Assembly: GCA_025832235.1 (NCBI GenBank)
Contig: GCA_025832235.1_3649.1
Source of the DNA: a phage
Direction: 5' to 3' (one strand)
Length of the DNA stretch: 64,000 nt
Part shown: positions 1 to 64,000 of the stretch, one piece after another
How the letters are laid out: every line of letters begins with the position of its first letter
Numbering within the stretch: the stretch's first letter is position 1
Program-made: the position numbers and the translations under genes
Notes under the pieces: generated by a model
What the model was told of the DNA's origin: nothing
The model's database searches: none
Seen by the model: the letters and a program-made list of their open reading frames with translations, nothing else

Positions 1-367
1 CACAAACACGACGAATAGCCGTGATGTCGAAAAAACCTGTGCGATACCACCCAAGAAAAAGGTTTCGTGCAGTGTCAACATCTACATTGATACCATCAAG
101 AACCTTATCTACAAGATAGCTGTCATCCTTTGGACCAGCGTCCTTAGTGCGAATGTAGTTGCCATCTTTTCCAGGCGACATCTCCTTCTCATCCCCAACC
201 TGCATGCCATCATTTGGCGGTGTTAGCCACTTATCCGGATGCTTACGATCACGAGCGTTAGAATGATTACGCTGGAAACCGGGCTTCCACTTGAAAGTTT
301 TCTCCATCTGTTCTTCATTCTGATAACGTTTTGCAATCTTTTCACGGTCATCTTTGCGTGAACCCAT
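1..367 (-). CDS. hypothetical protein, N-terminal part (C-terminus beyond window start)
   Basis: ATG at 367-365 preceded by GAGGAGG; frame open to position 1; absent from ORF track because no in-window stop. Confidence 0.5.
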   Translation of the reverse strand, partial: MGSRKDDREKIAKRYQNEEQMEKTFKWKPGFQRNHSNARDRKHPDKWLTPPNDGMQVGDEKEMSPGKDGNYIRTKDAGPKDDSYLVDKVLDGINVDVDTARNLFLGWYRTGFFDITAIRRVC

Positions 368-871
368 AGCTGCCTCCTCTTCAAGTTATAGAAAAACTCA
401 CTGTATCGCTTTGTAACGAGCTTTTCTATCAAACTGGTGCGATTGCATTACCTGGTATAGTTTATATAGCTGTGGAGCGATTTAGGGGCCTTCTTGTCAG
501 TTTCCACACATAAACTTCATCCAAGCTCGCGCGGGAGACTCTCAACCGACTCCTTACGGCGCTGGCAAGCTTTCGTCGGTGGTCCACATCAGTGCTCGGC
601 CTTTAGCCTGCGCTATCGCTTCGCTCCCACACATGTTAACAGACCTGTATGTATGAACTTCTGTTATTGTGTGCACCAAAGAGGCCCGGCATCTCGCCCC
701 TCGTAGGCGAGTGCCAATGAAGGGCCGACACTGCCCATAGTAAGTAATAAATTTAAAACATGGTACTTAGGATCTAGTATATTCTACATAAGTTAAGTAT
801 ATGTACTTAGTACCATAAGTACTAGATCTTTTATTTTTTATTATTTAGTTATTTTAGTTATATTCTTTATG

Positions 872-952
872 TGTCCGTATCACGGACAGTTAGTGTCCGT
901 ATTACGGGCAGATGTGTCCGCGTGACGGACAGTAGTGTCCGTATCACGGACA
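872..952. promoter_or_regulatory. array of four operator-like palindromes TGTCCGT-N3-ACGGACA
   Basis: copies at 872-888, 894-910, 915-931, 936-952; copies 1 and 4 identical perfect inverted repeats; 21-22 bp phasing. Confidence 0.6.
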
Positions 953-1027
953 GTTACTAACCTCTGTTCCAGAGCGAACATAAAACATACGAATCCTTAT
1001 AGTACAGATATTTAAGTTTTTACTGGT

Positions 1028-1378
1028 CTAACCAGTTGTTGACATTCGAATAACTTCTTCTGGTGGCAAAACTTTGGAAAATGTGCATCTTTTACCTCTC
1101 CCTTGTGTGGATATTTCAACCACTCCCGCACATTCTAAAGTTTTAACGCACGCTGCTGCTTTTGTTTTCTTTATTCCAACATCTGCTGCAATTTTCCTTG
1201 TGCTGGGTGTGAAGCGTGAACTTCCTCCAAGCTTATACCAGTTGTGCAGGTAGCAGTATACGATCTTGTCATACAAGTCAAGAACAACAACCTCCCCAGT
1301 TGTGTCATTCAAAACTTTTGACATAGATAGTATTTCAAGGGGGACTTTAAGATATAGCAGCTTATCCCCATCTTTCAT
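1028..1378 (-). CDS. putative winged-helix DNA-binding protein
   Basis: ORF with AGGAG RBS; helix-turn-helix-like segment STRKIAADVGIKKTKAAACVKTLECAGVV followed by basic wing; function inferred. Confidence 0.45.
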   Translation of the reverse strand: MKDGDKLLYLKVPLEILSMSKVLNDTTGEVVVLDLYDKIVYCYLHNWYKLGGSSRFTPSTRKIAADVGIKKTKAAACVKTLECAGVVEISTQGRGKRCTFSKVLPPEEVIRMSTTG

Positions 1379-1425
1379 ATCTCCTGATTCTCCTTGTGTG
1401 GCAATTTTCTTTAAAATAGCAGGGA

Positions 1426-1980
1426 TTACTCCCCGCTGTCAATAGCAAAACTCATTGCAATACGGTATGCCTCTTCTAATGGTAAGAGTCTCCCCCACAC
1501 ATCCCAACCGACATCAAACTGTCTGCCAAACAACTGTTGTGTGGTTCCGTGAGCATGACCGAACAGTTGGACTGATCCGTGAGGCTTTCTGTTCCACTTT
1601 GCAAACTGGTAATGGCTCATACAGATCAAATTCTTGTTGTGGCGAAGCTCGTAATAATCTACAACCTCATGACCGAACTCTTTCATAATTCTGACAGTCG
1701 TCCTTGTGTCATGGTTACCACGAACAAGAATAATATGTCCGTTCAACATATTTAGAACATCTGGGAGCAATTTGTTAATATTCTTATCATTAGTGCACGC
1801 AATATCTCCTAAGTGAAACACAGTGTCTGCAGGTGACACAACAGAGTTCCACTTGGTGATGATCCCCGCATTCATACTGTCAAGATTGTGATCATACTGA
1901 GATCTGTGTTTTTGACATGAGTCAAACTCCATGACCCGCTGGTGGAGAAAGTGTGTGTCGCTTGTTACAAAGTATTTCAT
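1426..1980 (-). CDS. calcineurin-like metallophosphoesterase (lambda-phosphatase/Pnkp-phosphatase type)
   Basis: motifs SDTHF, GDIA, GNHD, GHAH; start moved to ATG at 1980 (MKYFVTSDTHF) with GAGGAA RBS. Confidence 0.75.
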   Translation of the reverse strand: MKYFVTSDTHFLHQRVMEFDSCQKHRSQYDHNLDSMNAGIITKWNSVVSPADTVFHLGDIACTNDKNINKLLPDVLNMLNGHIILVRGNHDTRTTVRIMKEFGHEVVDYYELRHNKNLICMSHYQFAKWNRKPHGSVQLFGHAHGTTQQLFGRQFDVGWDVWGRLLPLEEAYRIAMSFAIDSGE

Positions 1981-1987
1981 ACATTCC

Positions 1988-2398
1988 TCATTTAAGTTTA
2001 ATGCAGTTTTTAAGCTGGCGTTCCATACGATCCACAACCCTGTCTGGAACATCATGAATGCTTTTACTACCATGGCGGTTTTCAACCACGATTACGGTAT
2101 AACTATACCCATGACTGATCGCCATGTCAATATATTCTTGCACATATTTTTCTTTTGTAAATGTATTACTTACCACGATACGGTCGTATCCCATACGCAT
2201 CATATCTTCTACGTTATCTTTGCACCATTTTGCTGCAAGTGTTACTTTACTTGCATCCCAGTTGTAATTGCCGTCATCGTCGTACCAGAACATGTCGTTC
2301 TCAAAATGTGGGTACAGACCTTCTAAAGATAGCGCATTTGCCAGTGTTGATTTGCCAGACCCTGGTAGACCACGCACGATATATAGCATTTTAGACAT
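1988..2398 (-). CDS. polynucleotide kinase-like P-loop kinase (T4 Pnk kinase-domain type)
   Basis: P-loop GLPGSGKST, later VVSNTFT resembling T4 Pnk; start moved to ATG at 2398 (MSKMLYIV) with GGAGGG RBS; stop 7 nt before phosphatase start. Confidence 0.65.
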   Translation of the reverse strand: MSKMLYIVRGLPGSGKSTLANALSLEGLYPHFENDMFWYDDDGNYNWDASKVTLAAKWCKDNVEDMMRMGYDRIVVSNTFTKEKYVQEYIDMAISHGYSYTVIVVENRHGSKSIHDVPDRVVDRMERQLKNCIKLK

Positions 2399-2498
2399 AG
2401 TAACCCTCCGTTTTAATTTCAATGATAGTATACCTAACTGTTTTGTTAATTTCAAGTGTTGACACTGGGTTATTTGTGTGGCAGGATAAAGGGACAAA

Positions 2499-3434
2499 AT
2501 GACAAATGAGGAACGTATGATGAAGTATTTTAATGCAGACGACCTAGTTGACAAAGGTCTTGTAACCAGCAGATATTACCCAGATCTTGGGTTAAAGATC
2601 TATAAATATGCCAGAAAAGTATTCTACAACAACTTATGGCATTTGTCTCCTCGATTACTGGAGTGCCGAGGCATTGTTGTCGGTAATGAAGGAAATGTTG
2701 TGGCATGGCCCTTCACAAAAGTGTTTAACTTGGGAGAAAACTCCACCAACCTGCCTGACAATAAGCTTGTGACGGCGGTAGAGAAAAAGAACGGATTCCT
2801 TGGTGTGGTGTCATCTCATAAAGGTGAACTATTGTTCTCAACAACCGGGTCTCTTGATTCCCCATATTGTAACCTTGCAAAGGAAACCATCCAGGAGCAA
2901 TGCGGTAATTTAGATCTTATCAAGAAGGTTATGGGCAATGAAAACATGACATTCATGTTTGAAATTTGTCACCCTTCAGATCCGCATATTGTTCAGGAAG
3001 ATCATGGCGCATATTTGATAGGTTGCAGATATAATGATTCTGGAATAATGCTACCAGAAGCCGCTTTAGATGGGATTGCCAAATACCTTGGTGCAAAACG
3101 TCCTCACACTGTGCGTGAAATTCCGTTCAGCTATGCAAAAGAGTTAGCTGCAGAAACAAGAGGTGAAGGATATATGATTCGTAAGCCTTACTACCCTTAT
3201 GATCTGCAGTTGAAGATCAAGTCTCCATACTATCTGGCACGAAAGGCCGTAATGAGGGGTAAAGCTTGGAAGATTTGGGATGATGATATCTTTAAACGTG
3301 TTGACGAAGAGTTTTACGGCATGGTAAACTTCATTCGTAACAACTACACAGAGGATGTATGGAACTGCCTCCTGGAGCAGGAACGCCGTGAGATACTTGA
3401 CTGCTATTTCCACAACGAGGACTATATGCAATGA
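2499..3434 (+). CDS. rnlA: RNA ligase 1 (T4 RnlA-like)
   Basis: ECRGI, KVFNLGEN and nucleotidyltransferase motif I EKKNG, motif IV EGYMIR, motif V KIK; resemblance to T4 Rnl1 from memory. Confidence 0.7.
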   Translation: MTNEERMMKYFNADDLVDKGLVTSRYYPDLGLKIYKYARKVFYNNLWHLSPRLLECRGIVVGNEGNVVAWPFTKVFNLGENSTNLPDNKLVTAVEKKNGFLGVVSSHKGELLFSTTGSLDSPYCNLAKETIQEQCGNLDLIKKVMGNENMTFMFEICHPSDPHIVQEDHGAYLIGCRYNDSGIMLPEAALDGIAKYLGAKRPHTVREIPFSYAKELAAETRGEGYMIRKPYYPYDLQLKIKSPYYLARKAVMRGKAWKIWDDDIFKRVDEEFYGMVNFIRNNYTEDVWNCLLEQERREILDCYFHNEDYMQ

Positions 3435-3781
3435 AGAAGTTGATTGTGTGGCTGGATGACTTGAGAGATCCGTCAAATTACGGGCTCCAAGACGCTGTTT
3501 GGCTAAAGAATTCCTCCGAGTTTATAGATTTTATTAACGATAATAGAAAGCTCTACAGACGCGTTTCTGAGTGGCACATGGACAACGACCTTGGAGAGTT
3601 GTTCGAAGGGTACGATTGCCTATCTATGTTGGAGGAAAAATTTGTATTTGGTAAGCCCCCTGTAGTTGACAACGTGAAGATTTTCGTGCATACTTCTAAC
3701 CCATCAGCGGCTCGTAAATTCATGCTTGCAGCTGACTCGTTTAAAAAGTTTGGAATAGAGATTAAACAAAACATCTACTGA
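3431..3781 (+). CDS. hypothetical protein, translationally coupled upstream of sirtuin
   Basis: ATGA overlap with rnlA stop; ends 9 nt before Sir2 start. Confidence 0.5.
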   Translation: MKKLIVWLDDLRDPSNYGLQDAVWLKNSSEFIDFINDNRKLYRRVSEWHMDNDLGELFEGYDCLSMLEEKFVFGKPPVVDNVKIFVHTSNPSAARKFMLAADSFKKFGIEIKQNIY

Positions 3782-3789
3782 GGACACTT

Positions 3790-4551
3790 ATGCGACGACT
3801 GATTATTATCTCCGGTGCTGGTTTGAGCGCTGAATCTGGTATTCCCACTTTCCGATCTGGTAGCACTGCAATGTGGGAGAATTTCAGCATCGATGAGGTG
3901 TGCAACATCCACACCTTTGCCAAGAACTACTACAAGGTGCATGACTTTTACAATGCACGTCGTGTAGCTCTAGGCGGTGTTGAGCCTAACCTTGCACATC
4001 TTCGGATCGCTGAGTGGTATTCCCGCTGGTCTGGTCGTGTGATCAACCTTACCACCAATGTAGATGATTTGCTGGAGCGTGCGGGTGTAAAACATGAAGA
4101 TATTTTACATGTTCACGGGTATTTGCCAGAAATAGTCTATGAGGACGATGAAGGAAGTGACGTCATTAAGGACATTGGATACTCTGAGGTAGATGCAGGA
4201 AAGTATACCTGGGTTAAACCTAATGTGGTGTTCTTCGGAGAAGTAGCTCCGAAGTATACAGACATGTATGACCTGTTGACTTCTCTTACAAGCAATGATA
4301 TGGTTATCCTTGTAGGGTGTTCCAACACAGTTATCAATTTTAACTGGGAGCTATTCCCTGCCTGCAATAAGGGAACCAAACTACTGATCGTTAATAAATA
4401 CGACTCACAGCATCTAGAGGAGAATGGCATTTCACGTAGTGATATTTACCAGTATGAGGATCGCGGCATCCCAGTTTGGTTTAACGGTGCGGTTGATGCC
4501 TTCTCTGATAAAACATTCATTGAGACCGTAGAAAACTTTATGGAACTTTAA
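3790..4551 (+). CDS. Sir2-family NAD-dependent deacylase / ADP-ribosyltransferase
   Basis: sirtuin signature GAGLSAESGIPTFRSG near N-terminus, later FFGE; GAGGA RBS. Confidence 0.8.
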   Translation: MRRLIIISGAGLSAESGIPTFRSGSTAMWENFSIDEVCNIHTFAKNYYKVHDFYNARRVALGGVEPNLAHLRIAEWYSRWSGRVINLTTNVDDLLERAGVKHEDILHVHGYLPEIVYEDDEGSDVIKDIGYSEVDAGKYTWVKPNVVFFGEVAPKYTDMYDLLTSLTSNDMVILVGCSNTVINFNWELFPACNKGTKLLIVNKYDSQHLEENGISRSDIYQYEDRGIPVWFNGAVDAFSDKTFIETVENFMEL

Positions 4552-4564
4552 AAGGAGACCTTTA

Positions 4565-5278
4565 ATGCTGAATACTAAATTAATTGACAACCTGGAAAAA
4601 CTGTCCCAACCTGAAAACTACCTTTGGTCTGCCAACTGGGTGGAAAACTGGAACCGTGTGGCAGCTAAAGTGAAAAAATCATACACACCGTTCGAATTAC
4701 AGCTTAGCTTCATTGAGGAAGAGTTCAATGAAGTTTTGGAAGAGCTGGAAAAAGGGGATGGTGGAGATCACCTGCTAAAAGAGGCCTGCGATCTTCACGT
4801 TGTCACAAGTTATGCCGCTTATCTTGTTAATGACAATCACGAAAAGTGGTCAAACCTGTTTGATAATCCACGAGGTCTTAAGTTCAAGATCGGTGAGTTC
4901 TATGATACACTGATCGCTGCGAAAAACACCTCTAAGCAAAGAGCATCCGCTTACCGCTTAGCAGAGTTGTCAACAGCTTTGCTGTTCCAGCTTCGCGGCG
5001 ATGTGTGCGGGATGATGCGTAAGGTTCTCAAATCGAATGACAGCAAGTTTGCACGGGTCAACCATCTACGGTATTCACACGGTGCCAGTGCAGATATGCC
5101 TGCTGAACAACTCATCGAGTTGGAGATTAAAGATCTTGAGCGACGCTTTGATGGTCGATATGAAGGTTTTGTTGCTAAGGAAGAATTCTACAACGGTAAT
5201 AAAGTTATCATATTCCTTGACAGTAAAGGTAAGATCATGAAGCCTTCGAGCTTCAAGGATGTAGCAGAGTATATTTAA
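4565..5278 (+). CDS. hypothetical protein, possible MazG-like NTP pyrophosphohydrolase N-domain
   Basis: EExxE...E..D pattern (IEEEFNEVLEELEKGD...LLKEACDL); followed by hairpin at about 5284-5300. Confidence 0.4.
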   Translation: MLNTKLIDNLEKLSQPENYLWSANWVENWNRVAAKVKKSYTPFELQLSFIEEEFNEVLEELEKGDGGDHLLKEACDLHVVTSYAAYLVNDNHEKWSNLFDNPRGLKFKIGEFYDTLIAAKNTSKQRASAYRLAELSTALLFQLRGDVCGMMRKVLKSNDSKFARVNHLRYSHGASADMPAEQLIELEIKDLERRFDGRYEGFVAKEEFYNGNKVIIFLDSKGKIMKPSSFKDVAEYI

Positions 5279-5341
5279 CAACATGGCCGGGATTACCCGG
5301 CTTTACTTGTTGTGGAAAGTATGCAAGTGAGGCAGATAGTT

Positions 5342-5650
5342 ATGTACAAGCACTCTAGAGATCTTGAAAACGATGCTGTGTTTGGGGATCAGATGAAAGA
5401 GTTGGTTAAACTTATAGGCAGGATAGAGGATAAGTTTGACACTAAGATCTACATCGACAGCAAAGTATTCAACCACAAAATATGGACAAATCTGTGTGTT
5501 GGACTACATGGAGATAAAGATGTGGTAAATTTAGTTGTAATTAAGTTCATAGTGTGGCAGAATAAAACTATAAATTATTACGATCCACACCTGCTTGTTT
5601 ACCCAATAAAAGATCTATTAGATAAGGAGGACTGCAATGCCGTTATTTAA
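5342..5650 (+). CDS. hypothetical protein
   Basis: ORF; start moved to ATG 5342 with GAGG RBS (ORF-track start 5312 lies inside a hairpin). Confidence 0.4.
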   Translation: MYKHSRDLENDAVFGDQMKELVKLIGRIEDKFDTKIYIDSKVFNHKIWTNLCVGLHGDKDVVNLVVIKFIVWQNKTINYYDPHLLVYPIKDLLDKEDCNAVI

Positions 5651-5906
5651 TCTTGCTAAACCTGTAGAAGCACACCAGTTTGACGGAAGCTCTTCATCAG
5701 TATCTGATCTGCAACGGTGGATTGATACAGGTGTGTTTACATCGTCACCTGTTCGGACCAGAGATCTTCGTCGCATGTGTGAGCTTGTAGAGCCGTTTGG
5801 TAACCTAGTCTTGTACCAGGGTGATTGGCTTGTTGATTTTATGGGGGACTGGTTGGTAATGAGTAAAGAAGAGATGTTTAAAATTTTTAAGGAAGAGGCC
5901 GAGTAA
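5637..5906 (+). CDS. hypothetical protein
   Basis: ORF in compact same-strand array. Confidence 0.4.
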   Translation: MPLFNLAKPVEAHQFDGSSSSVSDLQRWIDTGVFTSSPVRTRDLRRMCELVEPFGNLVLYQGDWLVDFMGDWLVMSKEEMFKIFKEEAE

Positions 5907-7189
5907 TGCATCAAATCAAAACAACACTGTACGCACTGAACAAAGATGGCAGCTACCAACAGTGGAAAGTATTCACGGATGGTGATAAGGTTATCGTAGA
6001 GTTTGGCAAGCTTGATGGTAAACTGCAATACAAAGAGACGATCTGCACACCTAAGAACGTGGGTCGCGCCAATGAAACTACAGCTGAGCAACAGGCCGAG
6101 CTGGAAGCGATCAGTAAGTGGGAAAAACAGGTCCGACTCGGGTACGTGGAGAGTATGGAAGATTGTGAGCAAGGTGTTGATCTTTTACCCATGTTGGTGC
6201 ATGACTACCTGAAGCGTGGCAAGGCACTTAAATTACCTTGCTGGATCTTGCGTAAGTTAGATGGCCTTCGTCTACTTGTTGTTTTCCAGAATGGTGAGCC
6301 TAAATTTATTTCCCGTGGTAATAAGTCCTACCCTATTCAAGGAAAGCTTCTGGAGCAACTTCGCTCTTTCCACCTAACCACCGGGATTAAACAGCTCGAC
6401 GGAGAGCTCTATATTCATGGTCTACCTCTGCAGAAAATAGTGTCTCTTGCTAAACGGTGGCGCACACAGGAAGAAATTCAGGCCGAGATCGATAAAGACT
6501 ACAAGGCAGATAAAAAACGCCGTCAGGCTGCGATTAAAGCAGGTTTAGCAACATACAAAAACTTCAACAAGGTGGACATTCCTGTTGATGTTGAGCCTGT
6601 TCGTGATGATTTGCGTTACGGAGGGTACTGCAGCTACGACTTAGAGTATCATATTTTCGATATTCCTAGCGATAAGGTGTGGTGGGATCCTGAAACAGAG
6701 TCTGGTCGCTGTAAGGATCTTATGGAGGCAAACGGTGCTATTACTTCTTTGATGCTTGATCATATTAAGGTTGTTGATGCAGAGCTTGCATATACGGTTG
6801 ATCGGTGCGAAGAGTCTGTTGGTATATTTATGTCTGAAGGATATGAAGGTACCATTATGCGTAACTTCTGTGGTAAATATGAGTATGGTCAGCGAACATC
6901 TGAAGCATTGAAATGGAAAAAGTTCAACGACGCAGAGGTGAAAGTTATTGACGTTGAGAAAGATAAGAATGATGAAGGTGTTCTTATCTGTGTTGACAAG
7001 GAAGGTGTTGTTGTTAAAATGAAGATGAAAGGCACGCACGAGGAGCGTAGCTATGACAGGATGCAGGAAATGATCGGAAAGTTCGTCACCTTCAAATATC
7101 AAGCGAGGACAGAAGACAACAACTACCAATTCCCTGTCGGTATCTGCGTCCGAAATGTTAACCCAGATACTTGGGAGGTTCTGGAATGA
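5906..7189 (+). CDS. ATP-dependent DNA ligase
   Basis: motif I KLDGLR, DGELY, motif IV EGTIMR, motif V LKWKK; AAGGAAGAGG RBS. Confidence 0.8.
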   Translation: MHQIKTTLYALNKDGSYQQWKVFTDGDKVIVEFGKLDGKLQYKETICTPKNVGRANETTAEQQAELEAISKWEKQVRLGYVESMEDCEQGVDLLPMLVHDYLKRGKALKLPCWILRKLDGLRLLVVFQNGEPKFISRGNKSYPIQGKLLEQLRSFHLTTGIKQLDGELYIHGLPLQKIVSLAKRWRTQEEIQAEIDKDYKADKKRRQAAIKAGLATYKNFNKVDIPVDVEPVRDDLRYGGYCSYDLEYHIFDIPSDKVWWDPETESGRCKDLMEANGAITSLMLDHIKVVDAELAYTVDRCEESVGIFMSEGYEGTIMRNFCGKYEYGQRTSEALKWKKFNDAEVKVIDVEKDKNDEGVLICVDKEGVVVKMKMKGTHEERSYDRMQEMIGKFVTFKYQARTEDNNYQFPVGICVRNVNPDTWEVLE

Positions 7190-7342
7190 TGTAGGGAGGT
7201 TCAGTAGATAACGGTAGCCAATTGAATAAGTGTTTTCAATTTGCACCTACATATACCCTGATGTATGCACTGTGCAACCTAGCCACACCACACAGTGGTG
7301 CTGATCGGGGCCTCGTTATGAGTAAACTGGAGAGTATGAAAA

Positions 7343-7840
7343 ATGAAACTTGATAAAAATGTTCAACGAAAAGCTTTCTTGGATCTTATTGGCTGGGCAG
7401 AGGGAACAACAACCCACCCTGCCACCAAATGTGGAGGATACGATGTTGTAGCATACGGGATGGACGGAAAACCTGAAATCTTTACAGATTTTTCCACGCA
7501 CCCTTTTGCAAACGGTCGCCCTGGTAAAGTGTTTAACTCAAAAGGGCAAAGAACTACAGCCTGCGGTAAATATCAATTTCTTGTCAAATACTGGGAACAC
7601 TACAAAAAACAGCTTAAGTTGCCGGATTTTGGACCAGATAGTCAGGATAAGTGGGCGATCCAATTGATCAGGGAACGTAAAGCACTTGAAGATATAGATA
7701 ACGGTCATATTAAATCTGCTATACGTAAGACCTCAAATATTTGGGCTTCGTTCCCATACAACAAGTACGACCAAAATCCAAAAACCATTGACAAGTTGCT
7801 TAAGAAATTTGTAGAGTTTGGAGGTGTTGTTCTGGATTAA
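7343..7840 (+). CDS. lambda R-type endolysin (lytic transglycosylase, GH104)
   Basis: near-colinear with lambda R as recalled: QRKAFLD...GW.EGT...GYDV...FTD.S.HP...TA.G.YQ...W..Y.KQL.L.DF.P.SQD..A.Q.I.ER.AL..ID.G.I..AI...SNIWAS.P. Confidence 0.85.
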   Translation: MKLDKNVQRKAFLDLIGWAEGTTTHPATKCGGYDVVAYGMDGKPEIFTDFSTHPFANGRPGKVFNSKGQRTTACGKYQFLVKYWEHYKKQLKLPDFGPDSQDKWAIQLIRERKALEDIDNGHIKSAIRKTSNIWASFPYNKYDQNPKTIDKLLKKFVEFGGVVLD

Positions 7841-7894
7841 TGATCAAAAGGTAGGCCACTCGCCTACCTTGCTACACCAGAGGTGTGTTGAGAT

Positions 7895-8656
7895 ATGACG
7901 ATACATTTCTTTTTTAATGATCACTACCCTTATTGGTACAAGGATGGTGATCTAATCTTTTGGAAACCTGGCTACAGTAGGAATGGAAATAGGGCGGGAC
8001 ACTACAACAAAAAGACTGGATATTTCCAAGTGTACAATAAGCTGACAAATGTTAAACGTGGCAGACATAGGGAAATTTTTGACATGTTTTACGGATGTGT
8101 CACAGATGCTTGGCATATTGATCATATTATCTCTAAGAAAAATTCTACTAACGGAGTGCCTGTAGACAAGATAGAAAACCTTCAAATGTTGAAGCCTTGG
8201 GATAACTACTGTAAGAGAGCCTTGGAAAATGTGCAAAGCAATAACACTTCTACAGTGACTGGTGTGGTATGGCTAAAAAGAGAGGGTAAGTGGAGGGCAA
8301 GTAGAAGGATAAATAGGGTAAATGTTAGGTTGGGAGATTTTGACACTTTCGAAGAGGCCAAGGCTAGGATTGAATGGTCAATAGCCAACCCGGAAGAGGC
8401 TTTAAAGATAGTTCCAAACCCGCACAAGAATAATATCCTGCCCGGTATTGATTGGTCTAAGAAAGATACCTGTTGGAGGGCACGAGATAATAAAGGAAGA
8501 AACTTAAGGTGCTTCAACGACAGGAAGTGGCTAAATCCATGGTGGGAGGCAGTTTGTGCAAGAAAGTCTTGGGAAGTAAACTGTCTCTACGGAGGGATGT
8601 CACTAACTGAATGGAAGTTATCCAGAGGCTATCCAAGACCTTGTGTTGAGGATTGA
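7895..8656 (+). CDS. HNH homing endonuclease with AP2-type DNA-binding domain
   Basis: HNH core WHIDHI...N...NLQML; AP2-like VTGVVWLKREGKWRASRRINRVNVRLGDFDTFEEA; free-standing between endolysin and next gene. Confidence 0.7.
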   Translation: MTIHFFFNDHYPYWYKDGDLIFWKPGYSRNGNRAGHYNKKTGYFQVYNKLTNVKRGRHREIFDMFYGCVTDAWHIDHIISKKNSTNGVPVDKIENLQMLKPWDNYCKRALENVQSNNTSTVTGVVWLKREGKWRASRRINRVNVRLGDFDTFEEAKARIEWSIANPEEALKIVPNPHKNNILPGIDWSKKDTCWRARDNKGRNLRCFNDRKWLNPWWEAVCARKSWEVNCLYGGMSLTEWKLSRGYPRPCVED

Positions 8657-8704
8657 TCATTGACATAACCACACGGACGTGGTATTGTTACCTCATAAAA
8701 TGTT

Positions 8705-8926
8705 ATGGAGTGTTTAACCATGAAAGATTTTCTGTTGGCAATTTTGTTCATGGCAGCATGTCTGGCCTGTGGTGTCGTGTTTGCAGGTGAAACAGCGTAT
8801 CTTGTCGATGTGTATCGGGACAATGGTAAACGTATTTGCCTTTATGAGACAAGCCAAGGTGAGCTCTACGAGCTTGTGAAACAAGGCGAGGCAGGTTCCT
8901 GCCCTCGCACCCATTTCTTTGAATAA
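8705..8926 (+). CDS. small protein with N-terminal signal/TM segment, possible lipoprotein
   Basis: hydrophobic LLAILFMAACLAC then soluble domain with Cys pair; lipobox match imperfect. Confidence 0.4.
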   Translation: MECLTMKDFLLAILFMAACLACGVVFAGETAYLVDVYRDNGKRICLYETSQGELYELVKQGEAGSCPRTHFFE

Positions 8927-8935
8927 GGGGGATAC

Positions 8936-9400
8936 GTGGAAGACGGACGTTTAATGAGGTCTGAACGCAGGCTTATTGTGCAACTGATCCCAGAAACAGC
9001 TTGGTATAATAACCTCCGAAACGCTGTGAAGAAGAGTGAGTGGGATAAGATCCGTAAGAAGTGCTACAGAGAGGCAAACTACACTTGCGAGGTGTGCGGC
9101 GGTAAAGGCAGCAAACATCCAGTGGAGTGTCATGAACTTTACACTTTCGAAGAGGGAGTGATCCGGCTTGTCGGACTGATAGCGTTGTGCCCAGATTGTC
9201 ACACATCGGTACATCCTGGATTAGCAAATATCCGTGGAAAGTATGCTCAGGCAGTTAATCAGTTGGCTAAGGTGAATAAGATCACCAGAGGTATGGCAGA
9301 GGCGTATTACCGAGACTGCTTTGCAGAGTGGCGCGAGCTTAGTAAAGTTCCAGAATGGAAGACTGACTTTTCGTGGATAGAGGGTTACCTTGATGGCTAA
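8936..9400 (+). CDS. zinc-binding HNH-like nuclease domain protein
   Basis: C..C...ECHE...LC..CH...H pattern (CEVCGG...ECHELY...LCPDCHTSVH); GTG start after AAGGGGG RBS. Confidence 0.45.
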   Translation: MEDGRLMRSERRLIVQLIPETAWYNNLRNAVKKSEWDKIRKKCYREANYTCEVCGGKGSKHPVECHELYTFEEGVIRLVGLIALCPDCHTSVHPGLANIRGKYAQAVNQLAKVNKITRGMAEAYYRDCFAEWRELSKVPEWKTDFSWIEGYLDG

Positions 9401-9683
9401 GAGATCTGTAAAAGAGAAATTCGATAAGACAGCTTTTGTATTCGATACACCTCTGGACGATATCATCAGGGGTATGCAAGCCTTGTATCGGAAGGCTGAA
9501 TCTGAGCAGTTGTCTGAATCAGAACTTTACTGGCTTGGTTGGTGGGAGTTAAACCTGCCTAAAGCTGAAAGCTCTTGTCTGAGAACTGTTAAAACGTGCG
9601 CCCAAGAAAACGCTGCACTTGGAATCTACCACAAAAGGAAAAGATCAACAAAAAGCTCTCCAAGAAAGACTAAAAAGTCTTGA
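9393..9683 (+). CDS. hypothetical protein
   Basis: ATG 9393 after GAGGGT RBS; basic C-terminus. Confidence 0.4.
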   Translation: MAKRSVKEKFDKTAFVFDTPLDDIIRGMQALYRKAESEQLSESELYWLGWWELNLPKAESSCLRTVKTCAQENAALGIYHKRKRSTKSSPRKTKKS

Positions 9684-9709
9684 CAAAAGTGTTATTAATC
9701 TGATATTAT
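9680..9709 (+). promoter_or_regulatory. sigma70-like promoter
   Basis: TTGACA 9680-9685, 17 bp spacer, ATATTA/TATTAT; upstream of ORF 9743. Confidence 0.5.
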
Positions 9710-9742
9710 CGGTCAGATATCTATAAACTAGGAGAACTAGGT

Positions 9743-10051
9743 ATGCTTAAAATTTTTATTGTTGAAGATAAAGATATTGTCCAGTTGTATGCAAACGAGA
9801 ATCATAAAGGTATGATTCTGAAGAAGGCAAGCAACCTTCATGAAAACACAATTCAACCTGGCGATGTAATTAAGATCTGTGGTTATATGATACCAGACTC
9901 CTTGATGAAAATAACCCACCACTGGGGGTCTAATCCGTTCCTTTTTGAAAAGTATTGGGATGTTGAGTCACTTATTGCAGAGAGTGATGATGCATTCCAT
10001 TACAGCATCCAACCATCTTGCAGAATAACTAACAGGAGGGTCTTTGAGTAG
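9743..10051 (+). CDS. hypothetical protein
   Basis: ORF downstream of promoter; AGGAGAA RBS. Confidence 0.45.
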   Translation: MLKIFIVEDKDIVQLYANENHKGMILKKASNLHENTIQPGDVIKICGYMIPDSLMKITHHWGSNPFLFEKYWDVESLIAESDDAFHYSIQPSCRITNRRVFE

Positions 10052-11183
10052 AGAATATCCACTTATTGAGTCCATAGATTGTCTGGCTAATCTTCTTGAA
10101 CCTGACGCTATAGTTTATTATGACTTCGATCAGGTTGCATATCAAGCTGCAGCAAGTTGTGAAAAAAGGACAATTGAGGTAACACACAAAGCCTCCGGAC
10201 GTAAGAAGATGTTTAAAACACGAACAGAGTTCTGGGGGCGGCAGAAGAACACCGTTGGTGGTTGGCTAAAAGCTGAGAATACCAACCGTGAAGCCGCATG
10301 TAAAAAGTCTGGTAAGGAGTTTATTCCGTGGACACGTGAAGATTTTGATGTCTTGGATATCCAAACACCTGACCCTGTAGAGAACTGCTTGCACACAATA
10401 AAATGTAAGGCAAATGCAGTTCTTAACTATCTTGGTATTCCGGAAGAGCGATGTGTCGGGGTGTTGGGAGGCACAGGTAACTTCAGACTAGATCTTCCAA
10501 TGCCGGAAAGATACAAAGCCAACCGTAACAATACTCTTCGACCACTGCTGCTTGGAGATGCAAGACAGTATCTCCAAAAGCAGTATAATGCTCAAGTGAT
10601 CAACGGTATCGAGGCTGATGACTGGTTAGCTATCCAGCAATTTGAAGGTTGGAACCACTACCAAAAAACAGGTAAGTTCAACAAGTTTATTATCTCTATT
10701 GATAAGGACCAAAGAACACTACCGGGGCTTGTGTTCGATCCCATGCGAAACGATAAGGGAGATTTTGTAAGGGAAACCCCTATGCTGATCGATAACGGTA
10801 TGGGGAACATCTTCATGAAGCCTAATGGAGAGGTTGGTGGTTACGGAATGCTGTTCTTCGGATACCAAATGCTGTGTGGTGACTCTGCTGACAACATCAA
10901 GCCGTATCAAGGACTTATCGGTAAGGGTAAGTTCGGAGATGCCTCAGCATTCTACCTACTGTCTCAGTGCAGCACTCCAAAGGAGATGTGGGTGGCTATT
11001 ATTGATCAGTACAAGAAGTGGTTCCCGAAAGGTGTTGTTAAGTATACTGACTTCAATGGTATTGATCGTAGAATCTCCGTAGGTCAATGGATGAGTATAA
11101 TTTTTGACTGTTTGTATATGAAGCGAACATTCAATGATCAAACAAAACTTGTTAACGTTCTTAGAAATGTTGGAGCAATTTGA
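10044..11183 (+). CDS. 5'-3' exonuclease / flap endonuclease (T4 RNase H-like)
   Basis: IVYYDFDQVAYQAAAS, IEADDWLAI, GDSADNIKP matching PIN/FEN family motifs. Confidence 0.7.
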   Translation: MSREYPLIESIDCLANLLEPDAIVYYDFDQVAYQAAASCEKRTIEVTHKASGRKKMFKTRTEFWGRQKNTVGGWLKAENTNREAACKKSGKEFIPWTREDFDVLDIQTPDPVENCLHTIKCKANAVLNYLGIPEERCVGVLGGTGNFRLDLPMPERYKANRNNTLRPLLLGDARQYLQKQYNAQVINGIEADDWLAIQQFEGWNHYQKTGKFNKFIISIDKDQRTLPGLVFDPMRNDKGDFVRETPMLIDNGMGNIFMKPNGEVGGYGMLFFGYQMLCGDSADNIKPYQGLIGKGKFGDASAFYLLSQCSTPKEMWVAIIDQYKKWFPKGVVKYTDFNGIDRRISVGQWMSIIFDCLYMKRTFNDQTKLVNVLRNVGAI

Positions 11184-11515
11184 TGACTAAAAATTCTGTA
11201 GATAACGCAATTATGGAAGCTGTTTTTGAGGATGATCACACAACAGGGACACTTAAAACAAAAAATACATTCGTTGTTGCCACAGGTATGTGGCGGTTGT
11301 ATGAAGATGACACCATTTCATACATCCTGTACACGGATGATTACGCAGATGACCGTGTATGGTCTGCTGTTTTAAAAGAGGATTGTGAGCTGATTGAGGG
11401 CGAGCGGTTATGCATGTTCACCAGTGTGGAAACAGATGTTAAGCTTTGCTCTCTCGTATTGTTCAAAGATAAGGCTTATGCTCCTGATGAAGGAGAGGAG
11501 GATGAGGAAGCATGA
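11180..11515 (+). CDS. hypothetical acidic protein
   Basis: ORF, overlapping stop/start with neighbours. Confidence 0.45.
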   Translation: MMTKNSVDNAIMEAVFEDDHTTGTLKTKNTFVVATGMWRLYEDDTISYILYTDDYADDRVWSAVLKEDCELIEGERLCMFTSVETDVKLCSLVLFKDKAYAPDEGEEDEEA

Positions 11516-12141
11516 GAGAGCGTCTATTATCCATAGACCAGTCGTTGACACACACAGCTTGCGTTGTATGGGACGATGGAAAGCCTGTTCATAAGGTTGT
11601 GTTACGAACTCAAAGCTCATCTGCAAAAGAGAAGAAACCAGGGACGGTTTCTTTTGCAACAGCTGCTGAGCGTATCGACTGGATCTGCAAACAGGTCAGA
11701 TATTATATCCACACGCACGGCGTTGACACTGTAGTTATGGAAGGGCTTTCCTTTGGATCACGCGGGGATGCCACACGTGAACTGGCTGGGTTGTTTTACG
11801 GTCTTGAAGTTATGCTTTGGGATGCCTTAGCTGATTGTGAAAATGACGGCCTGTTTAAGGTCCACACAGTGACACCAACAACTGCCAAAAAGTTTGCTCG
11901 TGGTCATCTTCCTGAGGAACTTGCTTTCGAGGAGAAGAAAAAGCTTGACAAAAAGACAGGTAAAGAGCATACTGTGAAGAAACCTGTTACGATGGATAAA
12001 AAGTTGATGGTTAAGGCCTGCGAAGTATCTGAACCTGGGTTCCTAGATGGGATCAATTTGGTACAAGGTAAGGCCGATCTCGCAGATGCTTATTGGATAG
12101 GCAGGGCGCATCTGGAGGGATTATCGCAAAGCGTAAAATAA
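11512..12141 (+). CDS. RuvC-like Holliday junction resolvase (RNase H fold)
   Basis: N-terminal LLSIDQSLTHTACVV, VVMEG, C-terminal DLADAYWIG consistent with RuvC-family acidic residues; inference. Confidence 0.45.
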   Translation: MRERLLSIDQSLTHTACVVWDDGKPVHKVVLRTQSSSAKEKKPGTVSFATAAERIDWICKQVRYYIHTHGVDTVVMEGLSFGSRGDATRELAGLFYGLEVMLWDALADCENDGLFKVHTVTPTTAKKFARGHLPEELAFEEKKKLDKKTGKEHTVKKPVTMDKKLMVKACEVSEPGFLDGINLVQGKADLADAYWIGRAHLEGLSQSVK

Positions 12142-12698
12142 GAAAGAAAGCTGTCAAAGCCCCCGTTCATAACGGGTGGTTAAAAGATTCTAAGGACATA
12201 GCCAACTTTCGAAAAGAATTGTCAGAGGAGCAGGATGGTCTTGATCCTATCTTGTGCGAGCCACTTCGTAAGCCTTGTTTGGATCATGACCATCTGACTG
12301 GTCGTTGCAGGGGTGTTTTGTCCCAATGCACTAATACCTTTGAGGGGTATGTGCTTAAATACTGGATGAAATACTGTAACGAGTATACAGATTGCAGTTT
12401 ATCAGAGGCGTTGCGCCGGATGGCTGACTATTTGGAGAAAGACTACAGCGACTTCCCGCTCCACAAAAACTACAGAGATGATATGACAAAGTTCTTGAGG
12501 AGATGCTCTAAAGCTACGATCATTGCACGAGCAGAATCAGATCTCAATCTTGTCATTAATCCGGAGTGCACCAAGCATGAGGCTATTGAGCTCTACATGC
12601 AGGAGTTTATAAAGAAAACTGAGGAGAGAGATTTCTATGGGGATGAAAAAGGTATTCAATCCTTGCGATTCAGTTCTGATCAGGATGAAATACCGTAA
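12093..12698 (+). CDS. recombination endonuclease VII (T4 gp49-like)
   Basis: LCEPL...CLDHDHLTGRCRGVLSQCTNTFEG = Endo VII zinc/HNH-like core; start uncertain (TTG 12093, no in-frame ATG before motif). Confidence 0.7.
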   Translation: MDRQGASGGIIAKRKIRKKAVKAPVHNGWLKDSKDIANFRKELSEEQDGLDPILCEPLRKPCLDHDHLTGRCRGVLSQCTNTFEGYVLKYWMKYCNEYTDCSLSEALRRMADYLEKDYSDFPLHKNYRDDMTKFLRRCSKATIIARAESDLNLVINPECTKHEAIELYMQEFIKKTEERDFYGDEKGIQSLRFSSDQDEIP

Positions 12699-12858
12699 CT
12701 GGAAAGGTGTTGTTGCAGATCGCTGCGTTACTGAGCCTAATTTATGGTTTGGCTCTACAGAGTATCATAAAGAAGAGCAGTGGTTGATGCGTGCCTTCGA
12801 TGTAGACAAGGGCGAATATCGTGACTTCGCTTTAAAAGACATTCTTCAGTTTTACTAA
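12637..12858 (+). CDS. hypothetical protein
   Basis: ORF overlapping 3' end of endonuclease VII gene. Confidence 0.35.
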   Translation: MGMKKVFNPCDSVLIRMKYRNWKGVVADRCVTEPNLWFGSTEYHKEEQWLMRAFDVDKGEYRDFALKDILQFY

Positions 12859-12870
12859 GGAATCTTAACG

Positions 12871-13854
12871 ATGATGACAAAGTTAACTCTTGAGCAAATT
12901 TTAACACTAAAGCAACAGGGATACACTAATAGACAAATTGCTCGTGAATTTTTAGGCCGTGAGTCACGTGAGAGCTGGATCCGACTACAGCTTAAACGTG
13001 CACAAGAGAATATGTCAGAGATTGTAGGAGAAGCAACGGAGCGCTTCCTTGAAGAGCACAAAGGTGCTAAAGTTTGGGTGTATGATACAGAGACATCTCC
13101 AACAAACGGCTGGTTCTTTGGGCACTATAAGACCAACATTCAAACCTGCGGTATTGAAATTATGCCCTACATGCTAACTTTCGCAGGTAAGTGGTTAGAC
13201 AGTCCTAGTGTGGTTGACTGCGCTCTTCCTGATTACAAAATGTGGGATGAGGATATTCACAATGATCTCGAATTGATTCAGGATTTGTGGTATTATCTGG
13301 ATAAATGTGATGTCGCAGTAGCCCACAATTCAGGTTTTGACTGTGGGTGGGCCAACCAACGATTTGCATTTCACGGATTGCCTCCAACAAGCCCCTACAA
13401 AGAGGTTGACACCCTTAAAATGATCAAGAAGGCATTCCGTTTGAATGCAAACACTTTGGAGTATGCATGCAAATACTTCCAACTTGCCCGACAGAAACTG
13501 ATTGACCACACATTTGAAATGTGGATCAAGTGTGTTCACGGTGATCTTGAGGCGTTTAAACAGATGCGGGAGTACAATGTTGGCGATATCCTATCTCTGG
13601 AAGGCCTGTATTTGCTGGCTCGCCCGTTTGCTAAGCAGCACCCCAACATGTCATTGTACTACCAGGATGAGGAGCCAAAAGTTCGTTGCCCACGCTGTGG
13701 TGGAGAACACCTTCACGAGGAAGAAGCTTTGGCGTATACTCAACTGAGTGCATTTAAAACATACCGCTGCGAAGGTTGTGGATCTGTTGTTCGTGACCGT
13801 AACAACATCCGCACCAGAGAAGAAATGAAAAATACCCTGATTCAGATAATCTAA
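12871..13854 (+). CDS. DEDD-family 3'-5' exonuclease with N-terminal HTH
   Basis: Exo I VYDTETSP, Exo II AHNSGFD, Exo III YNVGDILSLEGLY; N-terminal LKQQGYTNRQIAREF; C-terminal CxxC pairs. Confidence 0.6.
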   Translation: MMTKLTLEQILTLKQQGYTNRQIAREFLGRESRESWIRLQLKRAQENMSEIVGEATERFLEEHKGAKVWVYDTETSPTNGWFFGHYKTNIQTCGIEIMPYMLTFAGKWLDSPSVVDCALPDYKMWDEDIHNDLELIQDLWYYLDKCDVAVAHNSGFDCGWANQRFAFHGLPPTSPYKEVDTLKMIKKAFRLNANTLEYACKYFQLARQKLIDHTFEMWIKCVHGDLEAFKQMREYNVGDILSLEGLYLLARPFAKQHPNMSLYYQDEEPKVRCPRCGGEHLHEEEALAYTQLSAFKTYRCEGCGSVVRDRNNIRTREEMKNTLIQII

Positions 13855-13862
13855 CAATTATA

Positions 13863-13890
13863 GGGAGGCTTGCGCCTCCCTTTTCCTTTT
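13863..13890 (+). terminator. rho-independent terminator
   Basis: GGGAGGC-ttgc-GCCTCCC then TTTTCCTTTT, right after stop at 13854. Confidence 0.65.
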
Positions 13891-13899
13891 GGAGGCACT

Positions 13900-14718
13900 T
13901 TGAGCAAGAAAGAGTCCAACGACAAATACTACACAAACCCTGAGTATGCAGAATATCTTGTTGGTAAAGTAAAAGATAAGTATGGGAATTGTGCATACGT
14001 TGAGCCTTCTGCTGGAAGGGGTTCTTTTTCAAAACTATTTTCAGAGATACTGTCGTACGATTTAGTACCAGATCCTGAATTTGAAGGACCAACACCGTGC
14101 ATTCAGGCAAACTTCTTGGAGGTGCATCCCAAGGCAGATGTCTTCATAGGTAACCCACCATTTGGCAAGAATTCATCCTTAGCTTGCAAATTCTTTAACC
14201 ATTGTGCATCATTGCTAGAGCTTGGAGGGGCTATAGCCTTCATCTTGCCACGGACATTTGAAAAAATATTTTTTGCAAACAAACTGGACATGTCGATGCA
14301 CCTTGTCTACAGCGAAAGGTGCCCTAAGAATTCGTTTTTACTTAATGGCAAACCTTATGACGTGCCATGTGTTTTCCAAATTTGGGAGAAAAAGGCGTGC
14401 AATAGGGATCCTGTAGAGATTGGAGAGAATAAGTTATTTTCTTTTAGCACACCAGATGACTACGACTTCTGTGTAAGACGTGTTGGGTATAATGCTGGAA
14501 AAGTATTGGGGGATGATGACCCAAAATCTGAAGAATCAACATATTTCATAAAATCTTTAGTTAACGGTGTTGACAGAGTGTTTGCTGAATGCTATTCTTC
14601 TTTTCAAGAAGAAGCAGGTAAGACTGCTGGAATGAAGAGTATAGGTAAGAAAGAACTACAATACATTTTGGAGACCAGGTATGATCAAAAGCATAGACTT
14701 GACCAAAGAACTTACTGA
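13900..14718 (+). CDS. N6-adenine DNA methyltransferase (NPPF type)
   Basis: motif I EPSAGRGSF, motif IV FIGNPPFG; start set to TTG 13900 after GGAGG (ORF-track start lies inside the terminator). Confidence 0.6.
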   Translation: MSKKESNDKYYTNPEYAEYLVGKVKDKYGNCAYVEPSAGRGSFSKLFSEILSYDLVPDPEFEGPTPCIQANFLEVHPKADVFIGNPPFGKNSSLACKFFNHCASLLELGGAIAFILPRTFEKIFFANKLDMSMHLVYSERCPKNSFLLNGKPYDVPCVFQIWEKKACNRDPVEIGENKLFSFSTPDDYDFCVRRVGYNAGKVLGDDDPKSEESTYFIKSLVNGVDRVFAECYSSFQEEAGKTAGMKSIGKKELQYILETRYDQKHRLDQRTY

Positions 14719-15139
14719 TGCAAAAGCTTTTGGTGAGACAGCGGTACAAAGAGGACAGGCGATGGGACTGGCACTACCTTTCGTCTTAAAAGAGCACTTT
14801 ACAGATTTTCAACTTATCAAAGGTGATAAGGGAATGCTTATCCTGGAGCATAAGTTGAGTAAGAAACGCTATAAAGTCGTTTTTAATTCTAAAGCTCCAA
14901 CAAAACTGGGATTCAGAACTTACAATCTTAACCCATCCTACACTAAGGGTGTTGGAAGGGTAGAACAACAGCATTTCAGTGCCAGAGCTTCTTTAGCCCC
15001 TTTGATGCTAAATTTCTCAGGGGTGGCTTTAGGATACCTTGATAAGAAAAGAGTTCTTCATGTCCGTTTCACAGACTTTGTAACGCTTTTAGCTAACAAC
15101 GAGGTTGATGAAAAGGGACGTGTAAAAACAAACTTCTAA
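14681..15139 (+). CDS. hypothetical protein
   Basis: ORF. Confidence 0.4.
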   Translation: MIKSIDLTKELTDAKAFGETAVQRGQAMGLALPFVLKEHFTDFQLIKGDKGMLILEHKLSKKRYKVVFNSKAPTKLGFRTYNLNPSYTKGVGRVEQQHFSARASLAPLMLNFSGVALGYLDKKRVLHVRFTDFVTLLANNEVDEKGRVKTNF

Positions 15140-15154
15140 TAACGCATAGTATGA

Positions 15155-15358
15155 TTGGAGACCGAAATGACACTAGAGTTAACAATTCCAGACAGCTTTT
15201 CAGAAAACTTTATCCCAGAAATGATGAGTAAGATGCGATCATTGCTTGATCAGATTGAGGAGGCTGTTTGGGAAGACGACGCTGTAGTGGCTAACGAGCT
15301 GGTAGATAAGTGTAAAAGTATTATTGATGCAGTTGAAGAATACCATGGAGGTTTTTGA
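15155..15358 (+). CDS. hypothetical acidic protein
   Basis: ORF with GGAGAC RBS. Confidence 0.4.
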   Translation: METEMTLELTIPDSFSENFIPEMMSKMRSLLDQIEEAVWEDDAVVANELVDKCKSIIDAVEEYHGGF

Positions 15359-15972
15359 TGGATATTATTGTTCTTAACGCCCCACCCAGCAGTGGTAAGG
15401 ATCACATTGCAGATCTCTTGTTGGAAGCTATTCCTAACTCACACCACCGTGAGGTTAAGGAGATGCTCTTCAGTGTGGCAATTAAGGCAGCTGGTGTAAC
15501 TCCTCAACTCTGGAATGCACTTTATGACCGCCACTACAAAGAAGAGCCTTGCCCTTTCTTAATGATAGACGGCAAGCATGTTTCTCCGCGAGAATGGATG
15601 ATCCATTGTAGTGAAAATCTGATTAAACCTATCTTTGGTGAAGATGCTTTCGGTAAAGCCGCAGTCGCATCTTTGAAGAAAGATTTCCCTGAAGGTAAAG
15701 GGGTTATTGTTTACTCCGATGGGGGATTCAAAGAGGAGCTGGCATGCCTTAGCGAGTACGCATACAGCACAGGTGGAGATCTGTTGTTGTTCCGTATTCA
15801 CCGTGTAGGATATGACTGGGGAAATGATTCCAGAACCTATCTAAGTCTGGAAAAGAACGGAATAAAAGGGGTTGAGTTTGATGTTGTAAACCCTGAAGGT
15901 GCACCTTGGGAGTGTGCATCGGAGATTGTGTGCAAGTATATTGATGTTAAAGAGGCCCAAGAAGAATGTTAA
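15355..15972 (+). CDS. deoxynucleoside monophosphate kinase-like P-loop protein
   Basis: N-terminal IVLNAPPSSGKDHIADLL resembles T4 gp1 dNMP kinase P-loop. Confidence 0.5.
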   Translation: MMDIIVLNAPPSSGKDHIADLLLEAIPNSHHREVKEMLFSVAIKAAGVTPQLWNALYDRHYKEEPCPFLMIDGKHVSPREWMIHCSENLIKPIFGEDAFGKAAVASLKKDFPEGKGVIVYSDGGFKEELACLSEYAYSTGGDLLLFRIHRVGYDWGNDSRTYLSLEKNGIKGVEFDVVNPEGAPWECASEIVCKYIDVKEAQEEC

Positions 15973-16559
15973 TCGGAATTGATGTAGATCTGACACTGGT
16001 AGATTCAGGAACAGCATGGTGGGAGTGGTTGGAGCGTTTGTATGGTCCAGCCAGTAAGACAGTAGCTAAACCTTCTAATGGGCTAATGTATTACGATCTG
16101 TCAAAGTATTGGCCTGATCGTCCCAAAGAAAACATCATAGGACCTTTTGATTTCTGGAGTGATCCGTTCCTCTACGACTTCCTTAAGCCTGAAGAGGGGG
16201 CTATTGAGGTTATGAAAGATTTGGTGGCTCGTGGTCACAAGCTTGCATTTATCTCGGTATGCAAGAAAGGTCACCTTGCATCTAAATCAAGGTTCTTAAA
16301 GCGTTGGACCAGTGATTTTATGGATCTGGACGACCACACCCAGGGCCACGGCTTCTACGCCACACATTTCAAAGGGAATGTGGCTGTAGATGTTATAATT
16401 GACGACAGGCATGAATACCTGAACCAATTCGCTTCACGACCTGAAGTTATTAAAATCCTAAAAGATACGCCTTATGAGCAATTCGAGGAGTTAAAGGTCA
16501 GTGTTGACTATACCGCTAATAGCTGGTATAAAATAGGAAAATTTTTAGAAGGTATTTGA
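15966..16559 (+). CDS. HAD-superfamily hydrolase (nucleotidase-like)
   Basis: HAD motif I GIDVDLTLVDSG near N-terminus. Confidence 0.55.
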   Translation: MLIGIDVDLTLVDSGTAWWEWLERLYGPASKTVAKPSNGLMYYDLSKYWPDRPKENIIGPFDFWSDPFLYDFLKPEEGAIEVMKDLVARGHKLAFISVCKKGHLASKSRFLKRWTSDFMDLDDHTQGHGFYATHFKGNVAVDVIIDDRHEYLNQFASRPEVIKILKDTPYEQFEELKVSVDYTANSWYKIGKFLEGI

Positions 16560-16560
16560 A

Positions 16561-16761
16561 ATGGGCAGATGTTCTAAAGGTGGCGATCCTGTAGTCAGAT
16601 ATGGTGACTGGCTAGAGGTGTATGATCTAGGAGGTAAGCTAGTGTATGCCTCCAGGATCACCCAAGATATGTGCTCTGATATGTTTAACAGATACCTTGC
16701 ATTTAAGGCCAATATAAACCCAGACGAAATTTCCAAAATTAAAACAAGGAGAGCTAAATAA
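16561..16761 (+). CDS. hypothetical protein
   Basis: ORF. Confidence 0.4.
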   Translation: MGRCSKGGDPVVRYGDWLEVYDLGGKLVYASRITQDMCSDMFNRYLAFKANINPDEISKIKTRRAK

Positions 16762-17744
16762 TGCTAAAACTGTGCACTGCAAAGATCATTGCTGACAGCA
16801 TTTCCGAGAAAGGTAAGCGCATCACCACTTTTGAGCTAGAGTATCCTCGAATTATTCACTCAGAGCTTATGACGCATCGAGTATTCAGCCGAAACGCCAT
16901 GTCTTCCCGTGCAGTGCCTGTCGGCAAGATGCTGCAGCAGATTGTGGAGAATCCGGCAATGCCAGTTCGCTTCGGTGTAAATAAGCGAGGAATGGAAGAT
17001 GGTGGGGAACACGATCAAAAGATCCGTGTAGAGTACACTGACATGGAGCTAACTCCTGAAGAGTTTTGGAAAGAAGCTGCAAAAAACGCCGCTTGGCATG
17101 CAGAGAAGTTCGCCCTTGCTGGTTACCATAAGCAAGTATGTAACCGCTTAGTGGAGCCGTTCCAGCGCATGAAAACAGTTGTAACAAGCACCGAGTGGAA
17201 TAATTTTTTCCACCTCCGTTGCTGGCACGATGCGGATCCTACGATTCAGATGTTAGCTAATTGTATGTGGGAGGCTCTTGAGAATAGCACTCCTGAAATC
17301 CTTAAACCGGGTCAATGGCACACCCCATATGTAGAGCACGTTTATTTGGACGGAGAGTTTAACTACGCTGTACGTGACACAGAAGGAAAGCTCTGCATTC
17401 TCGATACTAAAGAAGCTCTGTCTATCAGTGCTAGTTGCTGTGCACAAGTATCTTATCGAAATATTGACAGCACGTTTGAAAAGGCAGATAGTGTGGCTAA
17501 AAAATTGATTGGTGGGGATCGTATTCATGCAAGCCCTTACGAGCACCAGGCAACACCTATGGATCACGATAACGCAATGGAACGTTTAAACTACTACCTG
17601 TCTTCATGTGAAATCACGCAAGACATCAGTACTTGGCAGGAAGGTGTAACCCATCAAGACCGTGATGGTAAATTCTGGTCTGCCAACTTTTGTGGGTGGG
17701 TTCAGCACAGACAACTGCTTAATAACCACTTCGTGAAAGGTTAA
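16761..17744 (+). CDS. thyX: flavin-dependent thymidylate synthase ThyX
   Basis: ThyX signature ELMTHRVFSRNAMSSRAVP (RHR...S motif); AAGGAGAG RBS. Confidence 0.85.
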   Translation: MLKLCTAKIIADSISEKGKRITTFELEYPRIIHSELMTHRVFSRNAMSSRAVPVGKMLQQIVENPAMPVRFGVNKRGMEDGGEHDQKIRVEYTDMELTPEEFWKEAAKNAAWHAEKFALAGYHKQVCNRLVEPFQRMKTVVTSTEWNNFFHLRCWHDADPTIQMLANCMWEALENSTPEILKPGQWHTPYVEHVYLDGEFNYAVRDTEGKLCILDTKEALSISASCCAQVSYRNIDSTFEKADSVAKKLIGGDRIHASPYEHQATPMDHDNAMERLNYYLSSCEITQDISTWQEGVTHQDRDGKFWSANFCGWVQHRQLLNNHFVKG

Positions 17745-17773
17745 TCCTATCACAGCGATAGGTAACTTTTGTG

Positions 17774-17802
17774 TTGACTAATAGTATTAGATAATCTATA
17801 AT
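17774..17802 (+). promoter_or_regulatory. sigma70 consensus promoter
   Basis: TTGACT 17774-17779, 17 bp spacer, TATAAT 17797-17802; preceded by hairpin CCTATC-acagc-GATAGG. Confidence 0.65.
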
Positions 17803-17830
17803 AATGGCTCACTTTGTTGGTGAGCCAGAA

Positions 17831-18304
17831 ATGGAGACAGATATGAGTAATGTTATGATTCCTAAAAAGACATTTATTTCAGTTACTTTAGATTTTCTAT
17901 CTACCGTCCCCGGGTTTAACGTTCGCACACGAAACGGTCTCCGAGCTGCACTCTTTGCCGTAGGGTTTGATTTAAAAAGTATTGATGTTCTTCGTGGAAA
18001 AAACGTTCGATGCAAAAATAAGCCAACACATTATCGAAAGGCAGATGTATTTGCTGGTGTCATGCGTGCAGACTTTAGATACCCACAAATGTATAACGGT
18101 GTAGATATTTTAGATGTAGATAAAGCACCTGGTGAGGCAATGCTTGTTCAAGATCTCCCGTATGATATCCCTGTAGAGGATCGTGTTAATGTAAGAAAGT
18201 ATACAAAACAATCTGAAAAGGCTGAAGATATTCATATTGTTGATGAACCTTTCAATTTTGAAGATCTGCATCGCCTGGAAAAATTATTCGGTATTGAAAG
18301 CTAA
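17831..18304 (+). CDS. hypothetical protein
   Basis: ATG 17804 would precede the transcript start, so start moved to ATG 17831. Confidence 0.45.
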   Translation: METDMSNVMIPKKTFISVTLDFLSTVPGFNVRTRNGLRAALFAVGFDLKSIDVLRGKNVRCKNKPTHYRKADVFAGVMRADFRYPQMYNGVDILDVDKAPGEAMLVQDLPYDIPVEDRVNVRKYTKQSEKAEDIHIVDEPFNFEDLHRLEKLFGIES

Positions 18305-18314
18305 GGTGGTGAAG

Positions 18315-18545
18315 ATGAGTCATAACTCCAAGTGGAAGGATCTTGGTTTTGCAAGTCGGGCAGAGTATGTTGGTTGGCTTTGGTTCAATGGCCTGACAAA
18401 CGATATTAAAATGTATGATGATGTCTATTATGACGAGTATACAGGTAAAATTATAAATATCTCTGTAGAAGAGGATACTTTTATCCAGCAAGATACTGAT
18501 ACCTGCCTTGATAAATACGTTAGTGAAGTGGAGGAAGCAAATTGA
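18315..18545 (+). CDS. hypothetical protein
   Basis: ATG 18315 after AAGGTGGTGAAG RBS. Confidence 0.4.
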   Translation: MSHNSKWKDLGFASRAEYVGWLWFNGLTNDIKMYDDVYYDEYTGKIINISVEEDTFIQQDTDTCLDKYVSEVEEAN

Positions 18546-20857
18546 TCACCAAGGTAATTAAAAGCAACGGATGTGAAGTGGCATTCGATCCAGAACGTTT
18601 AAATAAGGCAGCTATTTTCGGTGACGATGGTAACGGCAATTGGTCACATATTGCACTGGATGCCTACAAGCGGTTGTATGATGGATGTACAACCAAAGAA
18701 GTTAACCAAGCTATTATAGACTCTTGTGTTAGCCGTAAAGACGAAGCACATTCCCGTATGGCTGGTCGTGTTCTTATTGGTCAGATCTATAAAGAGGCTT
18801 TTGGAGGGTTTACAAAGATCCCTTCCTTACCATCATTTTACAATGACATGGTTGAGAAAGGTTATTGGGAGGATATGGGTTATAGCTTTACCGAGCTAAA
18901 CACTTTAGACGCTGTTATTGACCACAGTAAAGATCTCGGTTATGGCTATGCAGTCCTTAAACAGTTTCGCGACAAATACGGGATCAAGGATACTCTTAAA
19001 GACACCTTGTTTGAATCTCCCCAGATGATGTTTATGGGGATAGCAATGGCTGTCATGAAGAATATGCCGAAAGAACGTCGTATCAACGATGTTGTAAAAT
19101 TATACACTTATCTGTCCGACTTAAAGATCAATGCCCCAACACCGTACTTAAACGGGCTGCGCACAGGTAAGACAGGGTATGCATCTTGTTGTGTAATAAA
19201 AGCTGACGATACAGCAAAATCTATTGGTGTGGCACGTGAAGTTGCGTACACAATGACGGTTAACCAAGCAGGTATCGGCTACTACTTATCCTCAAGATCT
19301 GCAGGCGATGGTGTTCGTGGTAACACTATTAAACATATGGGTAAGATTCCATATTATCGAGGTATTGATGCTGGGGTTAAGGAGAACAGACAACAATCAC
19401 GTGGTGGTTCTGCAACAGTATCATTCCTTGCACTGGACCCGCAGATTGATGAGCTAATCCGTTTGAGAAACCCTATGACTGTTGCTTCAAAAAGAATCAA
19501 CACCATGGACTACTCCATCGGTATTAATAGGTCGTTTATCAACCGTGTGGCTAAGAATTTAGATTGGATGCTTGTTTCTTATAAGCACGCGCCTCAACTG
19601 CATGAGGGTATCTTCACCATGTCTATGGAGGAGTTTGATGCAGAGGTTGATCGTATTGCTAAAGATGACAGTATTCCTAAAACATGGATCCGAGCTAGAG
19701 ATCTTGCTGTTGAACTGATCACGCAGCGCACTGAGGTGGGAAGGCTGTACGTATACTGGACAGATGAGATGAATAGACATACACCTTTTAAAGATGTGAT
19801 CTATTCAAGCAACCTGTGTGCAGAAATAGCCCTCCCGACAAAAGGCTATTCAGATATGCGTAATATCTTCAAGTACGATGCTGATGATGGAGAGGTTGCA
19901 TTGTGCTTCCTGTCATCTCTTGTAGCTGGGAGGGTTACTCCAGAGGAGTATGAGGATGTTGCATACTATACGGTGCTTATGATTGACAATGTTATGGAAA
20001 TCATGACATATCCGTATGAAAACATGGAGAGTACTGTTAAAAAACGCAGATCCATCGGGGTTGGCCTTACCAATGTTGCACATTTTATTGCCAGCCACAA
20101 GGTTACTTACGGATCTCCTGAAAGTAAACAGCTTGTTCACGATCTTGCAGAACTTCACAGCTACAGCTTGCATAAGGCAAGTTTACGGTTGGCAAAAGAG
20201 CGTGGTGTCTGCGAGTGGATGTATAAAACAAAATATCCAGAAGGTTGGTTACCAATCGACACTTATAACAAAGAGGTCGATAGTGTGGTGAAAGATCCTT
20301 CTCTTAAACAGGATTGGGAAGGGTTACGTAAAGAAATCATTGAAAATGGTGGGCTACGTAATAGCGTTCTTGAAGCATATATGCCTAATGAAAGCTCTTC
20401 GCTGGCAACAAACACCACTAACGGGGTTTATCCTGTCCGTGAGCACATTATCTTTAAAAAGTCGCCACAAGGGCAGGTGCTGTTTATCGTTCCTGAATAC
20501 GATGAGTTGAAAGAGTATTACACTTCGGCTTGGGACGTTGATACTAACGACATGATCGATATGTATGCTGTGATTCAAAAATTCACAGGTCAGGCAATCA
20601 GCGCGGATTTATACATAGACTACACCAAGTTGAAAGATGGTAAAATTTCAATGAAGGAGCAGCTAGGGTACCTTATCCGTGCCACTAAATTCGGGATGAA
20701 GACATGGTATTATTTAAACTCTAGGGTTGGTGCTGGTGACTCCTTGGCAGAGGAACTTCATGCCAAGAAACAGGCTGAAGATGAAACCAGAAAGAACTAT
20801 CCTTTGATTGCAGATAGTTCAGTTGAAGATCCGTATTGCGAAAGCTGTGCACTATAA
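18542..20857 (+). CDS. nrdA: ribonucleotide reductase class Ia alpha subunit
   Basis: 771 aa; N-terminal ATP-cone VIKSNGCEVAFDPERL; catalytic-site SSNLCAEIALP; TTG start after GGAGGA. Confidence 0.9.
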   Translation: MITKVIKSNGCEVAFDPERLNKAAIFGDDGNGNWSHIALDAYKRLYDGCTTKEVNQAIIDSCVSRKDEAHSRMAGRVLIGQIYKEAFGGFTKIPSLPSFYNDMVEKGYWEDMGYSFTELNTLDAVIDHSKDLGYGYAVLKQFRDKYGIKDTLKDTLFESPQMMFMGIAMAVMKNMPKERRINDVVKLYTYLSDLKINAPTPYLNGLRTGKTGYASCCVIKADDTAKSIGVAREVAYTMTVNQAGIGYYLSSRSAGDGVRGNTIKHMGKIPYYRGIDAGVKENRQQSRGGSATVSFLALDPQIDELIRLRNPMTVASKRINTMDYSIGINRSFINRVAKNLDWMLVSYKHAPQLHEGIFTMSMEEFDAEVDRIAKDDSIPKTWIRARDLAVELITQRTEVGRLYVYWTDEMNRHTPFKDVIYSSNLCAEIALPTKGYSDMRNIFKYDADDGEVALCFLSSLVAGRVTPEEYEDVAYYTVLMIDNVMEIMTYPYENMESTVKKRRSIGVGLTNVAHFIASHKVTYGSPESKQLVHDLAELHSYSLHKASLRLAKERGVCEWMYKTKYPEGWLPIDTYNKEVDSVVKDPSLKQDWEGLRKEIIENGGLRNSVLEAYMPNESSSLATNTTNGVYPVREHIIFKKSPQGQVLFIVPEYDELKEYYTSAWDVDTNDMIDMYAVIQKFTGQAISADLYIDYTKLKDGKISMKEQLGYLIRATKFGMKTWYYLNSRVGAGDSLAEELHAKKQAEDETRKNYPLIADSSVEDPYCESCAL

Positions 20858-20895
20858 TTTTAAAGGGGCTTCGGCCCCATTTTAGAGGTAGAATA

Positions 20896-21984
20896 ATGGC
20901 TGTATTTAATGCTGAGAACACCGCTCATAAAACTGGTGACTATCCGCTGTTTCTGGGACAGCAAATGGGTATGTACGACTCTATCAACAAAAAATATCCA
21001 CAACTGTTTGAACTATACAAAAAACAAAAAGAGCAAGATTGGGCAGAGGATGAAGTGGATTTGTCGCAATCTATTTCAGATTTTGTAACATGCTCAAAGT
21101 CAACTTATGACGTGATGGTGCAGACCTTGATGTGGCAATGGGAGGCTGATAGCGTTGCGGCAAGATCGATCATCTGCCTCTTTTCACCATTCATCACTAA
21201 TAGTGAGCTTTTCACTCTATTGATGAAACAGTCAGAGATTGAAGTTCTTCACGCACTAACTTACTCAGAGATTGTTAGACAATGCCTCCCCAATGCCCGT
21301 GAGATTATAGAAGAGATTCAGGAAAACCAAAACGTTCTGAGCAGATCCGGTGTTATTGTCAAATACATGCAAGAGCTCGAGGTTATTGGTGCAAAATACC
21401 GACTGGATCCTTCTAGTGTTGAAGAAGATATTGTGCGGAAATGCATTCTTAGAGCGCTTTTTGCACTTTTAGCTCTGGAAAGTATTGAGTTTATTGCAAG
21501 TTTTGCATGCACTTTCGCAGTAGCTGAACAGGGTATCTTTGTTCAGGTGGCGCAGCTTGTTCAAAAAATCATGCTTGACGAAATGCTACATTCGAAAGGT
21601 GATTTTGCCATCATTGATATCCTGCTTAATGATCCAGCATGGGAGAAAAGCTTCCTTGAGATAAAGGGAGAGTTAAAAGAGATTCTTGATGAAGTACGAA
21701 CCAAGGAGTACGGTTGGAGCGACTATATTTTCAGCGAAGGGAGAGCGATTATAGGCCTTAACTCACCGTTACTTAAAGAATGGGTTGACTATAACTGTTC
21801 ACCGATTTATGATTACTACGACATCGACAAAGACTTTGTGCCGCCAACAAAGGACCCGCTACCGTTTATGCAGGTGTGGATGAAACCTTCATTGCAACAG
21901 ACGGCGAACCAAGAAATGTCGAACACTGACTACCGCGTCAACACAACTGTTAACGACGCTGAAGAAGAAATTTGGGAGTTTTAA
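20896..21984 (+). CDS. nrdB: ribonucleotide reductase class Ia beta subunit
   Basis: directly downstream of nrdA; ferritin-like helices, C-terminal EEEIWEF tail; start ATG 20896 after GAGGT. Confidence 0.85.
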   Translation: MAVFNAENTAHKTGDYPLFLGQQMGMYDSINKKYPQLFELYKKQKEQDWAEDEVDLSQSISDFVTCSKSTYDVMVQTLMWQWEADSVAARSIICLFSPFITNSELFTLLMKQSEIEVLHALTYSEIVRQCLPNAREIIEEIQENQNVLSRSGVIVKYMQELEVIGAKYRLDPSSVEEDIVRKCILRALFALLALESIEFIASFACTFAVAEQGIFVQVAQLVQKIMLDEMLHSKGDFAIIDILLNDPAWEKSFLEIKGELKEILDEVRTKEYGWSDYIFSEGRAIIGLNSPLLKEWVDYNCSPIYDYYDIDKDFVPPTKDPLPFMQVWMKPSLQQTANQEMSNTDYRVNTTVNDAEEEIWEF

Positions 21985-21987
21985 TAT

Positions 21988-22266
21988 ATGAGCTGTGAAA
22001 AATCTTTTTTCTTTATTATTTACGGTAAAGATAACTGCCCACATTGTGTAAGAGCAAAAGAATTTGCAGTCAGTAAAGGTCTGCCTTTTGTATATAAGAC
22101 ACTTGGCGAGGGTTACACAAAAGAAGAGCTTATTGAGAAGTGTAGTCCAATCGTGCCCAGAACGTTGCCGCAGATCTTCTTAGAAAGCAATCTTGAAAGT
22201 GTCCATATAGGCGGTGCCGACGATTTCATCTCTTTTGTTAAGAATGGTTTTGGAGAGAAAAAGTGA
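21988..22266 (+). CDS. glutaredoxin/NrdH-like redoxin
   Basis: CPHC active site in thioredoxin-fold-sized protein between nrdB and nrdD. Confidence 0.7.
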   Translation: MSCEKSFFFIIYGKDNCPHCVRAKEFAVSKGLPFVYKTLGEGYTKEELIEKCSPIVPRTLPQIFLESNLESVHIGGADDFISFVKNGFGEKK

Positions 22267-23123
22267 AAGTTGTAAAACGGGACGGTAGAGAAGAGTTCTA
22301 TAACGGAATTAAGGTGATCAAGGCGGCAGAGTCCGCCTTACTTGAGTCTGGACATACTGAAGAAGAAGCTCACCGGATCGCCTGCGCGGTTAATGAAGTT
22401 GTTGCTAACAATCTACCAACCGACCAGTGCACGATCTCTGTAAAAAATATCCATATCCTTGTTGAAGACGCTCTTATGGATATGGGTTTAAAATGTGCAG
22501 CCAGAGAATACATCCAGTATAGACAGACAAGAGATAATAACAGAGAGGCAGGTGGAAAACTGCTTGCAGATATTAGTGGCTTCTTGGATCGAACTTGTGA
22601 TGAATTTACAAAAGAAAACGCAAATAAGCCTACTAATCATGTACACACTCATCGTGACCTGCTTGCAGGCATCCTTAGCAAACACCTTGCATCAACACAG
22701 ATCCTGCCAGACCGTGTTTCAGAAGAGCACAATAAAGGCTTCATCCATGTGCATGATCTTGACTACTTGATCAGTCCGTTAACAAACTGTTGTTTGGTAA
22801 ATTATCCAGATATGTTGGAAAACGGATTCAACATTGGTAACGCCCATGTCAGTAAGCCGAAGTCAATAGGGGTTGCAACAACAATCCTTAGCCAAATTTC
22901 TAGTGCAGTAGCTAGTGCTCAATATGGTGGTCAGACTATGAGCCATATTGATCATTACCTAGCACAGTATGCTGAAGCAACCTATGAGAAGAACCTTAAA
23001 TTTTGCCAGGAACATTGGTTGCCAGATGCTGAGACTGTTGCAATGCAAATGACAGATAAAGACGTGTTTGACAGCATGCAGACGTTGCTTTATCAGATCA
23101 ACACACTAACCTCGGTAAACGGT
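22263..23123 (+). CDS. nrdD: anaerobic ribonucleotide reductase, exon 1
   Basis: N-terminal ATP-cone VVKRDGREEFYNGIKV; frame ends 1 codon after proposed 5' splice site (exon ends ...NTLTSVNG). Confidence 0.8.
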
Positions 23124-23371
23124 TAACAAACTGGCCGTTTTAAAACTCTGCTAACCTCAGTATGAGGGGTCAGCTGATCGCTGGCTAACGGGGAACGCTA
23201 AGGCGAAAGCTATGCCAATCCCGTGACTAGCTTCACAAGGAGTGAGGCGGTTGTAACGACTAACCTTTTGGTGTAGGGATTATGGAAGATTCCGAAACGC
23301 AGAGGTCTGATTAAGAATCACACGGTGTGATTTCAGGCAAGAGATAGTCTGGCCTTGTGGAAACATAAGGG
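23124..23371 (+). ncRNA. group I self-splicing intron in nrdD (no internal ORF)
   Basis: 5' exon AAACGGU pairs with intron GCCGUUU (G.U at splice site); P7 GACUA (23225-23229)/UAGUC (23345-23349); hairpin CCUUGUG-GAAA-CAUAAGG then G at 23371; length restores frame. Confidence 0.6.
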
Positions 23372-24643
23372 TGGGGACCGCAAACCCCTTTTATCACATT
23401 AAGTTTAGGGCTGGATACCTCGGTCTTTGGTAGAATGATTACCAAAAACTACTTGAAAGTCCACAAAATGGGTCTTGGTGAAGAACGTATCACACCTGTG
23501 TTCCCTAAAGTGCTGTTCTTCCTGGAAGAGGGTGTCAACATGAACCCCGGAGATCCTAACTATGATTTGAAACGATTAGCTCTGGAATGCTCTGCAGAGC
23601 GGATTTATCCTGACTTTGTTTCTGTTCCACTAAATCGTAAAGTGACAGGCTCGACAGATGGCAAAGTAACGAGCATGGGTTGCCGGAGTTTTCTTAGCAA
23701 ATACAATGACTTGGAAACAGGTGAGGAGAAATACCTTGGCAGATTCAACTTGGGTGTTGTTAGCCTTAACCTACCAATGATTGCGGCAAAAGCTAAGACT
23801 GAAGGTGTTGATTTCTTTGCCGTTCTTGACGAGTATCTGGATTTGGCATATGAAGCTCACCTTGTAAGGGTTAACCGTCTGAAAGGCACCAAGGCAGGGC
23901 AGAACCCTATCATGTGGTGTGAAGGCGCTCTTGCTCGCTTGGACCCTGAAGAGAGTATTGATAAACTCTTCTATGACGGGTACGCTTCCATCAGTATTGG
24001 GTATATTGGTGTGTATGAAACCTGTCAGATTTTGGGCAGGGAGGGTGACAAGGCTTTAGCTCTTGGAATACTTCAGCACATGAGAGATGCTTGTGAGAGA
24101 TACAAGAAGGAAAGTAGACTAGCGTTTAGCTTGTACGGCACCCCTTCTGAGAGTCTATGCTATAAAGCTGCAACCTGTCTGGATCGTGAATATCCTGAAG
24201 TGTTGAAGCACGAGCATGAATATCTCACCAACAGTTTCCATCAGCCAGTATGGATAAATAGCTCTCCTTTTGATAAGTGGGAGTATGAGGAAGGTTTTGC
24301 TATGATCTCCTCTGGTGGCAACATCGGATACGTAGAGACACCTAACCTGAAAAACAACTTGGATGCTTTAGAGGCTCTTGTTGACTTCGGGTATAAACAC
24401 ATTATGTATTTTGGTATTAACCAACCTGTGGATAAATGTCTCAAGTGTGGTTTCTCTGGTGAGTTCAGTGCAACAGCTAAAGGGTTCTGCTGCCCTGCGT
24501 GCGGATGCCACGATGAACAATATATCTCAGTGATCCGAAGAGTGTCTGGATACCTTTCCAGTCCTAACTCCCGTCCTTACAATAAAGGTAAGCAAGCGGA
24601 AGTTATCGAGCGAGTTAAGCACTATGAAAGTTGTAGTTGCTGA
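23372..24643 (+). CDS. nrdD: anaerobic ribonucleotide reductase, exon 2
   Basis: VFPK, GDPNYD, LALEC...RIYPD, MGCRSFL, Zn site CLKCGF...CPACGC, glycyl-radical motif RVSGYL. Confidence 0.8.
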   Translation, partial: WGPQTPFITLSLGLDTSVFGRMITKNYLKVHKMGLGEERITPVFPKVLFFLEEGVNMNPGDPNYDLKRLALECSAERIYPDFVSVPLNRKVTGSTDGKVTSMGCRSFLSKYNDLETGEEKYLGRFNLGVVSLNLPMIAAKAKTEGVDFFAVLDEYLDLAYEAHLVRVNRLKGTKAGQNPIMWCEGALARLDPEESIDKLFYDGYASISIGYIGVYETCQILGREGDKALALGILQHMRDACERYKKESRLAFSLYGTPSESLCYKAATCLDREYPEVLKHEHEYLTNSFHQPVWINSSPFDKWEYEEGFAMISSGGNIGYVETPNLKNNLDALEALVDFGYKHIMYFGINQPVDKCLKCGFSGEFSATAKGFCCPACGCHDEQYISVIRRVSGYLSSPNSRPYNKGKQAEVIERVKHYESCSC

Positions 24644-24709
24644 TACTTGACAAAAGCCACAAGGATGTGGCACACTTAGTTCAAAAATGAGAACTAAGAG
24701 GATCCAGCA

Positions 24710-25870
24710 GTGAGAAAACTTACAACCGAAGATTTTATAGAGGGGGCGAAAGCAGTTCATGGTGATAAATATGATTATTCTAAAGTCAAATATGTGGGTG
24801 CACACACCAAGGCTGTAATTATATGCCCTGAGCATGGAGAATTTAAGAAAACTCTTGGAGATCACCTCCGTAAAAAACAGGGTTGCCCAAAATGTCAGAT
24901 TGAAGCAGAAAGAGCGGCTTATGCTGAAAAATTTAAAGCAGAAGCTGGAGCTAAGTATAATTATAAATATGATTACTCTAAGGTAGAGTATGTCAATGCT
25001 AAAACTAAAGTTGTGATTGTTTGCCCTGTTCACGGTGAGTTTGAGCAAAAGCCTGATAGCCATCTCAACAGCGGTGGTTGCCGCAAGTGCGGGGGAACTG
25101 AGAGAAAGACTACTGAAGAGTGGATCGCTGAGGCAAAAGCGCTTCATGGCGATAAGTATGATTACTCTCTTGTAAATTATAAAACCTGTAATGATGAAGT
25201 GGAGATAATCTGTAATACATGTGGCGCTCACTTCCCACAAAGACCTCATGACCATGCACCAAGTGGAAAAGGTTGCCCCGAGTGCGGGAAGAAGAAGGTG
25301 GCCGAGGTTAGTAGGAAGACGCAGAGAAAGAAAGCATCTGAGGCAGCTAAAAGGTTTGAGGCAAGAGCCAGAGCTATCCATAAAGATAAATACGATTATT
25401 CCAGGGTGGAATATGTTAATAGGGAGACAGAGGTCACTATCATCTGTCCGATTCATGGGGAGTTCACACAAAAACCGTTTGTCCACATCAACCGAAAAGC
25501 TGGCTGTCAAAAATGTGCTAAAGTCGGCTTCTTATCTCATGAACATGGTAGCCTTTATATCATGGTTGACGATCTGGAAGTACCAAATATGATGAAAATT
25601 GGTGTGAGTGTCCGGGTAGATGAACGAAGAAAAGATGTGTTAAAAAGAGCTAAAAAAGCTGGTGCTAGATTCTCTGATCTACATGTTATAAAAACTTGGG
25701 AAGGAACAACAGACGACATGCAAACTTTAGAAAAAGCTATGCACCAAGCCTTGAGCCAATACAAAATCAACTTCACAGAGAAGTTTGATGGCTGTCGAGA
25801 GTTCTTCTACTACAGACCGGAGGTATTCGAGCTAGTAGAAGAACATTTGAAGAAATTTGCTAATAAATAA
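24710..25870 (+). CDS. free-standing homing-endonuclease-like protein (T5orf172 / GIY-YIG-like C-domain)
   Basis: four tandem ~50-aa modules (HGDKYDYSKVKYV...CP.HGEF...GC.KC) plus C-terminal LYIMV...KIGVS...EFFYY; GTG start after AAGAGGA. Confidence 0.6.
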   Translation: MRKLTTEDFIEGAKAVHGDKYDYSKVKYVGAHTKAVIICPEHGEFKKTLGDHLRKKQGCPKCQIEAERAAYAEKFKAEAGAKYNYKYDYSKVEYVNAKTKVVIVCPVHGEFEQKPDSHLNSGGCRKCGGTERKTTEEWIAEAKALHGDKYDYSLVNYKTCNDEVEIICNTCGAHFPQRPHDHAPSGKGCPECGKKKVAEVSRKTQRKKASEAAKRFEARARAIHKDKYDYSRVEYVNRETEVTIICPIHGEFTQKPFVHINRKAGCQKCAKVGFLSHEHGSLYIMVDDLEVPNMMKIGVSVRVDERRKDVLKRAKKAGARFSDLHVIKTWEGTTDDMQTLEKAMHQALSQYKINFTEKFDGCREFFYYRPEVFELVEEHLKKFANK

Positions 25871-25931
25871 TAACACACAAAGGGCCAGCTTTATTCTGGC
25901 ACTTCAGTCCGTCGTAAATTAAGGAGTTGTT

Positions 25932-26057
25932 ATGTCATCTGGTGGCTTTAAAGTAAAAATTTGTAAACACTGCGGTTGTAAGTGCAACCTTCGTTGGTGC
26001 AAGGCACTAGACGATTTTATTTGGCATTGCCCTAAATGTGATGCGGAGTATCTATGA
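25932..26057 (+). CDS. 41-aa zinc-ribbon microprotein
   Basis: AAGGAG RBS; two CxxC pairs; stop overlaps nrdG start (ATGA); below ORF-track size cutoff. Confidence 0.45.
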   Translation: MSSGGFKVKICKHCGCKCNLRWCKALDDFIWHCPKCDAEYL

Positions 26058-26527
26058 ACATTGCTGGATACACAGAAATATCTTACACCGAAGGCCCAGG
26101 TATTAGAACTGCCTTGTGGGTATCTGGGTGCCCACACGCTTGCCCTGGTTGCTTTAATCAGGCATTTTGGTCAAAAGATAAGGGGAGGGAGTTCACTGAA
26201 GAAGACTTGCAAAAAATCTTGTCAGATTTAGATAACCCGTCTGTGTGCGGTATCTCTCTGCTGGGTGGAGAACCCTTAGCGTACTATAATGAGCCAGATA
26301 TTATTAGCCTGATGGAGAAAATTAAGGAAAAATTTGGTGACAAGAAAACTATTCTTGTATATACTGGGTTCACATTTGACCATATCTCTAGTGATGTTCT
26401 TAAACTGGCTGATATCATCATTGACGGTAAGTATGTAAAAGATTTACCAACCAAGAAACCGTTCCGAGGTAGTGATAACCAAAGAATGTTTAAAAAAGTA
26501 TCAGGCGGTTGGGTTCAGGTAGACTAG
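26054..26527 (+). CDS. nrdG: anaerobic ribonucleotide reductase activating protein (radical SAM)
   Basis: Cys cluster GCPHACPGCFN near N-terminus. Confidence 0.85.
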   Translation: MNIAGYTEISYTEGPGIRTALWVSGCPHACPGCFNQAFWSKDKGREFTEEDLQKILSDLDNPSVCGISLLGGEPLAYYNEPDIISLMEKIKEKFGDKKTILVYTGFTFDHISSDVLKLADIIIDGKYVKDLPTKKPFRGSDNQRMFKKVSGGWVQVD

Positions 26528-26530
26528 TTG

Positions 26531-26560
26531 TTGACAAAGCTTTGTTAAGTTGGTTATAAT
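26531..26560 (+). promoter_or_regulatory. sigma70 consensus promoter
   Basis: TTGACA 26531-26536, 18 bp spacer, TATAAT 26555-26560. Confidence 0.65.
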
Positions 26561-26589
26561 TGTCGTAATGAAAGCAGAGGAGGTGCCAA

Positions 26590-26703
26590 ATGGCTAAAAA
26601 AGCCTTGAAGAAGGCGTACAAGAAAGAGATTGCGCTTGAGCTTAAGAAAAAACACAAGCGTGAAAAGAAACATCATGAAGATGAAGAGGGGGTGCAACAG
26701 TGA
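26590..26703 (+). CDS. 37-aa lysine-rich microprotein
   Basis: GAGGAGG RBS then ATG; MAKKALKKAYKKE...; below ORF-track size cutoff. Confidence 0.4.
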   Translation: MAKKALKKAYKKEIALELKKKHKREKKHHEDEEGVQQ

Positions 26704-27050
26704 CACAAGAACGTATCGATTTGGCTAATAAGTTTGTAGATCTCATTTTGCCACGGTTAGTTACTCAACATGCAGATGCTATTTCTACTAATCTTGATGG
26801 CTTACGCCTAATGCTGAATCGCACAGATGACCCTCGTATTCGGGCTGATTTAGAAGCCTCTGCCAACAAACTGGAAAAGTTCTTGCAAGTAGACACGCAA
26901 GAAGCCTTGCACAAGATTATGGTGGAAGGTTTCTCTAAAGAATTTACCATTAAAGAGCTTAAGGAGCTGATCCACCAAGAAGAGATGAATATCCGAGTTC
27001 AGGCTGTTGCAAGCAGCATGGAAGCGGCTATTGAAAAACTGTTGCAGTAA
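26700..27050 (+). CDS. hypothetical protein
   Basis: GTG start overlapping preceding stop. Confidence 0.45.
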   Translation: MTQERIDLANKFVDLILPRLVTQHADAISTNLDGLRLMLNRTDDPRIRADLEASANKLEKFLQVDTQEALHKIMVEGFSKEFTIKELKELIHQEEMNIRVQAVASSMEAAIEKLLQ

Positions 27051-27088
27051 AAGTACTTGGCACATCTCAATCTGAAAGGAGTCCCAAC

Positions 27089-27877
27089 ATGGGTCGAGCT
27101 AAAGAAACAAAACGCATGCGTGATGAAGCTAGAGAGGCTCGCAAATCTGATCGCCTGCGTAAGGCTGCTGAGAAATTTGCTGACGAAAGAGAGCACACCG
27201 CTCCAGCTCTCCGACCAATGAATAAGAAGCAGCAAAAGTATCTTGATTATCTAGGGTCACGTAAGATTATTATTGTAAACGGTGTGTTTGGATCCGGTAA
27301 GACATTCATGGCATCTGCATATGCAGGTGATCTTCTGCGTAAGAACGAGATTGATAAGATTATTGTTGCACGTCCTTACGTTCAGACAGGAAAGACTTCA
27401 GGATTTAAACCTGGAAATGCAATGCAGAAACTGTGGCCCTATCTTCGAAGCATGATGGACACGATTTGTCGTCGTGTTGGCAAAGGTGCTTTTGCCGCAA
27501 TGCTGGGAGACGGTCAGAACAGCCGTATCGAGATTTGTGAAGTTGAAAGCATTCGTGGTCGTAGTTTCGATGAGCGATGCTTTGTCCTGATTGACGAGGC
27601 ACAGCAAACTAACCCTGAAGAAATGTTGTCAATTATCACAAGGATCTCTGATCAAGCCACCCTTGTAATTATGGGTGATAATAGCCAACGTGACATCCCT
27701 GGTAAATCTGGCCTTGCATGGGTGACGGATTTCTTTACTCGTCATCCAGATCCTGAGGTTGGAATGATCAGCTTTGATAGTCCAGACGATGTCGTTCGTT
27801 CTGGGTTGGGTCGTCAGATCGCACTCAATCTTATTGAGGATCGTGCAAATCATATTTGGACCCCTGTTTCCGAGTAA
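27089..27877 (+). CDS. phoH: PhoH-like ATPase
   Basis: Walker A GVFGSGKTF and PhoH-like core; AAAGGAG RBS. Confidence 0.85.
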   Translation: MGRAKETKRMRDEAREARKSDRLRKAAEKFADEREHTAPALRPMNKKQQKYLDYLGSRKIIIVNGVFGSGKTFMASAYAGDLLRKNEIDKIIVARPYVQTGKTSGFKPGNAMQKLWPYLRSMMDTICRRVGKGAFAAMLGDGQNSRIEICEVESIRGRSFDERCFVLIDEAQQTNPEEMLSIITRISDQATLVIMGDNSQRDIPGKSGLAWVTDFFTRHPDPEVGMISFDSPDDVVRSGLGRQIALNLIEDRANHIWTPVSE

Positions 27878-27921
27878 TACAGAAGGGTGGTTATTCCACC
27901 CTTAAATATCTAAAACAGTTG

Positions 27922-27950
27922 TTGACAAATAGGTAAGCTTTAGATATTAT
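27922..27950 (+). promoter_or_regulatory. sigma70 consensus promoter
   Basis: TTGACA 27922-27927, 17 bp spacer, TATTAT 27945-27950. Confidence 0.65.
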
Positions 27951-27978
27951 TATCGGACAAAACAGAGAGAAGGACAGT

Positions 27979-28290
27979 ATGGCTACAATACAAGAGAAAC
28001 TGAATAAAATATACTGCCTGTTTGTCTATAACGGCGAGACAATTTTGGCAAATAAGGGATCCAAGAATGTGTGGACCAAGGACAGCGGTGGTAATATAAT
28101 TAACTTAGCGTTGCTACGTGAGCGCCGACACAGATTCTTTATCGAGTCTCGAATTATTGAAAGCAGCACTTGCTACAGAACAGGCGATAAAGTAATTGTT
28201 GACAATGATACGTGGTATGTGGTAGACTGGCAATCATTGAGTTGTGATGCTTCTGACAATCGTAAGTATTCCATAGTGATTGCTAAATAA
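27979..28290 (+). CDS. hypothetical protein
   Basis: ORF downstream of promoter. Confidence 0.45.
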   Translation: MATIQEKLNKIYCLFVYNGETILANKGSKNVWTKDSGGNIINLALLRERRHRFFIESRIIESSTCYRTGDKVIVDNDTWYVVDWQSLSCDASDNRKYSIVIAK

Positions 28291-28350
28291 AGGTAAATGT
28301 GAATCAGGTTTAAATAAATAGCTTTCAACTTCCAATATTAAGGATTTCTC

Positions 28351-29400
28351 ATGAATTTAACACCTCGCAGAACCATGGTACACGGCATGAAAGAAAAACA
28401 GAACGGTTTCGAACCTATGAGTAATAAAATGTTTGGTATGCCGGGCGGTATCATGGAAACATACAGCTACCCAACACCTGTTGTTGACCACGTTCTTTAT
28501 ATCGACGATTTGGAAGACTTACAAGATCATATGTCTCGTCTGCAGACGATCCGTATGGCTCAGCCGGAAGAAAGCATTCGGGTGATCATCAATAGCCCTG
28601 GGGGTTGCGTGCACATTGCAATGGCTTATCTGCAGGCATTCCGAGAGTCTCAGGCAAGCGTTGTTGCACATGCTGAAGGGATGTGCTGCTCTGCTGGAAC
28701 AATCTTATGGCTTGGTTGTAAAGAACGTACTGTGGCTCCGGACACAGAGTTTATGTTCCACTACTATCAAGGTGGCACTTATGGTAACGGTGTGAACATG
28801 AATACTCAGGTCAGCTACTGGAAAAAACGTTTTGAACGCCTGATCGAAAAATACTACGGTGGGGTGCTGACAGAAGATGAGATCGCATCCATCACAGCTG
28901 GTGGCGAAGTGTGGTTGGACGGAGAAGAGCTGGCAGCACGCACTGGAGCTATTATTCTGGATGAAGGCAACATACAACGCATCCAGAACGGACAAAAACC
29001 GAAAAAGCTTCTGGCAAAAGGTGATGAAGAAGGCGTGTTAGGTGAAGCAGGTCTTCCGGAGATTCACCAGTGCACATCTTTAGATGAGTTAGTTCATGCT
29101 GTTGAATCTGCAAAAGCGGGTGGTTCGAAAGGTGATGTTCACACTGTGTTCCTGAATCTGCAGATGGAAAGTGGCGAGACCGTCAGAATTGCCCTGAGTG
29201 AGATTACTTCAGAAGATCTGCAGAGATTCTCTGTCGTTGAACTTCAGGATATTCTGTCTCAATTGAAGACTACTCTGAACGGCGGTGAAGAGGTTAAGGT
29301 GAAAGATAAGACTCGCAAGCGTCTGGTGGACAATATTATTAAAACAGCAAAAGAGCTCAATGAAAAAATCCTGGGTGCAGGAATTGTCGAAGAAGCTTAA
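28351..29400 (+). CDS. ClpP-family (S14) serine peptidase-like protein with C-terminal extension
   Basis: INSPGG signature and GMCCSAG Ser region; TAAGGA RBS. Confidence 0.65.
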   Translation: MNLTPRRTMVHGMKEKQNGFEPMSNKMFGMPGGIMETYSYPTPVVDHVLYIDDLEDLQDHMSRLQTIRMAQPEESIRVIINSPGGCVHIAMAYLQAFRESQASVVAHAEGMCCSAGTILWLGCKERTVAPDTEFMFHYYQGGTYGNGVNMNTQVSYWKKRFERLIEKYYGGVLTEDEIASITAGGEVWLDGEELAARTGAIILDEGNIQRIQNGQKPKKLLAKGDEEGVLGEAGLPEIHQCTSLDELVHAVESAKAGGSKGDVHTVFLNLQMESGETVRIALSEITSEDLQRFSVVELQDILSQLKTTLNGGEEVKVKDKTRKRLVDNIIKTAKELNEKILGAGIVEEA

Positions 29401-29412
29401 ACATTAATTCTA

Positions 29413-29438
29413 AAGCCCTCTTCGGAGGGCTTTTATGA
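29413..29438 (+). terminator. rho-independent terminator
   Basis: AAGCCCTC-ttcg-GAGGGCTT then TTTTAT. Confidence 0.6.
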
Positions 29439-29451
29439 TCTGGAGATTTGC

Positions 29452-29985
29452 ATGACTTGTGCTAGAAAACCTGATGAACAACGTAACGCCTACGATGAGT
29501 ATGTGACACCGGAGTGGTGTGCAGAAGGGCTGTATGACCTTATTCCGTTCCCAGAAGACTGGACATACTTAGAGCCTTGCAGGAATAGTGCCTCAGGTGT
29601 GTTCTACTCCCGTATGCCGTTAGGATCTGCATGGGGAGAAATCCAAGAAGGTGTTGACTATCTGAATACAGAATACAACCATGTTGACTGTATTATCACC
29701 AACCCGCCGTACAGCCTGGCTCGTGAGTTTGTGGACAAGGCGTTGAAAGATGCCGACGTAGTTATTATGCTTTTGCGTCTTAATTTTCTGGAAAGCAAGG
29801 CCAGATTTGAATGGTGGCTTGATAATGCACCTACCACTGTGATCACAATATCTAAGCGTCCGTCATTCCAATCTAATGGTAGAACGGATGGGCAGGCATA
29901 TGCATATTTTGTATGGGACAAGAAAAACCGTCTAGACTTGCCGCCATTTATGTGGTTGGCACCACCAGAGGCAGACTTGAAATGA
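29452..29985 (+). CDS. N6-adenine DNA methyltransferase (NPPY type)
   Basis: catalytic motif ITNPPYS. Confidence 0.7.
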   Translation: MTCARKPDEQRNAYDEYVTPEWCAEGLYDLIPFPEDWTYLEPCRNSASGVFYSRMPLGSAWGEIQEGVDYLNTEYNHVDCIITNPPYSLAREFVDKALKDADVVIMLLRLNFLESKARFEWWLDNAPTTVITISKRPSFQSNGRTDGQAYAYFVWDKKNRLDLPPFMWLAPPEADLK

Positions 29986-30266
29986 AAATGAGTGCTAAGG
30001 ACAAGTTGCACCAGTTAGCGCTAAAACGTCCTGTAACGCTTCCTGACGAGCTTAACTCTATTTATGATGCGATTGTTGGGGAGATACAAAATAAAGCGTT
30101 AGCAGGCTTTCTGGGATGCGGATTTTCGATAAATCTCCCATCACACCTCTCAGACTACTTCCCACACATTGTTGGGGATTTGAGGGCAGGAGGTCTGCAG
30201 GTGGATGTTGTTGGCATCTCTCCGGAGAAAAATAACACAGTTGCCTACTTGACAGTGACCTGGTAG
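29982..30266 (+). CDS. hypothetical protein
   Basis: ATG 29982 overlapping methyltransferase stop; ORF-track start 29913 judged overextended. Confidence 0.4.
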   Translation: MKMSAKDKLHQLALKRPVTLPDELNSIYDAIVGEIQNKALAGFLGCGFSINLPSHLSDYFPHIVGDLRAGGLQVDVVGISPEKNNTVAYLTVTW

Positions 30267-30301
30267 TAGTGTATTTTGTTTTCAACAAGAGGGGGCCATT
30301 T

Positions 30302-30541
30302 ATGTACAAGTCATTCTCAATCTACTCAAGACAGGCGAAACACTACACAGAGATCCTGATCACTCAGAAAAAGTCTGTAGAAGGTGAGTGGGAGTATCAC
30401 CATAAAATGTTGCGTCCAGATTGGGTTTTTGATAGACTTATTGCTATGATCCCTCTTGGAGAAGTATACCCTCTGACAGGTCATAGGGATGCTTGGGATT
30501 TAATTGATTACATAGATTCATTTAAGGAGCCTAGATTATGA
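30302..30541 (+). CDS. hypothetical protein
   Basis: ATG after AAGAGGGGG RBS. Confidence 0.4.
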   Translation: MYKSFSIYSRQAKHYTEILITQKKSVEGEWEYHHKMLRPDWVFDRLIAMIPLGEVYPLTGHRDAWDLIDYIDSFKEPRL

Positions 30542-30939
30542 AGATTGAGATTACTAAAGAAGGTAAGAAAGTGTCCGGCAACTATGCAACAGTAATTCGG
30601 GATTTAATGTTTGAAGCCACCAAGATCGGTACATCTAAAGTTGGTCAAACTGTTAGTGTGAAAAGTAATATCGCCACAGGAGAGAAGGTATTCATTGTGG
30701 TCAAAGGGCAGGATCCCGTGGAAGGAACAGTGGGCCGAGGTGGCTACCTGTGCATTTCTGAAGAGCCTCGTATGCTAGTGGCTGACTCCGCTACTATAGG
30801 TGGGAAACGTGTGTGCGAGGCGGATGAGGTAATGATTATCCAGCCTGTTGACCCAGATGATCCAGCAACTTGGGTGGTAGGAAATGAAATCTTCTCTTTA
30901 GAAGAGTTATCCTTCCTAGCCCCGCGCTCTGTTCAGTAA
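30538..30939 (+). CDS. hypothetical protein
   Basis: ORF; AAGGAG RBS. Confidence 0.45.
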   Translation: MKIEITKEGKKVSGNYATVIRDLMFEATKIGTSKVGQTVSVKSNIATGEKVFIVVKGQDPVEGTVGRGGYLCISEEPRMLVADSATIGGKRVCEADEVMIIQPVDPDDPATWVVGNEIFSLEELSFLAPRSVQ

Positions 30940-30978
30940 TAATTTATCTTACCAGGGACGGTAGAAGCAGGAGGTAGC

Positions 30979-31212
30979 ATGAAAGTTAAATTTCTTACAG
31001 ATTTAGGGTACCCTTCCTTGGTTGACTGTGTTGGTAAAATTGTGGAAGCAAAACGGCTATCTGCAAACGAGAATGTTGTCCTGGTTAAAGGGAAGGATTT
31101 ACTAGCTGCAGGTGCAGAGTCTGGCAGGATCTCTCCTGATTATATGTATTACCTATCTTTAAGTAATCTGCCAGAGCGAGGCGGTAAAGGCCTTGAAGTT
31201 GTGGAGGAGTGA
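30979..31212 (+). CDS. small acidic protein, family A member
   Basis: MKVKFL start, VVLVKGKDLLAAGAESG core, C-terminal EVVEE. Confidence 0.5.
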   Translation: MKVKFLTDLGYPSLVDCVGKIVEAKRLSANENVVLVKGKDLLAAGAESGRISPDYMYYLSLSNLPERGGKGLEVVEE

Positions 31213-31742
31213 CAGGTATGCTTCTGATTAACTGGGAAGACCTCTATGGGGACAAAGACCCTGTTGCGTTTGTTGATCGTAGGTGGAGATACACTGAAGA
31301 ACAACTGGCGGCAAAAAATTTAACTGCAAAACGCAGAAAGATCATCCAGTGCAAGTACAAATACGCACAGTTTGCTGCAAAAGTGTCTCCACAAATCGAG
31401 AGCTTTGTGCTTAAATTGTATGACGAGTACCTCAAATTCAAATTGGATTTTGTACAGGTGTACCGTGCACAGATACGACCAGATACCAACATATGTAGAT
31501 GGAAGGTTGTTTGTGACGGTAAAGATTTGCCGCTCAGCTTGACAATTGAGTGGCGTTATGGGTATCATGAGTGTGGTCTGTATGATATTTGGGATGTCAT
31601 TGTAGATCCTGCTAAGCATCTGAACACAGAGGAGCTGGAATATATCAATAAGGTTATTCTCGATATGTTTTTCAGCTACACCCATGAAAACTCTGAGAAA
31701 GAACGGGATAATTTTCTTGACACCCTCAGTTGCCATTTGTAG
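31209..31742 (+). CDS. hypothetical protein
   Basis: ORF. Confidence 0.45.
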   Translation: MTGMLLINWEDLYGDKDPVAFVDRRWRYTEEQLAAKNLTAKRRKIIQCKYKYAQFAAKVSPQIESFVLKLYDEYLKFKLDFVQVYRAQIRPDTNICRWKVVCDGKDLPLSLTIEWRYGYHECGLYDIWDVIVDPAKHLNTEELEYINKVILDMFFSYTHENSEKERDNFLDTLSCHL

Positions 31743-31772
31743 TATACAATTTAACCTACAAAGGGAGGACCA

Positions 31773-32009
31773 ATGAGTATAAATGTTGTGCTAATAGGTT
31801 ACCTGGTAATGTCCGTTATAACAGCGGTATTCTTGACAGGTGTATGCATCGTGTCCAGACGAAGGGTGAAGTTTGATGATTTTATCACCATCATCACTGC
31901 TGCACCTTTTTGGCCTGTTGTTATCTTCATCGTGATAATGTGCCTGGTTGATTACTACAAGAATATCCGTAAGGAGAAAAAGGAGGGTAGGGATGGAGAC
32001 CGCACCTAA
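31773..32009 (+). CDS. small membrane protein (two predicted TM helices)
   Basis: hydrophobic segments VVLIGYLVMSVITAVFLTGVCIV and AAPFWPVVIFIVIMCLV. Confidence 0.45.
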   Translation: MSINVVLIGYLVMSVITAVFLTGVCIVSRRRVKFDDFITIITAAPFWPVVIFIVIMCLVDYYKNIRKEKKEGRDGDRT

Positions 32010-32145
32010 AACTGTTTATACTGTTCTTAAAGAGATTGCGTTCTACGCAGATCTTAGCCCGGCACCTTTATGGGAAAAGAGCATGTATTTAAAATGGTGC
32101 GTTAATTTAGGGAGGCCTTCCAGTGTTTCAAGCCATGTTTATTGA
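31993..32145 (+). CDS. hypothetical small protein
   Basis: ATG after AAGGAGGG RBS. Confidence 0.35.
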   Translation: METAPKTVYTVLKEIAFYADLSPAPLWEKSMYLKWCVNLGRPSSVSSHVY

Positions 32146-32228
32146 GATGCTATCTGGGGTATTGTTACTGGTAGCCATCTTAGGTGGTGCAGTTCTGATG
32201 TATAACTATCTTGAAAAAGGAGACAGCA

Positions 32229-32414
32229 ATGGTAAAAAATAAATCTTTAGAGCAGGCTGAAAACCTTCTCCACGAGCTGGTAAAGGAGTGGAAAGTTGAA
32301 TACTCAGATTTTAATGCACGAGAGGGTGAAGATTATTGGCCTACGGAGCGCTCAGAGGGCGAATGGTATCAAGATTTTATAGAGTGGTTATATCAGACGT
32401 GCGATGAGGGGTGA
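32229..32414 (+). CDS. hypothetical acidic protein
   Basis: ATG after AAGGAG RBS. Confidence 0.4.
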   Translation: MVKNKSLEQAENLLHELVKEWKVEYSDFNAREGEDYWPTERSEGEWYQDFIEWLYQTCDEG

Positions 32415-32881
32415 CGATGTTTGTTAAATATGTAAAAACGTGCCTCAACAGTCTTGGCAGAGAGCATTGGTACACCTTGCTTGAAAAAGGGGAAATTTTA
32501 ACAAAATCTGGAAAGATAACTTTGATACCTCTTGATAGTAAAGGTAAAGACCCGTCACGACTTGTTATAGATGATTACGTTACAGGTGTGACGTTCGAGG
32601 TCTCTGTGGAGAGGTTAATACGCAGAGCTGGCGGCCCTTATGACCGAAGAGAGTATGTTTTCGATTCCGTTACAGAGATGGGGGAGCATCCGTCTTTAAT
32701 GTTCAGGATGGTAATCAGAGATATGAGGTCATCTATAGATAGGATCGTAAAGGACATTAAGGAACCTTTTAGAGTAAAAGTTAAGAAGTTTTTCGATTCT
32801 AAGATTAACATACTCGCCGTTGCACTAGGTGTAGTTCAACTTCTGTTAATTTTGCACTATTTTGAACTACTATTTAAGTAG
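32411..32881 (+). CDS. hypothetical protein with C-terminal TM helix
   Basis: C-terminal ILAVALGVVQLLLILHYF. Confidence 0.45.
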   Translation: MTMFVKYVKTCLNSLGREHWYTLLEKGEILTKSGKITLIPLDSKGKDPSRLVIDDYVTGVTFEVSVERLIRRAGGPYDRREYVFDSVTEMGEHPSLMFRMVIRDMRSSIDRIVKDIKEPFRVKVKKFFDSKINILAVALGVVQLLLILHYFELLFK

Positions 32882-32943
32882 TAGTTGAGATATGGCACAA
32901 AGGATGTGCCATAGTGAAATAAACTAAGAAAGAGGTAGAGAGA

Positions 32944-33291
32944 ATGCCAAAGATTAAAACGTTATTACTGTGGGTAGCTGTTTTAGCTTTTATAGGGTAC
33001 TGGACTTGGGAAACTGAATTAAAAGATATCGGATATACCAGTCTTGAGAGCAAGGCGTGCATTGGCATAACCGATGCGTTCAGGCAAAATGCTATGGATC
33101 ACGAATGTGTTGATGCAGATATAGATGAGAAACTGTCTAAGGACAAAGATTTTTACCATGGGCATGCTTTACTTGATAGTGGTGACACTGTAGAGTTCTG
33201 GTCGTGGTTTCGTGAAGATGGAACAATAAAAACAGCAGTAAAGATTTCTAACAAAGAGTTAATGCTGTTGCAGCAAAAGGAGGCTCAATGA
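32944..33291 (+). CDS. hypothetical protein with N-terminal signal-anchor
   Basis: N-terminal LLLWVAVLAFIGYW. Confidence 0.45.
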   Translation: MPKIKTLLLWVAVLAFIGYWTWETELKDIGYTSLESKACIGITDAFRQNAMDHECVDADIDEKLSKDKDFYHGHALLDSGDTVEFWSWFREDGTIKTAVKISNKELMLLQQKEAQ

Positions 33292-33575
33292 TTTGGATAT
33301 CCTATGCTGATGGCACCATGCTGTATACTGCAGGTACCAGATATGAAGTTCAGGAGAACGATAAAAAATTTATCGTAAAAACATTTGACAAGGACGACAA
33401 CCTTTTGCTAGAATTGACTTACAAAGTTGGAGAGGTATCCAATATCCAGTTGGATTGTGGTCATAAAGATAATCCACTCAAAAAACCTGGAGTAGGTAAG
33501 GCTTCAGAAGAACGTCTGTCTCGTATTGCAGAAAGCGTTTCTCCCCAAAAATCTAAGAAGAGGACTAGAAAATGA
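33288..33575 (+). CDS. hypothetical protein
   Basis: ORF. Confidence 0.4.
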   Translation: MIWISYADGTMLYTAGTRYEVQENDKKFIVKTFDKDDNLLLELTYKVGEVSNIQLDCGHKDNPLKKPGVGKASEERLSRIAESVSPQKSKKRTRK

Positions 33576-33766
33576 AAAACTTACGTTTTAACACTTATTA
33601 CTACAACACATTGAATGATTTGTATTATATTGTTCGAAGTAAAAGTCCTGAAACAGTCCTATTCTGCCGCGAACCTTTCAAAGGGGAGGAAGTAGAGTCT
33701 GAGATGAATGTTAGCCAGATCACCTCTTTGTTGCTCTCAGGCGCAATGGAAGAAGCAATATTCTAA
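33572..33766 (+). CDS. hypothetical protein
   Basis: ORF. Confidence 0.4.
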   Translation: MKNLRFNTYYYNTLNDLYYIVRSKSPETVLFCREPFKGEEVESEMNVSQITSLLLSGAMEEAIF

Positions 33767-33784
33767 ACCAGGCGGGAGGGTTTT

Positions 33785-33970
33785 ATGAAGCACTATTGCC
33801 TGTCTGGTAGAATGGGTGCAGATTGTGATTGGGTTTTCTTAAAACTTGTCAGCATTCGAGAGTTCATCCCAGAGGAAGAGCAAGAAAGCGAGCTGATGTC
33901 ATGGATCAACCATTACGGTAACACTTTTCGGCATGTTAAGGTAGAAGAGTTGCCAAGCGAGGCTGATTGA
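33785..33970 (+). CDS. hypothetical protein
   Basis: ORF. Confidence 0.4.
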   Translation: MKHYCLSGRMGADCDWVFLKLVSIREFIPEEEQESELMSWINHYGNTFRHVKVEELPSEAD

Positions 33971-33972
33971 CT

Positions 33973-34062
33973 ATGATTGCATCAATATTAACGTTTATGG
34001 GTGGCGTGGCATTCGGATTCATTGTTTGCCTGTTTATAGTGATTATGTCTATGCGAGGCTGA
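33973..34062 (+). CDS. 29-aa hydrophobic peptide
   Basis: MIASILTFMGGVAFGFIVCLFIVIMSMRG; weak RBS. Confidence 0.3.
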   Translation: MIASILTFMGGVAFGFIVCLFIVIMSMRG

Positions 34063-34065
34063 ATT

Positions 34066-34362
34066 ATGAAACTTTTTGAGTGGTTTAAAAAGTTTAAATA
34101 TAAAGCTGTAGCCATCGTGCCGTGGTCCATTCAGTGGGTTGATGAAGGTGGTCTACCGATACCTGGTGACAAAGATACTGGGTACTGGATTATGATGGAG
34201 AACGGGTTTGGAAAGCGAAAGTATACGTGCACAAACTCTACTCGATCTGCACTTAATAGAGTGCCTGGTTACAAACTTATGGTTGTGTGGAAAATGTCAG
34301 GCGTGCCTCCAGCCAATGCTCAATTTCTTACTGACAATCCTACCACGGTAGAGGGAGATTGA
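34066..34362 (+). CDS. hypothetical protein
   Basis: ORF. Confidence 0.45.
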   Translation: MKLFEWFKKFKYKAVAIVPWSIQWVDEGGLPIPGDKDTGYWIMMENGFGKRKYTCTNSTRSALNRVPGYKLMVVWKMSGVPPANAQFLTDNPTTVEGD

Positions 34363-34646
34363 TAATGAAAAAGATTAACAGTAGTGAAGTCGAGTTTAAA
34401 CTTGTCGGAAAAGGCACTTACTGGGAAGTTCGTCAAAAGGTATATTTGTTCGGTCTTATTCCTTACTGGTCTAAATTCTACTGGGGAGCTAACGAGTGGG
34501 GAAGATACGCCACCAAATCAATGGCACTTATTGGTATAGCAGAGTACATTGCAGCCAGAGATAGGGTTGGAGACACTTATTACTATACTGCGGACGATAT
34601 TCGTAACAGTGTTTACGTCCCACAACCACCTGATGGAGACCGTTGA
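34359..34646 (+). CDS. hypothetical protein
   Basis: ORF. Confidence 0.45.
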   Translation: MIMKKINSSEVEFKLVGKGTYWEVRQKVYLFGLIPYWSKFYWGANEWGRYATKSMALIGIAEYIAARDRVGDTYYYTADDIRNSVYVPQPPDGDR

Positions 34647-34870
34647 TGAAAGTTAAAGTTTTAGATTCGAGCTTCTATATTGGTCAGGAGCCCTTAGTGG
34701 GGAAAGTGTTTACTGCTGTCCCTAACGAAGATTACCCCGACCTTTTAAAAATAAAAGGGGCAGATCTTATTGCCGCTGGTGCATCTCAGGAATGCTTTGA
34801 CAGTCAGTGGACCTACAACTTTGCCCTAGGTGAGGATGTAGAGATAGTGGAGGACAATCATGAAGGTTAA
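34643..34870 (+). CDS. small acidic protein, family A (cassette copy 1, gene 1)
   Basis: MMKVKVLD...LLKIKGADLIAAGASQ...VEIVED. Confidence 0.5.
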   Translation: MMKVKVLDSSFYIGQEPLVGKVFTAVPNEDYPDLLKIKGADLIAAGASQECFDSQWTYNFALGEDVEIVEDNHEG

Positions 34871-35114
34871 AATTCTTGATTCTAACGTCTACTTGGGACA
34901 ATCCTTCCTGAAGGGAAAGGTCGTTCCTGCGGTATACTTTGAAGGGTTGCCGTGGGATGATCCTGTTCGGCAACATCACAGTTATGTAGGCCACAACGTA
35001 GTGTTTATCTTAGGAGCAGACCTGATCACCGCTGGTGCACCTGAATATTATTTCGGGGAAGAGTCCTATTATGCCTTTGGGGTAGGGTCAGATGCAAATA
35101 TTGTAGAGCTGTGA
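34860..35114 (+). CDS. small acidic protein, family A (cassette copy 1, gene 2)
   Basis: MKVKILD...FILGADLITAGAPE...ANIVEL. Confidence 0.5.
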   Translation: MKVKILDSNVYLGQSFLKGKVVPAVYFEGLPWDDPVRQHHSYVGHNVVFILGADLITAGAPEYYFGEESYYAFGVGSDANIVEL

Positions 35115-35126
35115 TGGGTAACCGTT

Positions 35127-35525
35127 GTGAAAAATAAACTGTTTAAAGTTACAATGAAAATTCGCGGAGCTTGGAGCATAAAGCAAGGGCGTATTCCAGA
35201 ATTTGAGAAAGACTTCTACGTAGTCTCCACCTCGGAGGAGGCTGCATGCTGGCAAGCTGGCTATGCCTATGCAAGAACCTGGTACGAAGGATACCAGACT
35301 GGGGGCTATGACGGAGAAATTATCAGCAAGGGTGTAGAAGAAATTAATGTGTTGACAAGTGAAAAAGTTTTTGTTATAGTGCATCCAGATTCCAGAGTGA
35401 AGCATTACTGGAATGCCAGAACAAAAACTTGGACACCGTTTGCAGATTCTGCTACACCACTTTTAAACCAGAAAGCTCTTGACTCTGTCCCGAGCTATGG
35501 GGTTGTTGAAGAAAAGCTAAACTGA
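35127..35525 (+). CDS. family B protein (cassette copy 1, gene 3)
   Basis: KVFVIVHPDSRVKHYWNARTKTWTP matches paralogue at 37332; GTG start supported by alignment. Confidence 0.5.
   Translation: MKNKLFKVTMKIRGAWSIKQGRIPEFEKDFYVVSTSEEAACWQAGYAYARTWYEGYQTGGYDGEIISKGVEEINVLTSEKVFVIVHPDSRVKHYWNARTKTWTPFADSATPLLNQKALDSVPSYGVVEEKLN
35352..35380 (+). promoter_or_regulatory. sigma70-like promoter inside coding sequence
   Basis: TTGACA 35352-35357, 17 bp spacer, TATAGT 35375-35380. Confidence 0.45.
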
Positions 35526-35542
35526 AACAGTGGGGTACTAAC

Positions 35543-35833
35543 ATGATGGATTTAGTTCTGGACACTGATAACACCGGAGCGTTTAAAAAGGATGGTGTAA
35601 CAAGCGTTGACCAATCCTTCCCTGCCAAGATTGACTCAAAATGGACCTACAAGTTTGATGGAGAGATCTTCGCAAATGATGAGAAGGTTGTAGATGCTGC
35701 AGCCATTTTGAACGCTCTAGGGTACGACCCTGTGAATTCTTTGATCAAGGATCCTGTTGAGTTTGCAGAGTATGTTCGAAAAATGGCAGATCTTGCTGTG
35801 GATATTTTAAAAACTATCGACAACAATCTGTAA
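35543..35833 (+). CDS. hypothetical acidic protein
   Basis: ORF. Confidence 0.45.
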   Translation: MMDLVLDTDNTGAFKKDGVTSVDQSFPAKIDSKWTYKFDGEIFANDEKVVDAAAILNALGYDPVNSLIKDPVEFAEYVRKMADLAVDILKTIDNNL

Positions 35834-35839
35834 AAACTG

Positions 35840-35868
35840 TTGACACAACGCTTCAGATTTAGTATCAT
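35840..35868 (+). promoter_or_regulatory. sigma70-like promoter of hpf-like gene
   Basis: TTGACA 35840-35845, 17 bp spacer, TATCAT; followed by 5' UTR hairpin AGAGGG-tttggtt-CCCTCT and AAAAGGAA RBS. Confidence 0.55.
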
Positions 35869-35915
35869 TGTTTTCAAAGAGGGTTTGGTTCCCTCTTCTT
35901 TAAAAGGAACACGTT

Positions 35916-36233
35916 ATGCAAATTGAAATCACTGGCAACGTAGAAATCACTGAAGGTATGGTGTCTTTCATTTCCAACAAAATGTCTAAACTGGAGCGTT
36001 TGCACCCCTCTGCCAACTATGCACGTGTGAGTGTAAAAGTTGAAAATGATCACCAGGAAGTTATGGCGTTCATTTTTGACAATTCTGGAAAAGAAGTTAT
36101 TGCCAAGGCTAAAGGTAGTGATGCTTACGAGGCAACTGACCGTATGGTAGATGTTGCAGCACGTCAGCTGGCTAAATGCGGTGGAAAGAAAGGTAAGGGG
36201 AAAGGCAAAGTAAAGATTGACTTTGGAAAATGA
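35916..36233 (+). CDS. hpf: ribosome hibernation promoting factor / RaiA-family protein (short form)
   Basis: MQIEITGNVEITEGM...KLERL...VSVKVE...G.EVIAKAKGSDAYEATDRMVDVAARQLAK aligns along whole length with E. coli HPF as recalled; lysine-rich tail. Confidence 0.75.
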   Translation: MQIEITGNVEITEGMVSFISNKMSKLERLHPSANYARVSVKVENDHQEVMAFIFDNSGKEVIAKAKGSDAYEATDRMVDVAARQLAKCGGKKGKGKGKVKIDFGK

Positions 36234-36370
36234 GGTGCTACAATGGGTGTGATTAAGAAATTAGTCCCAAATGTAGAGATTGCATGCTTTGAAATTATGT
36301 TTGCAATCGCAGTTGTAGTTAATGTGTTAGGTTACGGCTATTAATATCAAATAATTGAGGAGACCTCTAA

Positions 36371-36640
36371 ATGAAAATTAAATTATTCAAAACTGAGCTG
36401 GCAGACAAAAACTGTGGACTGGTTGAAGGCATGATTGTTGAAGCACAACCAGTGGACTATATGAAGGTGGTTCGTGATGCCCTGGGTGAAGGTTTTGATC
36501 TGATGGAGCCAGCTCTGCGAGAAGATGTTATCGAGATGGCTAAAAAGCACACACCTGAAGGTTTGGTGGTGTTTGTTGCACCGGGTAACGGAGAAGAATT
36601 GATTGTAACTCCTGATGTGTATGAGATTGTAGAGGAATAA
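36371..36640 (+). CDS. small acidic protein (MKIK...EIVEE class)
   Basis: MKIKLFK...LVVFVAPGNGEELIVTPDVYEIVEE. Confidence 0.5.
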   Translation: MKIKLFKTELADKNCGLVEGMIVEAQPVDYMKVVRDALGEGFDLMEPALREDVIEMAKKHTPEGLVVFVAPGNGEELIVTPDVYEIVEE

Positions 36641-36731
36641 TCCTGCTTGGATTAGCATACTTCCTCGATAAGGAAGATTTGTAATTATTTGTGGGAAAGG
36701 AATCCCAATCTCTTACCAGAGGTGATACTAT

Positions 36732-36995
36732 ATGATTGTTTATTTTAAAACTTCAGGTGGATACCCTGATTCTCAAAGCTTGATCGGAAAAACGTGCACA
36801 GCATACTCACCTCTTGATGAGGAGGTAAGCGATATTCTACGAAATATGTATCGGATTGACCCCCAAGAAGCCTTTGATCAAAACCTTGTATTTGTCAAGG
36901 GTTCAGATATGAAGTCTTTGGGAGCATTCCCTGAAGCAGATGATGATGCCGTTTATTCGTTCATGACTCCTTTTGAAGCTATGGTTGTTGGGTGA
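36732..36995 (+). CDS. small acidic protein, family A (cassette copy 2, gene 1)
   Basis: LVFVKGSDMKSLGAFPEADDD. Confidence 0.5.
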   Translation: MIVYFKTSGGYPDSQSLIGKTCTAYSPLDEEVSDILRNMYRIDPQEAFDQNLVFVKGSDMKSLGAFPEADDDAVYSFMTPFEAMVVG

Positions 36996-36999
36996 TAAT

Positions 37000-37332
37000 A
37001 TGAAAGTACGCTTTATTGGTGAAACAATTCCTGTGCATCTCCGGTCTCCTGAGGATTCTGCAGATCTTGCATCTCAAAAGGCGAGAGGTTATGATAAGAA
37101 AGTAACCTCAACCGATGTAGTGCTTGAGGCTACCAGTCTACCTGACCCTGCTGCATTCTTTAATCATTATGGGTACTATTTCAGCAATCTGATGAATATC
37201 GGTGAGCTTGTGTTTATTAGTGGTGGAGAGATTGTTAGCAAGCTTGGCGGCGATCCAGATGTCTTTCATGAAACCTGTCCTTTTGCATTTGTGGTAGGTT
37301 CAGATGTGGAAGTTATTGAGGAGGTGCGGTAA
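37000..37332 (+). CDS. small acidic protein, family A (cassette copy 2, gene 2)
   Basis: MKVRFIGE...FVVGSDVEVIEE; ATG 37000 just after upstream stop. Confidence 0.5.
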   Translation: MKVRFIGETIPVHLRSPEDSADLASQKARGYDKKVTSTDVVLEATSLPDPAAFFNHYGYYFSNLMNIGELVFISGGEIVSKLGGDPDVFHETCPFAFVVGSDVEVIEEVR

Positions 37333-37727
37333 TGGTAAGCCTATACCGTGTTGAGTATAGCTCAGATACTGTATACAACGTAAGAAGCAAAGATCGCAGC
37401 GACAGAGTGCAAGAAATGTATGTTCTTGCCGACAGTCCGTTATCTGCAGCGTTCAAGGCAGGGGCTCTTGCATCTCGTTGGAAATTTGAAGGGGGATCTT
37501 TCTATGAAGAAACCCTTGAAGATTCTGTTGTTATTTCTTCTGTAGAGGTTTCAGACGACTACGAAGGGAAAAAGTTCGTAATGCGGCACCCACACAGCAA
37601 CATTGCGTACTACTGGGATGTTCTGAACAACGAGTGGACCCCAGATCTTCAGAAGGCTACTGTGCTAACACCGTTTTTGGCAGATAAGTTCCCACCAGAA
37701 GGTAATTTATCCGCACTGTTTCAGTAA
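37332..37727 (+). CDS. family B protein (cassette copy 2, gene 3)
   Basis: KKFVMRHPHSNIAYYWDVLNNEWTP, paralogue of 35127. Confidence 0.5.
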   Translation: MVSLYRVEYSSDTVYNVRSKDRSDRVQEMYVLADSPLSAAFKAGALASRWKFEGGSFYEETLEDSVVISSVEVSDDYEGKKFVMRHPHSNIAYYWDVLNNEWTPDLQKATVLTPFLADKFPPEGNLSALFQ

Positions 37728-37744
37728 TTTTCTTGCACACAGGT

Positions 37745-37773
37745 GTTGACAACGCCAACCCTGTGTGAAATAA
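37745..37773 (+). promoter_or_regulatory. sigma70-like promoter
   Basis: TTGACA 37745-37750, 17 bp spacer, AATAAT. Confidence 0.4.
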
Positions 37774-37806
37774 TACCTTCATCTTAACAAGACAGGAGAC
37801 CGATTG

Positions 37807-38064
37807 ATGAAGATTAAATTGAAAAACCTTGAAACGGCAGAGATTCAGGACGGTGTTGATTTCCGTTCTAAAGATGGTGACATCTTAGAGGTAAATATTC
37901 CAACCTACGAGCTGATTAAAGGTTTTGGCAACGTTCCGGAAGAGGATATTACAGAAATTCTTATGATGTTGATTCTTGACGGAACTGTGTTTGTAGGTGA
38001 AGGTGAGAACGCTATTGCAATCCCAGGCCATTTTTATGAAGTAGTTGACGAAGAGGTGCTGTAA
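37807..38064 (+). CDS. small acidic protein
   Basis: ATG after AGGAGA RBS; MKIKLKNLE...YEVVDEEVL. Confidence 0.5.
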   Translation: MKIKLKNLETAEIQDGVDFRSKDGDILEVNIPTYELIKGFGNVPEEDITEILMMLILDGTVFVGEGENAIAIPGHFYEVVDEEVL

Positions 38065-38415
38065 ATGAAAGTAGAAATTACCGGTTTTGATGTGAATGTG
38101 GTTCCGGAAGATATTTTAGCTAAACTTCCAGAAGGTTTTGGTAACGGCGTTGTGGTGGATGCTGTTCCTCCTACCAAAGACATTCTGCTGCAGTATGGTG
38201 TAGCAGAGGAAGATGTCGATAAAGTTCTTACAATGATGGCAATCGATCGTGTTGTCGTTGTTAAAGGTCTCGATAATTTTGAGAGTGATCCCCTGATTAT
38301 TCGTGGAGATGACTACAAAATCATCGATAATGAAGGCCAAGAGTTCTATGAACCTTGTGCAGAAGATATTCTTAACTTATTACTGGAAGCAGGTACCGAA
38401 GAGGAGGACGAATAA
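38065..38415 (+). CDS. small acidic protein
   Basis: MKVEITGF...; acidic tail TEEEDE. Confidence 0.5.
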   Translation: MKVEITGFDVNVVPEDILAKLPEGFGNGVVVDAVPPTKDILLQYGVAEEDVDKVLTMMAIDRVVVVKGLDNFESDPLIIRGDDYKIIDNEGQEFYEPCAEDILNLLLEAGTEEEDE

Positions 38416-38744
38416 TGAAGATTGACCCGTTACTGAAGGCTCGTGCAGAAAAAGCGTACACCATTAAGCTGACCAACCTGGTTCCTACTTGTCATCCAGA
38501 TGTAGGTTGGCCTGAAGGTCTGGTAGAGGGGACTGTAACAGCTGCATACCTCCCTAACATCAAATACCTTATGGAAATCTTGGAGCTGGATGAGGAAACG
38601 GCAGAAGAGTTCCAGTTGGACATGAAACAAAGTGGGACTCTGGTTATTCACGGGTGGTATAATACTAAAGACGCAGAAGACCCTCTGGTAACTTCTAATC
38701 TGGCATATGAAATCTTAGGGCCTTTGAACCTGGAGGAAGACTAA
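38415..38744 (+). CDS. small acidic protein
   Basis: ORF, overlapping start/stop. Confidence 0.45.
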   Translation: MKIDPLLKARAEKAYTIKLTNLVPTCHPDVGWPEGLVEGTVTAAYLPNIKYLMEILELDEETAEEFQLDMKQSGTLVIHGWYNTKDAEDPLVTSNLAYEILGPLNLEED

Positions 38745-39031
38745 TGAAAGATCTGGTTAAGATTAAGATTAAAGATACCAATGGAGAACTCAGCCATTTT
38801 GGAATTAATGATGGTGACGAGCTGATCGCACACCTGCCTACCAAGGAGGTTGTAAGCAAAGCAGTTGCCGGAGAAGAAGCTGCAATGCAGGCTGCAGGTG
38901 TGGATGAAAACTATGTAGCTATGTGCATGTGCCGAGATCAGGTTGTTCTGTATAAAGCGTATCGACCAAACGGAGCCACGGAGTGGCTTGTATTCCGACC
39001 CGAAGGATATGAAATCTTAGAGGCACTATGA
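38744..39031 (+). CDS. small acidic protein
   Basis: ORF. Confidence 0.45.
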   Translation: MKDLVKIKIKDTNGELSHFGINDGDELIAHLPTKEVVSKAVAGEEAAMQAAGVDENYVAMCMCRDQVVLYKAYRPNGATEWLVFRPEGYEILEAL

Positions 39032-39120
39032 TAAATCTTGCCAAGGTTGCAACGGCACTGTTAATTATTTGCTGGTCAGTAACCTTAACACTGTGTCTTG
39101 TATTTCAGTGAGGTGCTTGT

Positions 39121-39384
39121 ATGAACATCCTGATGTGGGTTATAGCAGTGGCGTTTGTTGCATGTTTTTGCTGCTGGGTTGCGGTGAGGATTTCTGTAGC
39201 TACCCTTCGGAAGTTGGGGTTCTCAGAATGGGATATTAATATCCTTTCTTTTCGCAATGAAACAATCTCAGCCGCCCTGCTTTGTAAGAAATTTAAGTGG
39301 GAACCTTGTGAGGTCATGAGCTATCTAAGAACAGGCGATATCCCTGAAAGATTTAAAAAAGTTCTTGACGGCAAGGATAAATGA
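39121..39384 (+). CDS. small membrane protein
   Basis: N-terminal TM ILMWVIAVAFVACFCCWVAV. Confidence 0.45.
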   Translation: MNILMWVIAVAFVACFCCWVAVRISVATLRKLGFSEWDINILSFRNETISAALLCKKFKWEPCEVMSYLRTGDIPERFKKVLDGKDK

Positions 39385-39413
39385 CAGTATAGTGACTAAC
39401 AAGAGGTGAGGGG

Positions 39414-39554
39414 GTGACTGATTTTACTGAAGCTTTAATGATGGCCTTGTCTGTTTTAGCGCTATCGGTGTGTTTTGGGGCGTTATTCACATCTCTGGTT
39501 AAAGTTTTACATACAGTATTATTACCCAAGGAGCGCAGTAATGACGAAGATTGA
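39414..39554 (+). CDS. 46-aa membrane peptide
   Basis: GTG after GAGGTGAGGGG; TM segment MMALSVLALSVCFGALF; below ORF-track cutoff. Confidence 0.35.
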   Translation: MTDFTEALMMALSVLALSVCFGALFTSLVKVLHTVLLPKERSNDED

Positions 39555-39792
39555 CTTGAATGCTGGTGATCATGTTGTTGTCAAATGCATTGGAGATTAT
39601 CTTGGATTCACAATCGGCAATACTTACGAGGCGGTAGTGGCGAAGGTTTATCATGATAAAGTCCTCAGTCTTGTATTTGACTGTGATGATGACGGAGATG
39701 ACCGTTACGTCTGTGAGGTGCTGGCTCGTGACGATAGTGAAGACCAGAAATTCCTGGTTATTGAACTGAACGGTATTTTTGTAGAACGTTAA
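39541..39792 (+). CDS. hypothetical acidic protein
   Basis: ATG 39541 after AAGGAG; ORF-track start 39475 judged overextended. Confidence 0.45.
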   Translation: MTKIDLNAGDHVVVKCIGDYLGFTIGNTYEAVVAKVYHDKVLSLVFDCDDDGDDRYVCEVLARDDSEDQKFLVIELNGIFVER

Positions 39793-39820
39793 TTTAAAAC
39801 AACATAAGGAGACTCTTACT

Positions 39821-40126
39821 ATGGCTAAATCTAAAGTTGAACTGTTCACCTCTCTTCCTTCTGACACTGCAGAACGTGATCGCCTTCGCAAAACAATTGA
39901 AGAACTGGTGGAACTCCAGCTTCAGATTAAAGATTTGAAAGATGCCATCAAGGATATCATTCTTGTTGAGAAGCAGGATCATCTGTATTCTCCTAAATTC
40001 ATCAAATCTTTGGTGGCTACAGAGTTTGATATCCGCTACGAAGCTGAAAAACGTCGCGCTAAGATTGAAGAAGAGGTTGAGCACATGTCTGAGGCAGACA
40101 TTCTGTTCAAACGCTCTGTAGAATAA
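39821..40126 (+). CDS. hypothetical coiled-coil protein
   Basis: AAGGAGA RBS; followed by terminator. Confidence 0.5.
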   Translation: MAKSKVELFTSLPSDTAERDRLRKTIEELVELQLQIKDLKDAIKDIILVEKQDHLYSPKFIKSLVATEFDIRYEAEKRRAKIEEEVEHMSEADILFKRSVE

Positions 40127-40132
40127 TATGGC

Positions 40133-40163
40133 AGAGGGGCTACGGCCCCTCTTTCACTATTTG
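40133..40163 (+). terminator. rho-independent terminator
   Basis: AGAGGGGC-tacg-GCCCCTCT then TTCACTATTT. Confidence 0.5.
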
Positions 40164-40178
40164 CAAAAGGAACCAGCT

Positions 40179-40505
40179 ATGAGAATGCCAATCACTGTGA
40201 AAGAGCTAAATGAACGTGATGCAGGTGGTCTATGGCCTGCACGAAAAATCCGCTGCGTCTATATGAAAGAGAATCTTGAACATCTTGATCAACAGATCAA
40301 GGTCGGTGATATTTTCGAGGTCTTCTATTCCAATCGTCGCAACTGGGAAACCATTCAGCCTTCTGGTTTTGTTCTTGCCAAACTTGACACTGGAGAAGTG
40401 ATTATTCCTGGGTTGGATATTGTCTTCGAAATTATCCAGGAGTGGGATCCGGATAAGATTAGATATGAAGAGTTATTCGGTGAAGGTATTATCAAACCTG
40501 TGTGA
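40179..40505 (+). CDS. hypothetical protein
   Basis: ATG 40179 after AAAAGGAA; ORF-track start 40128 lies inside the terminator hairpin. Confidence 0.45.
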   Translation: MRMPITVKELNERDAGGLWPARKIRCVYMKENLEHLDQQIKVGDIFEVFYSNRRNWETIQPSGFVLAKLDTGEVIIPGLDIVFEIIQEWDPDKIRYEELFGEGIIKPV

Positions 40506-40513
40506 GGTGGATT

Positions 40514-40813
40514 ATGTCTACAAAGGCGGCTAAATACTCCTATATGCCATCAACCTCTGCAGAGGTAGACTTTAGTTTCGATGTGTTTCCACTGTTTGAG
40601 GTGGTTCTGGCATACCCAACAATACTATCTACTCCTGAATCACTTGTGCCTGTTAAGTTGCAGAACGCTATGCATTCCATGCACTACAACAACAAATGTA
40701 GGCACAGATGGTGTCAGGACGAGGAAAAAGATTTGGATAGTTTGAGAGATTTTGACAGTCACCTTTTGACACCTTTCAGCTACTCCAACCTTGATAAGCC
40801 CTCGTGGGTATAG
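40514..40813 (+). CDS. hypothetical protein
   Basis: ATG after GAGGTGG RBS. Confidence 0.45.
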   Translation: MSTKAAKYSYMPSTSAEVDFSFDVFPLFEVVLAYPTILSTPESLVPVKLQNAMHSMHYNNKCRHRWCQDEEKDLDSLRDFDSHLLTPFSYSNLDKPSWV

Positions 40814-40838
40814 CAAAATATCAAATTTAAGACACCTA

Positions 40839-40864
40839 GGACGCTCTGTGGCGTCCTTTTCTTT
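40839..40864 (+). terminator. rho-independent terminator
   Basis: GGACGC-tctgtg-GCGTCC then TTTTCTTT. Confidence 0.65.
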
Positions 40865-41026
40865 ATCTGGTGCACGATTGCATACCTTGGGTAGTTAATC
40901 TCATTACAGAGCGTTTAAGAGCTCCCTACAAACAACTCCATATTTCGAGCGTAGCGAGAACGCACGTCCGTTTTGACCCAAATCACCATACGCTCGGATT
41001 TTAACCAAACCCTCGCGGCGTTTCTG

Positions 41027-41055
41027 TTGACACATTACCGCTCTCGTGATAGTAT
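41027..41055 (+). promoter_or_regulatory. sigma70-like promoter
   Basis: TTGACA 41027-41032, 17 bp spacer, TAGTAT 41050-41055. Confidence 0.6.
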
Positions 41056-41075
41056 CCACACATCGTTTGGAGAAT

Positions 41076-41177
41076 ATGGGATACACAATGAGAACATTGT
41101 CTGAAGTTTTAGTGGTGATCCTGATGATCATTACGTCCATAGCGGCTGTTGCCGGAATACTCACGGGTGGAACATGA
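41076..41177 (+). CDS. 33-aa membrane peptide
   Basis: GGAG RBS; LSEVLVVILMIITSIAAVAGIL; stop overlaps next ATG. Confidence 0.35.
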   Translation: MGYTMRTLSEVLVVILMIITSIAAVAGILTGGT

Positions 41178-41386
41178 TCAACACACATGCATCTGAAGAG
41201 ACATCCGAAGGAGTGACCATATGTCCCTTGGATGAGCCAGTTAAAGAGGAAAACTTCGATTCTGAAGATTCTCCATCTTCGCTCCAGGTAGATCCTGAGG
41301 CTGATGACTTGACGTGGGGAGACATCGTAGATATCTGGTTCTCTATTATGCCTGAGCACGAAGAGTTCAGAGGTGGTAGACTATGA
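41174..41386 (+). CDS. hypothetical acidic protein
   Basis: ATGA-coupled to upstream peptide. Confidence 0.4.
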   Translation: MINTHASEETSEGVTICPLDEPVKEENFDSEDSPSSLQVDPEADDLTWGDIVDIWFSIMPEHEEFRGGRL

Positions 41387-41507
41387 AGCACCGAGCCCAC
41401 ACAGGTTCCTCATGCTAAAGCATGGCCTGAAGAGGCAAACGTGCATAATTCCTGTGCATCGGAGCGTATAAAACCCTGTTCACACTCTCATTTCCAGAGG
41501 AGATTTC

Positions 41508-41723
41508 ATGAAGATAGAAATATTTGGTGGAGCTGACAACACTCGTGGCCTGATTTACCTTGAATTCGATGAATCATACCTGCCAGAGGTGTTAAATATA
41601 GACTCTGTTGCTGAGGCTTTGGGAGTAAACCCTAAAGAACTCCACTCTTGTGCTGAGATCGATGGTTGGGAAGAGACCATGAACATTGATTTCAGTGAAG
41701 TAGAGGATGAACCGCTGGACTGA
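41508..41723 (+). CDS. small acidic protein (MKIEI class)
   Basis: AGAGGAG RBS; last plus-strand gene before noncoding hub. Confidence 0.45.
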   Translation: MKIEIFGGADNTRGLIYLEFDESYLPEVLNIDSVAEALGVNPKELHSCAEIDGWEETMNIDFSEVEDEPLD

Positions 41724-42423
41724 CACACAATATTAGCTGCCCGGCTAAAGTGCTGGAAGCACCTATAACACATCTTTCAACTAAATTTCCTACCACCACA
41801 ATCACTTACCTCCCATACATGACTGTTTGCTTGTTTAGTGAGCAGTCATGCCTTGACATTCTTGCCTATCCTGATAAAATTAAGTTCTTCTCTTTTCTTT
41901 TACCGAGTAATTCGGGTTTTCTGTTCTCTTCGGTTTGAAGGGGTATGGAGATACACCTGAGTGAACAGGGTGAACAACCGAACCATTGGCTATGGCATTA
42001 GCATGGCGAAGCGGACGGGTGACGAAAGAGGGGCCGGAGGACACCAGTCACTGCCATATGATATATGGGTGATAACCTGAAGAGTCTGAATAAGTGTTTA
42101 AGTACCAGTCAGAGGAAAAGGTGAATGGTAGCCGAAGGGGGAGGGGGGTTTCTTGTATCTTTAATTTGTATATTATGTATACACTTGTAAACCAATTTCA
42201 TCTGAATCTGTTTACCACACAAAGTGGATAGAGACAAATATTACCTATTAAACTTGAATTATTTATAGAAAATACCACAACACCACTTAAGTCTTTGATT
42301 TTACACACAAATCTTACAGATATTCAACCTCCATATTTAACATACCTGTAACATATTCCATACTCTACCTGTCTGATCAATCTACCCAACCACATCCTTC
42401 ATATTTTCCCTGTCTGTACCACC

Positions 42424-42635
42424 CCTGCCCCGCCGGGAGTCCCGTCATATCTGGCTTTCCAGCAAATATCACACCCACAAATATCATTGCCTGAAGAGGG
42501 TTTCATCCCATAATACATGCCTTACCTGAAGAGCGCTTCATACACCACGTAAATTTTTTAATTGACCTGCAATTTTCCCGTCATGACCCCCTGCCCCGCC
42601 GGAGAGGTTGGCTTTTCCCACACAGACCTGAAGAG
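42424..42635. repeat. imperfect ~110-bp direct repeat pair plus four CCTGAAGAG copies
   Basis: CCTGCCCCGCCGG at 42424 and 42588; CCTGAAGAG at 42076, 42490, 42525, 42627. Confidence 0.6.
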
Positions 42636-43213
42636 TCAGCCAGAAATATCTGAACAGGCCCAATTCTACCACGATTTTGACCTGACCTACAGGAGTGCTG
42701 CCAGGCGGACGAAATGGGAATACTTCTCATTCTTATAACAATTCTCAAATATCAAGGCAGTGAGGCAAATTAATAGGCTAGGCCGTTCACACAGTGGCAC
42801 AACATTTGCAATCTATTTTGTGTGGGGGAATGAGAATACATATCATTGTGAGAACCATTATCATTACGGGCAATTTAACATAATACCCATTATGCGCACC
42901 ACTGGCGATACATACAGGGATTGATAACATGAGTTACTGTTTACGCATATAACAATTATATTTATTACTATTTGTGTGGGATATAGTTAGCAGCCGATAG
43001 ATTAGATATTGACCTGCGGACTTCTGACCGTCTAGACGTCTAAACGCCCACACAGCAAGGGTTATACATACATCGCTGAATGTAAACAGGGCCGCAAAAA
43101 TGCTACCATACCAGTTTGTAAATTTTCAATGCAGCACTTGACAAAGAGGAGAAAAACTTGTCTGACACCTTATACACTTTCGATACAATAACGACTGTTA
43201 TTATTTCATGTTT

Positions 43214-43300
43214 CACTGTTCACGTATAGATTGTTCCCGCATAGACTGTTTACGCCTGGATAGTTTACACCTTGACAGTTTACGCATAGATGATAAGCCA
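43214..43300. repeat. iteron-like tandem series of 15-16 bp repeats
   Basis: TAGAtTGTTcCCGC / TAGAcTGTTTACGC / TAGTTTACAC / GACAGTTTACGC in tandem. Confidence 0.6.
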
Positions 43301-43544
43301 TGCCATTCGTTTGCATGAAAACAATTAGCAAGTTAACAATTAACAAGTTAATAATATATGACATAATATAAAAGCAGGGCAACTATTATTAGATCTATAG
43401 TTGCCTTGCTTATTATGTCATGATTAACTGAATATAAGGCAACTATGATCTGATTAATAGATTGCAGACAAACTATCACGGGGGTGATGGTTACTGCTTT
43501 TATATTATGTCGCGACTCCGTCGCGCCATGCCATTCGTTTGCAT
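43297..43544. repeat. 20-bp perfect direct repeat GCCATGCCATTCGTTTGCAT flanking a nested palindrome cluster
   Basis: copies at 43297-43316 and 43525-43544; between them 18-bp perfect inverted repeat GACATAATATAAAAGCAG (43360-43377 / 43494-43511) enclosing GGCAACTAT/ATAGTTGCC palindromes. Confidence 0.65.
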
Positions 43545-44156
43545 AGTTGCCTTATTGTTACAGGTAAAACAATTACATTGTTAACTATTTCTTATCTTTC
43601 TCTTAGTCATCTAATGATTCCAGTCAGTATAGTTATGTGCAGTAAACATTAGACGACTAAAGATTTCTCTGATTATAGTAACCTATCGTGACAATTTCGA
43701 ACTGTTTACGAAAAATGTTGACACCTGGGCAGGTTTATGTTATGCAGTTTGTACGAATAATTATTTTGTACAGGTATTGACTATTCCGTTATTCTGTGGT
43801 TGGAATAAATACTTTGCAGGCTATAGAATGGTGATCGTACGTGGATTCTGAGATCTGTCGGCTATAGTTACACCCGATTTTTCACGTAGGACACGCTTTT
43901 TGGTTTGTGTAAGTGTATGACTTATAAGGGTTTTTAATTGTTGACAGTATACTGAAGATGTGCATCAGGTTAAATTTTGTGCAATAGCTGCATTACGTGC
44001 AATTTTGGGAGAGAAAACGGGTAAAAATAGCACCGCTACCACACAATGAAAGGTTATGCAATAGCTATTTTACATGTATATTTGTACAGTGTGCGGGATT
44101 GATGGCTCGTCAATTATTCCACTTGTCAGGTAGGGCCGTTTATGGTAGGAAAAGAG

Positions 44157-44184
44157 CAAACAAAAAGAAAGGGGCCTAAGCCCC
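44157..44184 (-). terminator. rho-independent terminator ending the minus-strand block
   Basis: minus strand GGGGC-ttag-GCCCC then TTTCTTTTTGTTTG. Confidence 0.6.
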
Positions 44185-44198
44185 TTGATAATGTTGTA

Positions 44199-44462
44199 TT
44201 ATTTGTTGCTCATCCAGTTTTCCCAAGCTGCCTGATAATCTGCCTCACTGCGGCGGATCTCTTCTTGTTCTTCAAGCCGGATCTCTTCTTCCAGGTACCC
44301 AAGGATGTCGGATTTTTTGGTCTGGCGTAACATCCAATCATCTTTTTTACGAGTAAAGATCTTGTACGCTTTCTCGCAAACCTCTTTTTTACTACCTTTT
44401 TGTACTTCAAGAACTTTGTAGGCCATGTACTGAACTAGTTTGAGCTGATCAAGACGTTTCAT
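44199..44462 (-). CDS. hypothetical protein
   Basis: AGAGGT RBS; 5' UTR hairpin GGGCC-AAAA-GGCCC upstream. Confidence 0.5.
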   Translation of the reverse strand: MKRLDQLKLVQYMAYKVLEVQKGSKKEVCEKAYKIFTRKKDDWMLRQTKKSDILGYLEEEIRLEEQEEIRRSEADYQAAWENWMSNK

Positions 44463-44522
44463 GATGTTTACCTCTTTATGCGGTTCTGATTAGTGGGCCT
44501 TTTGGCCCGTGTCATTATCTTA

Positions 44523-44795
44523 TTACTTATGGCGGCAGAATTCAAGCGTTTTTAATTGATAATCTTCCTCAGCCTGGAGTACGACCGCCTCGATCATTTC
44601 GTTGGCATTGTTAAAGCCATAACCTTTAGCGAAATCATCCGCGCCACCTTCGTGATCATGTTCTGCGTTCATCGCTTCCACAAAATGGAATTCAAGATTA
44701 TTGAGGTAAGGGCTTGATGTTCCGTCCTCTTTTTCGATGAGATTCCAAATAGCATTAAAACGTGATTCGACTTCTTGATTAATCCAGCTTGACAT
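44523..44795 (-). CDS. hypothetical acidic protein
   Basis: AGAGGAAA RBS; upstream hairpin and TTGACA-17-TAACAT promoter (44849-44877). Confidence 0.5.
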   Translation of the reverse strand: MSSWINQEVESRFNAIWNLIEKEDGTSSPYLNNLEFHFVEAMNAEHDHEGGADDFAKGYGFNNANEMIEAVVLQAEEDYQLKTLEFCRHK

Positions 44796-45005
44796 GATGT
44801 TTTCCTCTCTTCTGGTTGTTGTGTGGGCACTTTTGCCCCTTCAAGATAATGTTACCCCACCCCCTGGCAGATGTCAACGGTTTTTATAGTTCTTATATGA
44901 CAGGCAGGCCCGGTGATTGTCTCCACCCGTCGCCAGGTGCCTGCCGTGTAATAAGTATAACAAAAAACAGGACCATAGCAAGCCCTGTTTTGTAGTTTAT
45001 AAATA

Positions 45006-45197
45006 TTATATTTTTTCGCCTATGTAGTCCGGTCGGTTTTTCTCTGTCATGCGCTTTAGCAATTCTTGCATGTTACTTATGGCTTGTAGCGTATCCTCTT
45101 CCAGACTTGAATCAACATAATCAGGATCGTCTATAACCTTTCTATGATTATGATAACGCAGTACCGCCAATACCTTTCTAACTTGTTCGGTATTCAT
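45006..45197 (-). CDS. hypothetical protein
   Basis: ORF. Confidence 0.4.
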   Translation of the reverse strand: MNTEQVRKVLAVLRYHNHRKVIDDPDYVDSSLEEDTLQAISNMQELLKRMTEKNRPDYIGEKI

Positions 45198-45346
45198 TTT
45201 TATCGCTCTTTAAAACAAGGTGCCAACCGTTTCCAATAGATCACTGACTATCAGGACAATACTGATCAGCACATACCTAACCATAAAGGGAAAGATCGCC
45301 AACATTGCCGCCACGATTCCCATGGTGATAATTATCTTTCTCATGA

Positions 45347-45631
45347 TTAACGGGTCACGTAAGTTTTCCCGTTTACGGTTATCTGCAGATCCTCCAGGTC
45401 TGGATCTTCTTTAAGGTCGCGAGCAAGCTCACCGCACCGGATACCCTCGAATCCGTAGTACTCTGTTGTACCGTCATTAAAAGTTTTAGCGGCAAGGCAT
45501 AAGCGATAAGTAACCCCGATTTGATTGACGGCATGAATATCCGTTAGATTAACCTCTTTTGCCAGCTCTTTAGCCATTACAGGCGCATTAAGTCCAACAA
45601 CCAGGGCAACCACTGCGATCATCTTTTTCAT
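45347..45631 (-). CDS. secreted small protein with cleavable signal peptide
   Basis: MKKMIAVVALVVGLNAPVMA then mature domain; AGAGGA RBS. Confidence 0.5.
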   Translation of the reverse strand: MKKMIAVVALVVGLNAPVMAKELAKEVNLTDIHAVNQIGVTYRLCLAAKTFNDGTTEYYGFEGIRCGELARDLKEDPDLEDLQITVNGKTYVTR

Positions 45632-45722
45632 TGTGTCTATCCTCTTTCTGCTACGTTTAAGGCGGCGGTAACCGCCTGTTTAAGCTTTGTTGGTTAATTT
45701 TCGGGTATCGGTATAAATTAAA

Positions 45723-45938
45723 CTATGCTGTACGCTCAACTATAACAACGGTTTGGGGGATCTCCCCCTCCACCACTAGTAAGGCCTTTTTCTGCGTGAT
45801 AGATATCTTTACCCGTTGCAGCGTGGCGGTGAAGTCTTTCATTTCGTCACGCGGTGTTTTAGTGCAGTACCAGATCTCAGGCTTGCCGATCTGTAAGTTG
45901 CGTAAAAATTCTGTTTTGCCTGTTTTGTTAGTGATCAT
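45723..45938 (-). CDS. hypothetical protein
   Basis: GGTGAGG RBS. Confidence 0.45.
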   Translation of the reverse strand: MITNKTGKTEFLRNLQIGKPEIWYCTKTPRDEMKDFTATLQRVKISITQKKALLVVEGEIPQTVVIVERTA

Positions 45939-45947
45939 TTGTCAACC

Positions 45948-46052
45948 TCACCCGATACCGTTGGAAGACAAGATCACATTAGCCATGGTTGCAATCAGGC
46001 CAATACCCAGGGCAATAACCAGGATCACCGCATCAATTAATTTCTGTTTCAT
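45948..46052 (-). CDS. 34-aa membrane peptide
   Basis: AGAGGAAAACAAA then ATG; IDAVILVIALGIGLIATMANVIL; below ORF-track cutoff. Confidence 0.4.
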   Translation of the reverse strand: MKQKLIDAVILVIALGIGLIATMANVILSSNGIG

Positions 46053-46142
46053 TTTGTTTTCCTCTTCTTGTTCCAGGTGGCGGACCATTCCACCGCCTTA
46101 TGTATTATGCTTTGTAAGATGGTTGTTTGTTTTCAAACTATT

Positions 46143-46322
46143 TTAACGATAATCATCGTACGCTTTATTAACCTGGCGAATATAACATTCAAAAGCCAGA
46201 TCAATAGATTTATATTCACGGATATACTCACCATAGGAAACCACATACATTTCTATAGCTTCCTCATATGCGAGGAGAATAGAATCCAAGCCTACGATCT
46301 CAGTCTTTGCAATAATAGCCAT
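46143..46322 (-). CDS. 59-aa hypothetical protein
   Basis: AAAGAGGATAAAAATC then ATG; below ORF-track cutoff. Confidence 0.45.
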   Translation of the reverse strand: MAIIAKTEIVGLDSILLAYEEAIEMYVVSYGEYIREYKSIDLAFECYIRQVNKAYDDYR

Positions 46323-46393
46323 GATTTTTATCCTCTTTGTGGTTGGTGGGGCTTGCCCCTTTGATTTATATACTACAGTCTTATATGGTCATG

Positions 46394-46627
46394 TCAACTA
46401 TTTTCAAAAAATTTTTCTGCTGTAATATTTTTCCCGGTAGGGTTCGCTACTTTCAAAATTCTATCATGCACCGGACGCCCAAAAGAATAAGCGCCGTACA
46501 CAGTAAACCAATAATCGCCGTCAGGCTGTACTATTACCGCCGCATATGGTACGCCTTTTTCGTTTTTGCTGACAAAATAGATCACATTGCCATTAATAAC
46601 CTCAGCGCGTTTAATTTGTTCCATCAT
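46394..46627 (-). CDS. hypothetical protein
   Basis: AGAGAGGT RBS; upstream hairpin GGGGCC-GAAAA-GGCCCC. Confidence 0.5.
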   Translation of the reverse strand: MMEQIKRAEVINGNVIYFVSKNEKGVPYAAVIVQPDGDYWFTVYGAYSFGRPVHDRILKVANPTGKNITAEKFFENS

Positions 46628-46681
46628 GATGATTTACCTCTCTTTATTTTCATAATTGGGGCCTTTTCGGCCCCGCCAGGT

Positions 46682-46966
46682 TTATTTATTGATAGCGTGC
46701 AGCGGGAAAGCTACGCCAGGTTGATAGATAACCTTTACAACCTCATCAGGACAAAAGAAATTGCAGAACTCACCGCAATAGGCCTCATCCTCTTTTAATT
46801 CTTCATCAGCATACTCAAAAAAGTAGTCGATGCTTGGATAATCCTGCCCTGGGTTATAGTCAACCATTGTCAAGACCAGTTCAAGATCGTTGCGCAGGAT
46901 ATGCATACCCGCTTTTAAGTATTTTGCTTCCATTTCTACTACATCGCCAGCGGTAACAATAGCCAT
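46682..46966 (-). CDS. hypothetical acidic protein
   Basis: start moved to ATG 46966 after AGGAG. Confidence 0.45.
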   Translation of the reverse strand: MAIVTAGDVVEMEAKYLKAGMHILRNDLELVLTMVDYNPGQDYPSIDYFFEYADEELKEDEAYCGEFCNFFCPDEVVKVIYQPGVAFPLHAINK

Positions 46967-47188
46967 AGTTTTAACTCCTGTTTCTGTTAATGATTGGGGG
47001 CCGCCCCCTGACACGTACTATTATCCATATTGTAGGGCTTGATGCAAGTACTTCTTTAAAAAAATTTTTAAGCGCCTTGGAGGCCGTTGTAACGCCAAAA
47101 TAATAAAGGCCATGCGGTTGCATGGCCTTTATGTGATTATATCGCTGTAGGCCCTGCTAGGGGCCTTATTTTGCATCATTTGCCGGAA

Positions 47189-47494
47189 CTATACAGAGAA
47201 AACATCGTTCACAATAGCGATCACAATGCCGCCCACCTTGTCACGGTCAACAATGCACAAATCACCATAGATCATGTGGTAGTCTGGATGATCTTTCACG
47301 GAATAGTCAATGAGCGTTTTCTTGTCGTCCAGCTTTGTAACTTCCATTCTCATAACGATATGAGAATCATCAAAGGCATTATTCCGAAAAGTCATAGCCT
47401 GACCACCAGGGCACCCAGTGATCTCCACTTCCACACCATCTACGATCTGACCATCAAAGAAATAAAGATTATTAGCCTGGATAAACATGATCAT
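47189..47494 (-). CDS. hypothetical protein
   Basis: AAGGAG RBS; 45-bp repeat copy upstream. Confidence 0.5.
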   Translation of the reverse strand: MIMFIQANNLYFFDGQIVDGVEVEITGCPGGQAMTFRNNAFDDSHIVMRMEVTKLDDKKTLIDYSVKDHPDYHMIYGDLCIVDRDKVGGIVIAIVNDVFSV

Positions 47495-47534
47495 TACTCC
47501 TTGTTAACTGCGTGGTATTTTAACAGGGTTTAAA

Positions 47535-47579
47535 TTTACTTTATTGATGGCCCTAGAGTCAAGGCCATCTAAAAATAAA
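47535..47579 (-). repeat. 45-bp repeat copy 1 (promoter-like element with hairpin)
   Basis: minus strand TTTATTTTTAGATGGCCTTGACTCTAGGGCCATCAATAAAGTAAA; TTGACT sits in the loop of GATGGCC/GGCCATC stem. Confidence 0.55.
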
Positions 47580-47581
47580 TT

Positions 47582-47782
47582 TTACAGGCCTACAATCTCT
47601 TTGATTCGTTTAACCGCCGCCTCAGCGCCTTGGGGGTAAAAATTATGGTAACCAATCACGCGAGTGATACTAATCGCCGTTTGATGATCTTCATAGTCGC
47701 CCTTGAAGATTTCTTGACCGTCAATCAGCACGGCAATTTTTTCTTCTTTTTTGAAGTTAATAACGCGGATATTGTTGCTCAT
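47582..47782 (-). CDS. hypothetical protein
   Basis: ORF; upstream hairpin GGGGA-aaca-TCCCC. Confidence 0.45.
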   Translation of the reverse strand: MSNNIRVINFKKEEKIAVLIDGQEIFKGDYEDHQTAISITRVIGYHNFYPQGAEAAVKRIKEIVGL

Positions 47783-47884
47783 TTTTGTTTCTCCTTTCTG
47801 GTTTTTGTGTTGGTGGGGATGTTTCCCCGTTGATTGTTATTATCCATATTCAGGACCGGATTGCAACACCCCGGAAGAAAAATT

Positions 47885-47920
47885 TTTTGAAAAAAGTTAG
47901 GCCCCCAGGGATCGGGGGCC
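47885..47920 (-). terminator. rho-independent terminator
   Basis: minus strand GGCCCCC-gatccct-GGGGGCC then TAACTTTTTTC. Confidence 0.6.
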
Positions 47921-47924
47921 GTTA

Positions 47925-48044
47925 TCAGTTACTTACAGAGATAAAATACATCCCTACGCCTAACAATATTTCAAGGGCGATGATCTCAAGCCATACCATA
48001 ACACGGCGCACCTTATCGGTGCGGGGCTTATCCTTGGGTGTCAT
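47925..48044 (-). CDS. 39-aa membrane peptide
   Basis: GGAGGGAAGGGGGAGACG then ATG; MVWLEIIALEILLGVGMYFI; below ORF-track cutoff. Confidence 0.45.
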   Translation of the reverse strand: MTPKDKPRTDKVRRVMVWLEIIALEILLGVGMYFISVSN

Positions 48045-48286
48045 CGTCTCCCCCTTCCCTCCTGGTAGTAGTGACGTGGTTTACAATGGCCCCCAGGAGT
48101 ACCATCACCACGCACATCACAAGAAAAATTATCTCCGCTGTTGTTCGATCCATTGTTATAAAATTCCTCAAGATCAGGCCTGAAAATAAAGCGTTCGTTA
48201 TTGAATCCGTCACGCCAGGCGGCTGGCTTCAAATCTTCACTAAAGGGATTAATTAACGTGGCATTATTTAAACGGTTGGCCCACAT
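48041..48286 (-). CDS. hypothetical protein (frame uncertain)
   Basis: ATG after GAGAGGAA; overlaps the peptide gene; alternative frame 48028-48153 encodes a TM peptide. Confidence 0.3.
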   Translation of the reverse strand: MWANRLNNATLINPFSEDLKPAAWRDGFNNERFIFRPDLEEFYNNGSNNSGDNFSCDVRGDGTPGGHCKPRHYYQEGRGRR

Positions 48287-48635
48287 ATTTTCTATTCCTC
48301 TCAAATAGGCGATCCGCCTCAGTTAAACATATCTCATGGGCTTGATCTCTGGTTTTAGCTTCATCGAAAACTTGTTGTGCAAGGCTGCAACGCAAGGAGA
48401 CCGGAAGATCACTATAATAGGCGTTGACAAACGTTTGAGCGTCGTACAGGTCTGAAAATACTTTACCCTTTCTATTATTCCCCTTGTCAACAATTGCAAG
48501 GATAACCAATACAATAGTTGCAACCACCCCCAGGAAAATAGATATAATAAACCATAAAAAGGCGGATCTACCCATCTTGCCAGCGATCCAGGCGTTAAAC
48601 AAGGCAACCAATACAGCCAAAATAATAAATTCCAT
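48264..48635 (-). CDS. membrane protein (two TM helices)
   Basis: start moved to ATG 48635 after AGAGGT; MEFIILAVLVALFNAWIA and FLWFIISIFLGVVATIVLVILAIV. Confidence 0.5.
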   Translation of the reverse strand: MEFIILAVLVALFNAWIAGKMGRSAFLWFIISIFLGVVATIVLVILAIVDKGNNRKGKVFSDLYDAQTFVNAYYSDLPVSLRCSLAQQVFDEAKTRDQAHEICLTEADRLFERNRKYVGQPFK

Positions 48636-48699
48636 TCTATGTACCTCTTTTGCAGTTCTGTTTAACAATAAGGCGGCAAATATGCCGCCTGTTACCTGA

Positions 48700-49080
48700 T
48701 TAAAAATTATCGCCGTAAATCTTTCCGCTTTCTGCCCACACCACCACGCGGGGCATACTATCCCACACGTCTTGTTTTAGATTGAGCGCGTGCAATTCTT
48801 CGGTGGTGCCCATACCTGGCACGGGCTGATTGTATACTGCAAAACGACCACCCGCATAGTCATAGGCCAGAGTTAAATCACACTGGATCATCTTTTTGAT
48901 CATGGCATTAAGCATGGCATTAGCCGCATACTGATCACGTTTTAAAGGCAACTCTTTGATTAGTTTGCGATAGTTTTCAATGTGATCGCACACTGTTTCA
49001 CGTGGAAGATCTTTCATATCCTCGCGAAAGGTAACCAGGTTAAACATGACGGTGTCAATAGCTTTAGTAGTGTTTTTCAT
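48700..49080 (-). CDS. hypothetical protein
   Basis: start moved to ATG 49080 after AAGAGGAAAAC; upstream hairpin GGGGGCAA-gacg-TTGCCCCC. Confidence 0.5.
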   Translation of the reverse strand: MKNTTKAIDTVMFNLVTFREDMKDLPRETVCDHIENYRKLIKELPLKRDQYAANAMLNAMIKKMIQCDLTLAYDYAGGRFAVYNQPVPGMGTTEELHALNLKQDVWDSMPRVVVWAESGKIYGDNF

Positions 49081-49171
49081 GATGTTTTCCTCTTTGTTTT
49101 GTGTGGGGGGCAAACGTCTTGCCCCCTTGAGTTTTAATATAGCAGGTTTTTAGGTTATTGCAACACTTTAT

Positions 49172-49795
49172 TTATGAAAAAGTCATCTCGCCATATTCAT
49201 CCACATCAAACCGCCAATCATTGGCCTCGATAAGGCCGATCAGGTTTTCGGTAGTGAATTGTTCAAGATAGGCTTGCTCCAGGTCTACGTAAACCTTGCG
49301 GGATAGCTCCCGTACCGTCTCGGTGATCAGCTCTTCCAGCTCTTCAACTTTATCCTCTTGCTTGGTGGTCAGGTCTAGCCAATTGGTATCGATGCACCCG
49401 CCTATTGTGTTTTCGTGGTGATAATGGCTAAACGGGATACGCTCAACGCTTGCGGATAGCTCGCCATCGTGCATTGTGCCGAACAAGTGACGAATTGAGC
49501 GGAATTTAGTCAAAGACTTGACTTTACGCAAGAATTTTTCTAAGTTTACATTTTCAGCGCTAATTGACGCGCCGTCACCCTGGCACCAAAAGCCGGACCA
49601 ATGTACATCTGTATCTTCAAGCCCGTACTCTGGAAAAACATATTCTTTATAGTATTCAATTACACTTTCTGCAAAAAAGTTATCCCCGCTGTGTTCTTCT
49701 CTTTCGCGGACCATTTCAACGGCTTTTTCTTTTTGTTCGTCGGTCAGCACGTCGAAAGATAAATTGTAACCTGTGGTAATGTTAACGGTGGTCAT
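49172..49795 (-). CDS. hypothetical protein
   Basis: AGGAGA RBS; upstream hairpin and promoter. Confidence 0.5.
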   Translation of the reverse strand: MTTVNITTGYNLSFDVLTDEQKEKAVEMVREREEHSGDNFFAESVIEYYKEYVFPEYGLEDTDVHWSGFWCQGDGASISAENVNLEKFLRKVKSLTKFRSIRHLFGTMHDGELSASVERIPFSHYHHENTIGGCIDTNWLDLTTKQEDKVEELEELITETVRELSRKVYVDLEQAYLEQFTTENLIGLIEANDWRFDVDEYGEMTFS

Positions 49796-49852
49796 GATAT
49801 TTTCTCCTATTTTCTTTGTTGGTGGCGGGAAGTTTTCCCGCCTGTGTGTTTA

Positions 49853-49880
49853 AGTATACTTATCGAGATTTACTTGTCAA
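49853..49880 (-). promoter_or_regulatory. sigma70-like promoter
   Basis: minus strand TTGACA, 16 bp spacer, TATACT; followed by hairpin 49824-49842, RBS and ATG 49795. Confidence 0.55.
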
Positions 49881-50130
49881 CACTATTTTTTAAATTATTG
49901 TGGCGCAAAATGTTTAAAATCTCTTCAACGTCATCAACACGGCGGCAATTTTTAAACGCTACCAATTGCCCCATGATTTTAATCACTGGGCGGCCTTGCC
50001 AGTGCCCCTGAAGAAAGCGCGCCTTGACTTTATCGGTGGAACTATCACGCCACCAAATAGCCTTGTTGTTGCAGTAGTAAAAATTATTCAGGATAACATC
50101 AACTTTATCAAAATTTTTTAATTTACGCAT
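49870..50130 (-). CDS. hypothetical basic protein
   Basis: GGAGTAAACGCC then ATG. Confidence 0.5.
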   Translation of the reverse strand: MRKLKNFDKVDVILNNFYYCNNKAIWWRDSSTDKVKARFLQGHWQGRPVIKIMGQLVAFKNCRRVDDVEEILNILRHNNLKNSVDK

Positions 50131-50162
50131 GGCGTTTACTCCTTTCTCTCTTTGATGTGGTT

Positions 50163-50190
50163 AGTATAGCTAACCTGTTGACGATGTCAA
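50163..50190 (-). promoter_or_regulatory. sigma70-like promoter
   Basis: minus strand TTGACA, 16 bp spacer, TATACT. Confidence 0.6.
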
Positions 50191-50320
50191 TGATATTTTT
50201 AACGCCATAAAACGGCCCTGGGCGATGTTTTCAGGTTAAAGGGGGCGATTGCATAGGTGGGGGCCTTTTTGGCACTTACAGGGCCAACCAGGGGCGCTAT
50301 TCGTAGGATAGAAATAAAAA

Positions 50321-50350
50321 GCCCCGCACAATGGCGGGGCGTTGGTTGTT
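50321..50350 (-). terminator. rho-independent terminator
   Basis: minus strand GCCCCGC-cattgt-GCGGGGC then TTTTTATTTC. Confidence 0.6.
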
Positions 50351-50546
50351 ATTTGTCTTTATGGCGGTACCGTTCCGCCTGTCGTTCACGTTCCAAAAGC
50401 AGGCCCGGCAGTTTACGATCATAATGATTCCGCCAGATCTTCCCAAATCTTTTTGGCTTATTCAGTTTATTGTTCCGCTGGCGGCGTTCCGGCAGCTCTT
50501 CGGAATCATGAGATCGCTTTAAAATCTTTTCAAAATTAATCTTCAT
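50349..50546 (-). CDS. hypothetical basic protein
   Basis: start moved to ATG 50546 after AAGGGGGGAATAT. Confidence 0.45.
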   Translation of the reverse strand: MKINFEKILKRSHDSEELPERRQRNNKLNKPKRFGKIWRNHYDRKLPGLLLERERQAERYRHKDK

Positions 50547-50883
50547 ATATTCCCCCCTTGCTAACTTCAATATTGGCCTGAATAGCCCGGATACGGCGCT
50601 TTATAACTTCCTGATCTGTGTGATCGTATCCCCAAAAGTCTACAATTTTTGCGCCCCCAGCTTCCAGGCGGTACAGTGTTTCCTGCATTTTGTAAGCCGG
50701 GATCGGTCGCGGTGTTACTTGGTCACCTTCTTTATTTTTATACTTTATAATATAATCTTCATTATCGTTGAATGTCCAAAATGGATATTCTGCAAGGGCG
50801 GTACTTTCCTTTTTATCCTGGATCTTGTTTACAATTAAAGCCGTAGCAATAGCGCCAATAATAAAACTAGCCCCGCTGATCAT
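50536..50883 (-). CDS. membrane-anchored protein
   Basis: start moved to ATG 50883 after AAAGGAGAAAG; N-terminal TM ISGASFIIGAIATALIV. Confidence 0.5.
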   Translation of the reverse strand: MISGASFIIGAIATALIVNKIQDKKESTALAEYPFWTFNDNEDYIIKYKNKEGDQVTPRPIPAYKMQETLYRLEAGGAKIVDFWGYDHTDQEVIKRRIRAIQANIEVSKGGIYED

Positions 50884-50958
50884 GTACTTTCTCCTTTCAT
50901 TGTGTTGATAAACTATCTTTATAGATGGCCCTGCTACCAGGACCACCGAAAAACCAGC

Positions 50959-51204
50959 TTATTTGACGATACCGACAAAACAGATCCCGCCTTCCCCTAT
51001 ATAGGCGATATCGGTAATTTGATAATTTGTCAAGATCCGCGTGTTCAGATCATTAATAAAATCGGTCATCGCGTTGGTGTAGTTGTCTTCCGTGTCTAAG
51101 GCATAATCCCAGGTGTAAACCTTTTTACGTCCGAAGCCTTTTACCATGATACGGGCGCTTTTGGTGTTGGTAGGGGCATAATATTTGGTAATTAGTGCGG
51201 CCAT
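50959..51204 (-). CDS. hypothetical protein
   Basis: ORF; 45-bp repeat copy upstream. Confidence 0.45.
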   Translation of the reverse strand: MAALITKYYAPTNTKSARIMVKGFGRKKVYTWDYALDTEDNYTNAMTDFINDLNTRILTNYQITDIAYIGEGGICFVGIVK

Positions 51205-51247
51205 TGTTTTAACTCCTCTGTATTAGTTCAGTGTTAACAGTGTAAAG

Positions 51248-51292
51248 TTTACTTTATTGATGGCCCTGGAGTCAAGGCCATCTAAAAATAAA
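51248..51292 (-). repeat. 45-bp repeat copy 2
   Basis: identical to copy 3; one mismatch to copy 1. Confidence 0.55.
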
Positions 51293-51293
51293 T

Positions 51294-51635
51294 TTACTCG
51301 TTTTCTTCCAGTTCTGCAAGCTCTTCTTTCACTTCTTCAAGCTCTGTTTGCAATTCCTGGTATTCTTCATCGTCCTCAATATCCAGGCTGTCGATGTAGT
51401 CGCTAAATCCGCAGCGGTAAGCGATAGGATCTAACTCCTTGAGGATACGCGACGGAAGAAAAGAAATGTTTCCGATCATAATTTCGCCATAGATCTCGTC
51501 TAACCATTCATCATAGTTTTCGTCGTACTTGTCCTCGTCGATTTCAAAATTATCGATCTTGTTCTCAAGGTCTGCGATCTGTTTTTTCAGCGCGGCGATC
51601 TGCATGGCTTTTTCTGTGGCGGTCATAGTAGTCAT
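51294..51635 (-). CDS. acidic coiled-coil protein
   Basis: EE/DD-rich; promoter and hairpin upstream. Confidence 0.5.
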   Translation of the reverse strand: MTTMTATEKAMQIAALKKQIADLENKIDNFEIDEDKYDENYDEWLDEIYGEIMIGNISFLPSRILKELDPIAYRCGFSDYIDSLDIEDDEEYQELQTELEEVKEELAELEENE

Positions 51636-51686
51636 AGTGTTTTCTCCTTTTGTGTGCTTTGGGAAGTTTTCCCGTTTACGTGTTTA

Positions 51687-51714
51687 AGTATACTGATTTA
51701 AGTTAGCTTGTCAA
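51687..51714 (-). promoter_or_regulatory. sigma70-like promoter
   Basis: minus strand TTGACA, 16 bp spacer, TATACT; -10 region GTATACTTAAACAC nearly identical to promoter at 49853-49880. Confidence 0.55.
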
Positions 51715-51834
51715 TTAAAAGTTTAAGAAAAATTTTGCTACACCGTTGGCACTACCCATCAACATTTGCGCCAGGATGTAACCAATGATGCAAACGATAA
51801 TAGTTACCTTTGTGTGCTGGCGTGTAGTACTCAT
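51715..51834 (-). CDS. 39-aa membrane peptide
   Basis: AAGGGGG RBS; TIIVCIIGYILAQMLMG; below ORF-track cutoff. Confidence 0.4.
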   Translation of the reverse strand: MSTTRQHTKVTIIVCIIGYILAQMLMGSANGVAKFFLNF

Positions 51835-51867
51835 CTTTAAGCCCCCTTTCCGCTCAACTGTGGTTAG

Positions 51868-51912
51868 TTTACTTTATTGATGGCCCTGGAGTCAAGGCCA
51901 TCTAAAAATAAA
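51868..51912 (-). repeat. 45-bp repeat copy 3
   Basis: TTTACTTTATTGATGGCCCTGGAGTCAAGGCCATCTAAAAATAAA on plus strand. Confidence 0.55.
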
Positions 51913-51913
51913 C

Positions 51914-52309
51914 TCAGTAAGTTTTCAGTACTTTCCCGTCCAACCTGTCTAACTGAATCTCAATAGCTGCAGAAAACCTATTGTAAACCACATCGCCCAG
52001 GGAGTCCAGCCAATCTATGACGTTATACACCTGCTCTTTATTCTTGCAAGTCCGGATCCGTTTCATTACGTAAGACGGATCAATATTAGCGCTCTCGTTG
52101 TTGTGGTCATGCGCCTGGCCTGCTGCGCTAGTTATAGATTTTACAACCACCTGAAAGGGCTTTAAGGTGCCTTTTGCGTTCATCTCACGCGCTTTCGCGG
52201 CGCGGTTGTTGTATGTTACACAACGGCGGCAAATGTTGACCAAATGCATATCAATAATTTTTTCATCGTTTGCCAGTTCGTTCATGATGCGGCGTACGTT
52301 CTTATTCAT
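51914..52309 (-). CDS. hypothetical protein
   Basis: ORF; upstream hairpin GGCGGGAA-tgt-TTCCCGCC. Confidence 0.5.
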   Translation of the reverse strand: MNKNVRRIMNELANDEKIIDMHLVNICRRCVTYNNRAAKAREMNAKGTLKPFQVVVKSITSAAGQAHDHNNESANIDPSYVMKRIRTCKNKEQVYNVIDWLDSLGDVVYNRFSAAIEIQLDRLDGKVLKTY

Positions 52310-52405
52310 GATCTTTTTTCCTTTGTGTTGGCGGGAAACATTCCCGCCTTTTGTGTATAGTTTACTTGAATTTTGCAGCGTGTCAATAATTTTTTTTTTT
52401 TTTTT

Positions 52406-52804
52406 TTATTCGTGGGCACATGTTACAATGTGCTTTTTATATCCCAGGCGGTCAGCAAGTGCCGACAAAAACTCTTCTTCGTAGATCCAGCCGTCGGCAG
52501 TGATCCCCATAGCATTTAATGCGCTCTCAAGTGCTGCGTTAGCTTTATCATAACCGTGACCGCTCGCCTTGCCGCCAGTATAGCCGTACTTATTGTTCTT
52601 GTTGTCGTGTATCCAAAAAACGCAGTAGTGAGTGTTCCCACTGGCGGCGGCATAATACCGGATCTCAGCTACTTCGTGCAAATTATTGTCATCGTCCAGG
52701 CCCACCAGATTATAAGCCTTATAAAATCCACGATCACGGCGGCAGTTCTTGACATCAGAAAAAGAAAAGTCCGCATTGTCAAAATTAAAGGTAGTGGTTT
52801 TCAT
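52406..52804 (-). CDS. hypothetical protein
   Basis: AAGAGGA RBS; promoter TTGACA-17-TACACT (52837-52865). Confidence 0.5.
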   Translation of the reverse strand: MKTTTFNFDNADFSFSDVKNCRRDRGFYKAYNLVGLDDDNNLHEVAEIRYYAAASGNTHYCVFWIHDNKNNKYGYTGGKASGHGYDKANAALESALNAMGITADGWIYEEEFLSALADRLGYKKHIVTCAHE

Positions 52805-52868
52805 GATTTTATCCTCTTAGTGTTTTTTGTGCTTTTAGTGTATTTTGTGTCAGGCTATATGTCAATAC

Positions 52869-53066
52869 TTATTTTTTATTAAACCAGTGGTTGATCTGGC
52901 CTTTTGTCAGGGCGCAACGATTAAGCTGTTGCAGGGTATAGCTATGACCGCGACGAAATTTATAAAGGCCTTGCCCGTTGTTGATGGTTACATCCGCCCG
53001 GCAAATCACTTGATTGGTGACCACCTGGCGAGTGTTGCGACGTGCTTTGATTCCGTATGCGTTCAT
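52869..53066 (-). CDS. hypothetical basic protein
   Basis: ORF. Confidence 0.45.
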   Translation of the reverse strand: MNAYGIKARRNTRQVVTNQVICRADVTINNGQGLYKFRRGHSYTLQQLNRCALTKGQINHWFNKK

Positions 53067-53144
53067 GATTTCTTGTCCTCTCTGTTAATTAGTGGGGTGT
53101 TGTTCACCTTGCGAGAATAAGAATAACAAGAACTGTCCGAGCTG

Positions 53145-53327
53145 TCAACCATTAGTTAAAATTATTTTTTGGGTAGAATTCTCCAGCCGCCGCCCCTGCC
53201 AGGTTAACCACCGTTTTTCGTACTCTTCTTTATGTTCCAACGCTCCCGCCATAGCCTTTTCAACCAGGGCGATAGCCTCAGCGTCATTAATCGCTACATT
53301 TCCCAGGTGAGTAGCATTACCTTTCAT
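53145..53327 (-). CDS. hypothetical protein
   Basis: GAAGAGGAGG RBS; first gene of the small-gene block. Confidence 0.5.
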   Translation of the reverse strand: MKGNATHLGNVAINDAEAIALVEKAMAGALEHKEEYEKRWLTWQGRRLENSTQKIILTNG

Positions 53328-53528
53328 TTTTGTACCTCCTCTTCAATTGTTACCTATCCTATAGCATAGGCCCACCAGGTTTGCAAGCCTTCATTCTCTC
53401 CTACCTGGTCAGTTAGGCCCTGCCAGGCTGGCCCCGCCAGGTTGCAGCGGTCAGCGCATCAGGTTAGAAATTTTTTTTTTTGAAAAGTGTTGACAGCGGC
53501 CCCGCCAGGTGGCAAAATATACCTATCG

Positions 53529-53760
53529 AAAGGACGGCAGGCACCGGTGACGGGGGAGACAACCACCGGGGATGGGCGCTGCATAAAATGAGAACGGTTA
53601 TCATTATCATTTAAAAATTTATGCAAAAAAAAAAATCCTTGCTTTCTTTGTCCTGTGTGATACTATAATAACAAGCCGGGGCAACAGGGGCCGGGAGACA
53701 ATCACCGGGCCTGCCCGTTATTCTGCAAACGAGAATGATTATCATTCAAAATTCTAAATG
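53529..53760. repeat. tandemly duplicated ~90-bp noncoding unit
   Basis: both units contain GGGAGACAA(C/T)CACCGGG and GAGAA(C/T)G(G/A)TTATCATT. Confidence 0.55.
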
Positions 53761-53875
53761 AGAACTCCTCGCATTTAATAAATTTAATTAGCATGCTAAT
53801 TACCTTCCGTAACAATCTCCTATAAAATAGTGCCCCATAAAATATTCCCATATAGAAATTTTAAAAATCCATTTC

Positions 53876-54040
53876 TGAAAACGAAAAATCGATTTCGTCC
53901 CCAAAAATTTCAGGTCGAGAGCTGGAACGATTTCCAGAAAATCCGATTCAGAAAACGAAAAACAGATCGAGTACTGAGAAATTTGTCGAGAAAAATTTTC
54001 AGAAAATCAGGTCTTTGAAATGAAAAACAGATCGAGTACC
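53876..54040. repeat. three A-rich direct repeats GAAAACGAAAAA-CAGATCGAGTAC
   Basis: copies near 53876, 53946 and 54008 at irregular spacing. Confidence 0.5.
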
Positions 54041-54351
54041 GAAAGAGATGTGCCGAAACTTTCTGATAATAATGGACTTATTGTTATAAAAGGTCAGAGG
54101 TAAGCTGGGAAAGTTCTGGTAGAAGGGTGAGAGTATGTGCGGAAAATCTGGAATAGTGACTTAAAGTACGGTGCGAACGATAGAATGAGCAGCACATCTT
54201 ATCGTGCCTGTCTTGAAAAATCCATTTTAGTTTTCGATCCATTTTCTGATTTTCTAAGAATTTTAAAATATCTGGCCCGGTGAAATATCAAAAGGAGGAA
54301 ATCCATTTTAGAAATCCTCCTTACACTTGATATGCCAGGGATTTTCAAGTA

Positions 54352-54681
54352 TCAGCTGTCTTTGTTTTTAGGTTTGTACATGCGCAGAGGTATGGTCTTT
54401 GTAACATTCCATTTCCTCAACCCTTCCCAGCTCCAGTTGTGGGCGTGATACCCGGTTATGCATGCACTGCTGGCGTGATCATAAGCATAAGAGAACGCTA
54501 TGTGCACCAGGTGGGGCCAGTCCTTCCACGGCTGTGGACCGTAAGCCTTTCTCCAACACCGACACAAACTAATTGTCTCAAGAATAGGGAGAATAACAAT
54601 TCCATATACCACCACCAGAATGGTCAGTGCAATGATTGTCAGGAACACATACCCTGCAGTTGAAATGATGATCTCTGTCAT
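54352..54681 (-). CDS. membrane protein
   Basis: N-terminal TM IIISTAGYVFLTIIALTILVVVYGIVILPIL. Confidence 0.5.
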   Translation of the reverse strand: MTEIIISTAGYVFLTIIALTILVVVYGIVILPILETISLCRCWRKAYGPQPWKDWPHLVHIAFSYAYDHASSACITGYHAHNWSWEGLRKWNVTKTIPLRMYKPKNKDS

Positions 54682-54875
54682 TTGTCGTCCCCTTTCTTAC
54701 GAATATAGATGTGAGAGCCTGCCTGTATATAAATTTCTCGACCATCTTCTGCAAAGATATGAAATACACGATCACCTTCGTACTCGATACGAGATATCTT
54801 CATAATGGTCTTTCCACCTGGGATGCGGATCTCGTCCCCCACAGCGATGTTCCATGCAGATTTAAGCTTAAACAT
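54678..54875 (-). CDS. hypothetical protein
   Basis: start moved to ATG 54875 after AAGGAGGG. Confidence 0.45.
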   Translation of the reverse strand: MFKLKSAWNIAVGDEIRIPGGKTIMKISRIEYEGDRVFHIFAEDGREIYIQAGSHIYIRKKGDDK

Positions 54876-55113
54876 CCGCACCCTCCTTTGGGAGCTCGAA
54901 CTCTGGCATAGCCATATACGCCACAACAGGGTTGTAATCAAAGTAGAAATGACCGTTAATTATCCCAGTTTTGTGAGCATAGTCACCAGATCCTGCAAGA
55001 ACAACCTCGCAAGCTCCGAAATCTACATTGCCATCCTCATCAGCCATGGCTACGATATACTTTCCTAGAGGCATGTTTTTAACGCCGTCTACAAATGTCC
55101 ACCCTTTGTTCAT
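54868..55113 (-). CDS. hypothetical protein
   Basis: ORF. Confidence 0.45.
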   Translation of the reverse strand: MNKGWTFVDGVKNMPLGKYIVAMADEDGNVDFGACEVVLAGSGDYAHKTGIINGHFYFDYNPVVAYMAMPEFELPKEGADV

Positions 55114-55133
55114 ACTTTATCTCCTGCACTTTC

Positions 55134-55466
55134 TTAAGGTAACCAGTAAACAATCTCGCCTTTCAGCTTCATGTCGTTTCCAACATAAATTTCCCAGCCA
55201 TCCATCTTAGCAACTGTAGGCCCAAAGTCATCCGCACCCCTTACCTCTTTCCAGGCTCCGTAGTCAGGTTGCCAGATATAGAATCCACCTTCTTTGTCCC
55301 ATGCTCCGTACACTACGTTTAACAGGTTTCCCATTGCAACAATGGTGGGCCGTGGGAATAATACATCTACAGATGCGCCACAATTTCGGGTATCTTTTAA
55401 GTTGCAATCCCAAAAGATGTCTGCCAGTGTGGCGGCGATAGCTTTACGTCTTTCCAATGTTACCAT
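55134..55466 (-). CDS. hypothetical protein
   Basis: ORF. Confidence 0.45.
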   Translation of the reverse strand: MVTLERRKAIAATLADIFWDCNLKDTRNCGASVDVLFPRPTIVAMGNLLNVVYGAWDKEGGFYIWQPDYGAWKEVRGADDFGPTVAKMDGWEIYVGNDMKLKGEIVYWLP

Positions 55467-55476
55467 GGCACGATAC

Positions 55477-55668
55477 TCACTTGTTGTTAATAAGTTCTAA
55501 AACTTTCTGTCTTACTTTGTCAAGGTCTGTTGATTCAAAAACTGTGCGATATCCCCAACTTTGCCCATAGGAGTGACTGCAATCTCCGTAGCACCATTGC
55601 TCAATTTGATAGTATTCAAGGAAGGGGTGCTGTCTAACTATGATGCCATCCCGGTTAAAAATTACCAT
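55477..55668 (-). CDS. hypothetical protein
   Basis: ORF. Confidence 0.4.
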   Translation of the reverse strand: MVIFNRDGIIVRQHPFLEYYQIEQWCYGDCSHSYGQSWGYRTVFESTDLDKVRQKVLELINNK

Positions 55669-55731
55669 AATACGTCGCTCTCTGTTAGTCTGTGCGTATA
55701 TTATACACTGTAGTTTTCAGATGTCAATCTT

Positions 55732-55926
55732 TTACAGGTTACTCCAGTATACTCGGCATTTACATTTCGGGCAATGAGGCTCTTTTATGTAATAACCATC
55801 AGTCTTTGGAACACTTTTTGGTGCAGTTTTAAGATTGTACCGAGTAAAACACCGGAAGCAGGTTACCTCTCCAACCTGTTGATCGTTTATCCACTCGCCA
55901 GAGTAAAGCTCTCTCTTGTTTCTCAT
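55732..55926 (-). CDS. zinc-ribbon small protein
   Basis: start moved to ATG 55926 after GGGAGAG; CFRCF...CPKCKC. Confidence 0.45.
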   Translation of the reverse strand: MRNKRELYSGEWINDQQVGEVTCFRCFTRYNLKTAPKSVPKTDGYYIKEPHCPKCKCRVYWSNL

Positions 55927-55943
55927 AATTCTCTCCCAAATCC

Positions 55944-56123
55944 TCTGCAATCTTATACCAAAATCTCCAGCCAGAAAGCACACGGGAACACTTTGATGAT
56001 TGAATCTTTACCTGGTTCAGCAGTTCTTTTTCCGTAGGGTAGGTAGAAATACCCTCCTGCAGATTCGAACACAGCCCCTTCGGTTGTATCTATCACAGCC
56101 AGAATTAAGATTTTAGTCTCCAT
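55944..56123 (-). CDS. 59-aa hypothetical protein
   Basis: GAGAGAGGGAGCACT then ATG; below ORF-track cutoff. Confidence 0.4.
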
Positions 56124-56176
56124 AGTGCTCCCTCTCTCAATCGTTGTGGTGACTATACCATCTCAAAAACCCGCTG

Positions 56177-56635
56177 TCAACACTTTTTGTACTCCACCAC
56201 GATAATATTCATATCAAAAGTGGCAAGGTTAATAACGTCCTCTACGTGCTCCCACTTCAAACCGCCTATGCCGCACCCGATCTTAGGGATGTAGAATGGT
56301 AAAGTCGATCCACTGAATACCTCATTGACTAGCTCAAAGCCTTTCAGGATTGAGAAATATTCAGCATTAGGTCCTGGGTAGAACTGAGTATACAGATTGA
56401 TTCCGTAGACAATACCTCTCGGAGATAAGTGCTCCCATCGGGAGAACGCACCCAGTTTACTTAGGCAACCGTGTCTGGTCTCTTTGTCAGCTGCCAATGC
56501 TTGAGGGAACTCACGGGCAATCTGTTTTGCTATCCCCTTGCCCATTGTGTGGAAGCAGTTACAACCGTGGATCAGGTGACCAGCACCGCTCTTAAAAAGG
56601 GAGATTAAATCTCCCTCTACAGTATCAATAATCAC
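56177..56635 (-). CDS. macro-domain protein (ADP-ribose binding/processing)
   Basis: IIDTVEGDLISL...HLIHGCNCFHTMGKGIAKQIAREFP and IPKIGCGIGGL fit macro-domain motifs; start set to GTG 56635. Confidence 0.55.
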   Translation of the reverse strand: MIIDTVEGDLISLFKSGAGHLIHGCNCFHTMGKGIAKQIAREFPQALAADKETRHGCLSKLGAFSRWEHLSPRGIVYGINLYTQFYPGPNAEYFSILKGFELVNEVFSGSTLPFYIPKIGCGIGGLKWEHVEDVINLATFDMNIIVVEYKKC

Positions 56636-57050
56636 GGTATGCCAGCTCCTCTTCCGCAATTTCAAAAAACTCAGTCCAGCACTGTGGCATATTGGAGTTA
56701 CCGAAGTGGCTTTCATAGTAAAGGTTCTCACCACTTGGAAGATAGAAATCTGTTACCTCATAGAATCCACAATCGTCGCACTCGCCTTCTTCAAACTTAG
56801 CCTCAACCTTAATACCGAGGAAGGTGAAAAGTTTATGGATATCTTCAGTTTCGAACTCCCAGTGAATGTTGTTTTCCGCATCGGTGTAGAACTGGATCAG
56901 CAGACCATTGTCCAGTTTACCAAAATACTCTGTGAAGTAACTTCCTTCCCAGAAATCTTTATGACAAATAATATCCATGCGTTTGCCCATAATAATGGTG
57001 TGAGCGTTTTGGGCATCGTCACGAATCAGTTTTGGCATTTCATAGATCAT
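56625..57050 (-). CDS. hypothetical protein
   Basis: ORF. Confidence 0.45.
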   Translation of the reverse strand: MIYEMPKLIRDDAQNAHTIIMGKRMDIICHKDFWEGSYFTEYFGKLDNGLLIQFYTDAENNIHWEFETEDIHKLFTFLGIKVEAKFEEGECDDCGFYEVTDFYLPSGENLYYESHFGNSNMPQCWTEFFEIAEEELAYRDY

Positions 57051-57118
57051 CTTAGTTCTCCGGGTTCAACAGGTGGTGGTGCTACAGGAAGATCATAAAA
57101 CATGGCTATCACAGTCTC

Positions 57119-57316
57119 TTACACAGGAATTGCTTCAAACAGGCCGTTATCTATACCATCCTTCAGATAAAGATTATACTCTATGTCGGTATCTGTATAA
57201 AGGGCAGCATCCAGCATTCTATCTGTGAGTCCATCCATTGGGTGGAGAAACCACCACCCACGCCAGTCAAAGTAACAACCTGGTGCATCTTCTCTTACAC
57301 GGATTCGATAAATCAT
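57119..57316 (-). CDS. hypothetical protein
   Basis: ORF. Confidence 0.4.
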   Translation of the reverse strand: MIYRIRVREDAPGCYFDWRGWWFLHPMDGLTDRMLDAALYTDTDIEYNLYLKDGIDNGLFEAIPV

Positions 57317-57412
57317 GGGCAGTGGCCTCCTGTTAGTTATACATCCCAGTTTTCTTCGTTCATCACGTCCTCCCGTTTTATGAAGTTATAATTGCACACC
57401 TTTCAACCTGTG

Positions 57413-57829
57413 TCAACAGAAAACTTCAACAAATTCTTCCACAGTTTTAATGTCATGGGAAAAAGGTTTACGGCTATAACGGGCAATAGCACTATCAACC
57501 ACCGCCCGGTACTCCAAATCTTCAGAATATTTCATGAAGCATTGCAGCGTCTCTGGGCAGATAGCTAAATAGCTCCACCACCCCTCTTCAGATTGGTAGT
57601 CGAATCCCATACTCTCCAACCATGAAGCATACACACCTGCACCCTCAAGCCAGTGAGTATTTTCATCCAGAAACTTGTTAATAGACATGTGAGCTTCTAA
57701 GCATTTATCCAGCTCTTTTCCGTTAACCATCCACGCACTGACCGTGGCGCATCCAAGGTCTACAGATTGAGTTGACAGGTTGTATTGGTCATAGTTCTCA
57801 GGTTTAACAATGATATCTTCTAATGTCAT
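57413..57829 (-). CDS. hypothetical protein
   Basis: ORF. Confidence 0.45.
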   Translation of the reverse strand: MTLEDIIVKPENYDQYNLSTQSVDLGCATVSAWMVNGKELDKCLEAHMSINKFLDENTHWLEGAGVYASWLESMGFDYQSEEGWWSYLAICPETLQCFMKYSEDLEYRAVVDSAIARYSRKPFSHDIKTVEEFVEVFC

Positions 57830-57891
57830 TTTTCAGATCTCCTTATACAAAAATGCCCCACCCTTTCGGGCAGGGCTATGTTAGTTATGTG

Positions 57892-58470
57892 TTAAAAGTA
57901 TTCGTATAAGTATCCATCTGGAGCTGGAATTTTTTCATGAATGTAGTAACCAATATATATTCCGGTTTCTCTGCTACAAGAGTTGTGAGATACCCATTCT
58001 TCAAGAACGTTACCATTCATGTCCAACCTCCTTACATTTTTGCACCGTCTACCGCTGGTGCTTCTATGTAACAGAATATCCTCTGTCTGCTTGTCTTTAT
58101 TTTCTCCCCAAGTCGTTAAACGGATATTATCAAAAGAGTACCCTTTGAAATCATCTATCCTGTCACAAGAAGGCTTTTTCCTTTTGTCGTATCCGCTGGC
58201 TACCCACTGATCATACAACTCTTTGTAACCGTTAAGGTATAGCCACTCCTTAAACTCTTTTTTGGTGTAAGTCGGAGGAGGGTGACCTCTTTGCTTGCTG
58301 TTGCACTTTTGAGCCTTGTACAACACACGTATTACACCTTTTTCTGAAGAGTCTTTAGCAAATTGGTCAGCCTCCCTGCTGGCCTTCTTGCAACACTCTT
58401 TGCACGTTGATTTGTTACTGGTGTAGAAGTCGGAGGCCTCCTTGTCCTCTCCACAACGTTTGCATTTCAT
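57892..58470 (-). CDS. homing-endonuclease-like protein (zinc finger plus degenerate HNH-like core)
   Basis: N-terminal CKRCGEDK...CKECC; central CDRIDDFKGYSFDNIRLTTWGEN; inference. Confidence 0.4.
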   Translation of the reverse strand: MKCKRCGEDKEASDFYTSNKSTCKECCKKASREADQFAKDSSEKGVIRVLYKAQKCNSKQRGHPPPTYTKKEFKEWLYLNGYKELYDQWVASGYDKRKKPSCDRIDDFKGYSFDNIRLTTWGENKDKQTEDILLHRSTSGRRCKNVRRLDMNGNVLEEWVSHNSCSRETGIYIGYYIHEKIPAPDGYLYEYF

Positions 58471-58478
58471 AACTGACC

Positions 58479-59705
58479 TCAGAAAGGGATCGAGTCATCG
58501 AACTCATACTGCGCCGGATTCTGATCCATCGGGTCATCTTCCTCATCATTTACAGGAGGAGCGTCTACAGTGTTTTGCTGTAGAGCTGTTTCCTGTTTGG
58601 CAGCCTGAGGTTCTTGATGGTCAGTTGACCCAGCACCGTTCTTGATCCAATCGTACAACGGCTCAGCCAGATTAGTCAAGACATCTTTTGCTTCTGCAGT
58701 AATTGCCGCTGCAAAATCATCAACTTTAGTTTTCTTGTCAATACGGCGACAAGCGTTCAACACCGCATTACCGACACTGGCACCTACTTCATCTTCAGTT
58801 CGGTTGGTGGCTTGAGCATACTCTTTCTTAAGCTCAATAGTGACTACGTGCAGTGTTTTAGCCACGCCTAGTGGGTCGTCTACCTTAAACCCGCGATCCA
58901 GGATGATTTGCAACGCATTGATGCTATGTCCCGTCTCCACACCAATAGGGTCGTAAGAGGATTTACGCTTGCCACCAGAGCCTTGAGTGCCGTTCTCTGC
59001 CTTAGGTGGGTAGGCTTTGAAACCACTGATAATGTTTCCGGTGTCTTTGTCAACAATGGCTGCAACACGACCACCTACCACCAGGTCTTTAAGCTGCTCA
59101 TCAGTGACAACCATAGCACCTTCGCCAATCTTGTGGTCATTAACAGTAACCACGTTGCCAACAATCTGAGTCACATCACCATAGATGCGTAAAACGTCCT
59201 GATTGGCATTCTGCTGAGGTTTCTGCTTCTGGCCTTGTGATTGTGCACCTTGTTGCTGTTTTTGCTGCTGAGTCGCTGCTGGAGCCTCTCCTGCACCCAG
59301 CTTGACCATCTTAGCCAGTGAGCCTTTGTAATAGGTCTTACCGTTATGCTCGTTTGCCTTCAAAGGGATATTTACGATCCATCCCGGTGTTACGGTTTCC
59401 CACTTGTCATCAATTTTAACAGAGACAGAGTCTTGATGACCCGGTTTAAGCAGTTTATCACCCATACTGATCCAGACTTCTTCACCACCTTGAAGTAGGT
59501 TATCAGAGGAATCCAGTTCAGAAATCAGTAAAGAGATGGTGTGGCTGGATTCAATTTTCTTACCTTGCCACACAGTGGTTTTAATACCTGTTGTAGGATC
59601 AGCACCTTTGATAGGCTTGATGCTGACACGTTTAATCATGCCGTGAGCCAGTAAAACAGTTTCACGCGGATTCATCGGGTTAGCGAATTGTTGAATAACG
59701 CTCAT
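58479..59705 (-). CDS. single-stranded DNA-binding protein-like
   Basis: C-terminal acidic tip ...EFDDSIPF like the SSB DDDIPF tail; Gln-rich linker; AAGGAGA RBS. Confidence 0.5.
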   Translation of the reverse strand: MSVIQQFANPMNPRETVLLAHGMIKRVSIKPIKGADPTTGIKTTVWQGKKIESSHTISLLISELDSSDNLLQGGEEVWISMGDKLLKPGHQDSVSVKIDDKWETVTPGWIVNIPLKANEHNGKTYYKGSLAKMVKLGAGEAPAATQQQKQQQGAQSQGQKQKPQQNANQDVLRIYGDVTQIVGNVVTVNDHKIGEGAMVVTDEQLKDLVVGGRVAAIVDKDTGNIISGFKAYPPKAENGTQGSGGKRKSSYDPIGVETGHSINALQIILDRGFKVDDPLGVAKTLHVVTIELKKEYAQATNRTEDEVGASVGNAVLNACRRIDKKTKVDDFAAAITAEAKDVLTNLAEPLYDWIKNGAGSTDHQEPQAAKQETALQQNTVDAPPVNDEEDDPMDQNPAQYEFDDSIPF

Positions 59706-60070
59706 TATTTGTCTCCTTGTTCTTCGTTAGTGTTTGCCGTGTGTGCAAACCCTGCTTGAATTAATTTGTCCTGAACTTGAGCCAGCAGGCCCATTGCAAA
59801 ACTTGTGGTCCCAGAGAGGGCCATCAGCATATCTCGTTGTTGAGCTACCCAACCTAAGGCATAGTCCAAACGACGATATTTTTCTTCTTCACGCAAAGCT
59901 TGGAATAATTGTTCAGCCTCTGGCTGTTGTGTGAGCTCCTGAAGTCTTCCCATGAAAGAAGAAAGCACTAGCAGAAGAGACACTTGATCTTTACTTAACC
60001 CTAAGAAAAATTCTTGAGGTTGTTCTTGCTCGTTCATCGCAACCGACGCTTGATCGTTCATTTGTTCCAT
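59705..60070 (-). CDS. hypothetical protein
   Basis: ORF, stop overlaps SSB start. Confidence 0.45.
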   Translation of the reverse strand: MEQMNDQASVAMNEQEQPQEFFLGLSKDQVSLLLVLSSFMGRLQELTQQPEAEQLFQALREEEKYRRLDYALGWVAQQRDMLMALSGTTSFAMGLLAQVQDKLIQAGFAHTANTNEEQGDK

Positions 60071-60153
60071 TATGGAATCTCCGATTTTATTTGAACAACA
60101 TAGAAGGAGACACTATTTTAGCATCCCCTTCTGTAAATTACAATAGGTATTTG

Positions 60154-60399
60154 TTAGCCAATCACTTCGAAAGTTCCCCAATTCCCGTCCAGCAGGCAGG
60201 TGATCGGATCTCCATCGTCGTCAAAGATTTCAAAGTTTTCAGCATCCAGGATGTGGCCCTCGAACACAATACTCTCGTCGCCACCACCAGAAATAACAGC
60301 GTATTCCTTACCTTGAGTCAAGTTTTGACACCCTTTGCCACCAAAACCTACTTCCACACAACGTACTTTCTGTCCTGCGCGAGCAACTACTTCAGCCAT
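60154..60399 (-). CDS. small acidic protein (family C-like)
   Basis: DDDGDPITC motif. Confidence 0.4.
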   Translation of the reverse strand: MAEVVARAGQKVRCVEVGFGGKGCQNLTQGKEYAVISGGGDESIVFEGHILDAENFEIFDDDGDPITCLLDGNWGTFEVIG

Positions 60400-60416
60400 C
60401 TTAAGGTCTCCTGATA

Positions 60417-60737
60417 TTAATCGTCAAGTTCAAAATAGATTTTAACAGCTTCATCAAAGATTGGAATCCCGATGTTGTTGATAAGCTGCCAAACTACCAT
60501 ATCTTTACCTGGATCTGGGAGAATGTCAACCTTTCTCCATGCGCTGTATATCCAGTTCGGACCACCTTCTGCACTAACTGGCAGATTTTCACCAGCTTCC
60601 TGTAGATACTTATACAGCAAAAGATATTCTGGATACTCTAGAACACTGTCCTCTGTAGTATATAGCAGTTCACGGTATACTTTTAAAAACCCTGCGGGGG
60701 TGATGTTTTCAGTCTTCATTTGCTGCTTCTCCTGCAT
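60417..60737 (-). CDS. hypothetical protein
   Basis: ORF. Confidence 0.45.
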   Translation of the reverse strand: MQEKQQMKTENITPAGFLKVYRELLYTTEDSVLEYPEYLLLYKYLQEAGENLPVSAEGGPNWIYSAWRKVDILPDPGKDMVVWQLINNIGIPIFDEAVKIYFELDD

Positions 60738-61101
60738 TCATCAGATCTGCCATAGCGTCACCAACGAAGAGGACAACCACATCGTTGACAGCGTCAGCAT
60801 CATCTTTGTTGACGTTGCTGAATTTAGGACACACAGCAATGATCATATAGACACCGTTGCCCACCTGAACTGTCCGTGTGGTGCACATCATGGCGGTATT
60901 TGTGCCTTCTTTGAAGGCGAAGCCTTGAAGACGCTCCTCTAGAGTGTTACCGGTAGATTTCAGAAGCGCCAGCTCGTCCAAGGCATATATGATATCTCCG
61001 GAAGTTAGTGTTGCCTTTCCATCAGACACCATAATCACTCCATCAGCACCGTCAAGCTTAGAGGCTTCAAAGATATCAATATCCCAAATATTTTTCATCA
61101 C
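60709..61101 (-). CDS. hypothetical protein
   Basis: ORF. Confidence 0.45.
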   Translation of the reverse strand: MMKNIWDIDIFEASKLDGADGVIMVSDGKATLTSGDIIYALDELALLKSTGNTLEERLQGFAFKEGTNTAMMCTTRTVQVGNGVYMIIAVCPKFSNVNKDDADAVNDVVVLFVGDAMADLMNAGEAANED

Positions 61102-61430
61102 GCTTCCTCGTCGTCTAAGTAATCATCAAGAGAGGTGAAGATTTCACCGAAGTATTCTAAGATTTCTAGCTCACGTGTGGTGCAGCAAACATAATCTCCT
61201 TGGTCGTCCTTAATAGTGGCCTCTTTACCCAGAATATCTACTTCAAGTTCATCGTTCAACAGGACGGCCCCTGTGTAAACTTTGTCAGCTGTGCAGTCCC
61301 GAAAAGCAGAGTCCTTCTCCAGATAGTCTGGCTTAACCTTGGCTTTAATTCGTTGATATTGTTTGGTCATTGCTGTGGTCCCCTTTCGTTTTGATAGGGC
61401 CATTATAGTAGGCCCTATCACTGTTGTCAA
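61098..61430 (-). CDS. small acidic protein, family C
   Basis: SAFRDCT...KDDQGDYVCCT, paralogous to 61434-61688. Confidence 0.45.
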   Translation of the reverse strand: MTTVIGPTIMALSKRKGTTAMTKQYQRIKAKVKPDYLEKDSAFRDCTADKVYTGAVLLNDELEVDILGKEATIKDDQGDYVCCTTRELEILEYFGEIFTSLDDYLDDEEA

Positions 61431-61433
61431 GTA

Positions 61434-61688
61434 TTAATGTTCAGGTTTTACAAAAACTACTTCATTAACAGTGCACCAGACAGAGTCTCCTTCATCATCT
61501 TTAAAGGTAAGGCACTGTGCTGAGTTTTCCAGCTCATCGATCTCTTCTTGTGATAAAGGGGCCCCTTCTTCCAGGAGGGCTTTTACCAGAGGGTTCTCAC
61601 AAAACTCTGCTTCATAAATTGCACCGACTGTGCAATCTTTAAAAGCTCGGTCATTTGCAACGCATTCTGACTTCAAAGTAATTTTCAT
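61434..61688 (-). CDS. small acidic protein, family C
   Basis: RAFKDCT...KDDEGDSVWCT. Confidence 0.45.
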   Translation of the reverse strand: MKITLKSECVANDRAFKDCTVGAIYEAEFCENPLVKALLEEGAPLSQEEIDELENSAQCLTFKDDEGDSVWCTVNEVVFVKPEH

Positions 61689-61764
61689 CTTAGCAGTCTC
61701 CTTAGTTATTTAAAAATCAACGCTCTGTTTGTGTAAAGCATCTTATATCTAATCTTACTTCTTG

Positions 61765-62136
61765 TCAATGACTATTTTCAATCAGCCACACAGGGTCGAG
61801 GTAAATTTGTTGGCGTGTTGCCCAATGACAAACTTCATTGTACATCTGAACCTCTTTGTCCGTCAGTTCACGAATAGGCTCATCTATACCCTCATTTTTG
61901 TGGTAATCCCAGTCGGCATCGATTTCCCACAGCCATGACTTGTTGTCACCACGCTTACGCACACAGAAGTCACCAGGACGGCCTGCCAGTGCATTTAAGA
62001 ACTCGTTCTCCGCTCGCTCCTGAAGAATACTAAGGAGCAAAACGTTGGAGCATGACCGTAAAATATGCTTCAGCTCACAATCATCAATCTCAACTTCAAT
62101 ACGTTGTTTGACTGTGTGGGTACCTTTTACTAACAT
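61765..62136 (-). CDS. hypothetical protein
   Basis: start moved to ATG 62136 after GAGGAGG. Confidence 0.45.
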   Translation of the reverse strand: MLVKGTHTVKQRIEVEIDDCELKHILRSCSNVLLLSILQERAENEFLNALAGRPGDFCVRKRGDNKSWLWEIDADWDYHKNEGIDEPIRELTDKEVQMYNEVCHWATRQQIYLDPVWLIENSH

Positions 62137-62146
62137 ACTACCTCCT

Positions 62147-62341
62147 CTAAACGAACTCTGCAAGAGTTGTGTTGTTCACTGCACCGCAGTAAATGGAGTA
62201 TCCCAGCCCATTAGAGTGCAGAAACCACGGCGTGCCGAAATTATCTTTCACGTAGACATCACCGTTGTTTGTAAAGGGCCAATATTCTTCCCCAAGGGTA
62301 AAATACCTATTCATACCTTCAGCAAGATACTTTACTTTCAT
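62147..62341 (-). CDS. hypothetical protein
   Basis: ORF. Confidence 0.4.
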   Translation of the reverse strand: MKVKYLAEGMNRYFTLGEEYWPFTNNGDVYVKDNFGTPWFLHSNGLGYSIYCGAVNNTTLAEFV

Positions 62342-62565
62342 AGGTCCTCTTCAACAACTACAAACTTGGCAAGCAAAGTGGTTCCGTAGATATGATACTC
62401 ACCGTTTGCCAGGTGAGAGATATACCAGGCAACCCCTTCCTCGTCTTTAATCATTTTGTTTGCACGAGCTTTATCGTAATAAACCTCGTAGGTCTTTCCT
62501 TCTTTAAAGAATGACAGGTCTGTCATCTTTTCTTCTACAAAGGTAGCTTTAACCAAAGTCGTCAT
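62338..62565 (-). CDS. hypothetical protein
   Basis: ORF. Confidence 0.4.
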   Translation of the reverse strand: MTTLVKATFVEEKMTDLSFFKEGKTYEVYYDKARANKMIKDEEGVAWYISHLANGEYHIYGTTLLAKFVVVEEDL

Positions 62566-62879
62566 TGATCAGTCTCCTTCTTGTTAAGTCTGAATACTGC
62601 AATAATAGCATTCCCAAGGTGCAGTGTCAAGTCATTTCCAAGATACCACAGCATTCCACGGTCATCTTTGATGAAAGGGTAGCAATTTGGTGCCTTCTCT
62701 TTAATGAAAGGGTGACAATCTGGTGCTTTCCAGACATTGTACACTTTCCCAACCTGAAAGAAATCAGGCCCTGTTGGGATTTTAGTGCCTGGCCACACTT
62801 GAGATACCTGAACACACTCCACCTGCATAATAACAGGGATAGTCATGGATGTAAATGTTTTTGTTGGTTCTACTACCAT
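62562..62879 (-). CDS. hypothetical protein
   Basis: start moved to ATG 62879 after AAAGAGGAGAC. Confidence 0.45.
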   Translation of the reverse strand: MVVEPTKTFTSMTIPVIMQVECVQVSQVWPGTKIPTGPDFFQVGKVYNVWKAPDCHPFIKEKAPNCYPFIKDDRGMLWYLGNDLTLHLGNAIIAVFRLNKKETDQ

Positions 62880-62928
62880 AAAAGTCTCCTCTTTGCTCAA
62901 CAACACTTCCATGTGTTGATAGTTTACA

Positions 62929-63282
62929 TTAGTGACAATCACCCCAGTTACGACCACACAAGTATTCACCTGTGATCTGGAACGGGACTCCCATCATTTT
63001 AGAAGCTTGCCAGAAGCAATGCACCACCATTTCACCCACAGGGCTCCAGATAAGTTCAAGCTTTCCGTCATCGTTCAGGATAGGATCGTACACCGTGTTT
63101 CCGTCTCTGTCAACCACTTCGTTTCCGTTTTCATCCTTGCGTGCCTTTTTGTACTTATGACCGTCGAACACATGAAGTTTGGCTTCCTGCTCTGCCTTAA
63201 ATGCTTCCAGTTCTTCAATTGTGTCGAAGGTGTACACAGTCTTATACTTCGGTGTGTCAGGCACTTGAAGTTGGTACTCATC
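62929..63282 (-). CDS. family A DNA polymerase, 3' exon (C-terminal segment)
   Basis: begins DEYQLQV (completes HDE motif C); ends ...GVPFQITGEYLCGRNWGDCH like the Pol I/T7 C-terminal ...NW..H. Confidence 0.7.
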   Translation of the reverse strand, partial: DEYQLQVPDTPKYKTVYTFDTIEELEAFKAEQEAKLHVFDGHKYKKARKDENGNEVVDRDGNTVYDPILNDDGKLELIWSPVGEMVVHCFWQASKMMGVPFQITGEYLCGRNWGDCH

Positions 63283-63558
63283 CAATAGTTCAGGTAGGTC
63301 GTTAAGCTACCCCGCACCATTACGTGCATAGCCATACGTTTTCACGTAGGATCGGACCATCTCATATTCCTATGATAAGCAACCACAGGAATCCTCCCAT
63401 TTCGACCGCACTTGCTGGTCTACTTCCTTTCGGAATGGCCTCTGAGCGTTCGCTCTTTTGAGCGCTTCGTTGCGGATTACCTTGCCATAAGGTTTAGGCT
63501 TCCCGCAGTTAAAGAGGTTATTCGACATAGATTACTCTATGAAGCCACAATGTTATTT
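63283..63558 (-). ncRNA. group I self-splicing intron in DNA polymerase gene (no internal ORF)
   Basis: 5' exon ends CAU, intron ends G; elements ACUGCGGGAAGCC (P), GUAAUCCGCAACG (Q), GUAGACCAGC (R) and GAGAUGGUCCG (S); length restores frame. Confidence 0.7.
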
Positions 63559-64000
63559 ATGGTAATAAATAATACGACGAACACCTTCATCGTACCACCC
63601 ACGCTTCACCATCTGGCGGTGCATGAGTATTCCAACTAAGTCACACAGCGATGCACCACCATTTTGTTGGTATGCATTAAGTAAAGAGTGTTTAGATCTG
63701 GTCCAGATAGCATGACCATCAAAAGAGTAGATAAACTTCTTACCCGTTGCTTCCCAGAATTTCTCCAGATCTTCTTTACGCCCCTTAAGACCAGGGTTGG
63801 CATCCCAGAGTGCATCGATTACCCTTTGTCCCAACTCTGGAGAGATGTCCAGCATATCTGCAACTTTATCTTTTTGTGCCCCATACATAACCCCATACGT
63901 GATAGGTTTACCGTCGTTACGGGAAATCTCCTTGCCTGCTACAGAAGAGTAAGCTTTGGCGTTATTACAGTTACCGCACACTGCCACTTTACCATTCCTT
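63559..64000 (-). CDS. family A DNA polymerase, 5' exon (partial, continues beyond window end)
   Basis: motif B-like region ...AKAYSSV...YGVMYGAQ... and NAYQQNGGASLCDL; ends ...VRRIIYYH at the splice site. Confidence 0.7.

Follow-up and report, generated by a model that had tools for sequence, protein, structure and literature searches.

Two non-coding regions of an rV5-like E. coli myovirus (Vequintavirus), here called hub 1 and hub 2, share a 16-bp motif within a window of 64,000 nucleotides (the whole stretch of DNA that was analysed), and the question that this raises is what the motif is for. The preliminary description had offered two readings, protein-binding sites or leader-peptide-like mini-ORFs, and had held that sequence alone could not separate the two; the comparative data presented below do separate them.

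The repeated motif and its palindrome

The 16-mer GAGAAYNNNTATCATT occurs exactly four times in the 64-kb window, on the + strand only, at 42832, 42850, 53590 and 53731, against a mean chance expectation of 0.03 copies, and none of 100 dinucleotide-preserving shuffles reached four. The four copies reported earlier are thus confirmed, except that the first had been placed one position too early, at 42831. They had also been described as lying twice in tandem in each hub, which is correct for hub 1 (copies 18 bp apart) but not for hub 2, where 141 bp separate the copies, one in each of the two units of a duplicated module of promoter, hairpin and box.

A longer element, a 19-bp palindrome of 9-1-9 geometry, contains the 16-mer; its consensus, derived from 48 non-redundant phage sites, is AATGAGAAT-N-ATT(C/A)TCATT. 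Scoring of the window sites with a matrix built solely from distant genera gave five strong ones, namely 42713-42731, 42829-42847 and 42847-42865 in hub 1, and 53587-53605 and 53728-53746 in hub 2; a sixth site, at 53757-53775, is weak. Applied to a relative whose genome of 137 kb is complete, the same matrix found strong sites in these two clusters only.

It could be argued that the copies are translated, isoleucine-rich leader peptides which sense translation or tRNA status, as the copies do show start codons and stretches of ATT/ATC codons. These Ile-rich mini-ORFs exist as letters, but they follow automatically from the motif: both the start codon (positions 2-4) and the Ile codons are fixed by the palindrome, which reads A-ATG-AGA-ATN-ATT-ATC-ATT. 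Because ATG is part of the palindrome, ORFs appear on both strands; a start codon is present in 87 of 96 site-strands, with a Shine-Dalgarno core in only 5 of these 87, and the peptides, which are 6-98 aa long, have nothing conserved outside the motif. No attenuator structure was found either, and in hub 2 no + strand terminator is predicted and no gene lies downstream on the + strand. We see next to no chance that translated leader peptides are the right explanation. The protein-binding reading of the preliminary description, on the other hand, is supported by a palindrome of the dimer type, by half-sites that vary independently and by a specificity that is that of a Fur operator.

Resemblance to the Fur operator

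In the single-dimer model of Chen et al. (2007, PMC2189734), one Fur dimer occupies an inverted repeat of 19 bp with 9-1-9 geometry. We took as a Fur box such a repeat with the 7-1-7 core TGATAAT-N-ATTATCA, and the phage consensus has this geometry. When the phage matrix was run over 100 kb of E. coli K-12, five of the six top matches fell in four Fur-regulated promoter regions, those of fhuA, fepD-entS, fepB-entC (two matches) and fepA-fes, which make up 0.95% of the 100 kb (P about 4e-10). In the opposite direction, a de novo motif built from these four E. coli regions alone, AATGATAATCATTATCATT, had its best window matches at 53728 and 53593/53587. Box 53728 was the top window match of this E. 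coli-only matrix (score 20.0), and the phage boxes reached 17-22 bits as compared with 15-21 for the best host sites, although the host-only matrix is low in information (10.7 bits) and several unrelated AT-rich sites also score high with it. Moreover, the E. coli fhuA site TATAATAATCATTCTCGTT is the reverse complement of box 53728 over 15 nt (the first 15 nt of the box), and when the window boxes were compared with the classical Fur consensus, the closest agreed at 16/19 positions, in box 53587, and at 15/19.

One difference from the host sites is systematic: at position 6 (and 14) the phage sites favour G (C), whereas E. coli favours T (67% T versus 9% G in the host-only matrix). On one hand, this preference for G6/C14 over T/A might mean that the palindrome only resembles a Fur box and serves as operator for a different protein, either one that binds DNA and is encoded by the phage or another one of the host. 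In line with this, the sites accompany a promoter-hairpin module that is specific to the phages and conserved between genera, and function is unassigned for most genes of these phages. On the other hand, the cross-recognition with E. coli Fur sites works both ways, the fhuA match extends over 15 nt, the palindrome is common to many unrelated viral contigs, and the G6/C14 form is associated with iron genes, fur itself included, in bacteria unlinked to these phages. This form was found in at least 120 bacterial genomes, and in a sample of 20 of them, surveyed with crude ORF calls, iron genes accounted for 8 of the 14 Pfam-assignable ORFs neighbouring a perfect G6/C14 palindrome (two TonB-dependent receptors, FecR, FTR1, an Fe2+ transporter, two Fe3+-type binding proteins and fur). 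No Fur homologue encoded by rV5-like phages was found by tblastn.

It is quite improbable, in our opinion, that a protein other than Fur is the one for which these sites are made. Judging from the sequence comparisons, the palindrome is probably an operator for host Fur, with each 19-bp site holding one Fe2+-Fur dimer. The match to the binding site of this iron-sensing repressor suggests that our phage, a strictly lytic one of E. coli, and its relatives couple their two main non-coding control regions to host iron status.

Elements of the two hubs and their conservation

The elements of hub 1 are the following.

42704..43162, no strand: direct terminal repeat of the phage genome, 459 bp, which holds the hub-1 boxes
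42713..42731, no strand: candidate Fur box AATGGGAATACTTCTCATT, score 21.6 (distant-genera matrix)
42732..42750, no strand: tentative weak box abutting the 42713 box, with a 7-1-7 core TTATAAC-A-ATTCTCA at 42734-42748
42829..42847, no strand: candidate Fur box AATGAGAATACATATCATT, score 21.7, including the 16-mer copy at 42832
42847..42865, no strand: candidate Fur box TGTGAGAACCATTATCATT, score 18.4, including the 16-mer copy at 42850

Phage Gotham, the termini of which were established from sequencing reads (PMC7471380), has two annotated terminal repeats (1-459 and 136567-137025), and the repeat in the window aligns over its full length with each of them. Box 42713 is situated 9 bp from the physical left genome end. 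Among 9 Vequintavirus genomes it is invariant, box 42829 varies at position 12 only and box 42847 only at its centre positions 9-11; the arms remain invariant while centres and a flank vary. The tentative box at 42732 falls below the matrix threshold; it appears in the - strand listing with 3 mismatches, and its core was read from the sequence directly. No convincing promoter overlapping the hub-1 boxes was found.

Hub 2 is intergenic, and in it the module (rightward promoter, 5' hairpin, box) is present as two units.

53490..53518, + strand: promoter P1, sigma70-type, rightward, TTGACA-17-CAAAAT, with TG before the -10 hexamer and a T-rich stretch upstream
53525..53586, + strand: leader A, GC-rich hairpin GGGAGACAACCACCGGG of repeat family D5, single-sequence fold z = -2.15
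53587..53611, no strand: candidate Fur box AATGAGAACGGTTATCATT with an overlapping second register, including the 16-mer copy at 53590
53639..53669, + strand: promoter P2, sigma70-type, rightward, TTGCTT-16-TACTAT, with an upstream TG
53670..53727, + strand: leader B, 5' stem-loop of which the loop GAGACAAnCACC is conserved and the 3' arm ends 6-8 nt before the first box
53728..53746, no strand: candidate Fur box AACGAGAATGATTATCATT, score 27.4, including the 16-mer copy at 53731
53757..53775, no strand: weak box AATGAGAACTCCTCGCATT, score 14.8, 29 bp after the previous box, as in the arrays of other genera

P1, which belongs to the first unit, has 10 of 12 consensus matches. The -35 and -10 hexamers of P2 and their spacing are kept, with a differing spacer sequence, in Kashira, PVP-SE1, DU_PP_IV, KpS11, phiWec190, PhAER-3, L046 and L136. 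In the outer helix of leader B, 86% of cells are paired and both sides have changed in 4 of 6 pairs, a level which none of 500 shuffles attained; its single-sequence folds gave z = -1.3 to -3.5, and the RNAalifold consensus was weak. The second register of the first box, 53593-53611, lies 6 bp to the right of box 53587. With the phage matrix, box 53587 scores 25.0 and the second register 14.4; with the E. coli-only matrix, the values are 17.1 and 19.8, respectively. Registers offset by 6 bp are also a feature of host Fur operators (PMC2189734).

The hub-2 boxes are found about 55-75 bp downstream of the strong rightward promoters, directly after the conserved 5' stem-loop; from the predicted start sites of P1 and P2, the distance to the boxes is about 55-65 bp. 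Usually, a site of Fur repression overlaps the -35, the -10 or +1, which is typical rather than strictly defining; the hub-2 boxes do not overlap the -35/-10 hexamers. P1 and P2 run against leftward early genes on both flanks, all flanking genes being on the - strand.

As this region is predicted to be transcribed and RNAfold draws the boxes as hairpins, the boxes might act as RNA, forming a hairpin in the rightward transcript for protein binding, processing or termination. However, positions 6 and 14 pair in 52% of the sites, as compared with 54% expected from independent half-sites, a G/A mismatch stands there in 16 of 48 sites, and no symmetric pair shows any excess complementarity. Boxes are followed by no U-tract or predicted + strand terminator, the hub-1 sites lie in a different context, and Rfam gave no match. 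A role of the boxes as RNA thus appears highly improbable.

Conservation of the promoter-hairpin-box module extends to Seunavirus, Certrevirus, Mydovirus, a Serratia phage, Phapecoctavirus and an Aeromonas phage. Arrays in the relatives contain from 1 to about 8 boxes, a single module box being present in PVP-SE1, PhAER-3, L046, L136 and L139. Their dominant spacing is 29 bp without overlap; some relatives, like the window at 53587/53593, show overlapping registers offset by 6 bp. Mydovirus has a second box cluster in its terminal hub, unalignable with the window in sequence, which includes sites inside the mapped terminal repeat of KPP-1. The terminal cluster lies within the direct terminal repeat, or adjacent to it in the single further genus that was examined. 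The preliminary description would have abandoned the motif if it were neither enriched beyond the AT-rich background nor conserved; both enrichment and conservation are present. The palindrome also occurs in many unrelated viral contigs.

Possible roles and comparison with known systems

What the sequences establish is the geometry of the palindrome, its Fur-type specificity, its conservation and its position; that Fur binds, in which direction it would regulate and to what physiological end is inferred. When iron is sufficient, Fe2+-Fur on the boxes would block or limit the rightward non-coding or antisense transcripts, and would also limit the activity of the terminal-repeat region, whatever that is. 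When iron is scarce, Fur would leave the boxes and the rightward transcripts would extend. Early phage development would thereby hinge on host iron status. We put this regulatory logic by itself forward tentatively, with the chances somewhat against it.

The boxes might instead, or in addition, be a Fur decoy (sponge), titrating Fur off the host operators with what would become hundreds of copies of near-consensus boxes as the phage genome replicates, so that host iron uptake and the iron-sparing response are switched on to the benefit of the phage; this is compatible with regulation through the boxes. In the DNA of one virion there are about 8 strong boxes (three per terminal repeat and two in hub 2), and more in the relatives with long arrays; the location in the terminal repeat doubles those boxes per genome. 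The phage boxes equal or exceed the best host sites in strength, no regulated gene lies downstream, and up to about 8 non-overlapping boxes follow each other at a regular 29 bp, a spacing at which independent dimers can bind. It is also known that multicopy Fur boxes derepress host genes in the Fur titration assay (PMC2189734). Nevertheless, several relatives have only the single module box mentioned above, and across subfamilies the first box stands at a fixed place after a promoter and a hairpin, a constancy that a pure decoy would not require. Titration as the purpose of the boxes thus seems unlikely to us.

Taken more broadly, the rV5-like and phAPEC8-like virulent phages may possess a family-wide iron checkpoint which reads or rewrites host iron status, a proposal that we regard as possible, if rather doubtful. 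Its parts would be a conserved non-coding module, made up of a strong promoter, a 5' structured RNA and an array of host Fur boxes, and further boxes in or beside the terminal repeat. It would work either by making early development and the antisense or primer transcripts depend on Fe2+-Fur, or by titration of Fur with sites better than those of the host, which would switch on host iron uptake.

The phages concerned (relatives of rV5, PVP-SE1 and phAPEC8, and Klebsiella Mydovirus) are widely used in biocontrol and therapy. If Fur truly binds, infection should vary with iron availability, which is relevant to the iron-limited gut and to infected tissue; alternatively, Fur titration by the phages may reprogram host iron uptake. 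An explanation is thereby offered for two 'non-coding' regions that had carried no annotation, and a number of small ORF calls drop out as spurious. No published account of Fur boxes in these phages was found in the literature searched.

At the iron genes of bacteria, Fur boxes belong to textbook knowledge, and a few cargo genes of prophages are known to have them as well; in the strictly lytic phages considered here, they appear to be a conserved part of the core, and no iron gene accompanies them. The phage sites have the same 9-1-9 palindrome as the enterobacterial Fur boxes (fhuA, fepA-fes, fepB-entC, fepD-entS), share their consensus at 17-18 of 18 specified positions, show mutual weight-matrix recognition with them, and include in 53587/53593 a register pair of the host type, 6 bp apart. 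In contrast to the enterobacterial boxes, they belong to a virulent phage, have no iron gene next to them and lie downstream of a promoter without overlapping it, their arrays are non-overlapping at 29 bp, G6 is favoured and one cluster is inside a terminal repeat.

The temperate-phage cargo gene stx1 is Fur-regulated. Another such cargo is the sitABCD operon of lambdoid coliphages (PMC6969025), which resembles our case in having a host Fur box on phage DNA. There, the box controls one accessory prophage gene from the classical promoter-overlapping position, whereas here the phage is strictly lytic, no cargo gene is present and the boxes occupy core non-coding regions conserved across subfamilies. 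Lytic cyanophages carry NtcA and PhoB boxes at promoters of protein-coding phage genes, and thus likewise read host nutrient status via a host regulator; regulator and nutrient are different, and our arrays follow a non-coding leader or lie in the terminal repeat. Finally, the iterons of plasmid and phage replication origins are also regularly spaced protein-binding repeats in a non-coding hub, near promoters and other repeat families, but they are direct repeats bound by an initiator that the replicon encodes and lie beside an AT-rich unwinding element, while the phage boxes are palindromes with the specificity of host Fur.

Distribution of the palindromic motif in the two non-coding hubs

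Between positions 42000 and 54500 the window is 92-94% identical to rV5-like myoviruses of E. coli (Vequintavirus: SophiaRose, navn, rV5, FFH2, Gotham and others). About 20 GenBank MG0656xx records (e.g. MG065647, L131-L133), titled 'Campylobacter phage' and flagged UNVERIFIED, share 90-93% identity with Vequintavirus genomes of E. coli, and these names are thus probably a matter of mislabelling or contamination. Genes lie on the + strand until ~42 kb and on the - strand from ~44 kb onward; a group I intron (Rfam RF00028, 64.7 bits) was found within the leftward gene region, at 63333-63568 (-). Hub 1, with the left-hand motif copies, is a large stretch merely labelled 'non-coding' in the rV5 paper (PMC3606486), and hub 2, with the right-hand copies, corresponds to a gap of ~1 kb which separates two leftward early operons.

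The dispersed 16-bp motif noticed in the preliminary description, GAGAAYNNNTATCATT, occurs four times in the window (42832, 42850, 53590 and 53731), always on the + strand. As 0.03 copies were expected and none of 100 shuffles reached four, the motif is enriched over background. Relaxed matching and, to a greater extent, a comparison with distant phages revealed that it is a fragment of a 19-bp palindrome, AATGAGAAT-N-ATT(C/A)TCATT, which we call the box. For the census we used a weight matrix built from sites of other genera alone, and thus independent of the window phage, with a score of at least 18 defining a strong box. It yielded exactly five strong boxes in the 64-kb window (42713, 42829, 42847, 53587 and 53728) and a weak one at 53757. 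In MG065647, a complete 137-kb close relative, strong boxes are confined to the same two clusters.

Fur-type specificity and other readings of the box

The preliminary description had proposed either protein-binding sites or isoleucine-rich, leader-peptide-like mini-ORFs. The former reading is supported by mutual recognition between phage boxes and E. coli Fur sites. When the phage matrix was run on 100 kb of E. coli K-12 holding four classical Fur-controlled promoter regions, the best six matches fell at fhuA, fepD-entS, fepB-entC, map-rpsB, fepB-entC (a second site) and fepA-fes, the score dropping from 13.5 to 9.0 past the sixth; five of them lie inside 0.95% of the scanned sequence (chance P ~4e-10). 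The map-rpsB intergenic site, ATTGAGAATCATTCTGAAT (E. coli K-12 record L010, 44582-44600), lies in none of the four iron promoter regions and has a Fur-type score with both phage-derived and host-trained matrices. In the opposite direction, expectation-maximisation on the four E. coli regions alone (no phage input, intergenic-composition background, fixed site fraction) gave the motif AATGATAATCATTATCATT, whose best matches in the window are 53728 and 53593/53587, with 42829 within the top eight. Under the host-trained matrix, phage boxes score 17-22 bits and the best host sites 15-21 bits. Judged by sequence, the boxes are therefore conserved Fur-type operators that are restricted to the two non-coding hubs and match or exceed host sites in strength.

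The sole systematic difference is at position 6, which is G in phage boxes and usually T in E. coli sites. Searching one genome per bacterial species, we found the perfect G6/C14 palindrome in at least 120 bacterial genomes. Pfam gave an assignment for 14 of the 30 adjoining ORFs tested. Eight of these 14 are iron genes: two TonB-dependent receptors, FecR, FTR1, an Fe2+ transporter, two Fe3+-type binding proteins and fur itself. These genomic contexts, together with the two-way cross-recognition, make it unlikely that a phage-encoded look-alike recognises the boxes. The rV5-like phages lack a Fur homologue of their own, and thus the binding protein would be that of the host. Boxes of KdgR, IclR and ArgR, considered as look-alikes, were set aside on account of the inner AAT-N-ATT core and the cross-recognition tests, which favour Fur.

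The mini-ORF reading, as well as the idea that the boxes act as RNA hairpins, was assessed on 48 non-redundant boxes from the window phage and its relatives. ATG, GTG or TTG stands at motif positions 2-4 in 87 of 96 site-strands, on both strands, but this follows from the palindrome being A-ATG-AGA-ATN-ATT-ATC-ATT. A Shine-Dalgarno core accompanies only five of the 87 start codons, the 'peptides' (6-98 residues) have nothing in common outside the motif, and neither a + strand terminator nor a + strand gene follows the hub-2 boxes. On these grounds the isoleucine-rich mini-ORFs are a by-product of the putative operator sequence, and the leader-peptide proposal was abandoned. Arm complementarity equals the rate for independent half-sites (positions 6/14: 52% observed vs 54% expected, n=48; a G/A mismatch there in 16 of 48 sites), which argues against selection for RNA pairing and so against the hairpin reading.

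Boxes in the terminal repeat and behind a conserved leader

Hub 1. Alignment to both ends of phage Gotham, whose termini were established from sequencing reads (PMC7471380), places a 459-bp direct terminal repeat at window 42704-43162. All three strong boxes of hub 1 lie within it, the first beginning 9 bp from the physical left end. Nine Vequintavirus genomes agree throughout in the box arms and differ in the box centres and in an adjacent flank; the hub-1 search of viral contigs gave one contig, and four further relatives were added individually. No alignment of hub 1 extends beyond the genus Vequintavirus. Klebsiella Mydovirus contigs carry a second box cluster in the equivalent terminal non-coding hub. 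In KPP-1, whose 514-bp repeat was mapped via coverage and PhageTerm (PMC9862379), one strong box is inside the repeat and a further four, including two strong ones, follow within 600 bp rightward of it. As this layout differs, the conserved feature is a box cluster in the terminal hub and not an exact end-adjacent position; a role of the box 9 bp from the end in protecting or marking the DNA terminus is made less likely by KPP-1, where the boxes lie toward the opposite side of the repeat and outside it.

The physical ends of the genome lie inside the window, at this repeat, which starts with GGCGGAC here and, as mapped, with GACGGAC in KPP-1. Its right end lies, in both phages, just past a TTGACA-AAGAGGAG-like element, and thus a promoter may straddle the boundary between repeat and unique sequence. 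Several other repeats were observed in and around the hubs. There are five ACTGTTTACGCATA-like 14-mers (43215-43288, 42936 and 43701), three of them, just right of the terminal repeat, at an exact 30-bp spacing which looks iteron-like. An exact 20-bp direct repeat, GCCATGCCATTCGTTTGCAT, is found in non-coding sequence right of the terminal repeat (43297-43316 and 43525-43544, 228 bp apart). GC-rich GGCCCCGCCAGGT occurs four times in hub 2 (53369-53514; one copy within the spacer of promoter P1) and CCCCTGCCCCGCCGG twice, exactly, in hub 1 (42422-42436 and 42588-42602); GGCCCCGCCAGGT/CCCCTGCCCCGCCGG is a second motif common to both hubs.

Hub 2. Here a module is present in two tandem copies, ~135-140 bp apart, each composed of a sigma70 promoter, a GC-rich 5' stem-loop (loop GAGACAAnCACC) and, 6-8 nt on, a Fur box.

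Predicted features of hub 2
53490-53518, rightward: P1, near-consensus sigma70 promoter of the first module copy
53639-53669, rightward: P2, near-consensus sigma70 promoter of the second module copy
53908-53871, - strand: leftward terminator closing the upstream operon

The P2 module recurs at 72-88% identity in Seunavirus (PVP-SE1), Certrevirus, Mydovirus, a Serratia phage, Phapecoctavirus (a different subfamily) and an unclassified Aeromonas phage, and is annotated in none of these relatives' records. Across genera it retains both the -35 and -10 hexamers and the distance between them, with divergent spacer sequences, which argues that the P2 promoter is under selection. Compensatory changes were counted in the stem-loop's outer helix: pairing holds in 86% of cells, and four of six pairs are altered on both sides (0/500 shuffles as high). 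This count is supportive only, the helix having been hand-specified from the same sequences. RNAalifold on a MAFFT leader alignment gave no convincing consensus structure, and Rfam scans of both hubs (gathering and E-value thresholds) gave nothing relevant. The number of boxes after the hairpin ranges from 1 to ~8 across relatives, with a dominant spacing of 29 bp.

The conserved promoter and stem-loop (window 53639-53727, also 53490-53586; L003-L008, L046, L136, L139), common to two phage subfamilies and the Aeromonas phage, may represent a new phage non-coding RNA or a primer transcript. P1 and P2 oppose all neighbouring genes, and Pfam detected in the flanking genes nothing beyond a weak Macro domain, so that no known function was found. 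We also considered a small RNA repressed by Fur and transcribed leftward from a -10 (TAGAAT) located between the boxes, with the hairpin as its terminator; it was set aside because other genera conserve the rightward -35/-10 pair but not this -10.

Right of the Fur boxes, the leftward terminator is overlapped by a series of three degenerate tandem units (…GAAAACGAAAAACAGATCGAGTAC…; 65-74 bp each) at 53851-54054. A tandem TTTGTAAAGAnTTGTAAAGA element, absent in the window, lies 10-40 bp upstream of the module -35 in Seunavirus, Mydovirus, Phapecoctavirus and Kashira (L004, L007, L008, L003, L112, L140-L145). ORF 198 of rV5 (DQ832317; L001 12995-13273), on the opposite strand, runs across the promoter-hairpin-box module and is probably a spurious gene call. 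In distant genera a small + strand ORF is located ~200 bp upstream of the module, amid leftward genes; it has two sequence types (Kashira/phiWec190 and PVP-SE1/KpS11) and no counterpart in the window, where the duplicated module occupies that place.

Small + strand ORF upstream of the module, by sequence record
L003, 1028-1294, +
L008, 1074-1340, +
L004, 1097-1279, +
L007, 1071-1256, +
L006, 1208-1402, +

Proposed role of the boxes and relation to known Fur sites

We hypothesize that in an iron-replete cell the boxes would be occupied by Fe2+-Fur dimers and that, in hub 2, bound Fur would stand ahead of RNA polymerase that has started from P1 and P2, limiting rightward non-coding or antisense transcripts; upon iron starvation the dimers would leave the boxes. 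The boxes might also serve to titrate host Fur, a reading which is compatible with a cis-regulatory role and for which the long non-overlapping arrays, the near-consensus box strength and the lack of a regulated gene speak. From sequence features, we consider a cis-regulatory link more likely than a decoy function alone, because the first box is fixed in position past the hairpin and several genera have a single box.

Literature on Fur boxes in rV5-like phages or Vequintavirinae, on Fur in lytic phage genomes and on transcriptomes of the rV5-like group yielded nothing relevant, the sole related report concerning the Fur box that lambdoid prophages carry at their sit operon (PMC6969025); as full-text coverage was incomplete, the unreported status is provisional. 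The phage palindrome has the geometry of a single-dimer Fur site, a 19-bp 9-1-9 inverted repeat (PMC2189734), and box 53728 shares 15 identical nt with the E. coli fhuA site. The Fur box itself is a known kind of element, and what provisionally appears new is its setting in virulent phages, where it occupies core non-coding hubs and the terminal repeat and forms regular arrays behind a conserved leader.

Follow-up and report, generated by a model that had tools for sequence, protein, structure and literature searches.

Most intergenic gaps in the minus-strand block of small genes at 44199-53327 of the window (the whole stretch analysed, 64,000 nt) contain a perfect GC-rich hairpin, and ten hairpins of this kind follow the -10 box of a sigma70-like promoter at a nearly fixed distance. 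The source is an rV5-like coliphage of Vequintavirus (rV5, navn and Gotham share ~93 % identity with the window), and the arrangement of promoter and hairpin matches the published PeSL (promoter-early stem-loop) cassettes in all structural features (PMC2839356). The element is real, but it is of no new kind. We tentatively read the hairpins, at a little short of an even chance, as parts of PeSL-type early cassettes in which a 5'-terminal stem-loop would stabilise early mRNA, with further roles at cistron boundaries and in crossover.

Hairpins in the minus-strand block

A strict scan, which required a perfect stem of 5 bp or more with at least 4 G-C pairs and a loop of 3-9, found a hairpin in 14 of the 22 intergenic gaps, on the minus strand and where the original prediction had placed them, compared with 1.76±1.14 gaps (maximum 5) when the gaps were dinucleotide-shuffled (n=500). 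Hairpin density in the block was 8.4 per kb in gaps versus 1.3 per kb in coding sequence, and the block accounts for 28 of the 68 strict-scan hairpins in the 64-kb window. Thirteen minus-strand hairpins in the block are of the kind described, where at least 11 had been predicted, and they are not terminator-like. A sigma70-like promoter upstream and a Shine-Dalgarno (SD) sequence downstream were found for ten of the 13, as listed below; the predicted position between promoter and RBS does not hold for the other three, which have no recognisable promoter. In an automatic scan of the window the promoter-to-hairpin pattern was confined to 44.2-52.4 kb, with zero cases among the minus-strand genes at 53.4-64 kb and only two, both terminator-like, in the 43-kb plus-strand part.

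52330..52386, minus strand: cassette before ATG 52309; TTGACA 52381-52386, 16-nt spacer, TAAACT 52359-52364; 10 nt after the -10, hairpin GGCGGGAA-tgt-TTCCCGCC, 52330-52348; A18 run upstream, 52390-52407; modelled 5'UTR -14.6 kcal/mol, z = -3.44
51661..51714, minus strand: cassette before ATG 51635; TTGACA 51709-51714, 16-nt spacer, TATACT 51687-51692; 13 nt after the -10, weak hairpin GGGAA-aac-TTCCC, 51661-51673; modelled 5'UTR -5.5 kcal/mol, z = -0.47
49824..49880, minus strand: cassette before ATG 49795; TTGACA 49875-49880, 16-nt spacer, TATACT 49853-49858; 10 nt after the -10, hairpin GGCGGGAA-aac-TTCCCGCC, 49824-49842; modelled 5'UTR z = -3.37
49106..49163, minus strand: cassette before ATG 49080; TTGCAA 49158-49163, 16-nt spacer, TATATT 49136-49141; 9 nt after the -10, hairpin GGGGGCAA-gacgt-TTGCCCCC, 49106-49126; modelled 5'UTR z = -3.24
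47815..47866, minus strand: cassette before ATG 47782; TTGCAA 47861-47866, 16-nt spacer, GATAAT 47839-47844; 10 nt after the -10, hairpin GGGGA-aaca-TCCCC, 47815-47828; modelled 5'UTR z = -3.20
46996..47047, minus strand: cassette before ATG 46966; TTGCAT 47042-47047, 16-nt spacer, GATAAT 47020-47025; 11 nt after the -10, hairpin GGGGG-cgg-CCCCC, 46996-47008
46348..46397, minus strand: cassette before ATG 46322; TTGACA 46392-46397, 16-nt spacer, TAGTAT 46370-46375; 10 nt after the -10, short hairpin GGGG-caag-CCCC, 46348-46359
46076..46137, minus strand: cassette before ATG 46052; -10-like CATAAT 46104-46109, doubtful -35 (TTGAAA at 21-nt spacing), promoter at this site predicted in the Gotham record; 6 nt after the -10-like box, hairpin GGCGGTGGA-atgg-TCCGCCACC, 46076-46097; modelled 5'UTR -12.5 kcal/mol, z = -1.81
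44825..44877, minus strand: cassette before ATG 44795; TTGACA 44872-44877, 17-nt spacer, TAACAT 44849-44854; 10 nt after the -10, hairpin GGGCA-aaag-TGCCC, 44825-44838
44495..44545, minus strand: cassette before ATG 44462; weak promoter TTGAAT 44540-44545, 17-nt spacer, TAAGAT 44517-44522; 8 nt after the -10, hairpin GGGCC-aaaa-GGCCC, 44495-44508

Position and folding

The distance from the end of the -10 to the base of the hairpin in these ten units (8, 10, 6, 10, 11, 10, 9, 10, 13 and 10 nt) has a mean of 9.7 and an sd of 1.8, compared with an sd of 7.6 under random placement (P < 1e-5), and the hairpin-to-ATG distance (sd 3.7) varies twice as much. A wider set of 69 unique units, drawn from five phage groups (Vequintavirus, Stephanstirmvirinae, Seunavirus, Certrevirus and UPEC06), gave a spacing of 10.3±1.2 nt. 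Given this fixed spacing of ~10 nt, the stem-loop should be transcribed at the 5' end of the early mRNA; it is predicted to start ~2-5 nt into each message and would make up the first ~15-25 nt transcribed. When +1 is taken as the 7th nt after the -10, the 46966 and 51635 units are predicted to have 5-7 unpaired 5' nt, possibly more than protection would tolerate.

All ten modelled 5'UTRs contain the hairpin in their minimum-energy fold, and the SD and AUG are mostly unpaired. For five of the ten, z lies between -2.3 and -3.4, and three weak hairpins have z = -0.5, -0.5 and +0.6. The leader that follows the hairpin is 58 % A and 7.7 % U, compared with 27 % U in plus-strand gene leaders, and leads to a strong SD.

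Comparison with PeSLs and other known systems

PeSLs were described in the T4-like phages RB49/phi1, PST/T4 and nt-1/KVP40 (Arbiol et al. 2010, PMC2839356; Comeau et al. 2014, PMC4122927). Both there and here, an AT-rich upstream tract precedes a consensus sigma70 early promoter, a 'polyG followed by polyC' stem-loop, an SD and a start codon; the repeats stand ahead of small ORFans in a hyperplastic region, stem-loop subclasses include ones past the -10 and ones that cover the -35 or the -10, some stem pairs are G·T, and cassettes delimit indels between close relatives. The original prediction had missed the equivalence of the whole arrangement to PeSLs (PMC2839356). The element is carried here by Vequintavirinae and Stephanstirmvirinae rather than by T4-like phages, and the class downstream of the -10, at a fixed ~10 nt, is dominant, whereas the stem-loops of RB49/phi1 lie most often in the spacer or over the -10. 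The stem-loop here also lacks a U tract and is predicted to be part of the transcript 5' end. Without a U tract, this downstream-of--10 class is unlikely to have the terminator function that was proposed for PeSLs.

A stable stem-loop a few nt from the 5' end followed by an accessible RBS, as predicted here, is also found in the 5'UTRs of E. coli ompA and papA, in the T4 gene 32 leader and in the CUUCGG hairpins of intergenic regions in T4, the last two being phage precedents (cited in PMC8948821). Stabilisation by 5' structure is explained by the requirement of RNase E and RppH for single-stranded 5' termini (review PMC3997798, citing Emory 1992, Bouvet & Belasco 1992, Arnold 1998). The present hairpins bear no sequence relationship to any of these, and they have no UUCG-type tetraloops. 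Moreover, ompA, papA and gene 32 each involve a single leader, whereas the design predicted here is serial and genome-wide, ahead of at least 10 short genes.

Terminators, promoterless hairpins and -35-enclosing hairpins

The block also contains three intercistronic hairpins, a repeated 24-nt hairpin and five canonical intrinsic terminators.

45660-45677, minus strand: intercistronic hairpin AGGCGG-ttaccg-CCGCCT, 28 nt before ATG 45631; no promoter, no U tract
46658-46674, minus strand: intercistronic hairpin GGGGCC-gaaaa-GGCCCC, just past the stop codon of the upstream gene
48671-48690, minus strand: intercistronic hairpin AGGCGGCA-tatt-TGCCGCCT, followed by the weak T-rich tail TATTGTT
51879-51902, minus strand: 24-nt hairpin GATGGCCTTG-actc-CAGGGCCATC, its tip formed by the -35 box TTGACT
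51259-51282, 47546-47569 and (degenerate) 50924-50947, minus strand: further copies of the 24-nt hairpin
47900-47920, minus strand: canonical terminator with T tract, directly ahead of the 47782 cassette
47103-47132, minus strand: canonical terminator with T tract, directly ahead of the 46966 cassette
44964-44991, minus strand: canonical terminator with T tract, directly ahead of the 44795 cassette
50321-50340 and 44169-44186, minus strand: canonical terminators with T tracts

The 46658-46674 hairpin had been quoted as an example; it exists, without a recognisable upstream promoter, and it also occupies promoter spacers in CR8 and SPLA5a. The 24-nt hairpin differs from the 13 main hairpins in enclosing the -35 box, in four gaps, and is the PeSL subclass overlapping the -35; a sense-orientation U·G pair is conserved in all copies and in the relatives.

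The authors of the PeSL work proposed that the stem-loops attenuate or terminate RNA polymerase arriving from the preceding cassette, each gene being driven mainly by its own promoter. The PeSL211/210 stem-loop lowered lacZ about as much as rrnB T1 in a reporter (PMC2839356), and the presence of hairpins in nearly all gaps, wherever they stand with respect to the promoter (promoterless, -35-embedded and spacer classes) would fit. The hairpin at 48671-48690 may itself be a weak terminator, and to that extent the prediction that no hairpin has a U tract needs qualification. In the remaining 12 of the 13, A/C-rich sequence lacking a U tract comes next, which supports the original view that the hairpins are not intrinsic terminators, whereas intrinsic terminators, which share the GC-rich 5-8 bp stem, short loop and intergenic location, are present separately in the same block with true T tracts. 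A hairpin is nevertheless present at three of the four promoters that come immediately after a canonical terminator, so its purpose does not appear to be to stop upstream transcription. A post-promoter hairpin would also dampen transcripts from its own promoter, and the tight lock to the -10 is unexpected of a terminator. We regard attenuation as rather unlikely.

Termination of antisense, plus-strand transcription is highly improbable. On the plus strand the hairpins are indeed followed by a T-rich stretch, complementary to the A-rich start region of the promoter, and a lenient scan flags four there (for example GGCGGGAAACATTCCCGCC-TTTTGTGTAT, 52330-52348). However, just one of them has four or more T in a row immediately after its stem, the promoterless and several other hairpins are followed by non-T sequence (GTGTCATT, GCCAGGTT, TGACACGT), and the T-richness simply comes with the AT-rich promoter. 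The G·U bias described below also points to minus-strand RNA.

Conservation and covariation

Of 122 orthologous sites, 121 still fold and only 67 are identical. Covariation of stem positions in relatives, which had been suggested as a check, was 0.274 in a sequence-based alignment of 37 units, compared with 0.146±0.016 in shuffles (reached by none of 500) and at most 0.152 with slid partners. Stems are barely less variable than flanks (0.20 versus 0.24 variable columns). Internal pairs read in the mRNA sense in 134 unique hairpins include 42 G·U versus 15 A·C, and a column-wise count on orthologues gave an indecisive 7 G·U versus 10 A·C.

Individual units include a G-C to G·U to A-U series in orthologues of 46966 (GGGGG/CCCCC, GGGGGG/GCCTCC, GGAGG/CCTCC) and lengthened stems. 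The 47782 hairpin is identical in none of ten orthologues and foldable in all ten, three relatives having the longer GGGGAG-aca-CTCCCC, and the 46322 hairpin has a longer form in relatives (GGGGC-aacaa-GCCCC) and is lost in Gotham only. At 49080, B9-1, Phage 206 and S127 have a different inner stem with dG still near -15, and at 46052 a U·G pair is improved to U-A in S127. The hairpin is preserved in 9/9 orthologues of 51635 and in 10/10 of 44462, the UPEC06 orthologue of which has TTGAAT-17-TAGAAT followed by GGGCC-gaga-GGCCC.

These patterns bear on whether the hairpins are recognised by a protein, be it a boxB-like antiterminator, a different RNA-binding protein or nuclease of phage or host origin, or one binding a palindromic DNA operator over +3 to +25 that shuts off early promoters. 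A position just past +1 is that of operators such as lacO, and Stephanstirmvirinae and UPEC06 have many near-identical copies, GTAGGGCGGCAATGGTGCCGCTCAC, labelled 'PHIRE promoter' in the phAPEC8 record. The lambda and P22 nut sites (boxA plus boxB, bound by N) are likewise short GC stem-loops past early promoters, and one loop in the window is GAAAA, like lambda boxB. However, other loops include AAAA, AAAG, CAAG, CGG, AACA, GACGT, AAC and TGT, and loops vary freely in length and sequence between orthologues, two being exactly reverse-complemented. Nut sites number two, compared with at least 10 hairpins here, and lie tens of nt downstream, whereas these hairpins are predicted to begin at ~+3. 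BoxA-like motifs gave four matches in the whole window versus 2.2 expected, none on the sense strand near a hairpin. With loops variable or inverted and boxA absent, the boxB-type antitermination of the original prediction is not supported. Against recognition more generally, stems are heterogeneous within the phage (GGCGGGAA, GGGGGCAA, GGGGA, GGGGG, GGGGC, GGGCA, GGGCC), pairing covaries while sequence is not kept, and the sense-strand G·U bias disfavours a DNA-only operator. No RNA-binding domain was detectable among the 27 block proteins, 26 of which have no significant Pfam family. A recognition site is thus improbable.

Cassette exchange and proposed role

The same architecture is present in Certrevirus, Seunavirus and Stephanstirmvirinae, and it spans two subfamilies. 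The hairpins might act solely as DNA, as recombination hot spots, cruciforms or selfish palindromes kept by palindrome-preserving mutation and cassette spread, which we judge no more probable than a recognition site. In V18 the 49795 unit is a hybrid whose upstream half is that of the 51635 unit, a sign that exchange took place inside the hairpin core common to both; the rV5 ORF166 insertion is flanked by a duplicated leader, and single-gene cassettes are ~92 % identical in another subfamily. PeSL mini-circles have been reported (PMC2839356), and both strands show one chirality, a G-run and then a C-run. Exact loop inversions with the stem intact (GAAAA to TTTTC at 46658-46674 in Phage 206, TGT to ACA in an IMG/VR relative) show that a palindrome-preserving mutation process exists, and such a process can maintain stems without selection. 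However, the G·U excess in the mRNA sense is unexpected of DNA alone, non-homologous hairpins stand at the same place relative to the -10 box, and recombination requires homology, whereas most hairpins here are mutually unlike.

The stabilising role, offered originally as an alternative to boxB, is plausible, and we favour its 5'-terminal form. It draws on the enrichment in gaps, the lock of the hairpins to the -10 box, the modelled folds, the conserved pairing, the sense-strand G·U bias, the U-poor leaders, the hairpins kept behind canonical terminators and the PeSL match. Set against it are the weakness of three hairpins, the small difference in variability between stems and flanks, the palindrome-preserving mutation process and the terminator-like reporter activity of one PeSL stem-loop. 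The three promoterless and four -35-enclosing hairpins cannot be 5'-terminal in primary transcripts, and the share of E. coli mRNAs affected by RppH is only ~10 % (PMC3997798). Hairpins of this type lie mostly inside the promoter spacer in Certrevirus CR8, so any one function for all positional classes must act on read-through RNA or DNA.

A cassette comprises an A/T-rich upstream tract, a strong sigma70 promoter, a G-run/C-run stem-loop, an unstructured A/C-rich and U-poor leader, and a strong SD ahead of a small ORFan. In the favoured reading, the 5'-terminal stem-loop would keep RppH and the 5'-monophosphate sensor of RNase E away from the 5' end, and the leader would offer few RNase E sites and keep the SD open, making short early mRNAs long-lived and efficiently translated irrespective of the downstream gene. 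On read-through or processed transcripts the hairpins, those without promoters among them, would mark the borders between cistrons and protect them. Their role is most likely that of a 5'-terminal clamp against RppH/RNase E decay and a substrate for cassette shuffling, in which repeated hairpin sequences would provide the crossover points for gain, loss and swap of small genes.

Hairpins in the small-gene block

When the minus strand is read, the short hairpins lie at the positions that the original prediction gave them in the minus-strand small-gene block (44199-53327). The feature is real: it departs strongly from chance and has been maintained in evolution. Under a strict definition (a perfect stem of at least 5 bp with at least 4 G-C pairs, and a loop of 3-9 nt), 14 of the 22 intergenic gaps contain a hairpin, against 1.76±1.14 in dinucleotide shuffles (maximum 5 in 500), and hairpins occur at 8.4 per kb in the gaps vs 1.3 per kb in coding sequence. 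That most gaps hold one was therefore borne out, and the proposed minimum of 11 was exceeded, as thirteen hairpins without terminator features were counted. An automatic scan of the window found the promoter-to-hairpin pattern only in 44.2-52.4 kb.

Two further parts of the original prediction hold for most of the set. A position between a sigma70-like promoter and the ribosome binding site was found for ten of the thirteen, while the remaining three follow a stop codon and have no recognisable promoter. Intrinsic terminators carry a U tract directly after the GC-rich stem-loop and, as predicted, twelve of the thirteen do not (3′ flanks ACCAAC, ACACAAC, CACACAAAAC and the like), the exception being 48671-48690, with a weak TATTGTT tail. 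Antisense terminators were also considered and rejected, a proper T run being present at one site only. The block separately holds five canonical T-tract terminators, and these are often C-first, unlike the hairpins, in which the G-rich arm comes first (112 of 134 unique intergenic hairpins from all loci), as in the promoter-early stem-loops (PeSLs) of T4-like phages. A second type of hairpin in the block, 24 nt long and in four copies (GATGGCCTTG-actc-CAGGGCCATC), has a -35 box at its tip.

By sequence comparison the window is a Vequintavirus: some 70 Vequintavirus genomes, navn, Gotham and rV5 among them, match region 44000-53500 at 92-94 % identity, and the block is the counterpart of rV5 ORFs 165-197. 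Sigma70 promoters and Rho-independent terminators have been given for rV5 but these hairpins were not mentioned (PMC3606486), and our literature search turned up no account of them in rV5-like phages. The block adjoins a stretch of approximately 2 kb without ORFs, where the genome end sits in Gotham. This stretch (42100-44160) lies between convergent gene blocks, corresponds to the box marked 'non-coding' in rV5 and to the genome end/terminal repeat in Gotham, and is dense in short repeats, namely cctgaagag (four copies), an iteron-like ctgtttacgc type near 43200-43300 and 43700, and ccatgccattcgtttgcat and ccctgccccgccgg (two copies each). The stretch may contain an origin or serve in packaging. 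Elsewhere, overlapping inverted repeats of ACGGACA/TGTCCGT at 872-952 make up five hairpin-capable units in 80 nt.

No known RNA family was found for the hairpins in Rfam. Over the whole window the gathering search matched only a group I catalytic intron within a minus-strand gene block (63333-63568, minus strand, RF00028, 64.7 bits, E = 4e-14), and a permissive search of the small-gene block gave one match at chance level (E = 0.2).

Position of the hairpin in the cassette

In the ten promoter units, named here by the coordinate of the ATG (44462 to 52309), eight of the predicted sigma70 promoters score 9-11 of 12 with a spacer of 16-17 nt, and those of units 44462 (TTGAAT-17-TAAGAT) and 46052 (-35 doubtful) are weaker. 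A/T-rich tracts are found upstream (A18 at 52390-52407, aaaaatttttttaaagaag before 47047 and aatttaaaaaatagtg before 49880), and every unit includes a Shine-Dalgarno (SD) sequence 3′ of the hairpin. The A18 run, on the minus strand, is directly 5′ of the -35 box of the 52309 cassette, where relatives have a shorter and different sequence, and may be a UP-element-like tract of variable length. Hairpin promoters of the N4 type were dropped because these hairpins are downstream of good sigma70 promoters and have varied loops of 3-9 nt, and also because rV5 is reported to depend on the host polymerase (PMC3606486).

The distance from the -10 hexamer to the base of the hairpin is 8, 10, 6, 10, 11, 10, 9, 10, 13 and 10 nt in the ten units. 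Its standard deviation is 1.8, whereas hairpins placed at random between the -10 and the SD would give 7.6 (P < 1e-5). The spacing between hairpin end and ATG (20-32 nt, standard deviation 3.7) is looser. Assuming that transcription starts at the 7th nt after the -10, the mRNA is predicted to begin with 0-7 unpaired nt (mode 4) before the stem-loop. In all ten modelled 5′UTRs the hairpin is in the minimum-energy fold and the SD/AUG is mainly open, and the z-scores of the folds are -3.4, -3.4, -3.2, -3.2, -2.3, -1.8, -1.7, -0.5, -0.5 and +0.6. From the hairpin to the ATG the leader has 58 % A, 20 % C and 7.7 % U, as compared to 27 % U in the leaders of plus-strand genes.

Hairpins in this phage fall into three positional subclasses: downstream of the -10 (the ten units), over the -35 (four) and over the -10 (two). 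Those with a promoter -10 in the loop, a PeSL-like positional class, are as follows.

61392-61420, minus strand, hairpin with promoter -10 in the loop, TGATAGGGCC-tactataat-GGCCCTATCA
50159-50175, minus strand, hairpin with promoter -10 in the loop, GGTTAG-ctata-CTAACC

Conservation of pairing in relatives

A search of IMG/VR with the 207-aa protein yielded only two close loci, and GenBank phage records were used instead. Ten Vequintavirus relatives were compared. Though just 67 of 122 orthologous sites are identical in hairpin sequence, 121 fold at dG <= -4.5 kcal/mol, a threshold that is lenient for the strongest hairpins. At 46996-47008 the orthologues run from GGGGG/CCCCC through GGGGGG/GCCTCC (with a G·U) to GGAGG/CCTCC; in relatives the stem at 47815-47828 grows into the loop (GGGGAG-aca-CTCCCC), the inner stem at 49106-49126 is rewritten with dG unaltered, and a U·G at 46076-46097 becomes U-A. 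In the orthologue alignments 50 % of loop columns, 24 % of flank columns and 20 % of stem columns are variable, but column-wise statistics (including G·U vs A·C, 7 vs 10) are blurred by alignments shifted by indels, and per-sequence refolding, a strand-symmetric hairpin finder and a family alignment were used in their place.

The family alignment, made with MAFFT, comprised 37 GGCGG-type units drawn from several phages. Paired cells make up 87.5 %, against 79.8±1.1 % in shuffles, and the covariation score is 0.274 vs 0.146±0.016, a value reached in 0 of 500 shuffles, with slid controls at <=0.152. Stem covariation in relatives had been named as a check in the original prediction, and in this alignment individual pairs switch (G-C/C-G, 23/12; A-U/G-C, 26/6; G-C/G·U/A-U, 17/10/4). 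An operator was rejected, as the stem sequences are heterogeneous and the pairing covaries. Among the 134 unique hairpins in the mRNA sense, the strand-symmetric finder counted 42 internal G·T vs 15 A·C, or 22 vs 12 by crude family; this excess points to an RNA on the minus strand, with the reservation that hairpin copies are not independent.

The exact reverse complement of the loop, with the stem unchanged, was seen twice, at 46658-46674 (GAAAA to TTTTC, in Phage 206) and at 52330-52348 (TGT to ACA, in an IMG/VR relative; loci L012 and L004 of our set, respectively). Read from the sequence, these inversions are the footprint of template-switch or hairpin-flip mutation. They also bear on the proposal that the loops resemble boxB-type antitermination elements. 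That proposal is not supported, since the loops lack conservation, inversion is seen in two of them and no boxA was found. In contrast to lambda-type nut sites, with a conserved 5-bp stem and a GNRA-like pentaloop (GAAAA/GAAGA), only one of the thirteen loops in the window is GAAAA, that which is TTTTC in Phage 206, and the others are varied and of 3-6 nt. Matches to boxA (CGCTCTTA-like) are at chance level in the window (four found, against an expected 2.2), and no minus-strand match lies beside a hairpin.

The RNA-binding partner that had been suggested did not emerge, as a Pfam search of all 27 small proteins of the block gave no RNA-binding candidate. No significant family was obtained for 26 of them, the sole match being the 65-aa protein of 50349-50546 (minus strand) to Phage_1_1, the T7 gp1.1 family (E = 1.6e-11). 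Pfam also gave no N-like arginine-rich antiterminator among the block proteins, though such peptides are not reliably detectable.

Distribution and probable exchange of cassettes

The same cassette was found in Justusliebigvirus (VEcB and muut), Phapecoctavirus (phAPEC8), Seunavirus (SPLA5a and 4MG), Certrevirus (CR8) and the unclassified UPEC06. Over 69 unique units the distance from the -10 to the hairpin is 10.3±1.2 nt, and is exactly 10 in 36. In CR8 the hairpins are mostly inside the 17-nt promoter spacer instead, e.g. TTGAC-tcaGGGGCCgaaaGGCCCC-ATAAT. In the GenBank record of phAPEC8 the hairpin motif GTAGGGCGGCAATGGTGCCG, right after a sigma70 promoter found with MEME, is labelled 'putative promoter determined with PHIRE', and this PHIRE promoter is probably a mis-annotated stem-loop. 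The PHIRE features that lie exactly on the 5′UTR hairpin motif are listed here.

phAPEC8 5078-5097, PHIRE promoter feature
phAPEC8 6493-6512, PHIRE promoter feature
phAPEC8 7343-7362, PHIRE promoter feature
phAPEC8 7724-7743, PHIRE promoter feature

The sequences also carry footprints of exchange. V18 has a hybrid of units 51635 and 49795, whose junction lies in the GGGAAAACTTCCC core common to both, one Vequintavirus (241Ecol014PP) has a cassette of the Stephanstirm type, and the extra gene ORF166 of rV5 sits between two copies of a leader that begins directly after the hairpin. The single small genes 46141-46334 and 46401-46630 share about 92 % identity with genes of Justusliebigvirus, a genus from another subfamily, and the surrounding DNA is unrelated, indicating recent horizontal exchange of single-gene cassettes.

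Relationship to PeSLs

PeSLs were defined in RB49 and phi1, where they are repeated before ORFans in hyperplastic regions; they form five subclasses by stem-loop position, one of them downstream of the -10, and roles as an attenuator/terminator and in modular shuffling were proposed (Arbiol et al., PMC2839356). Every structural feature of a PeSL is found in the window cassettes, whose stem-loops are typically a run of G followed by a run of C, inside or next to the promoter, and the block shows the gene gains and losses between relatives expected of a hyperplastic region with ORFans and indels. For the recombination between cassettes associated with PeSLs (chimeras and mini-circles), the evidence consists of sequence footprints in relatives (the V18 hybrid and the 241Ecol014PP cassette). 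The only difference is phage lineage, as PeSLs have so far been described in T4-like phages (PMC4122927) and a Vequintavirus is outside that range. Hence, the hairpins are best filed as lineage-level members of the PeSLs that are set apart by their fixed position at the predicted 5′ end of the mRNA. The proposed terminator role is argued against for this class by the sequence, given the twelve hairpins with no U tract.

Possible roles of the hairpin

As the mechanism, we infer first a 5′-terminal clamp, in which a stem-loop at the 5′ end of the mRNA, as in stabilising leaders of the ompA type, would shield the transcript from RppH/RNase E. It is ranked first because the hairpin keeps its position relative to the promoter rather than to the stop codon or ATG, because a hairpin is kept even behind canonical terminators (47900-47920, 47103-47132 and 44964-44991), because there is no U tract, because the leader is unstructured and U-poor, and because RNase E and RppH require single-stranded 5′ ends, the accepted explanation for stabilising 5′ structures (PMC3997798). 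An internal orthogonal stem-loop obstructs RNase E poorly (PMC11194081) and the terminal position therefore matters. RNase III sites were rejected, since the stems of 4-10 bp are too short compared to the about 20 bp or more of dsRNA needed. The literature search yielded neither a transcriptome nor a map of transcription starts for Vequintavirus.

Hairpins that are promoterless, embedded in the -35 or embedded in the promoter spacer cannot act as a clamp in primary transcripts, and these three classes lend some plausibility to the attenuator, processing/3′-protection and DNA-level readings. We consider it unlikely that the hairpin is more than a passive clamp and acts as a shared tag, recognised by an RNA-binding factor or nuclease of phage or host that would decide together what becomes of all the early mRNAs. 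A tag is still worth raising because near-identical GTAGGGCGGCAAUGGUGCCGCUCAC copies have a conserved internal G·U and because the G-first chirality has no explanation. Two example hairpin RNAs are the following.

GGCGGCAAUGGUGCCGCU, hairpin RNA
GGCGGGAAUGUUUCCCGCC, hairpin RNA

If true, a tag could allow selective early stabilisation or translation and coordinated destruction at the early-to-middle switch, and Vequintavirinae and Stephanstirmvirinae would then share a cis-regulatory code.

Implications

Modular expression cassettes of the PeSL type are now found in two further large groups of enterobacterial myoviruses, many phages of which serve in therapy and biocontrol. For the databases, the hairpin motif annotated as a phage promoter in phAPEC8 probably calls for correction. 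The cassettes follow a design rule, in which approximately 10 nt separate the -10 hexamer from the base of the hairpin and a U-poor A/C leader and the SD come next. This rule could account for how dozens of small, mutually unrelated early genes are robustly expressed, and could find further use as a compact part for expression. The cassettes also show where in these genomes the breakpoints of gene-cassette exchange probably lie.

Follow-up and report, generated by a model that had tools for sequence, protein, structure and literature searches.

The closest described counterparts of the repeated element analyzed here are the promoter-early stem-loop (PeSL) cassettes of T4-like phages, in which a stem-loop lies between, or overlaps, the boxes of a strong sigma-70-like early promoter that has an AT-rich region upstream (Arbiol et al. 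2010, PMC2839356; Comeau et al. 2014, PMC4122927). PeSL cassettes have demonstrated promoter and terminator/attenuator activity and form mini-circles (PMC2839356, PMC4122927); in reporter assays their stem-loops lowered read-through (PMC2839356). Further counterparts are the R-sites of phage T7 (e.g., R1.1), which are intercistronic hairpins of about two helical turns, set in a co-directional early gene array, whose upper and lower stems are split by an internal loop (PMC1540722). RNase III signals comprise about two helical turns of double-stranded RNA, an internal loop or bulge between the stems, which directs single-strand cleavage, and proximal and distal boxes free of antideterminant base pairs; cleavage at the T7 R-sites leaves a protective 3' hairpin (PMC1540722).

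The DNA analyzed here is a stretch of 64,000 nucleotides (termed the window) from a Vequintavirus, that is, an rV5-like E. coli phage. The element occurs there in four copies, which are confined to 4.4 kb of an ORFan-rich early region--a hyperplastic setting of the PeSL type--where gene content differs among related phages. The seven genes flanking the copies all match only PHROGs of unknown function (7/7), and none of the seven matched a Pfam family. The reading proposed here, to which a probability of slightly better than one half (roughly 55%) may be attached, is that the element is a composite intergenic cassette of Vequintavirus resembling a PeSL, in which a hairpin is combined with a promoter and by which small genes are swapped through recombination.

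Like a PeSL, the element appears as a cassette reaching from stop codon to ATG; it combines an AT-rich tract, a putative sigma-70-like promoter and a stable stem-loop within or over the promoter boxes; it is repeated within an ORFan-rich hyperplastic early region; and recombination between its copies gives rise to indels or replacements having chimeric junctions, with crossovers in or beside the stem-loop. Unlike PeSLs, it belongs to a Vequintavirus rather than to the T4-like lineage, with which it shares no sequence homology; this subfamily has only four copies, while T4-like genomes contain many PeSLs; its stem-loop encloses the -35 box, and its AT-rich flanks pair with each other to give a hairpin of about 23 bp; and its putative promoter is sub-consensus (9/12 matches, 18-bp spacer). 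A third comparison is with the phage's own canonical promoter/leader-hairpin cassettes (51661-51714, 49827-49880 and 52330-52386), which are likewise intergenic promoter/stem-loop modules of the same gene array, share with the element the -10 context AAGTAAACT and serve as crossover points (e.g., for the left crossover of the module found in phage KKE7M, described below). These cassettes differ from the element, however, in having a consensus promoter (TTGACA, 16-17 bp) with an A-rich upstream tract and in carrying a short GC hairpin in the leader downstream of the -10 box, not around the -35 box. The one at 51661-51714 (minus strand; repeat family D5), for instance, consists of a TTGACA-16-TATACT promoter followed by the leader hairpin GGGAAAACTTCCC.

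A repeat search delineates a 57-nt family at 47523-47579, 51236-51292 and 51856-51912 (copies 1, 2 and 3; 86-100% identity), of which copies 2 and 3 are identical across 47 nt and copy 1 has 2 differing positions. The 24-nt core, GATGGCC-N10-GGCCATC, occurs 3 times as against 0.00 expected from 100 dinucleotide shuffles. The three near-identical elements reported by a first-pass annotation at 47535, 51248 and 51868 are thus confirmed, as is their placement ahead of minus-strand genes (from stop codon to the next RBS) with an AT-rich tract upstream; a fourth, diverged copy at 50902-50965 (copy 4) had been overlooked. On the minus strand every copy begins 1-2 nt past the preceding gene's stop codon, and for all four the next ATG lies 20-40 nt beyond the element's end, as is characteristic of PeSL cassettes. 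BLAST detects the element in 121 phage records, in nearly all of them at 3 places, and pairwise identity is 0.92-0.97 within it, as against 0.76-0.79 in the adjacent UTR for copies 1-3 and 0.92 for copy 4. A covariance model applied to the window and to the rest of the BP9 genome recovers these 4 copies only, all within 4.4 kb, so that the element is a local repeat rather than a genome-wide promoter class; the same search, taken to include two phi92-like loci, yielded no further diverged copies except that of phage KKE7M. (Antisense matches to the model fall at the same sites as the sense ones.) An Rfam search (E<=1) returned no curated family at the elements, and no target-site duplication or other MITE-like feature was seen at the copy borders. 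A scan of IMG/VR for AGGGCCATCWATAAAG gave 56 loci, of which only 3 (L018, L029 and L030) are rV5-like; the others are chance 16-mer matches in unrelated sequence and therefore add no diversity. Plus-strand ORFs beginning in the element (MMALESRPSKNK...) were set aside as repeat artefacts, which lack an SD sequence and lie antisense to conserved genes.

Read on the sense (minus) strand, every copy yields a fold of about 23 bp, a hairpin consisting of a 10-bp GC-rich upper stem capped by a tetraloop, an internal loop of 2/3 nt, and an AU-rich lower stem of 11-13 bp in which the flanking T-rich and A-rich tracts pair with each other. (An inverted-repeat search of the whole window detects only short palindromes and misses such imperfect hairpins; it was replaced by a ViennaRNA sliding-window scan, in which the element hairpins rank among the most stable 64-nt hairpins on the minus strand.) Sense-strand MFE values for the four copies run from -21.5 to -26.4 kcal/mol (z-scores of -4.7 to -6.5). 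In copies 1-3 the upper stem is GAUGGCCUUG/CAGGGCCAUC, the tetraloop ACUC and the internal loop UA / AAU. The hairpin of copy 1 (47532-47584, minus strand; upper stem 47546-47569) takes in the stop codon (47582-47584) of a 66-aa gene upstream (dG -21.5 kcal/mol, z -4.7; covariance-model score 75.1 bits). That of copy 2 (51242-51297, minus strand) has its upper stem at 51259-51282, its loop at 51269-51272 and a lower stem in which 51285-51297 pairs with 51242-51255 (dG -24.3, z -6.5; 80.1 bits), and that of copy 3 spans 51866-51914 on the same strand (upper stem 51879-51902; dG -26.4, z -6.5; 81.1 bits). Copy 4 (50908-50962, minus strand) retains the fold although its loop (GUAG) and the sequence of its lower stem are different: its upper stem is GGUGGUCCUG/CAGGGCCAUC (50924-50947), its internal loop C / UAU, and its free energy -24.4 (z -5.6; 71 bits), as against -10.5 (z -1.2) for the antisense strand; TTGACT is absent from it. 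The GATGGCC/GGCCATC stem of the first-pass annotation is therefore present but was drawn too short, the actual stem being 10 bp within the longer hairpin.

Over 38 distinct variants, 91.6% of cells pair, whereas slid controls reach at most 54%. Pairing in the upper helix is 99.7% on the sense strand versus 86.8% on the antisense strand; each of its 5 variable pairs has changed in just one of its two bases, and all are still standard pairs, four having become G.U and one U.G wobble having become C-G. In the lower helix 6 pairs are altered on both sides (e.g., GC 16 / AU 11 / GU 4), although, because the variants are few and phylogenetically related, these covariation counts represent a handful of events (perhaps 5-8). 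Mean MFE over the variants is -24.2 for the sense and -15.1 for the antisense strand, the sense strand being the more stable in 37 of the 38. Pair-breaking substitutions occur as well, namely G>U in copy 2 of phiWec193 and U>C in copy 4 of MiataMamis. The wobbles, the compensatory changes and the persistence of the fold in copy 4, which has no -35 box, point to selection on the structure of the sense-strand RNA. In its architecture the hairpin also resembles an RNase III signal: the 10-bp upper and 11-13-bp lower stems together provide about two helical turns, and an internal loop separates them in each of copies 1-4. A T7-type site at this position would, once cleaved, provide the upstream mRNA with a protective 3' hairpin, and RNase III processing and 3'-end protection are both reasonable candidates for its function as RNA. 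The T7 R-sites show no sequence similarity to the element, however, and the likeness is one of predicted fold. R-sites are not known to be repeats mediating cassette exchange.

The promoter-like component is found in copies 1-3, where the promoter scan detects, downstream of a T-rich tract, TTGACT (minus strand; 47557-47562, 51270-51275 and 51890-51895, respectively) and, 18 bp away, TAAATT in copy 1 (47533-47538) or TAAACT in copies 2 (51246-51251) and 3 (51866-51871). This amounts to 9/12 matches, a score common by chance (40 such sites were found versus 24.8 +/- 5.3 in shuffles). The first-pass annotation had placed TTGACT in the hairpin loop, followed by a -10-like TAAAGT/TAAACT. TTGACT is indeed there; given a 10-bp stem with tetraloop ACUC, however, its TTG is part of the stem and the loop holds ACT alone, and because TAAAGT is only 13 bp from TTGACT, the usable -10 sequence is TAAACT/TAAATT. 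In copy 2 TAAACT doubles as the 3' arm of the lower stem. Copies 1-3 of related phages all have TTGAC unchanged, whereas the third base of the loop may be any of the four nucleotides; the copy 4 equivalent, CTGGTA, matches the -35 consensus at 3/6 positions. The -10 context AAGTAAACT recurs in the phage's canonical promoters (e.g., at 52386-52359) and in a plain promoter-like site at the orthologous junction of the phi92-like phage PD114, and the distance from the -10 sequence to the ATG, 32-42 nt, is the same as for canonical promoters. Against this, the clear promoters of the phage have TTGACA and a spacer of 16-17 bp, and the element has 9/12 matches and a long spacer of 18 bp. In the Gotham record the element is labelled a promoter by PhagePromoter; in rV5 Table S4 neither its promoter nor its hairpin is present. 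(Copy 1 of HMD-6 combines a 1-nt deletion in the loop with a 1-nt insertion, so keeping the 18-bp spacer; it was rejected as evidence for a spacing constraint because the HMD-6 record contains frameshift-like errors.) Overall, TTGACT-18-TAAACT/TAAATT is plausible but weak as a promoter. No transcriptome or transcription start-site data for Vequintavirus or rV5-like phages were found in the searchable literature, and hence promoter activity, transcription through the hairpin, and RNase III or stabilizing functions are inferred.

The best-documented property of the element is that its copies are recombination boundaries of gene cassettes. Phage ime and an IMG/VR contig (L029) lack exactly the 620 bp between copies 3 and 2 (51293-51912, minus strand), a cassette comprising a 39-aa gene, the canonical promoter, a 113-aa gene and one repeat unit; their junction consists of one chimeric element, which has its upstream flank from copy 3 and its downstream flank from copy 2. 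Similarly, 241Ecol014PP lacks 335 bp between copies 2 and 4 (50957-51291, minus strand; an 81-aa gene plus one repeat unit), and its junction is a chimera of the 5' part of copy 2 and the 3' part of copy 4. Both indels are unpolarised, so that each may be either a deletion or an insertion. Copies 2 and 3, moreover, share derived states within genomes (ACAC/ACAC in Alma, ACTT/ACTT in APECc02, U>C in both copies in phiWec193, and ACAC together with GCTT in both in V18), and so undergo concerted evolution, and copy 4 of V18 is a 5'/3' recombinant in which a C.A mismatch results. Exchange extends to the phi92-like phage KKE7M, which has acquired, and has in common with the window, a module (51248-51715, minus strand; 95.5% identity) containing the canonical promoter, its leader hairpin, the 113-aa gene and copy 2. 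Its left crossover lies within 21 nt of common promoter sequence, so that the canonical promoter/stem-loop at 51661-51714 forms the left boundary of a transferable module, and its right crossover lies within 11 nt, AATAAAGTAAA; both are thus located in promoter microhomology. The copies thus bound indels and replacements with crossovers inside the motif, as PeSLs do; plain homologous recombination at any repeat, however, would yield identical junctions, whatever the element's function.

The main competing explanation operates purely at the RNA level: the element would be an intercistronic RNase III site and/or a 3'-protective stem-loop, as are the T7 early R-sites, and the hexamers a by-product of the AU-rich lower stem and a chance TTGAC. 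Its intercistronic position directly past a stop codon, the strand specificity of its stability and wobble pattern, a copy 4 that is in effect the fold without the -35 box, and the ease with which 9/12 matches arise by chance all favor this explanation, which merits consideration as a minority possibility. It does not, however, account for the invariance of TTGAC beside freely varying loop bases, nor for a -10 context and a -10-to-ATG distance that are those of these phages' canonical promoters, and RNase III cleavage is not predictable from sequence. An intrinsic (Rho-independent) terminator, or an attenuator, acting on the gene upstream, which the GC-rich 10-bp stem right behind the stop codon, the label 'terminator' given to the 45-nt element in the Murica record and the read-through assays on PeSLs might suggest, seems improbable: the 3' tail, AAUAAAGUAAAC (UAUAAAGAUAG in copy 4), contains no U-tract, and a terminator scan calls the element on neither strand, yet calls other sites in the region. 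Moreover, as the genes downstream of copies 2-4 have no other recognizable promoter, complete termination would leave them silent unless the element itself served as their promoter.

The first-pass annotation had instead proposed a distinct class of promoter that may be structure-regulated; in such a model, extrusion of a hairpin or cruciform would hide or expose a -35 box in the loop. The -35/-10 geometry and AT-rich upstream tract are present, and a long AT-flanked inverted repeat would in principle favor cruciform extrusion; Horwitz and Loeb reportedly described, in 1988, a synthetic promoter repressed by a cruciform, which is a precedent. A cruciform requires both strands to fold, however, and the antisense hairpin is much the weaker: as DNA, the opposite strand of copy 2 gives -10.4 versus -12.1 for the sense strand, and that of copy 4 gives -5.3 (z -1.4), which is no better than shuffles. 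Substitutions of the wobble type, furthermore, are tolerated in sense RNA only, being mismatches in DNA, which argues for an RNA-level role of the hairpin; and four local copies, one of them lacking the -35 box, do not make a class. This proposal is accordingly quite improbable. A palindromic operator, at which a dimeric phage or host DNA-binding protein would control three or four early genes, is very improbable indeed. Inverted arms of 10 bp around a variable 4-bp center are typical operator geometry, and the arms overlap a promoter-like site; complementarity, however, reaches about 23 bp in each arm and compensatory changes are seen some 20 bp away from the center, copy 4 has changes in one arm that are unmirrored in the other yet G.U-compatible, and no candidate regulator was identified.

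Under the composite-cassette reading, three properties would be layered on a single stretch of about 55 nt: an RNA hairpin, a promoter and a site of recombination. Upon transcription of the upstream gene, the sense RNA would fold into the hairpin of about 23 bp, the lower stem of which takes in the upstream stop codon. Lacking a 3' U-tract, this hairpin is not a canonical terminator; its likeliest job would be to define where the upstream cistron ends on its 3' side, whether by serving for RNase III-type processing or by blocking 3' exonucleases, and it might also attenuate to some degree. The same DNA would act as a moderate sigma-70-like promoter (T-rich tract, TTGACT, 18 bp, TAAACT/TAAATT) restarting transcription for the next gene, a property that would be largely lost from copy 4. 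Single ORFan genes are flanked by near-identical copies in direct orientation, so that homologous recombination, whether it involves two copies or the promoter-like part of a copy and another promoter, would delete, insert or exchange cassettes, even across phage subfamilies. A more ambitious version, which is put forward tentatively and is rather unlikely, holds that the T-rich tract and the -10 sequence were selected to be complementary, so that one dual-coded, portable boundary would be a promoter in DNA and a processing or stabilizing RNase III-type hairpin in read-through RNA, traveling with single ORFan genes from Vequintavirinae to Stephanstirmvirinae. To such a combined module for expression and recombination the integron cassette with its attC hairpin is loosely comparable.

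The element reveals no new regulatory mechanism. It does bear on annotation, being a 'terminator' in one record, a 'promoter' in another and unlabelled in most, and on the spread of accessory early genes among therapeutic and typing phages; it is also of relevance to phage engineering, for which its repeats offer natural points of insertion and deletion. The KKE7M case is a transfer across subfamilies whose two crossovers can be placed to the nucleotide. If confirmed, the composite-cassette reading would carry over from T4-like phages to coliphages of the rV5-like and phi92-like kinds the PeSL principle--namely, that small promoter/stem-loop cassettes serve both as expression signals and as recombination handles by which ORFan genes are shuffled.

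The window phage is, by sequence, an rV5-like coliphage of the genus Vequintavirus; the 6 kb around the element (an intergenic hairpin with promoter-like sequence, read on the minus strand) is 94-96% identical to BP9, LL12, Murica and ~130 other records. A repeat search returned a 57-nt family in minus-strand sense at 47523-47579 (copy 1), 51236-51292 (copy 2) and 51856-51912 (copy 3). Copies 2 and 3 share 47 identical nt, copy 1 has two differing positions, and a 24-nt core occurs three times versus 0.00 times expected from shuffles, which bears out the three near-identical elements described in the first-pass annotation. All genes of the region are on the minus strand and, read in that direction, each element starts 1-2 nt past the stop codon of the upstream gene, with the next start codon 20-40 nt beyond its end.

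The Murica record places a 45-nt 'terminator' feature at two sites, which correspond to copy 1 and to a diverged relative downstream of an 81-aa gene; the window's counterpart of the latter is copy 4, at 50902-50965 in minus-strand sense, with the arrangement GGUUUUUC-GGUGGUCCUG-GUAG-CAGGGCCAUC-UAUAAAGAUAGUUUAUC. A covariance model, built from 38 distinct copies and run against the window and the remaining ~76 kb of BP9 (the closest genome), matched the four copies and nothing else, and BLAST with a 60-mer located the element in 121 phage records, nearly always in three places each; apart from one phi92-like phage, KKE7M, all of these are Vequintavirus. Given these four sites and roughly three places per record, the element is a four-member local repeat within 4.4 kb of the early region, rather than a promoter class spread over the genome. 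Another repeat in the window, a 29-nt motif (ATAAATATGATTAYTC...) occurring four times at 24765-25414 with a spacing of ~190-230 nt, is presumably a repeated protein domain inside a coding region. Two peculiarities concern the records themselves. The end of the BP9 record (PP488543.1, ~125000-138295) carries lambdoid prophage and IS genes--integrase, exodeoxyribonuclease VIII, ea22, InsA and DnaT-like--that do not belong in a Vequintavirus, and the assembly as deposited therefore looks chimeric. About 20 MG0656xx records, named 'Campylobacter phage' with C. jejuni as host, share 92-94% identity with E. coli Vequintavirus genomes over the region, and their host label looks doubtful.

Folding of the sense (minus-strand) RNA yields one architecture, common to the four copies: an upper stem of 10 bp (GAUGGCCUUG/CAGGGCCAUC) closed by a tetraloop, ACUC or, in copy 4, GUAG; a small internal loop with unequal sides (UA/AAU); and an AU-rich lower stem of 11-13 bp, in which the 'UP-like' U-tract pairs with the A-rich '-10' tract and within which the upstream stop codon often lies. 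The proposed -35 hexamer had been placed in the hairpin loop; its TTG is instead base-paired, because it lies inside the upper stem. Sense-strand fold energies range from -21.5 to -26.4 kcal/mol (z-scores -4.7 to -6.5), and, despite their low G+C, these hairpins rank among the most stable 64-nt hairpins of the window's minus strand. Hairpins at the DNA level are weak, the antisense strand of copy 4 being no different from shuffles, and an Rfam search returned no family matching the element.

Sequence variation preserves this fold. Pairs were counted on the predicted structure for 38 distinct variants, drawn from 16 genomes or contigs: 91.6% of cells pair, versus at most 54% after a 1-3-column shift of the 3' partners. 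Because few events gave rise to the variants, these counts are not formal probabilities. In the upper helix, 99.7% of cells are paired (versus 86.8% for the antisense strand, which pairs less well at these positions); the helix's five variable pairs all reflect one-sided changes that retain a standard pair, four through G.U wobbles and one through conversion of a U.G wobble to C-G. In the lower helix, both partners have changed in six pairs (among them GC 16 / AU 11 / GU 4, and UA 26 / CG 4). The mean MFE is -24.2 for the sense and -15.1 for the antisense strand, with sense more stable in 37 of the 38 variants; copy 4 has -25.0 and -10.1, respectively. Pairwise identity among phages is 0.92-0.97 for the element versus 0.76-0.79 for the adjacent UTR at copies 1-3 (0.92 for the UTR adjacent to copy 4), and the element is at least as conserved as the flanking coding DNA. 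The pairing and strand patterns consistently indicate that selection acts on a sense-strand RNA hairpin, not on a DNA palindrome or cruciform.

The sequence directly 3' of the hairpin, AAUAAAGUAAAC, contains no U-tract and a terminator scan did not call the element; hence canonical intrinsic termination, as implied by the Murica label, is unlikely. The hairpin comprises two helical turns separated by an internal loop and is intercistronic in a co-directional gene array. Structural reactivity epitopes have been described for substrates of E. coli RNase III, T7 R1.1 among them, whose cleavage leaves a protective 3' hairpin (PMC1540722). The two turns and internal loop of the element fit these epitopes, and putative RNase III processing appears the most likely RNA function. 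Elsewhere in the window, at 43357-43420, either strand can form a stable hairpin of ~24 bp (-30.8 / -26.8 kcal/mol), probably a bidirectional terminator at a boundary between convergent transcription units.

That copies 1-3 also act as promoters is plausible. A promoter scan found TTGACT-18 bp-TAAACT (TAAATT in copy 1), matching the consensus at 9 of 12 positions, but this is weak evidence because 40 sites of that grade occur in 11 kb versus 24.8 +/- 5.3 in shuffles. In geometry and in the distance from -10 to ATG (32-42 nt), the element resembles the phage's obvious promoters; copies 1-3 always keep TTGAC, whereas the loop base after it varies among phages (T, A, G or C); and the -10 context, AAGTAAACT, recurs both in the canonical promoter at 52386-52359 and in a plain promoter-like site (TTGCAA-16-TAAACT, with a leader hairpin) that a phi92-like phage has at the orthologous junction. 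The Gotham record likewise carries a PhagePromoter call for the element. Nevertheless, the match is sub-consensus, whereas every clear promoter here is TTGACA with 16-17 bp; the stringent list of the rV5 paper omits the element; and copy 4 keeps the hairpin with CTGGTA/CTGGCT where the -35 would be. No transcript mapping for rV5-like phages was found in the literature searched. The structure-regulated promoter class envisaged by the first-pass annotation finds partial support: the hexamer geometry holds with an 18-bp spacer (the alternative -10, TAAAGT, is just 13 bp from the -35), whereas the four copies are all local, and the stronger pairing of the sense RNA argues against a cruciform.

Canonical early promoters with leader hairpins lie on the minus strand at 49824-49880, 51661-51714 and 52330-52386. 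They have the form TTGACA-16-TATACT/TAAACT, often preceded by a long A-run, and ~10 nt past the -10 is a short, GC-rich hairpin (GGCGGGAAAACTTCCCGCC and similar) that is terminator-like on the plus strand. This combination is a second cassette type resembling PeSLs, the promoter-early stem-loop cassettes of T4-like phages, and one instance holds the left crossover of the module transferred to KKE7M. At ~53400-54350, ORFs are few, and the stretch has several GC-rich hairpins along with degenerate direct repeats of ~65 nt (53851-54054); it may correspond to the 'non-coding' box on the map of the rV5 genome and could have a cis-acting role, for instance as an origin. Two records have altered copies. 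In Gotham (MT682716.1, 5900-5945), copy 3 lacks 5 nt (GGGCC) and with them the upper stem's 3' arm, so that just 13 bp separate -35 and -10--either a natural knockout or an assembly error at the hairpin. Copy 1 of HMD-6 (PQ505080.1, 9330-9730) has lost 1 nt from the loop and gained 1 nt past the stem, with the 18-bp spacer kept; the 100-aa gene downstream is broken into fragments, which suggests homopolymer sequencing errors.

Recombination is the best-documented property of the element, whose flanking genes are all ORFans. The 620-bp segment between copies 3 and 2, which holds a canonical promoter and genes for 39-aa and 113-aa proteins, is exactly missing in phage ime and one IMG/VR contig, each of which has a single element joining the upstream flank of copy 3 to the downstream flank of copy 2; ECP32 and phiWec189 give the same signature at the BLAST level. 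The 335-bp segment between copies 2 and 4, with the 81-aa gene, is missing in phage 241Ecol014PP, where the junction is a chimera of the 5' part of copy 2 and the 3' part of copy 4. Copy 4 of V18 combines a 5' arm from one allele with a 3' arm from another, creating a C.A mismatch. Derived states common to copies 2 and 3 within single genomes (Alma, APECc02, phiWec193, V18 and 241Ecol014PP) indicate that these copies undergo gene conversion. KKE7M is a Justusliebigvirus (phi92-like, subfamily Stephanstirmvirinae) in which a module--canonical promoter, leader hairpin, 113-aa gene and element, 95-97% identical to Vequintavirus--takes the place of an unrelated gene (71 aa) found in the phage's relatives; the left crossover falls within 21 nt of common promoter sequence, and the right within AATAAAGTAAA, 11 nt in the -10 region of the element. 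At the level of sequence, these junctions demonstrate a recombination boundary for ORFan cassettes, exchange between phage subfamilies included.

PeSLs are concentrated in ORFan-rich hyperplastic regions of T4-like phages and mediate modular shuffling (PMC2839356; PMC4122927), and the recombination behavior of the element matches that described for them. Of six defining PeSL features, five were compared: four are found in the element, and for the fifth, promoter strength, it shows a 9/12 match of a kind also frequent in shuffles. Unlike PeSLs, it belongs to another phage lineage (rV5-like) and is low in copy number, its hairpin encloses the -35, its AT-rich flanks are paired and its promoter is sub-consensus; no paper tying PeSLs to rV5-like phages was found in the literature searched. 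We favor, with a probability of roughly 0.55, a PeSL-like composite cassette consisting of an RNA hairpin, a moderate promoter (copies 1-3) and a recombination boundary. A conserved sense-strand hairpin would lie at the 3' end of the upstream cistron, probably for processing or stabilisation; a moderate promoter would overlap that hairpin in copies 1-3; and the copies bound ORFan cassettes for recombination, cross-subfamily exchange included. Such a mechanism is unsurprising; the element is useful for phage genome evolution and annotation.
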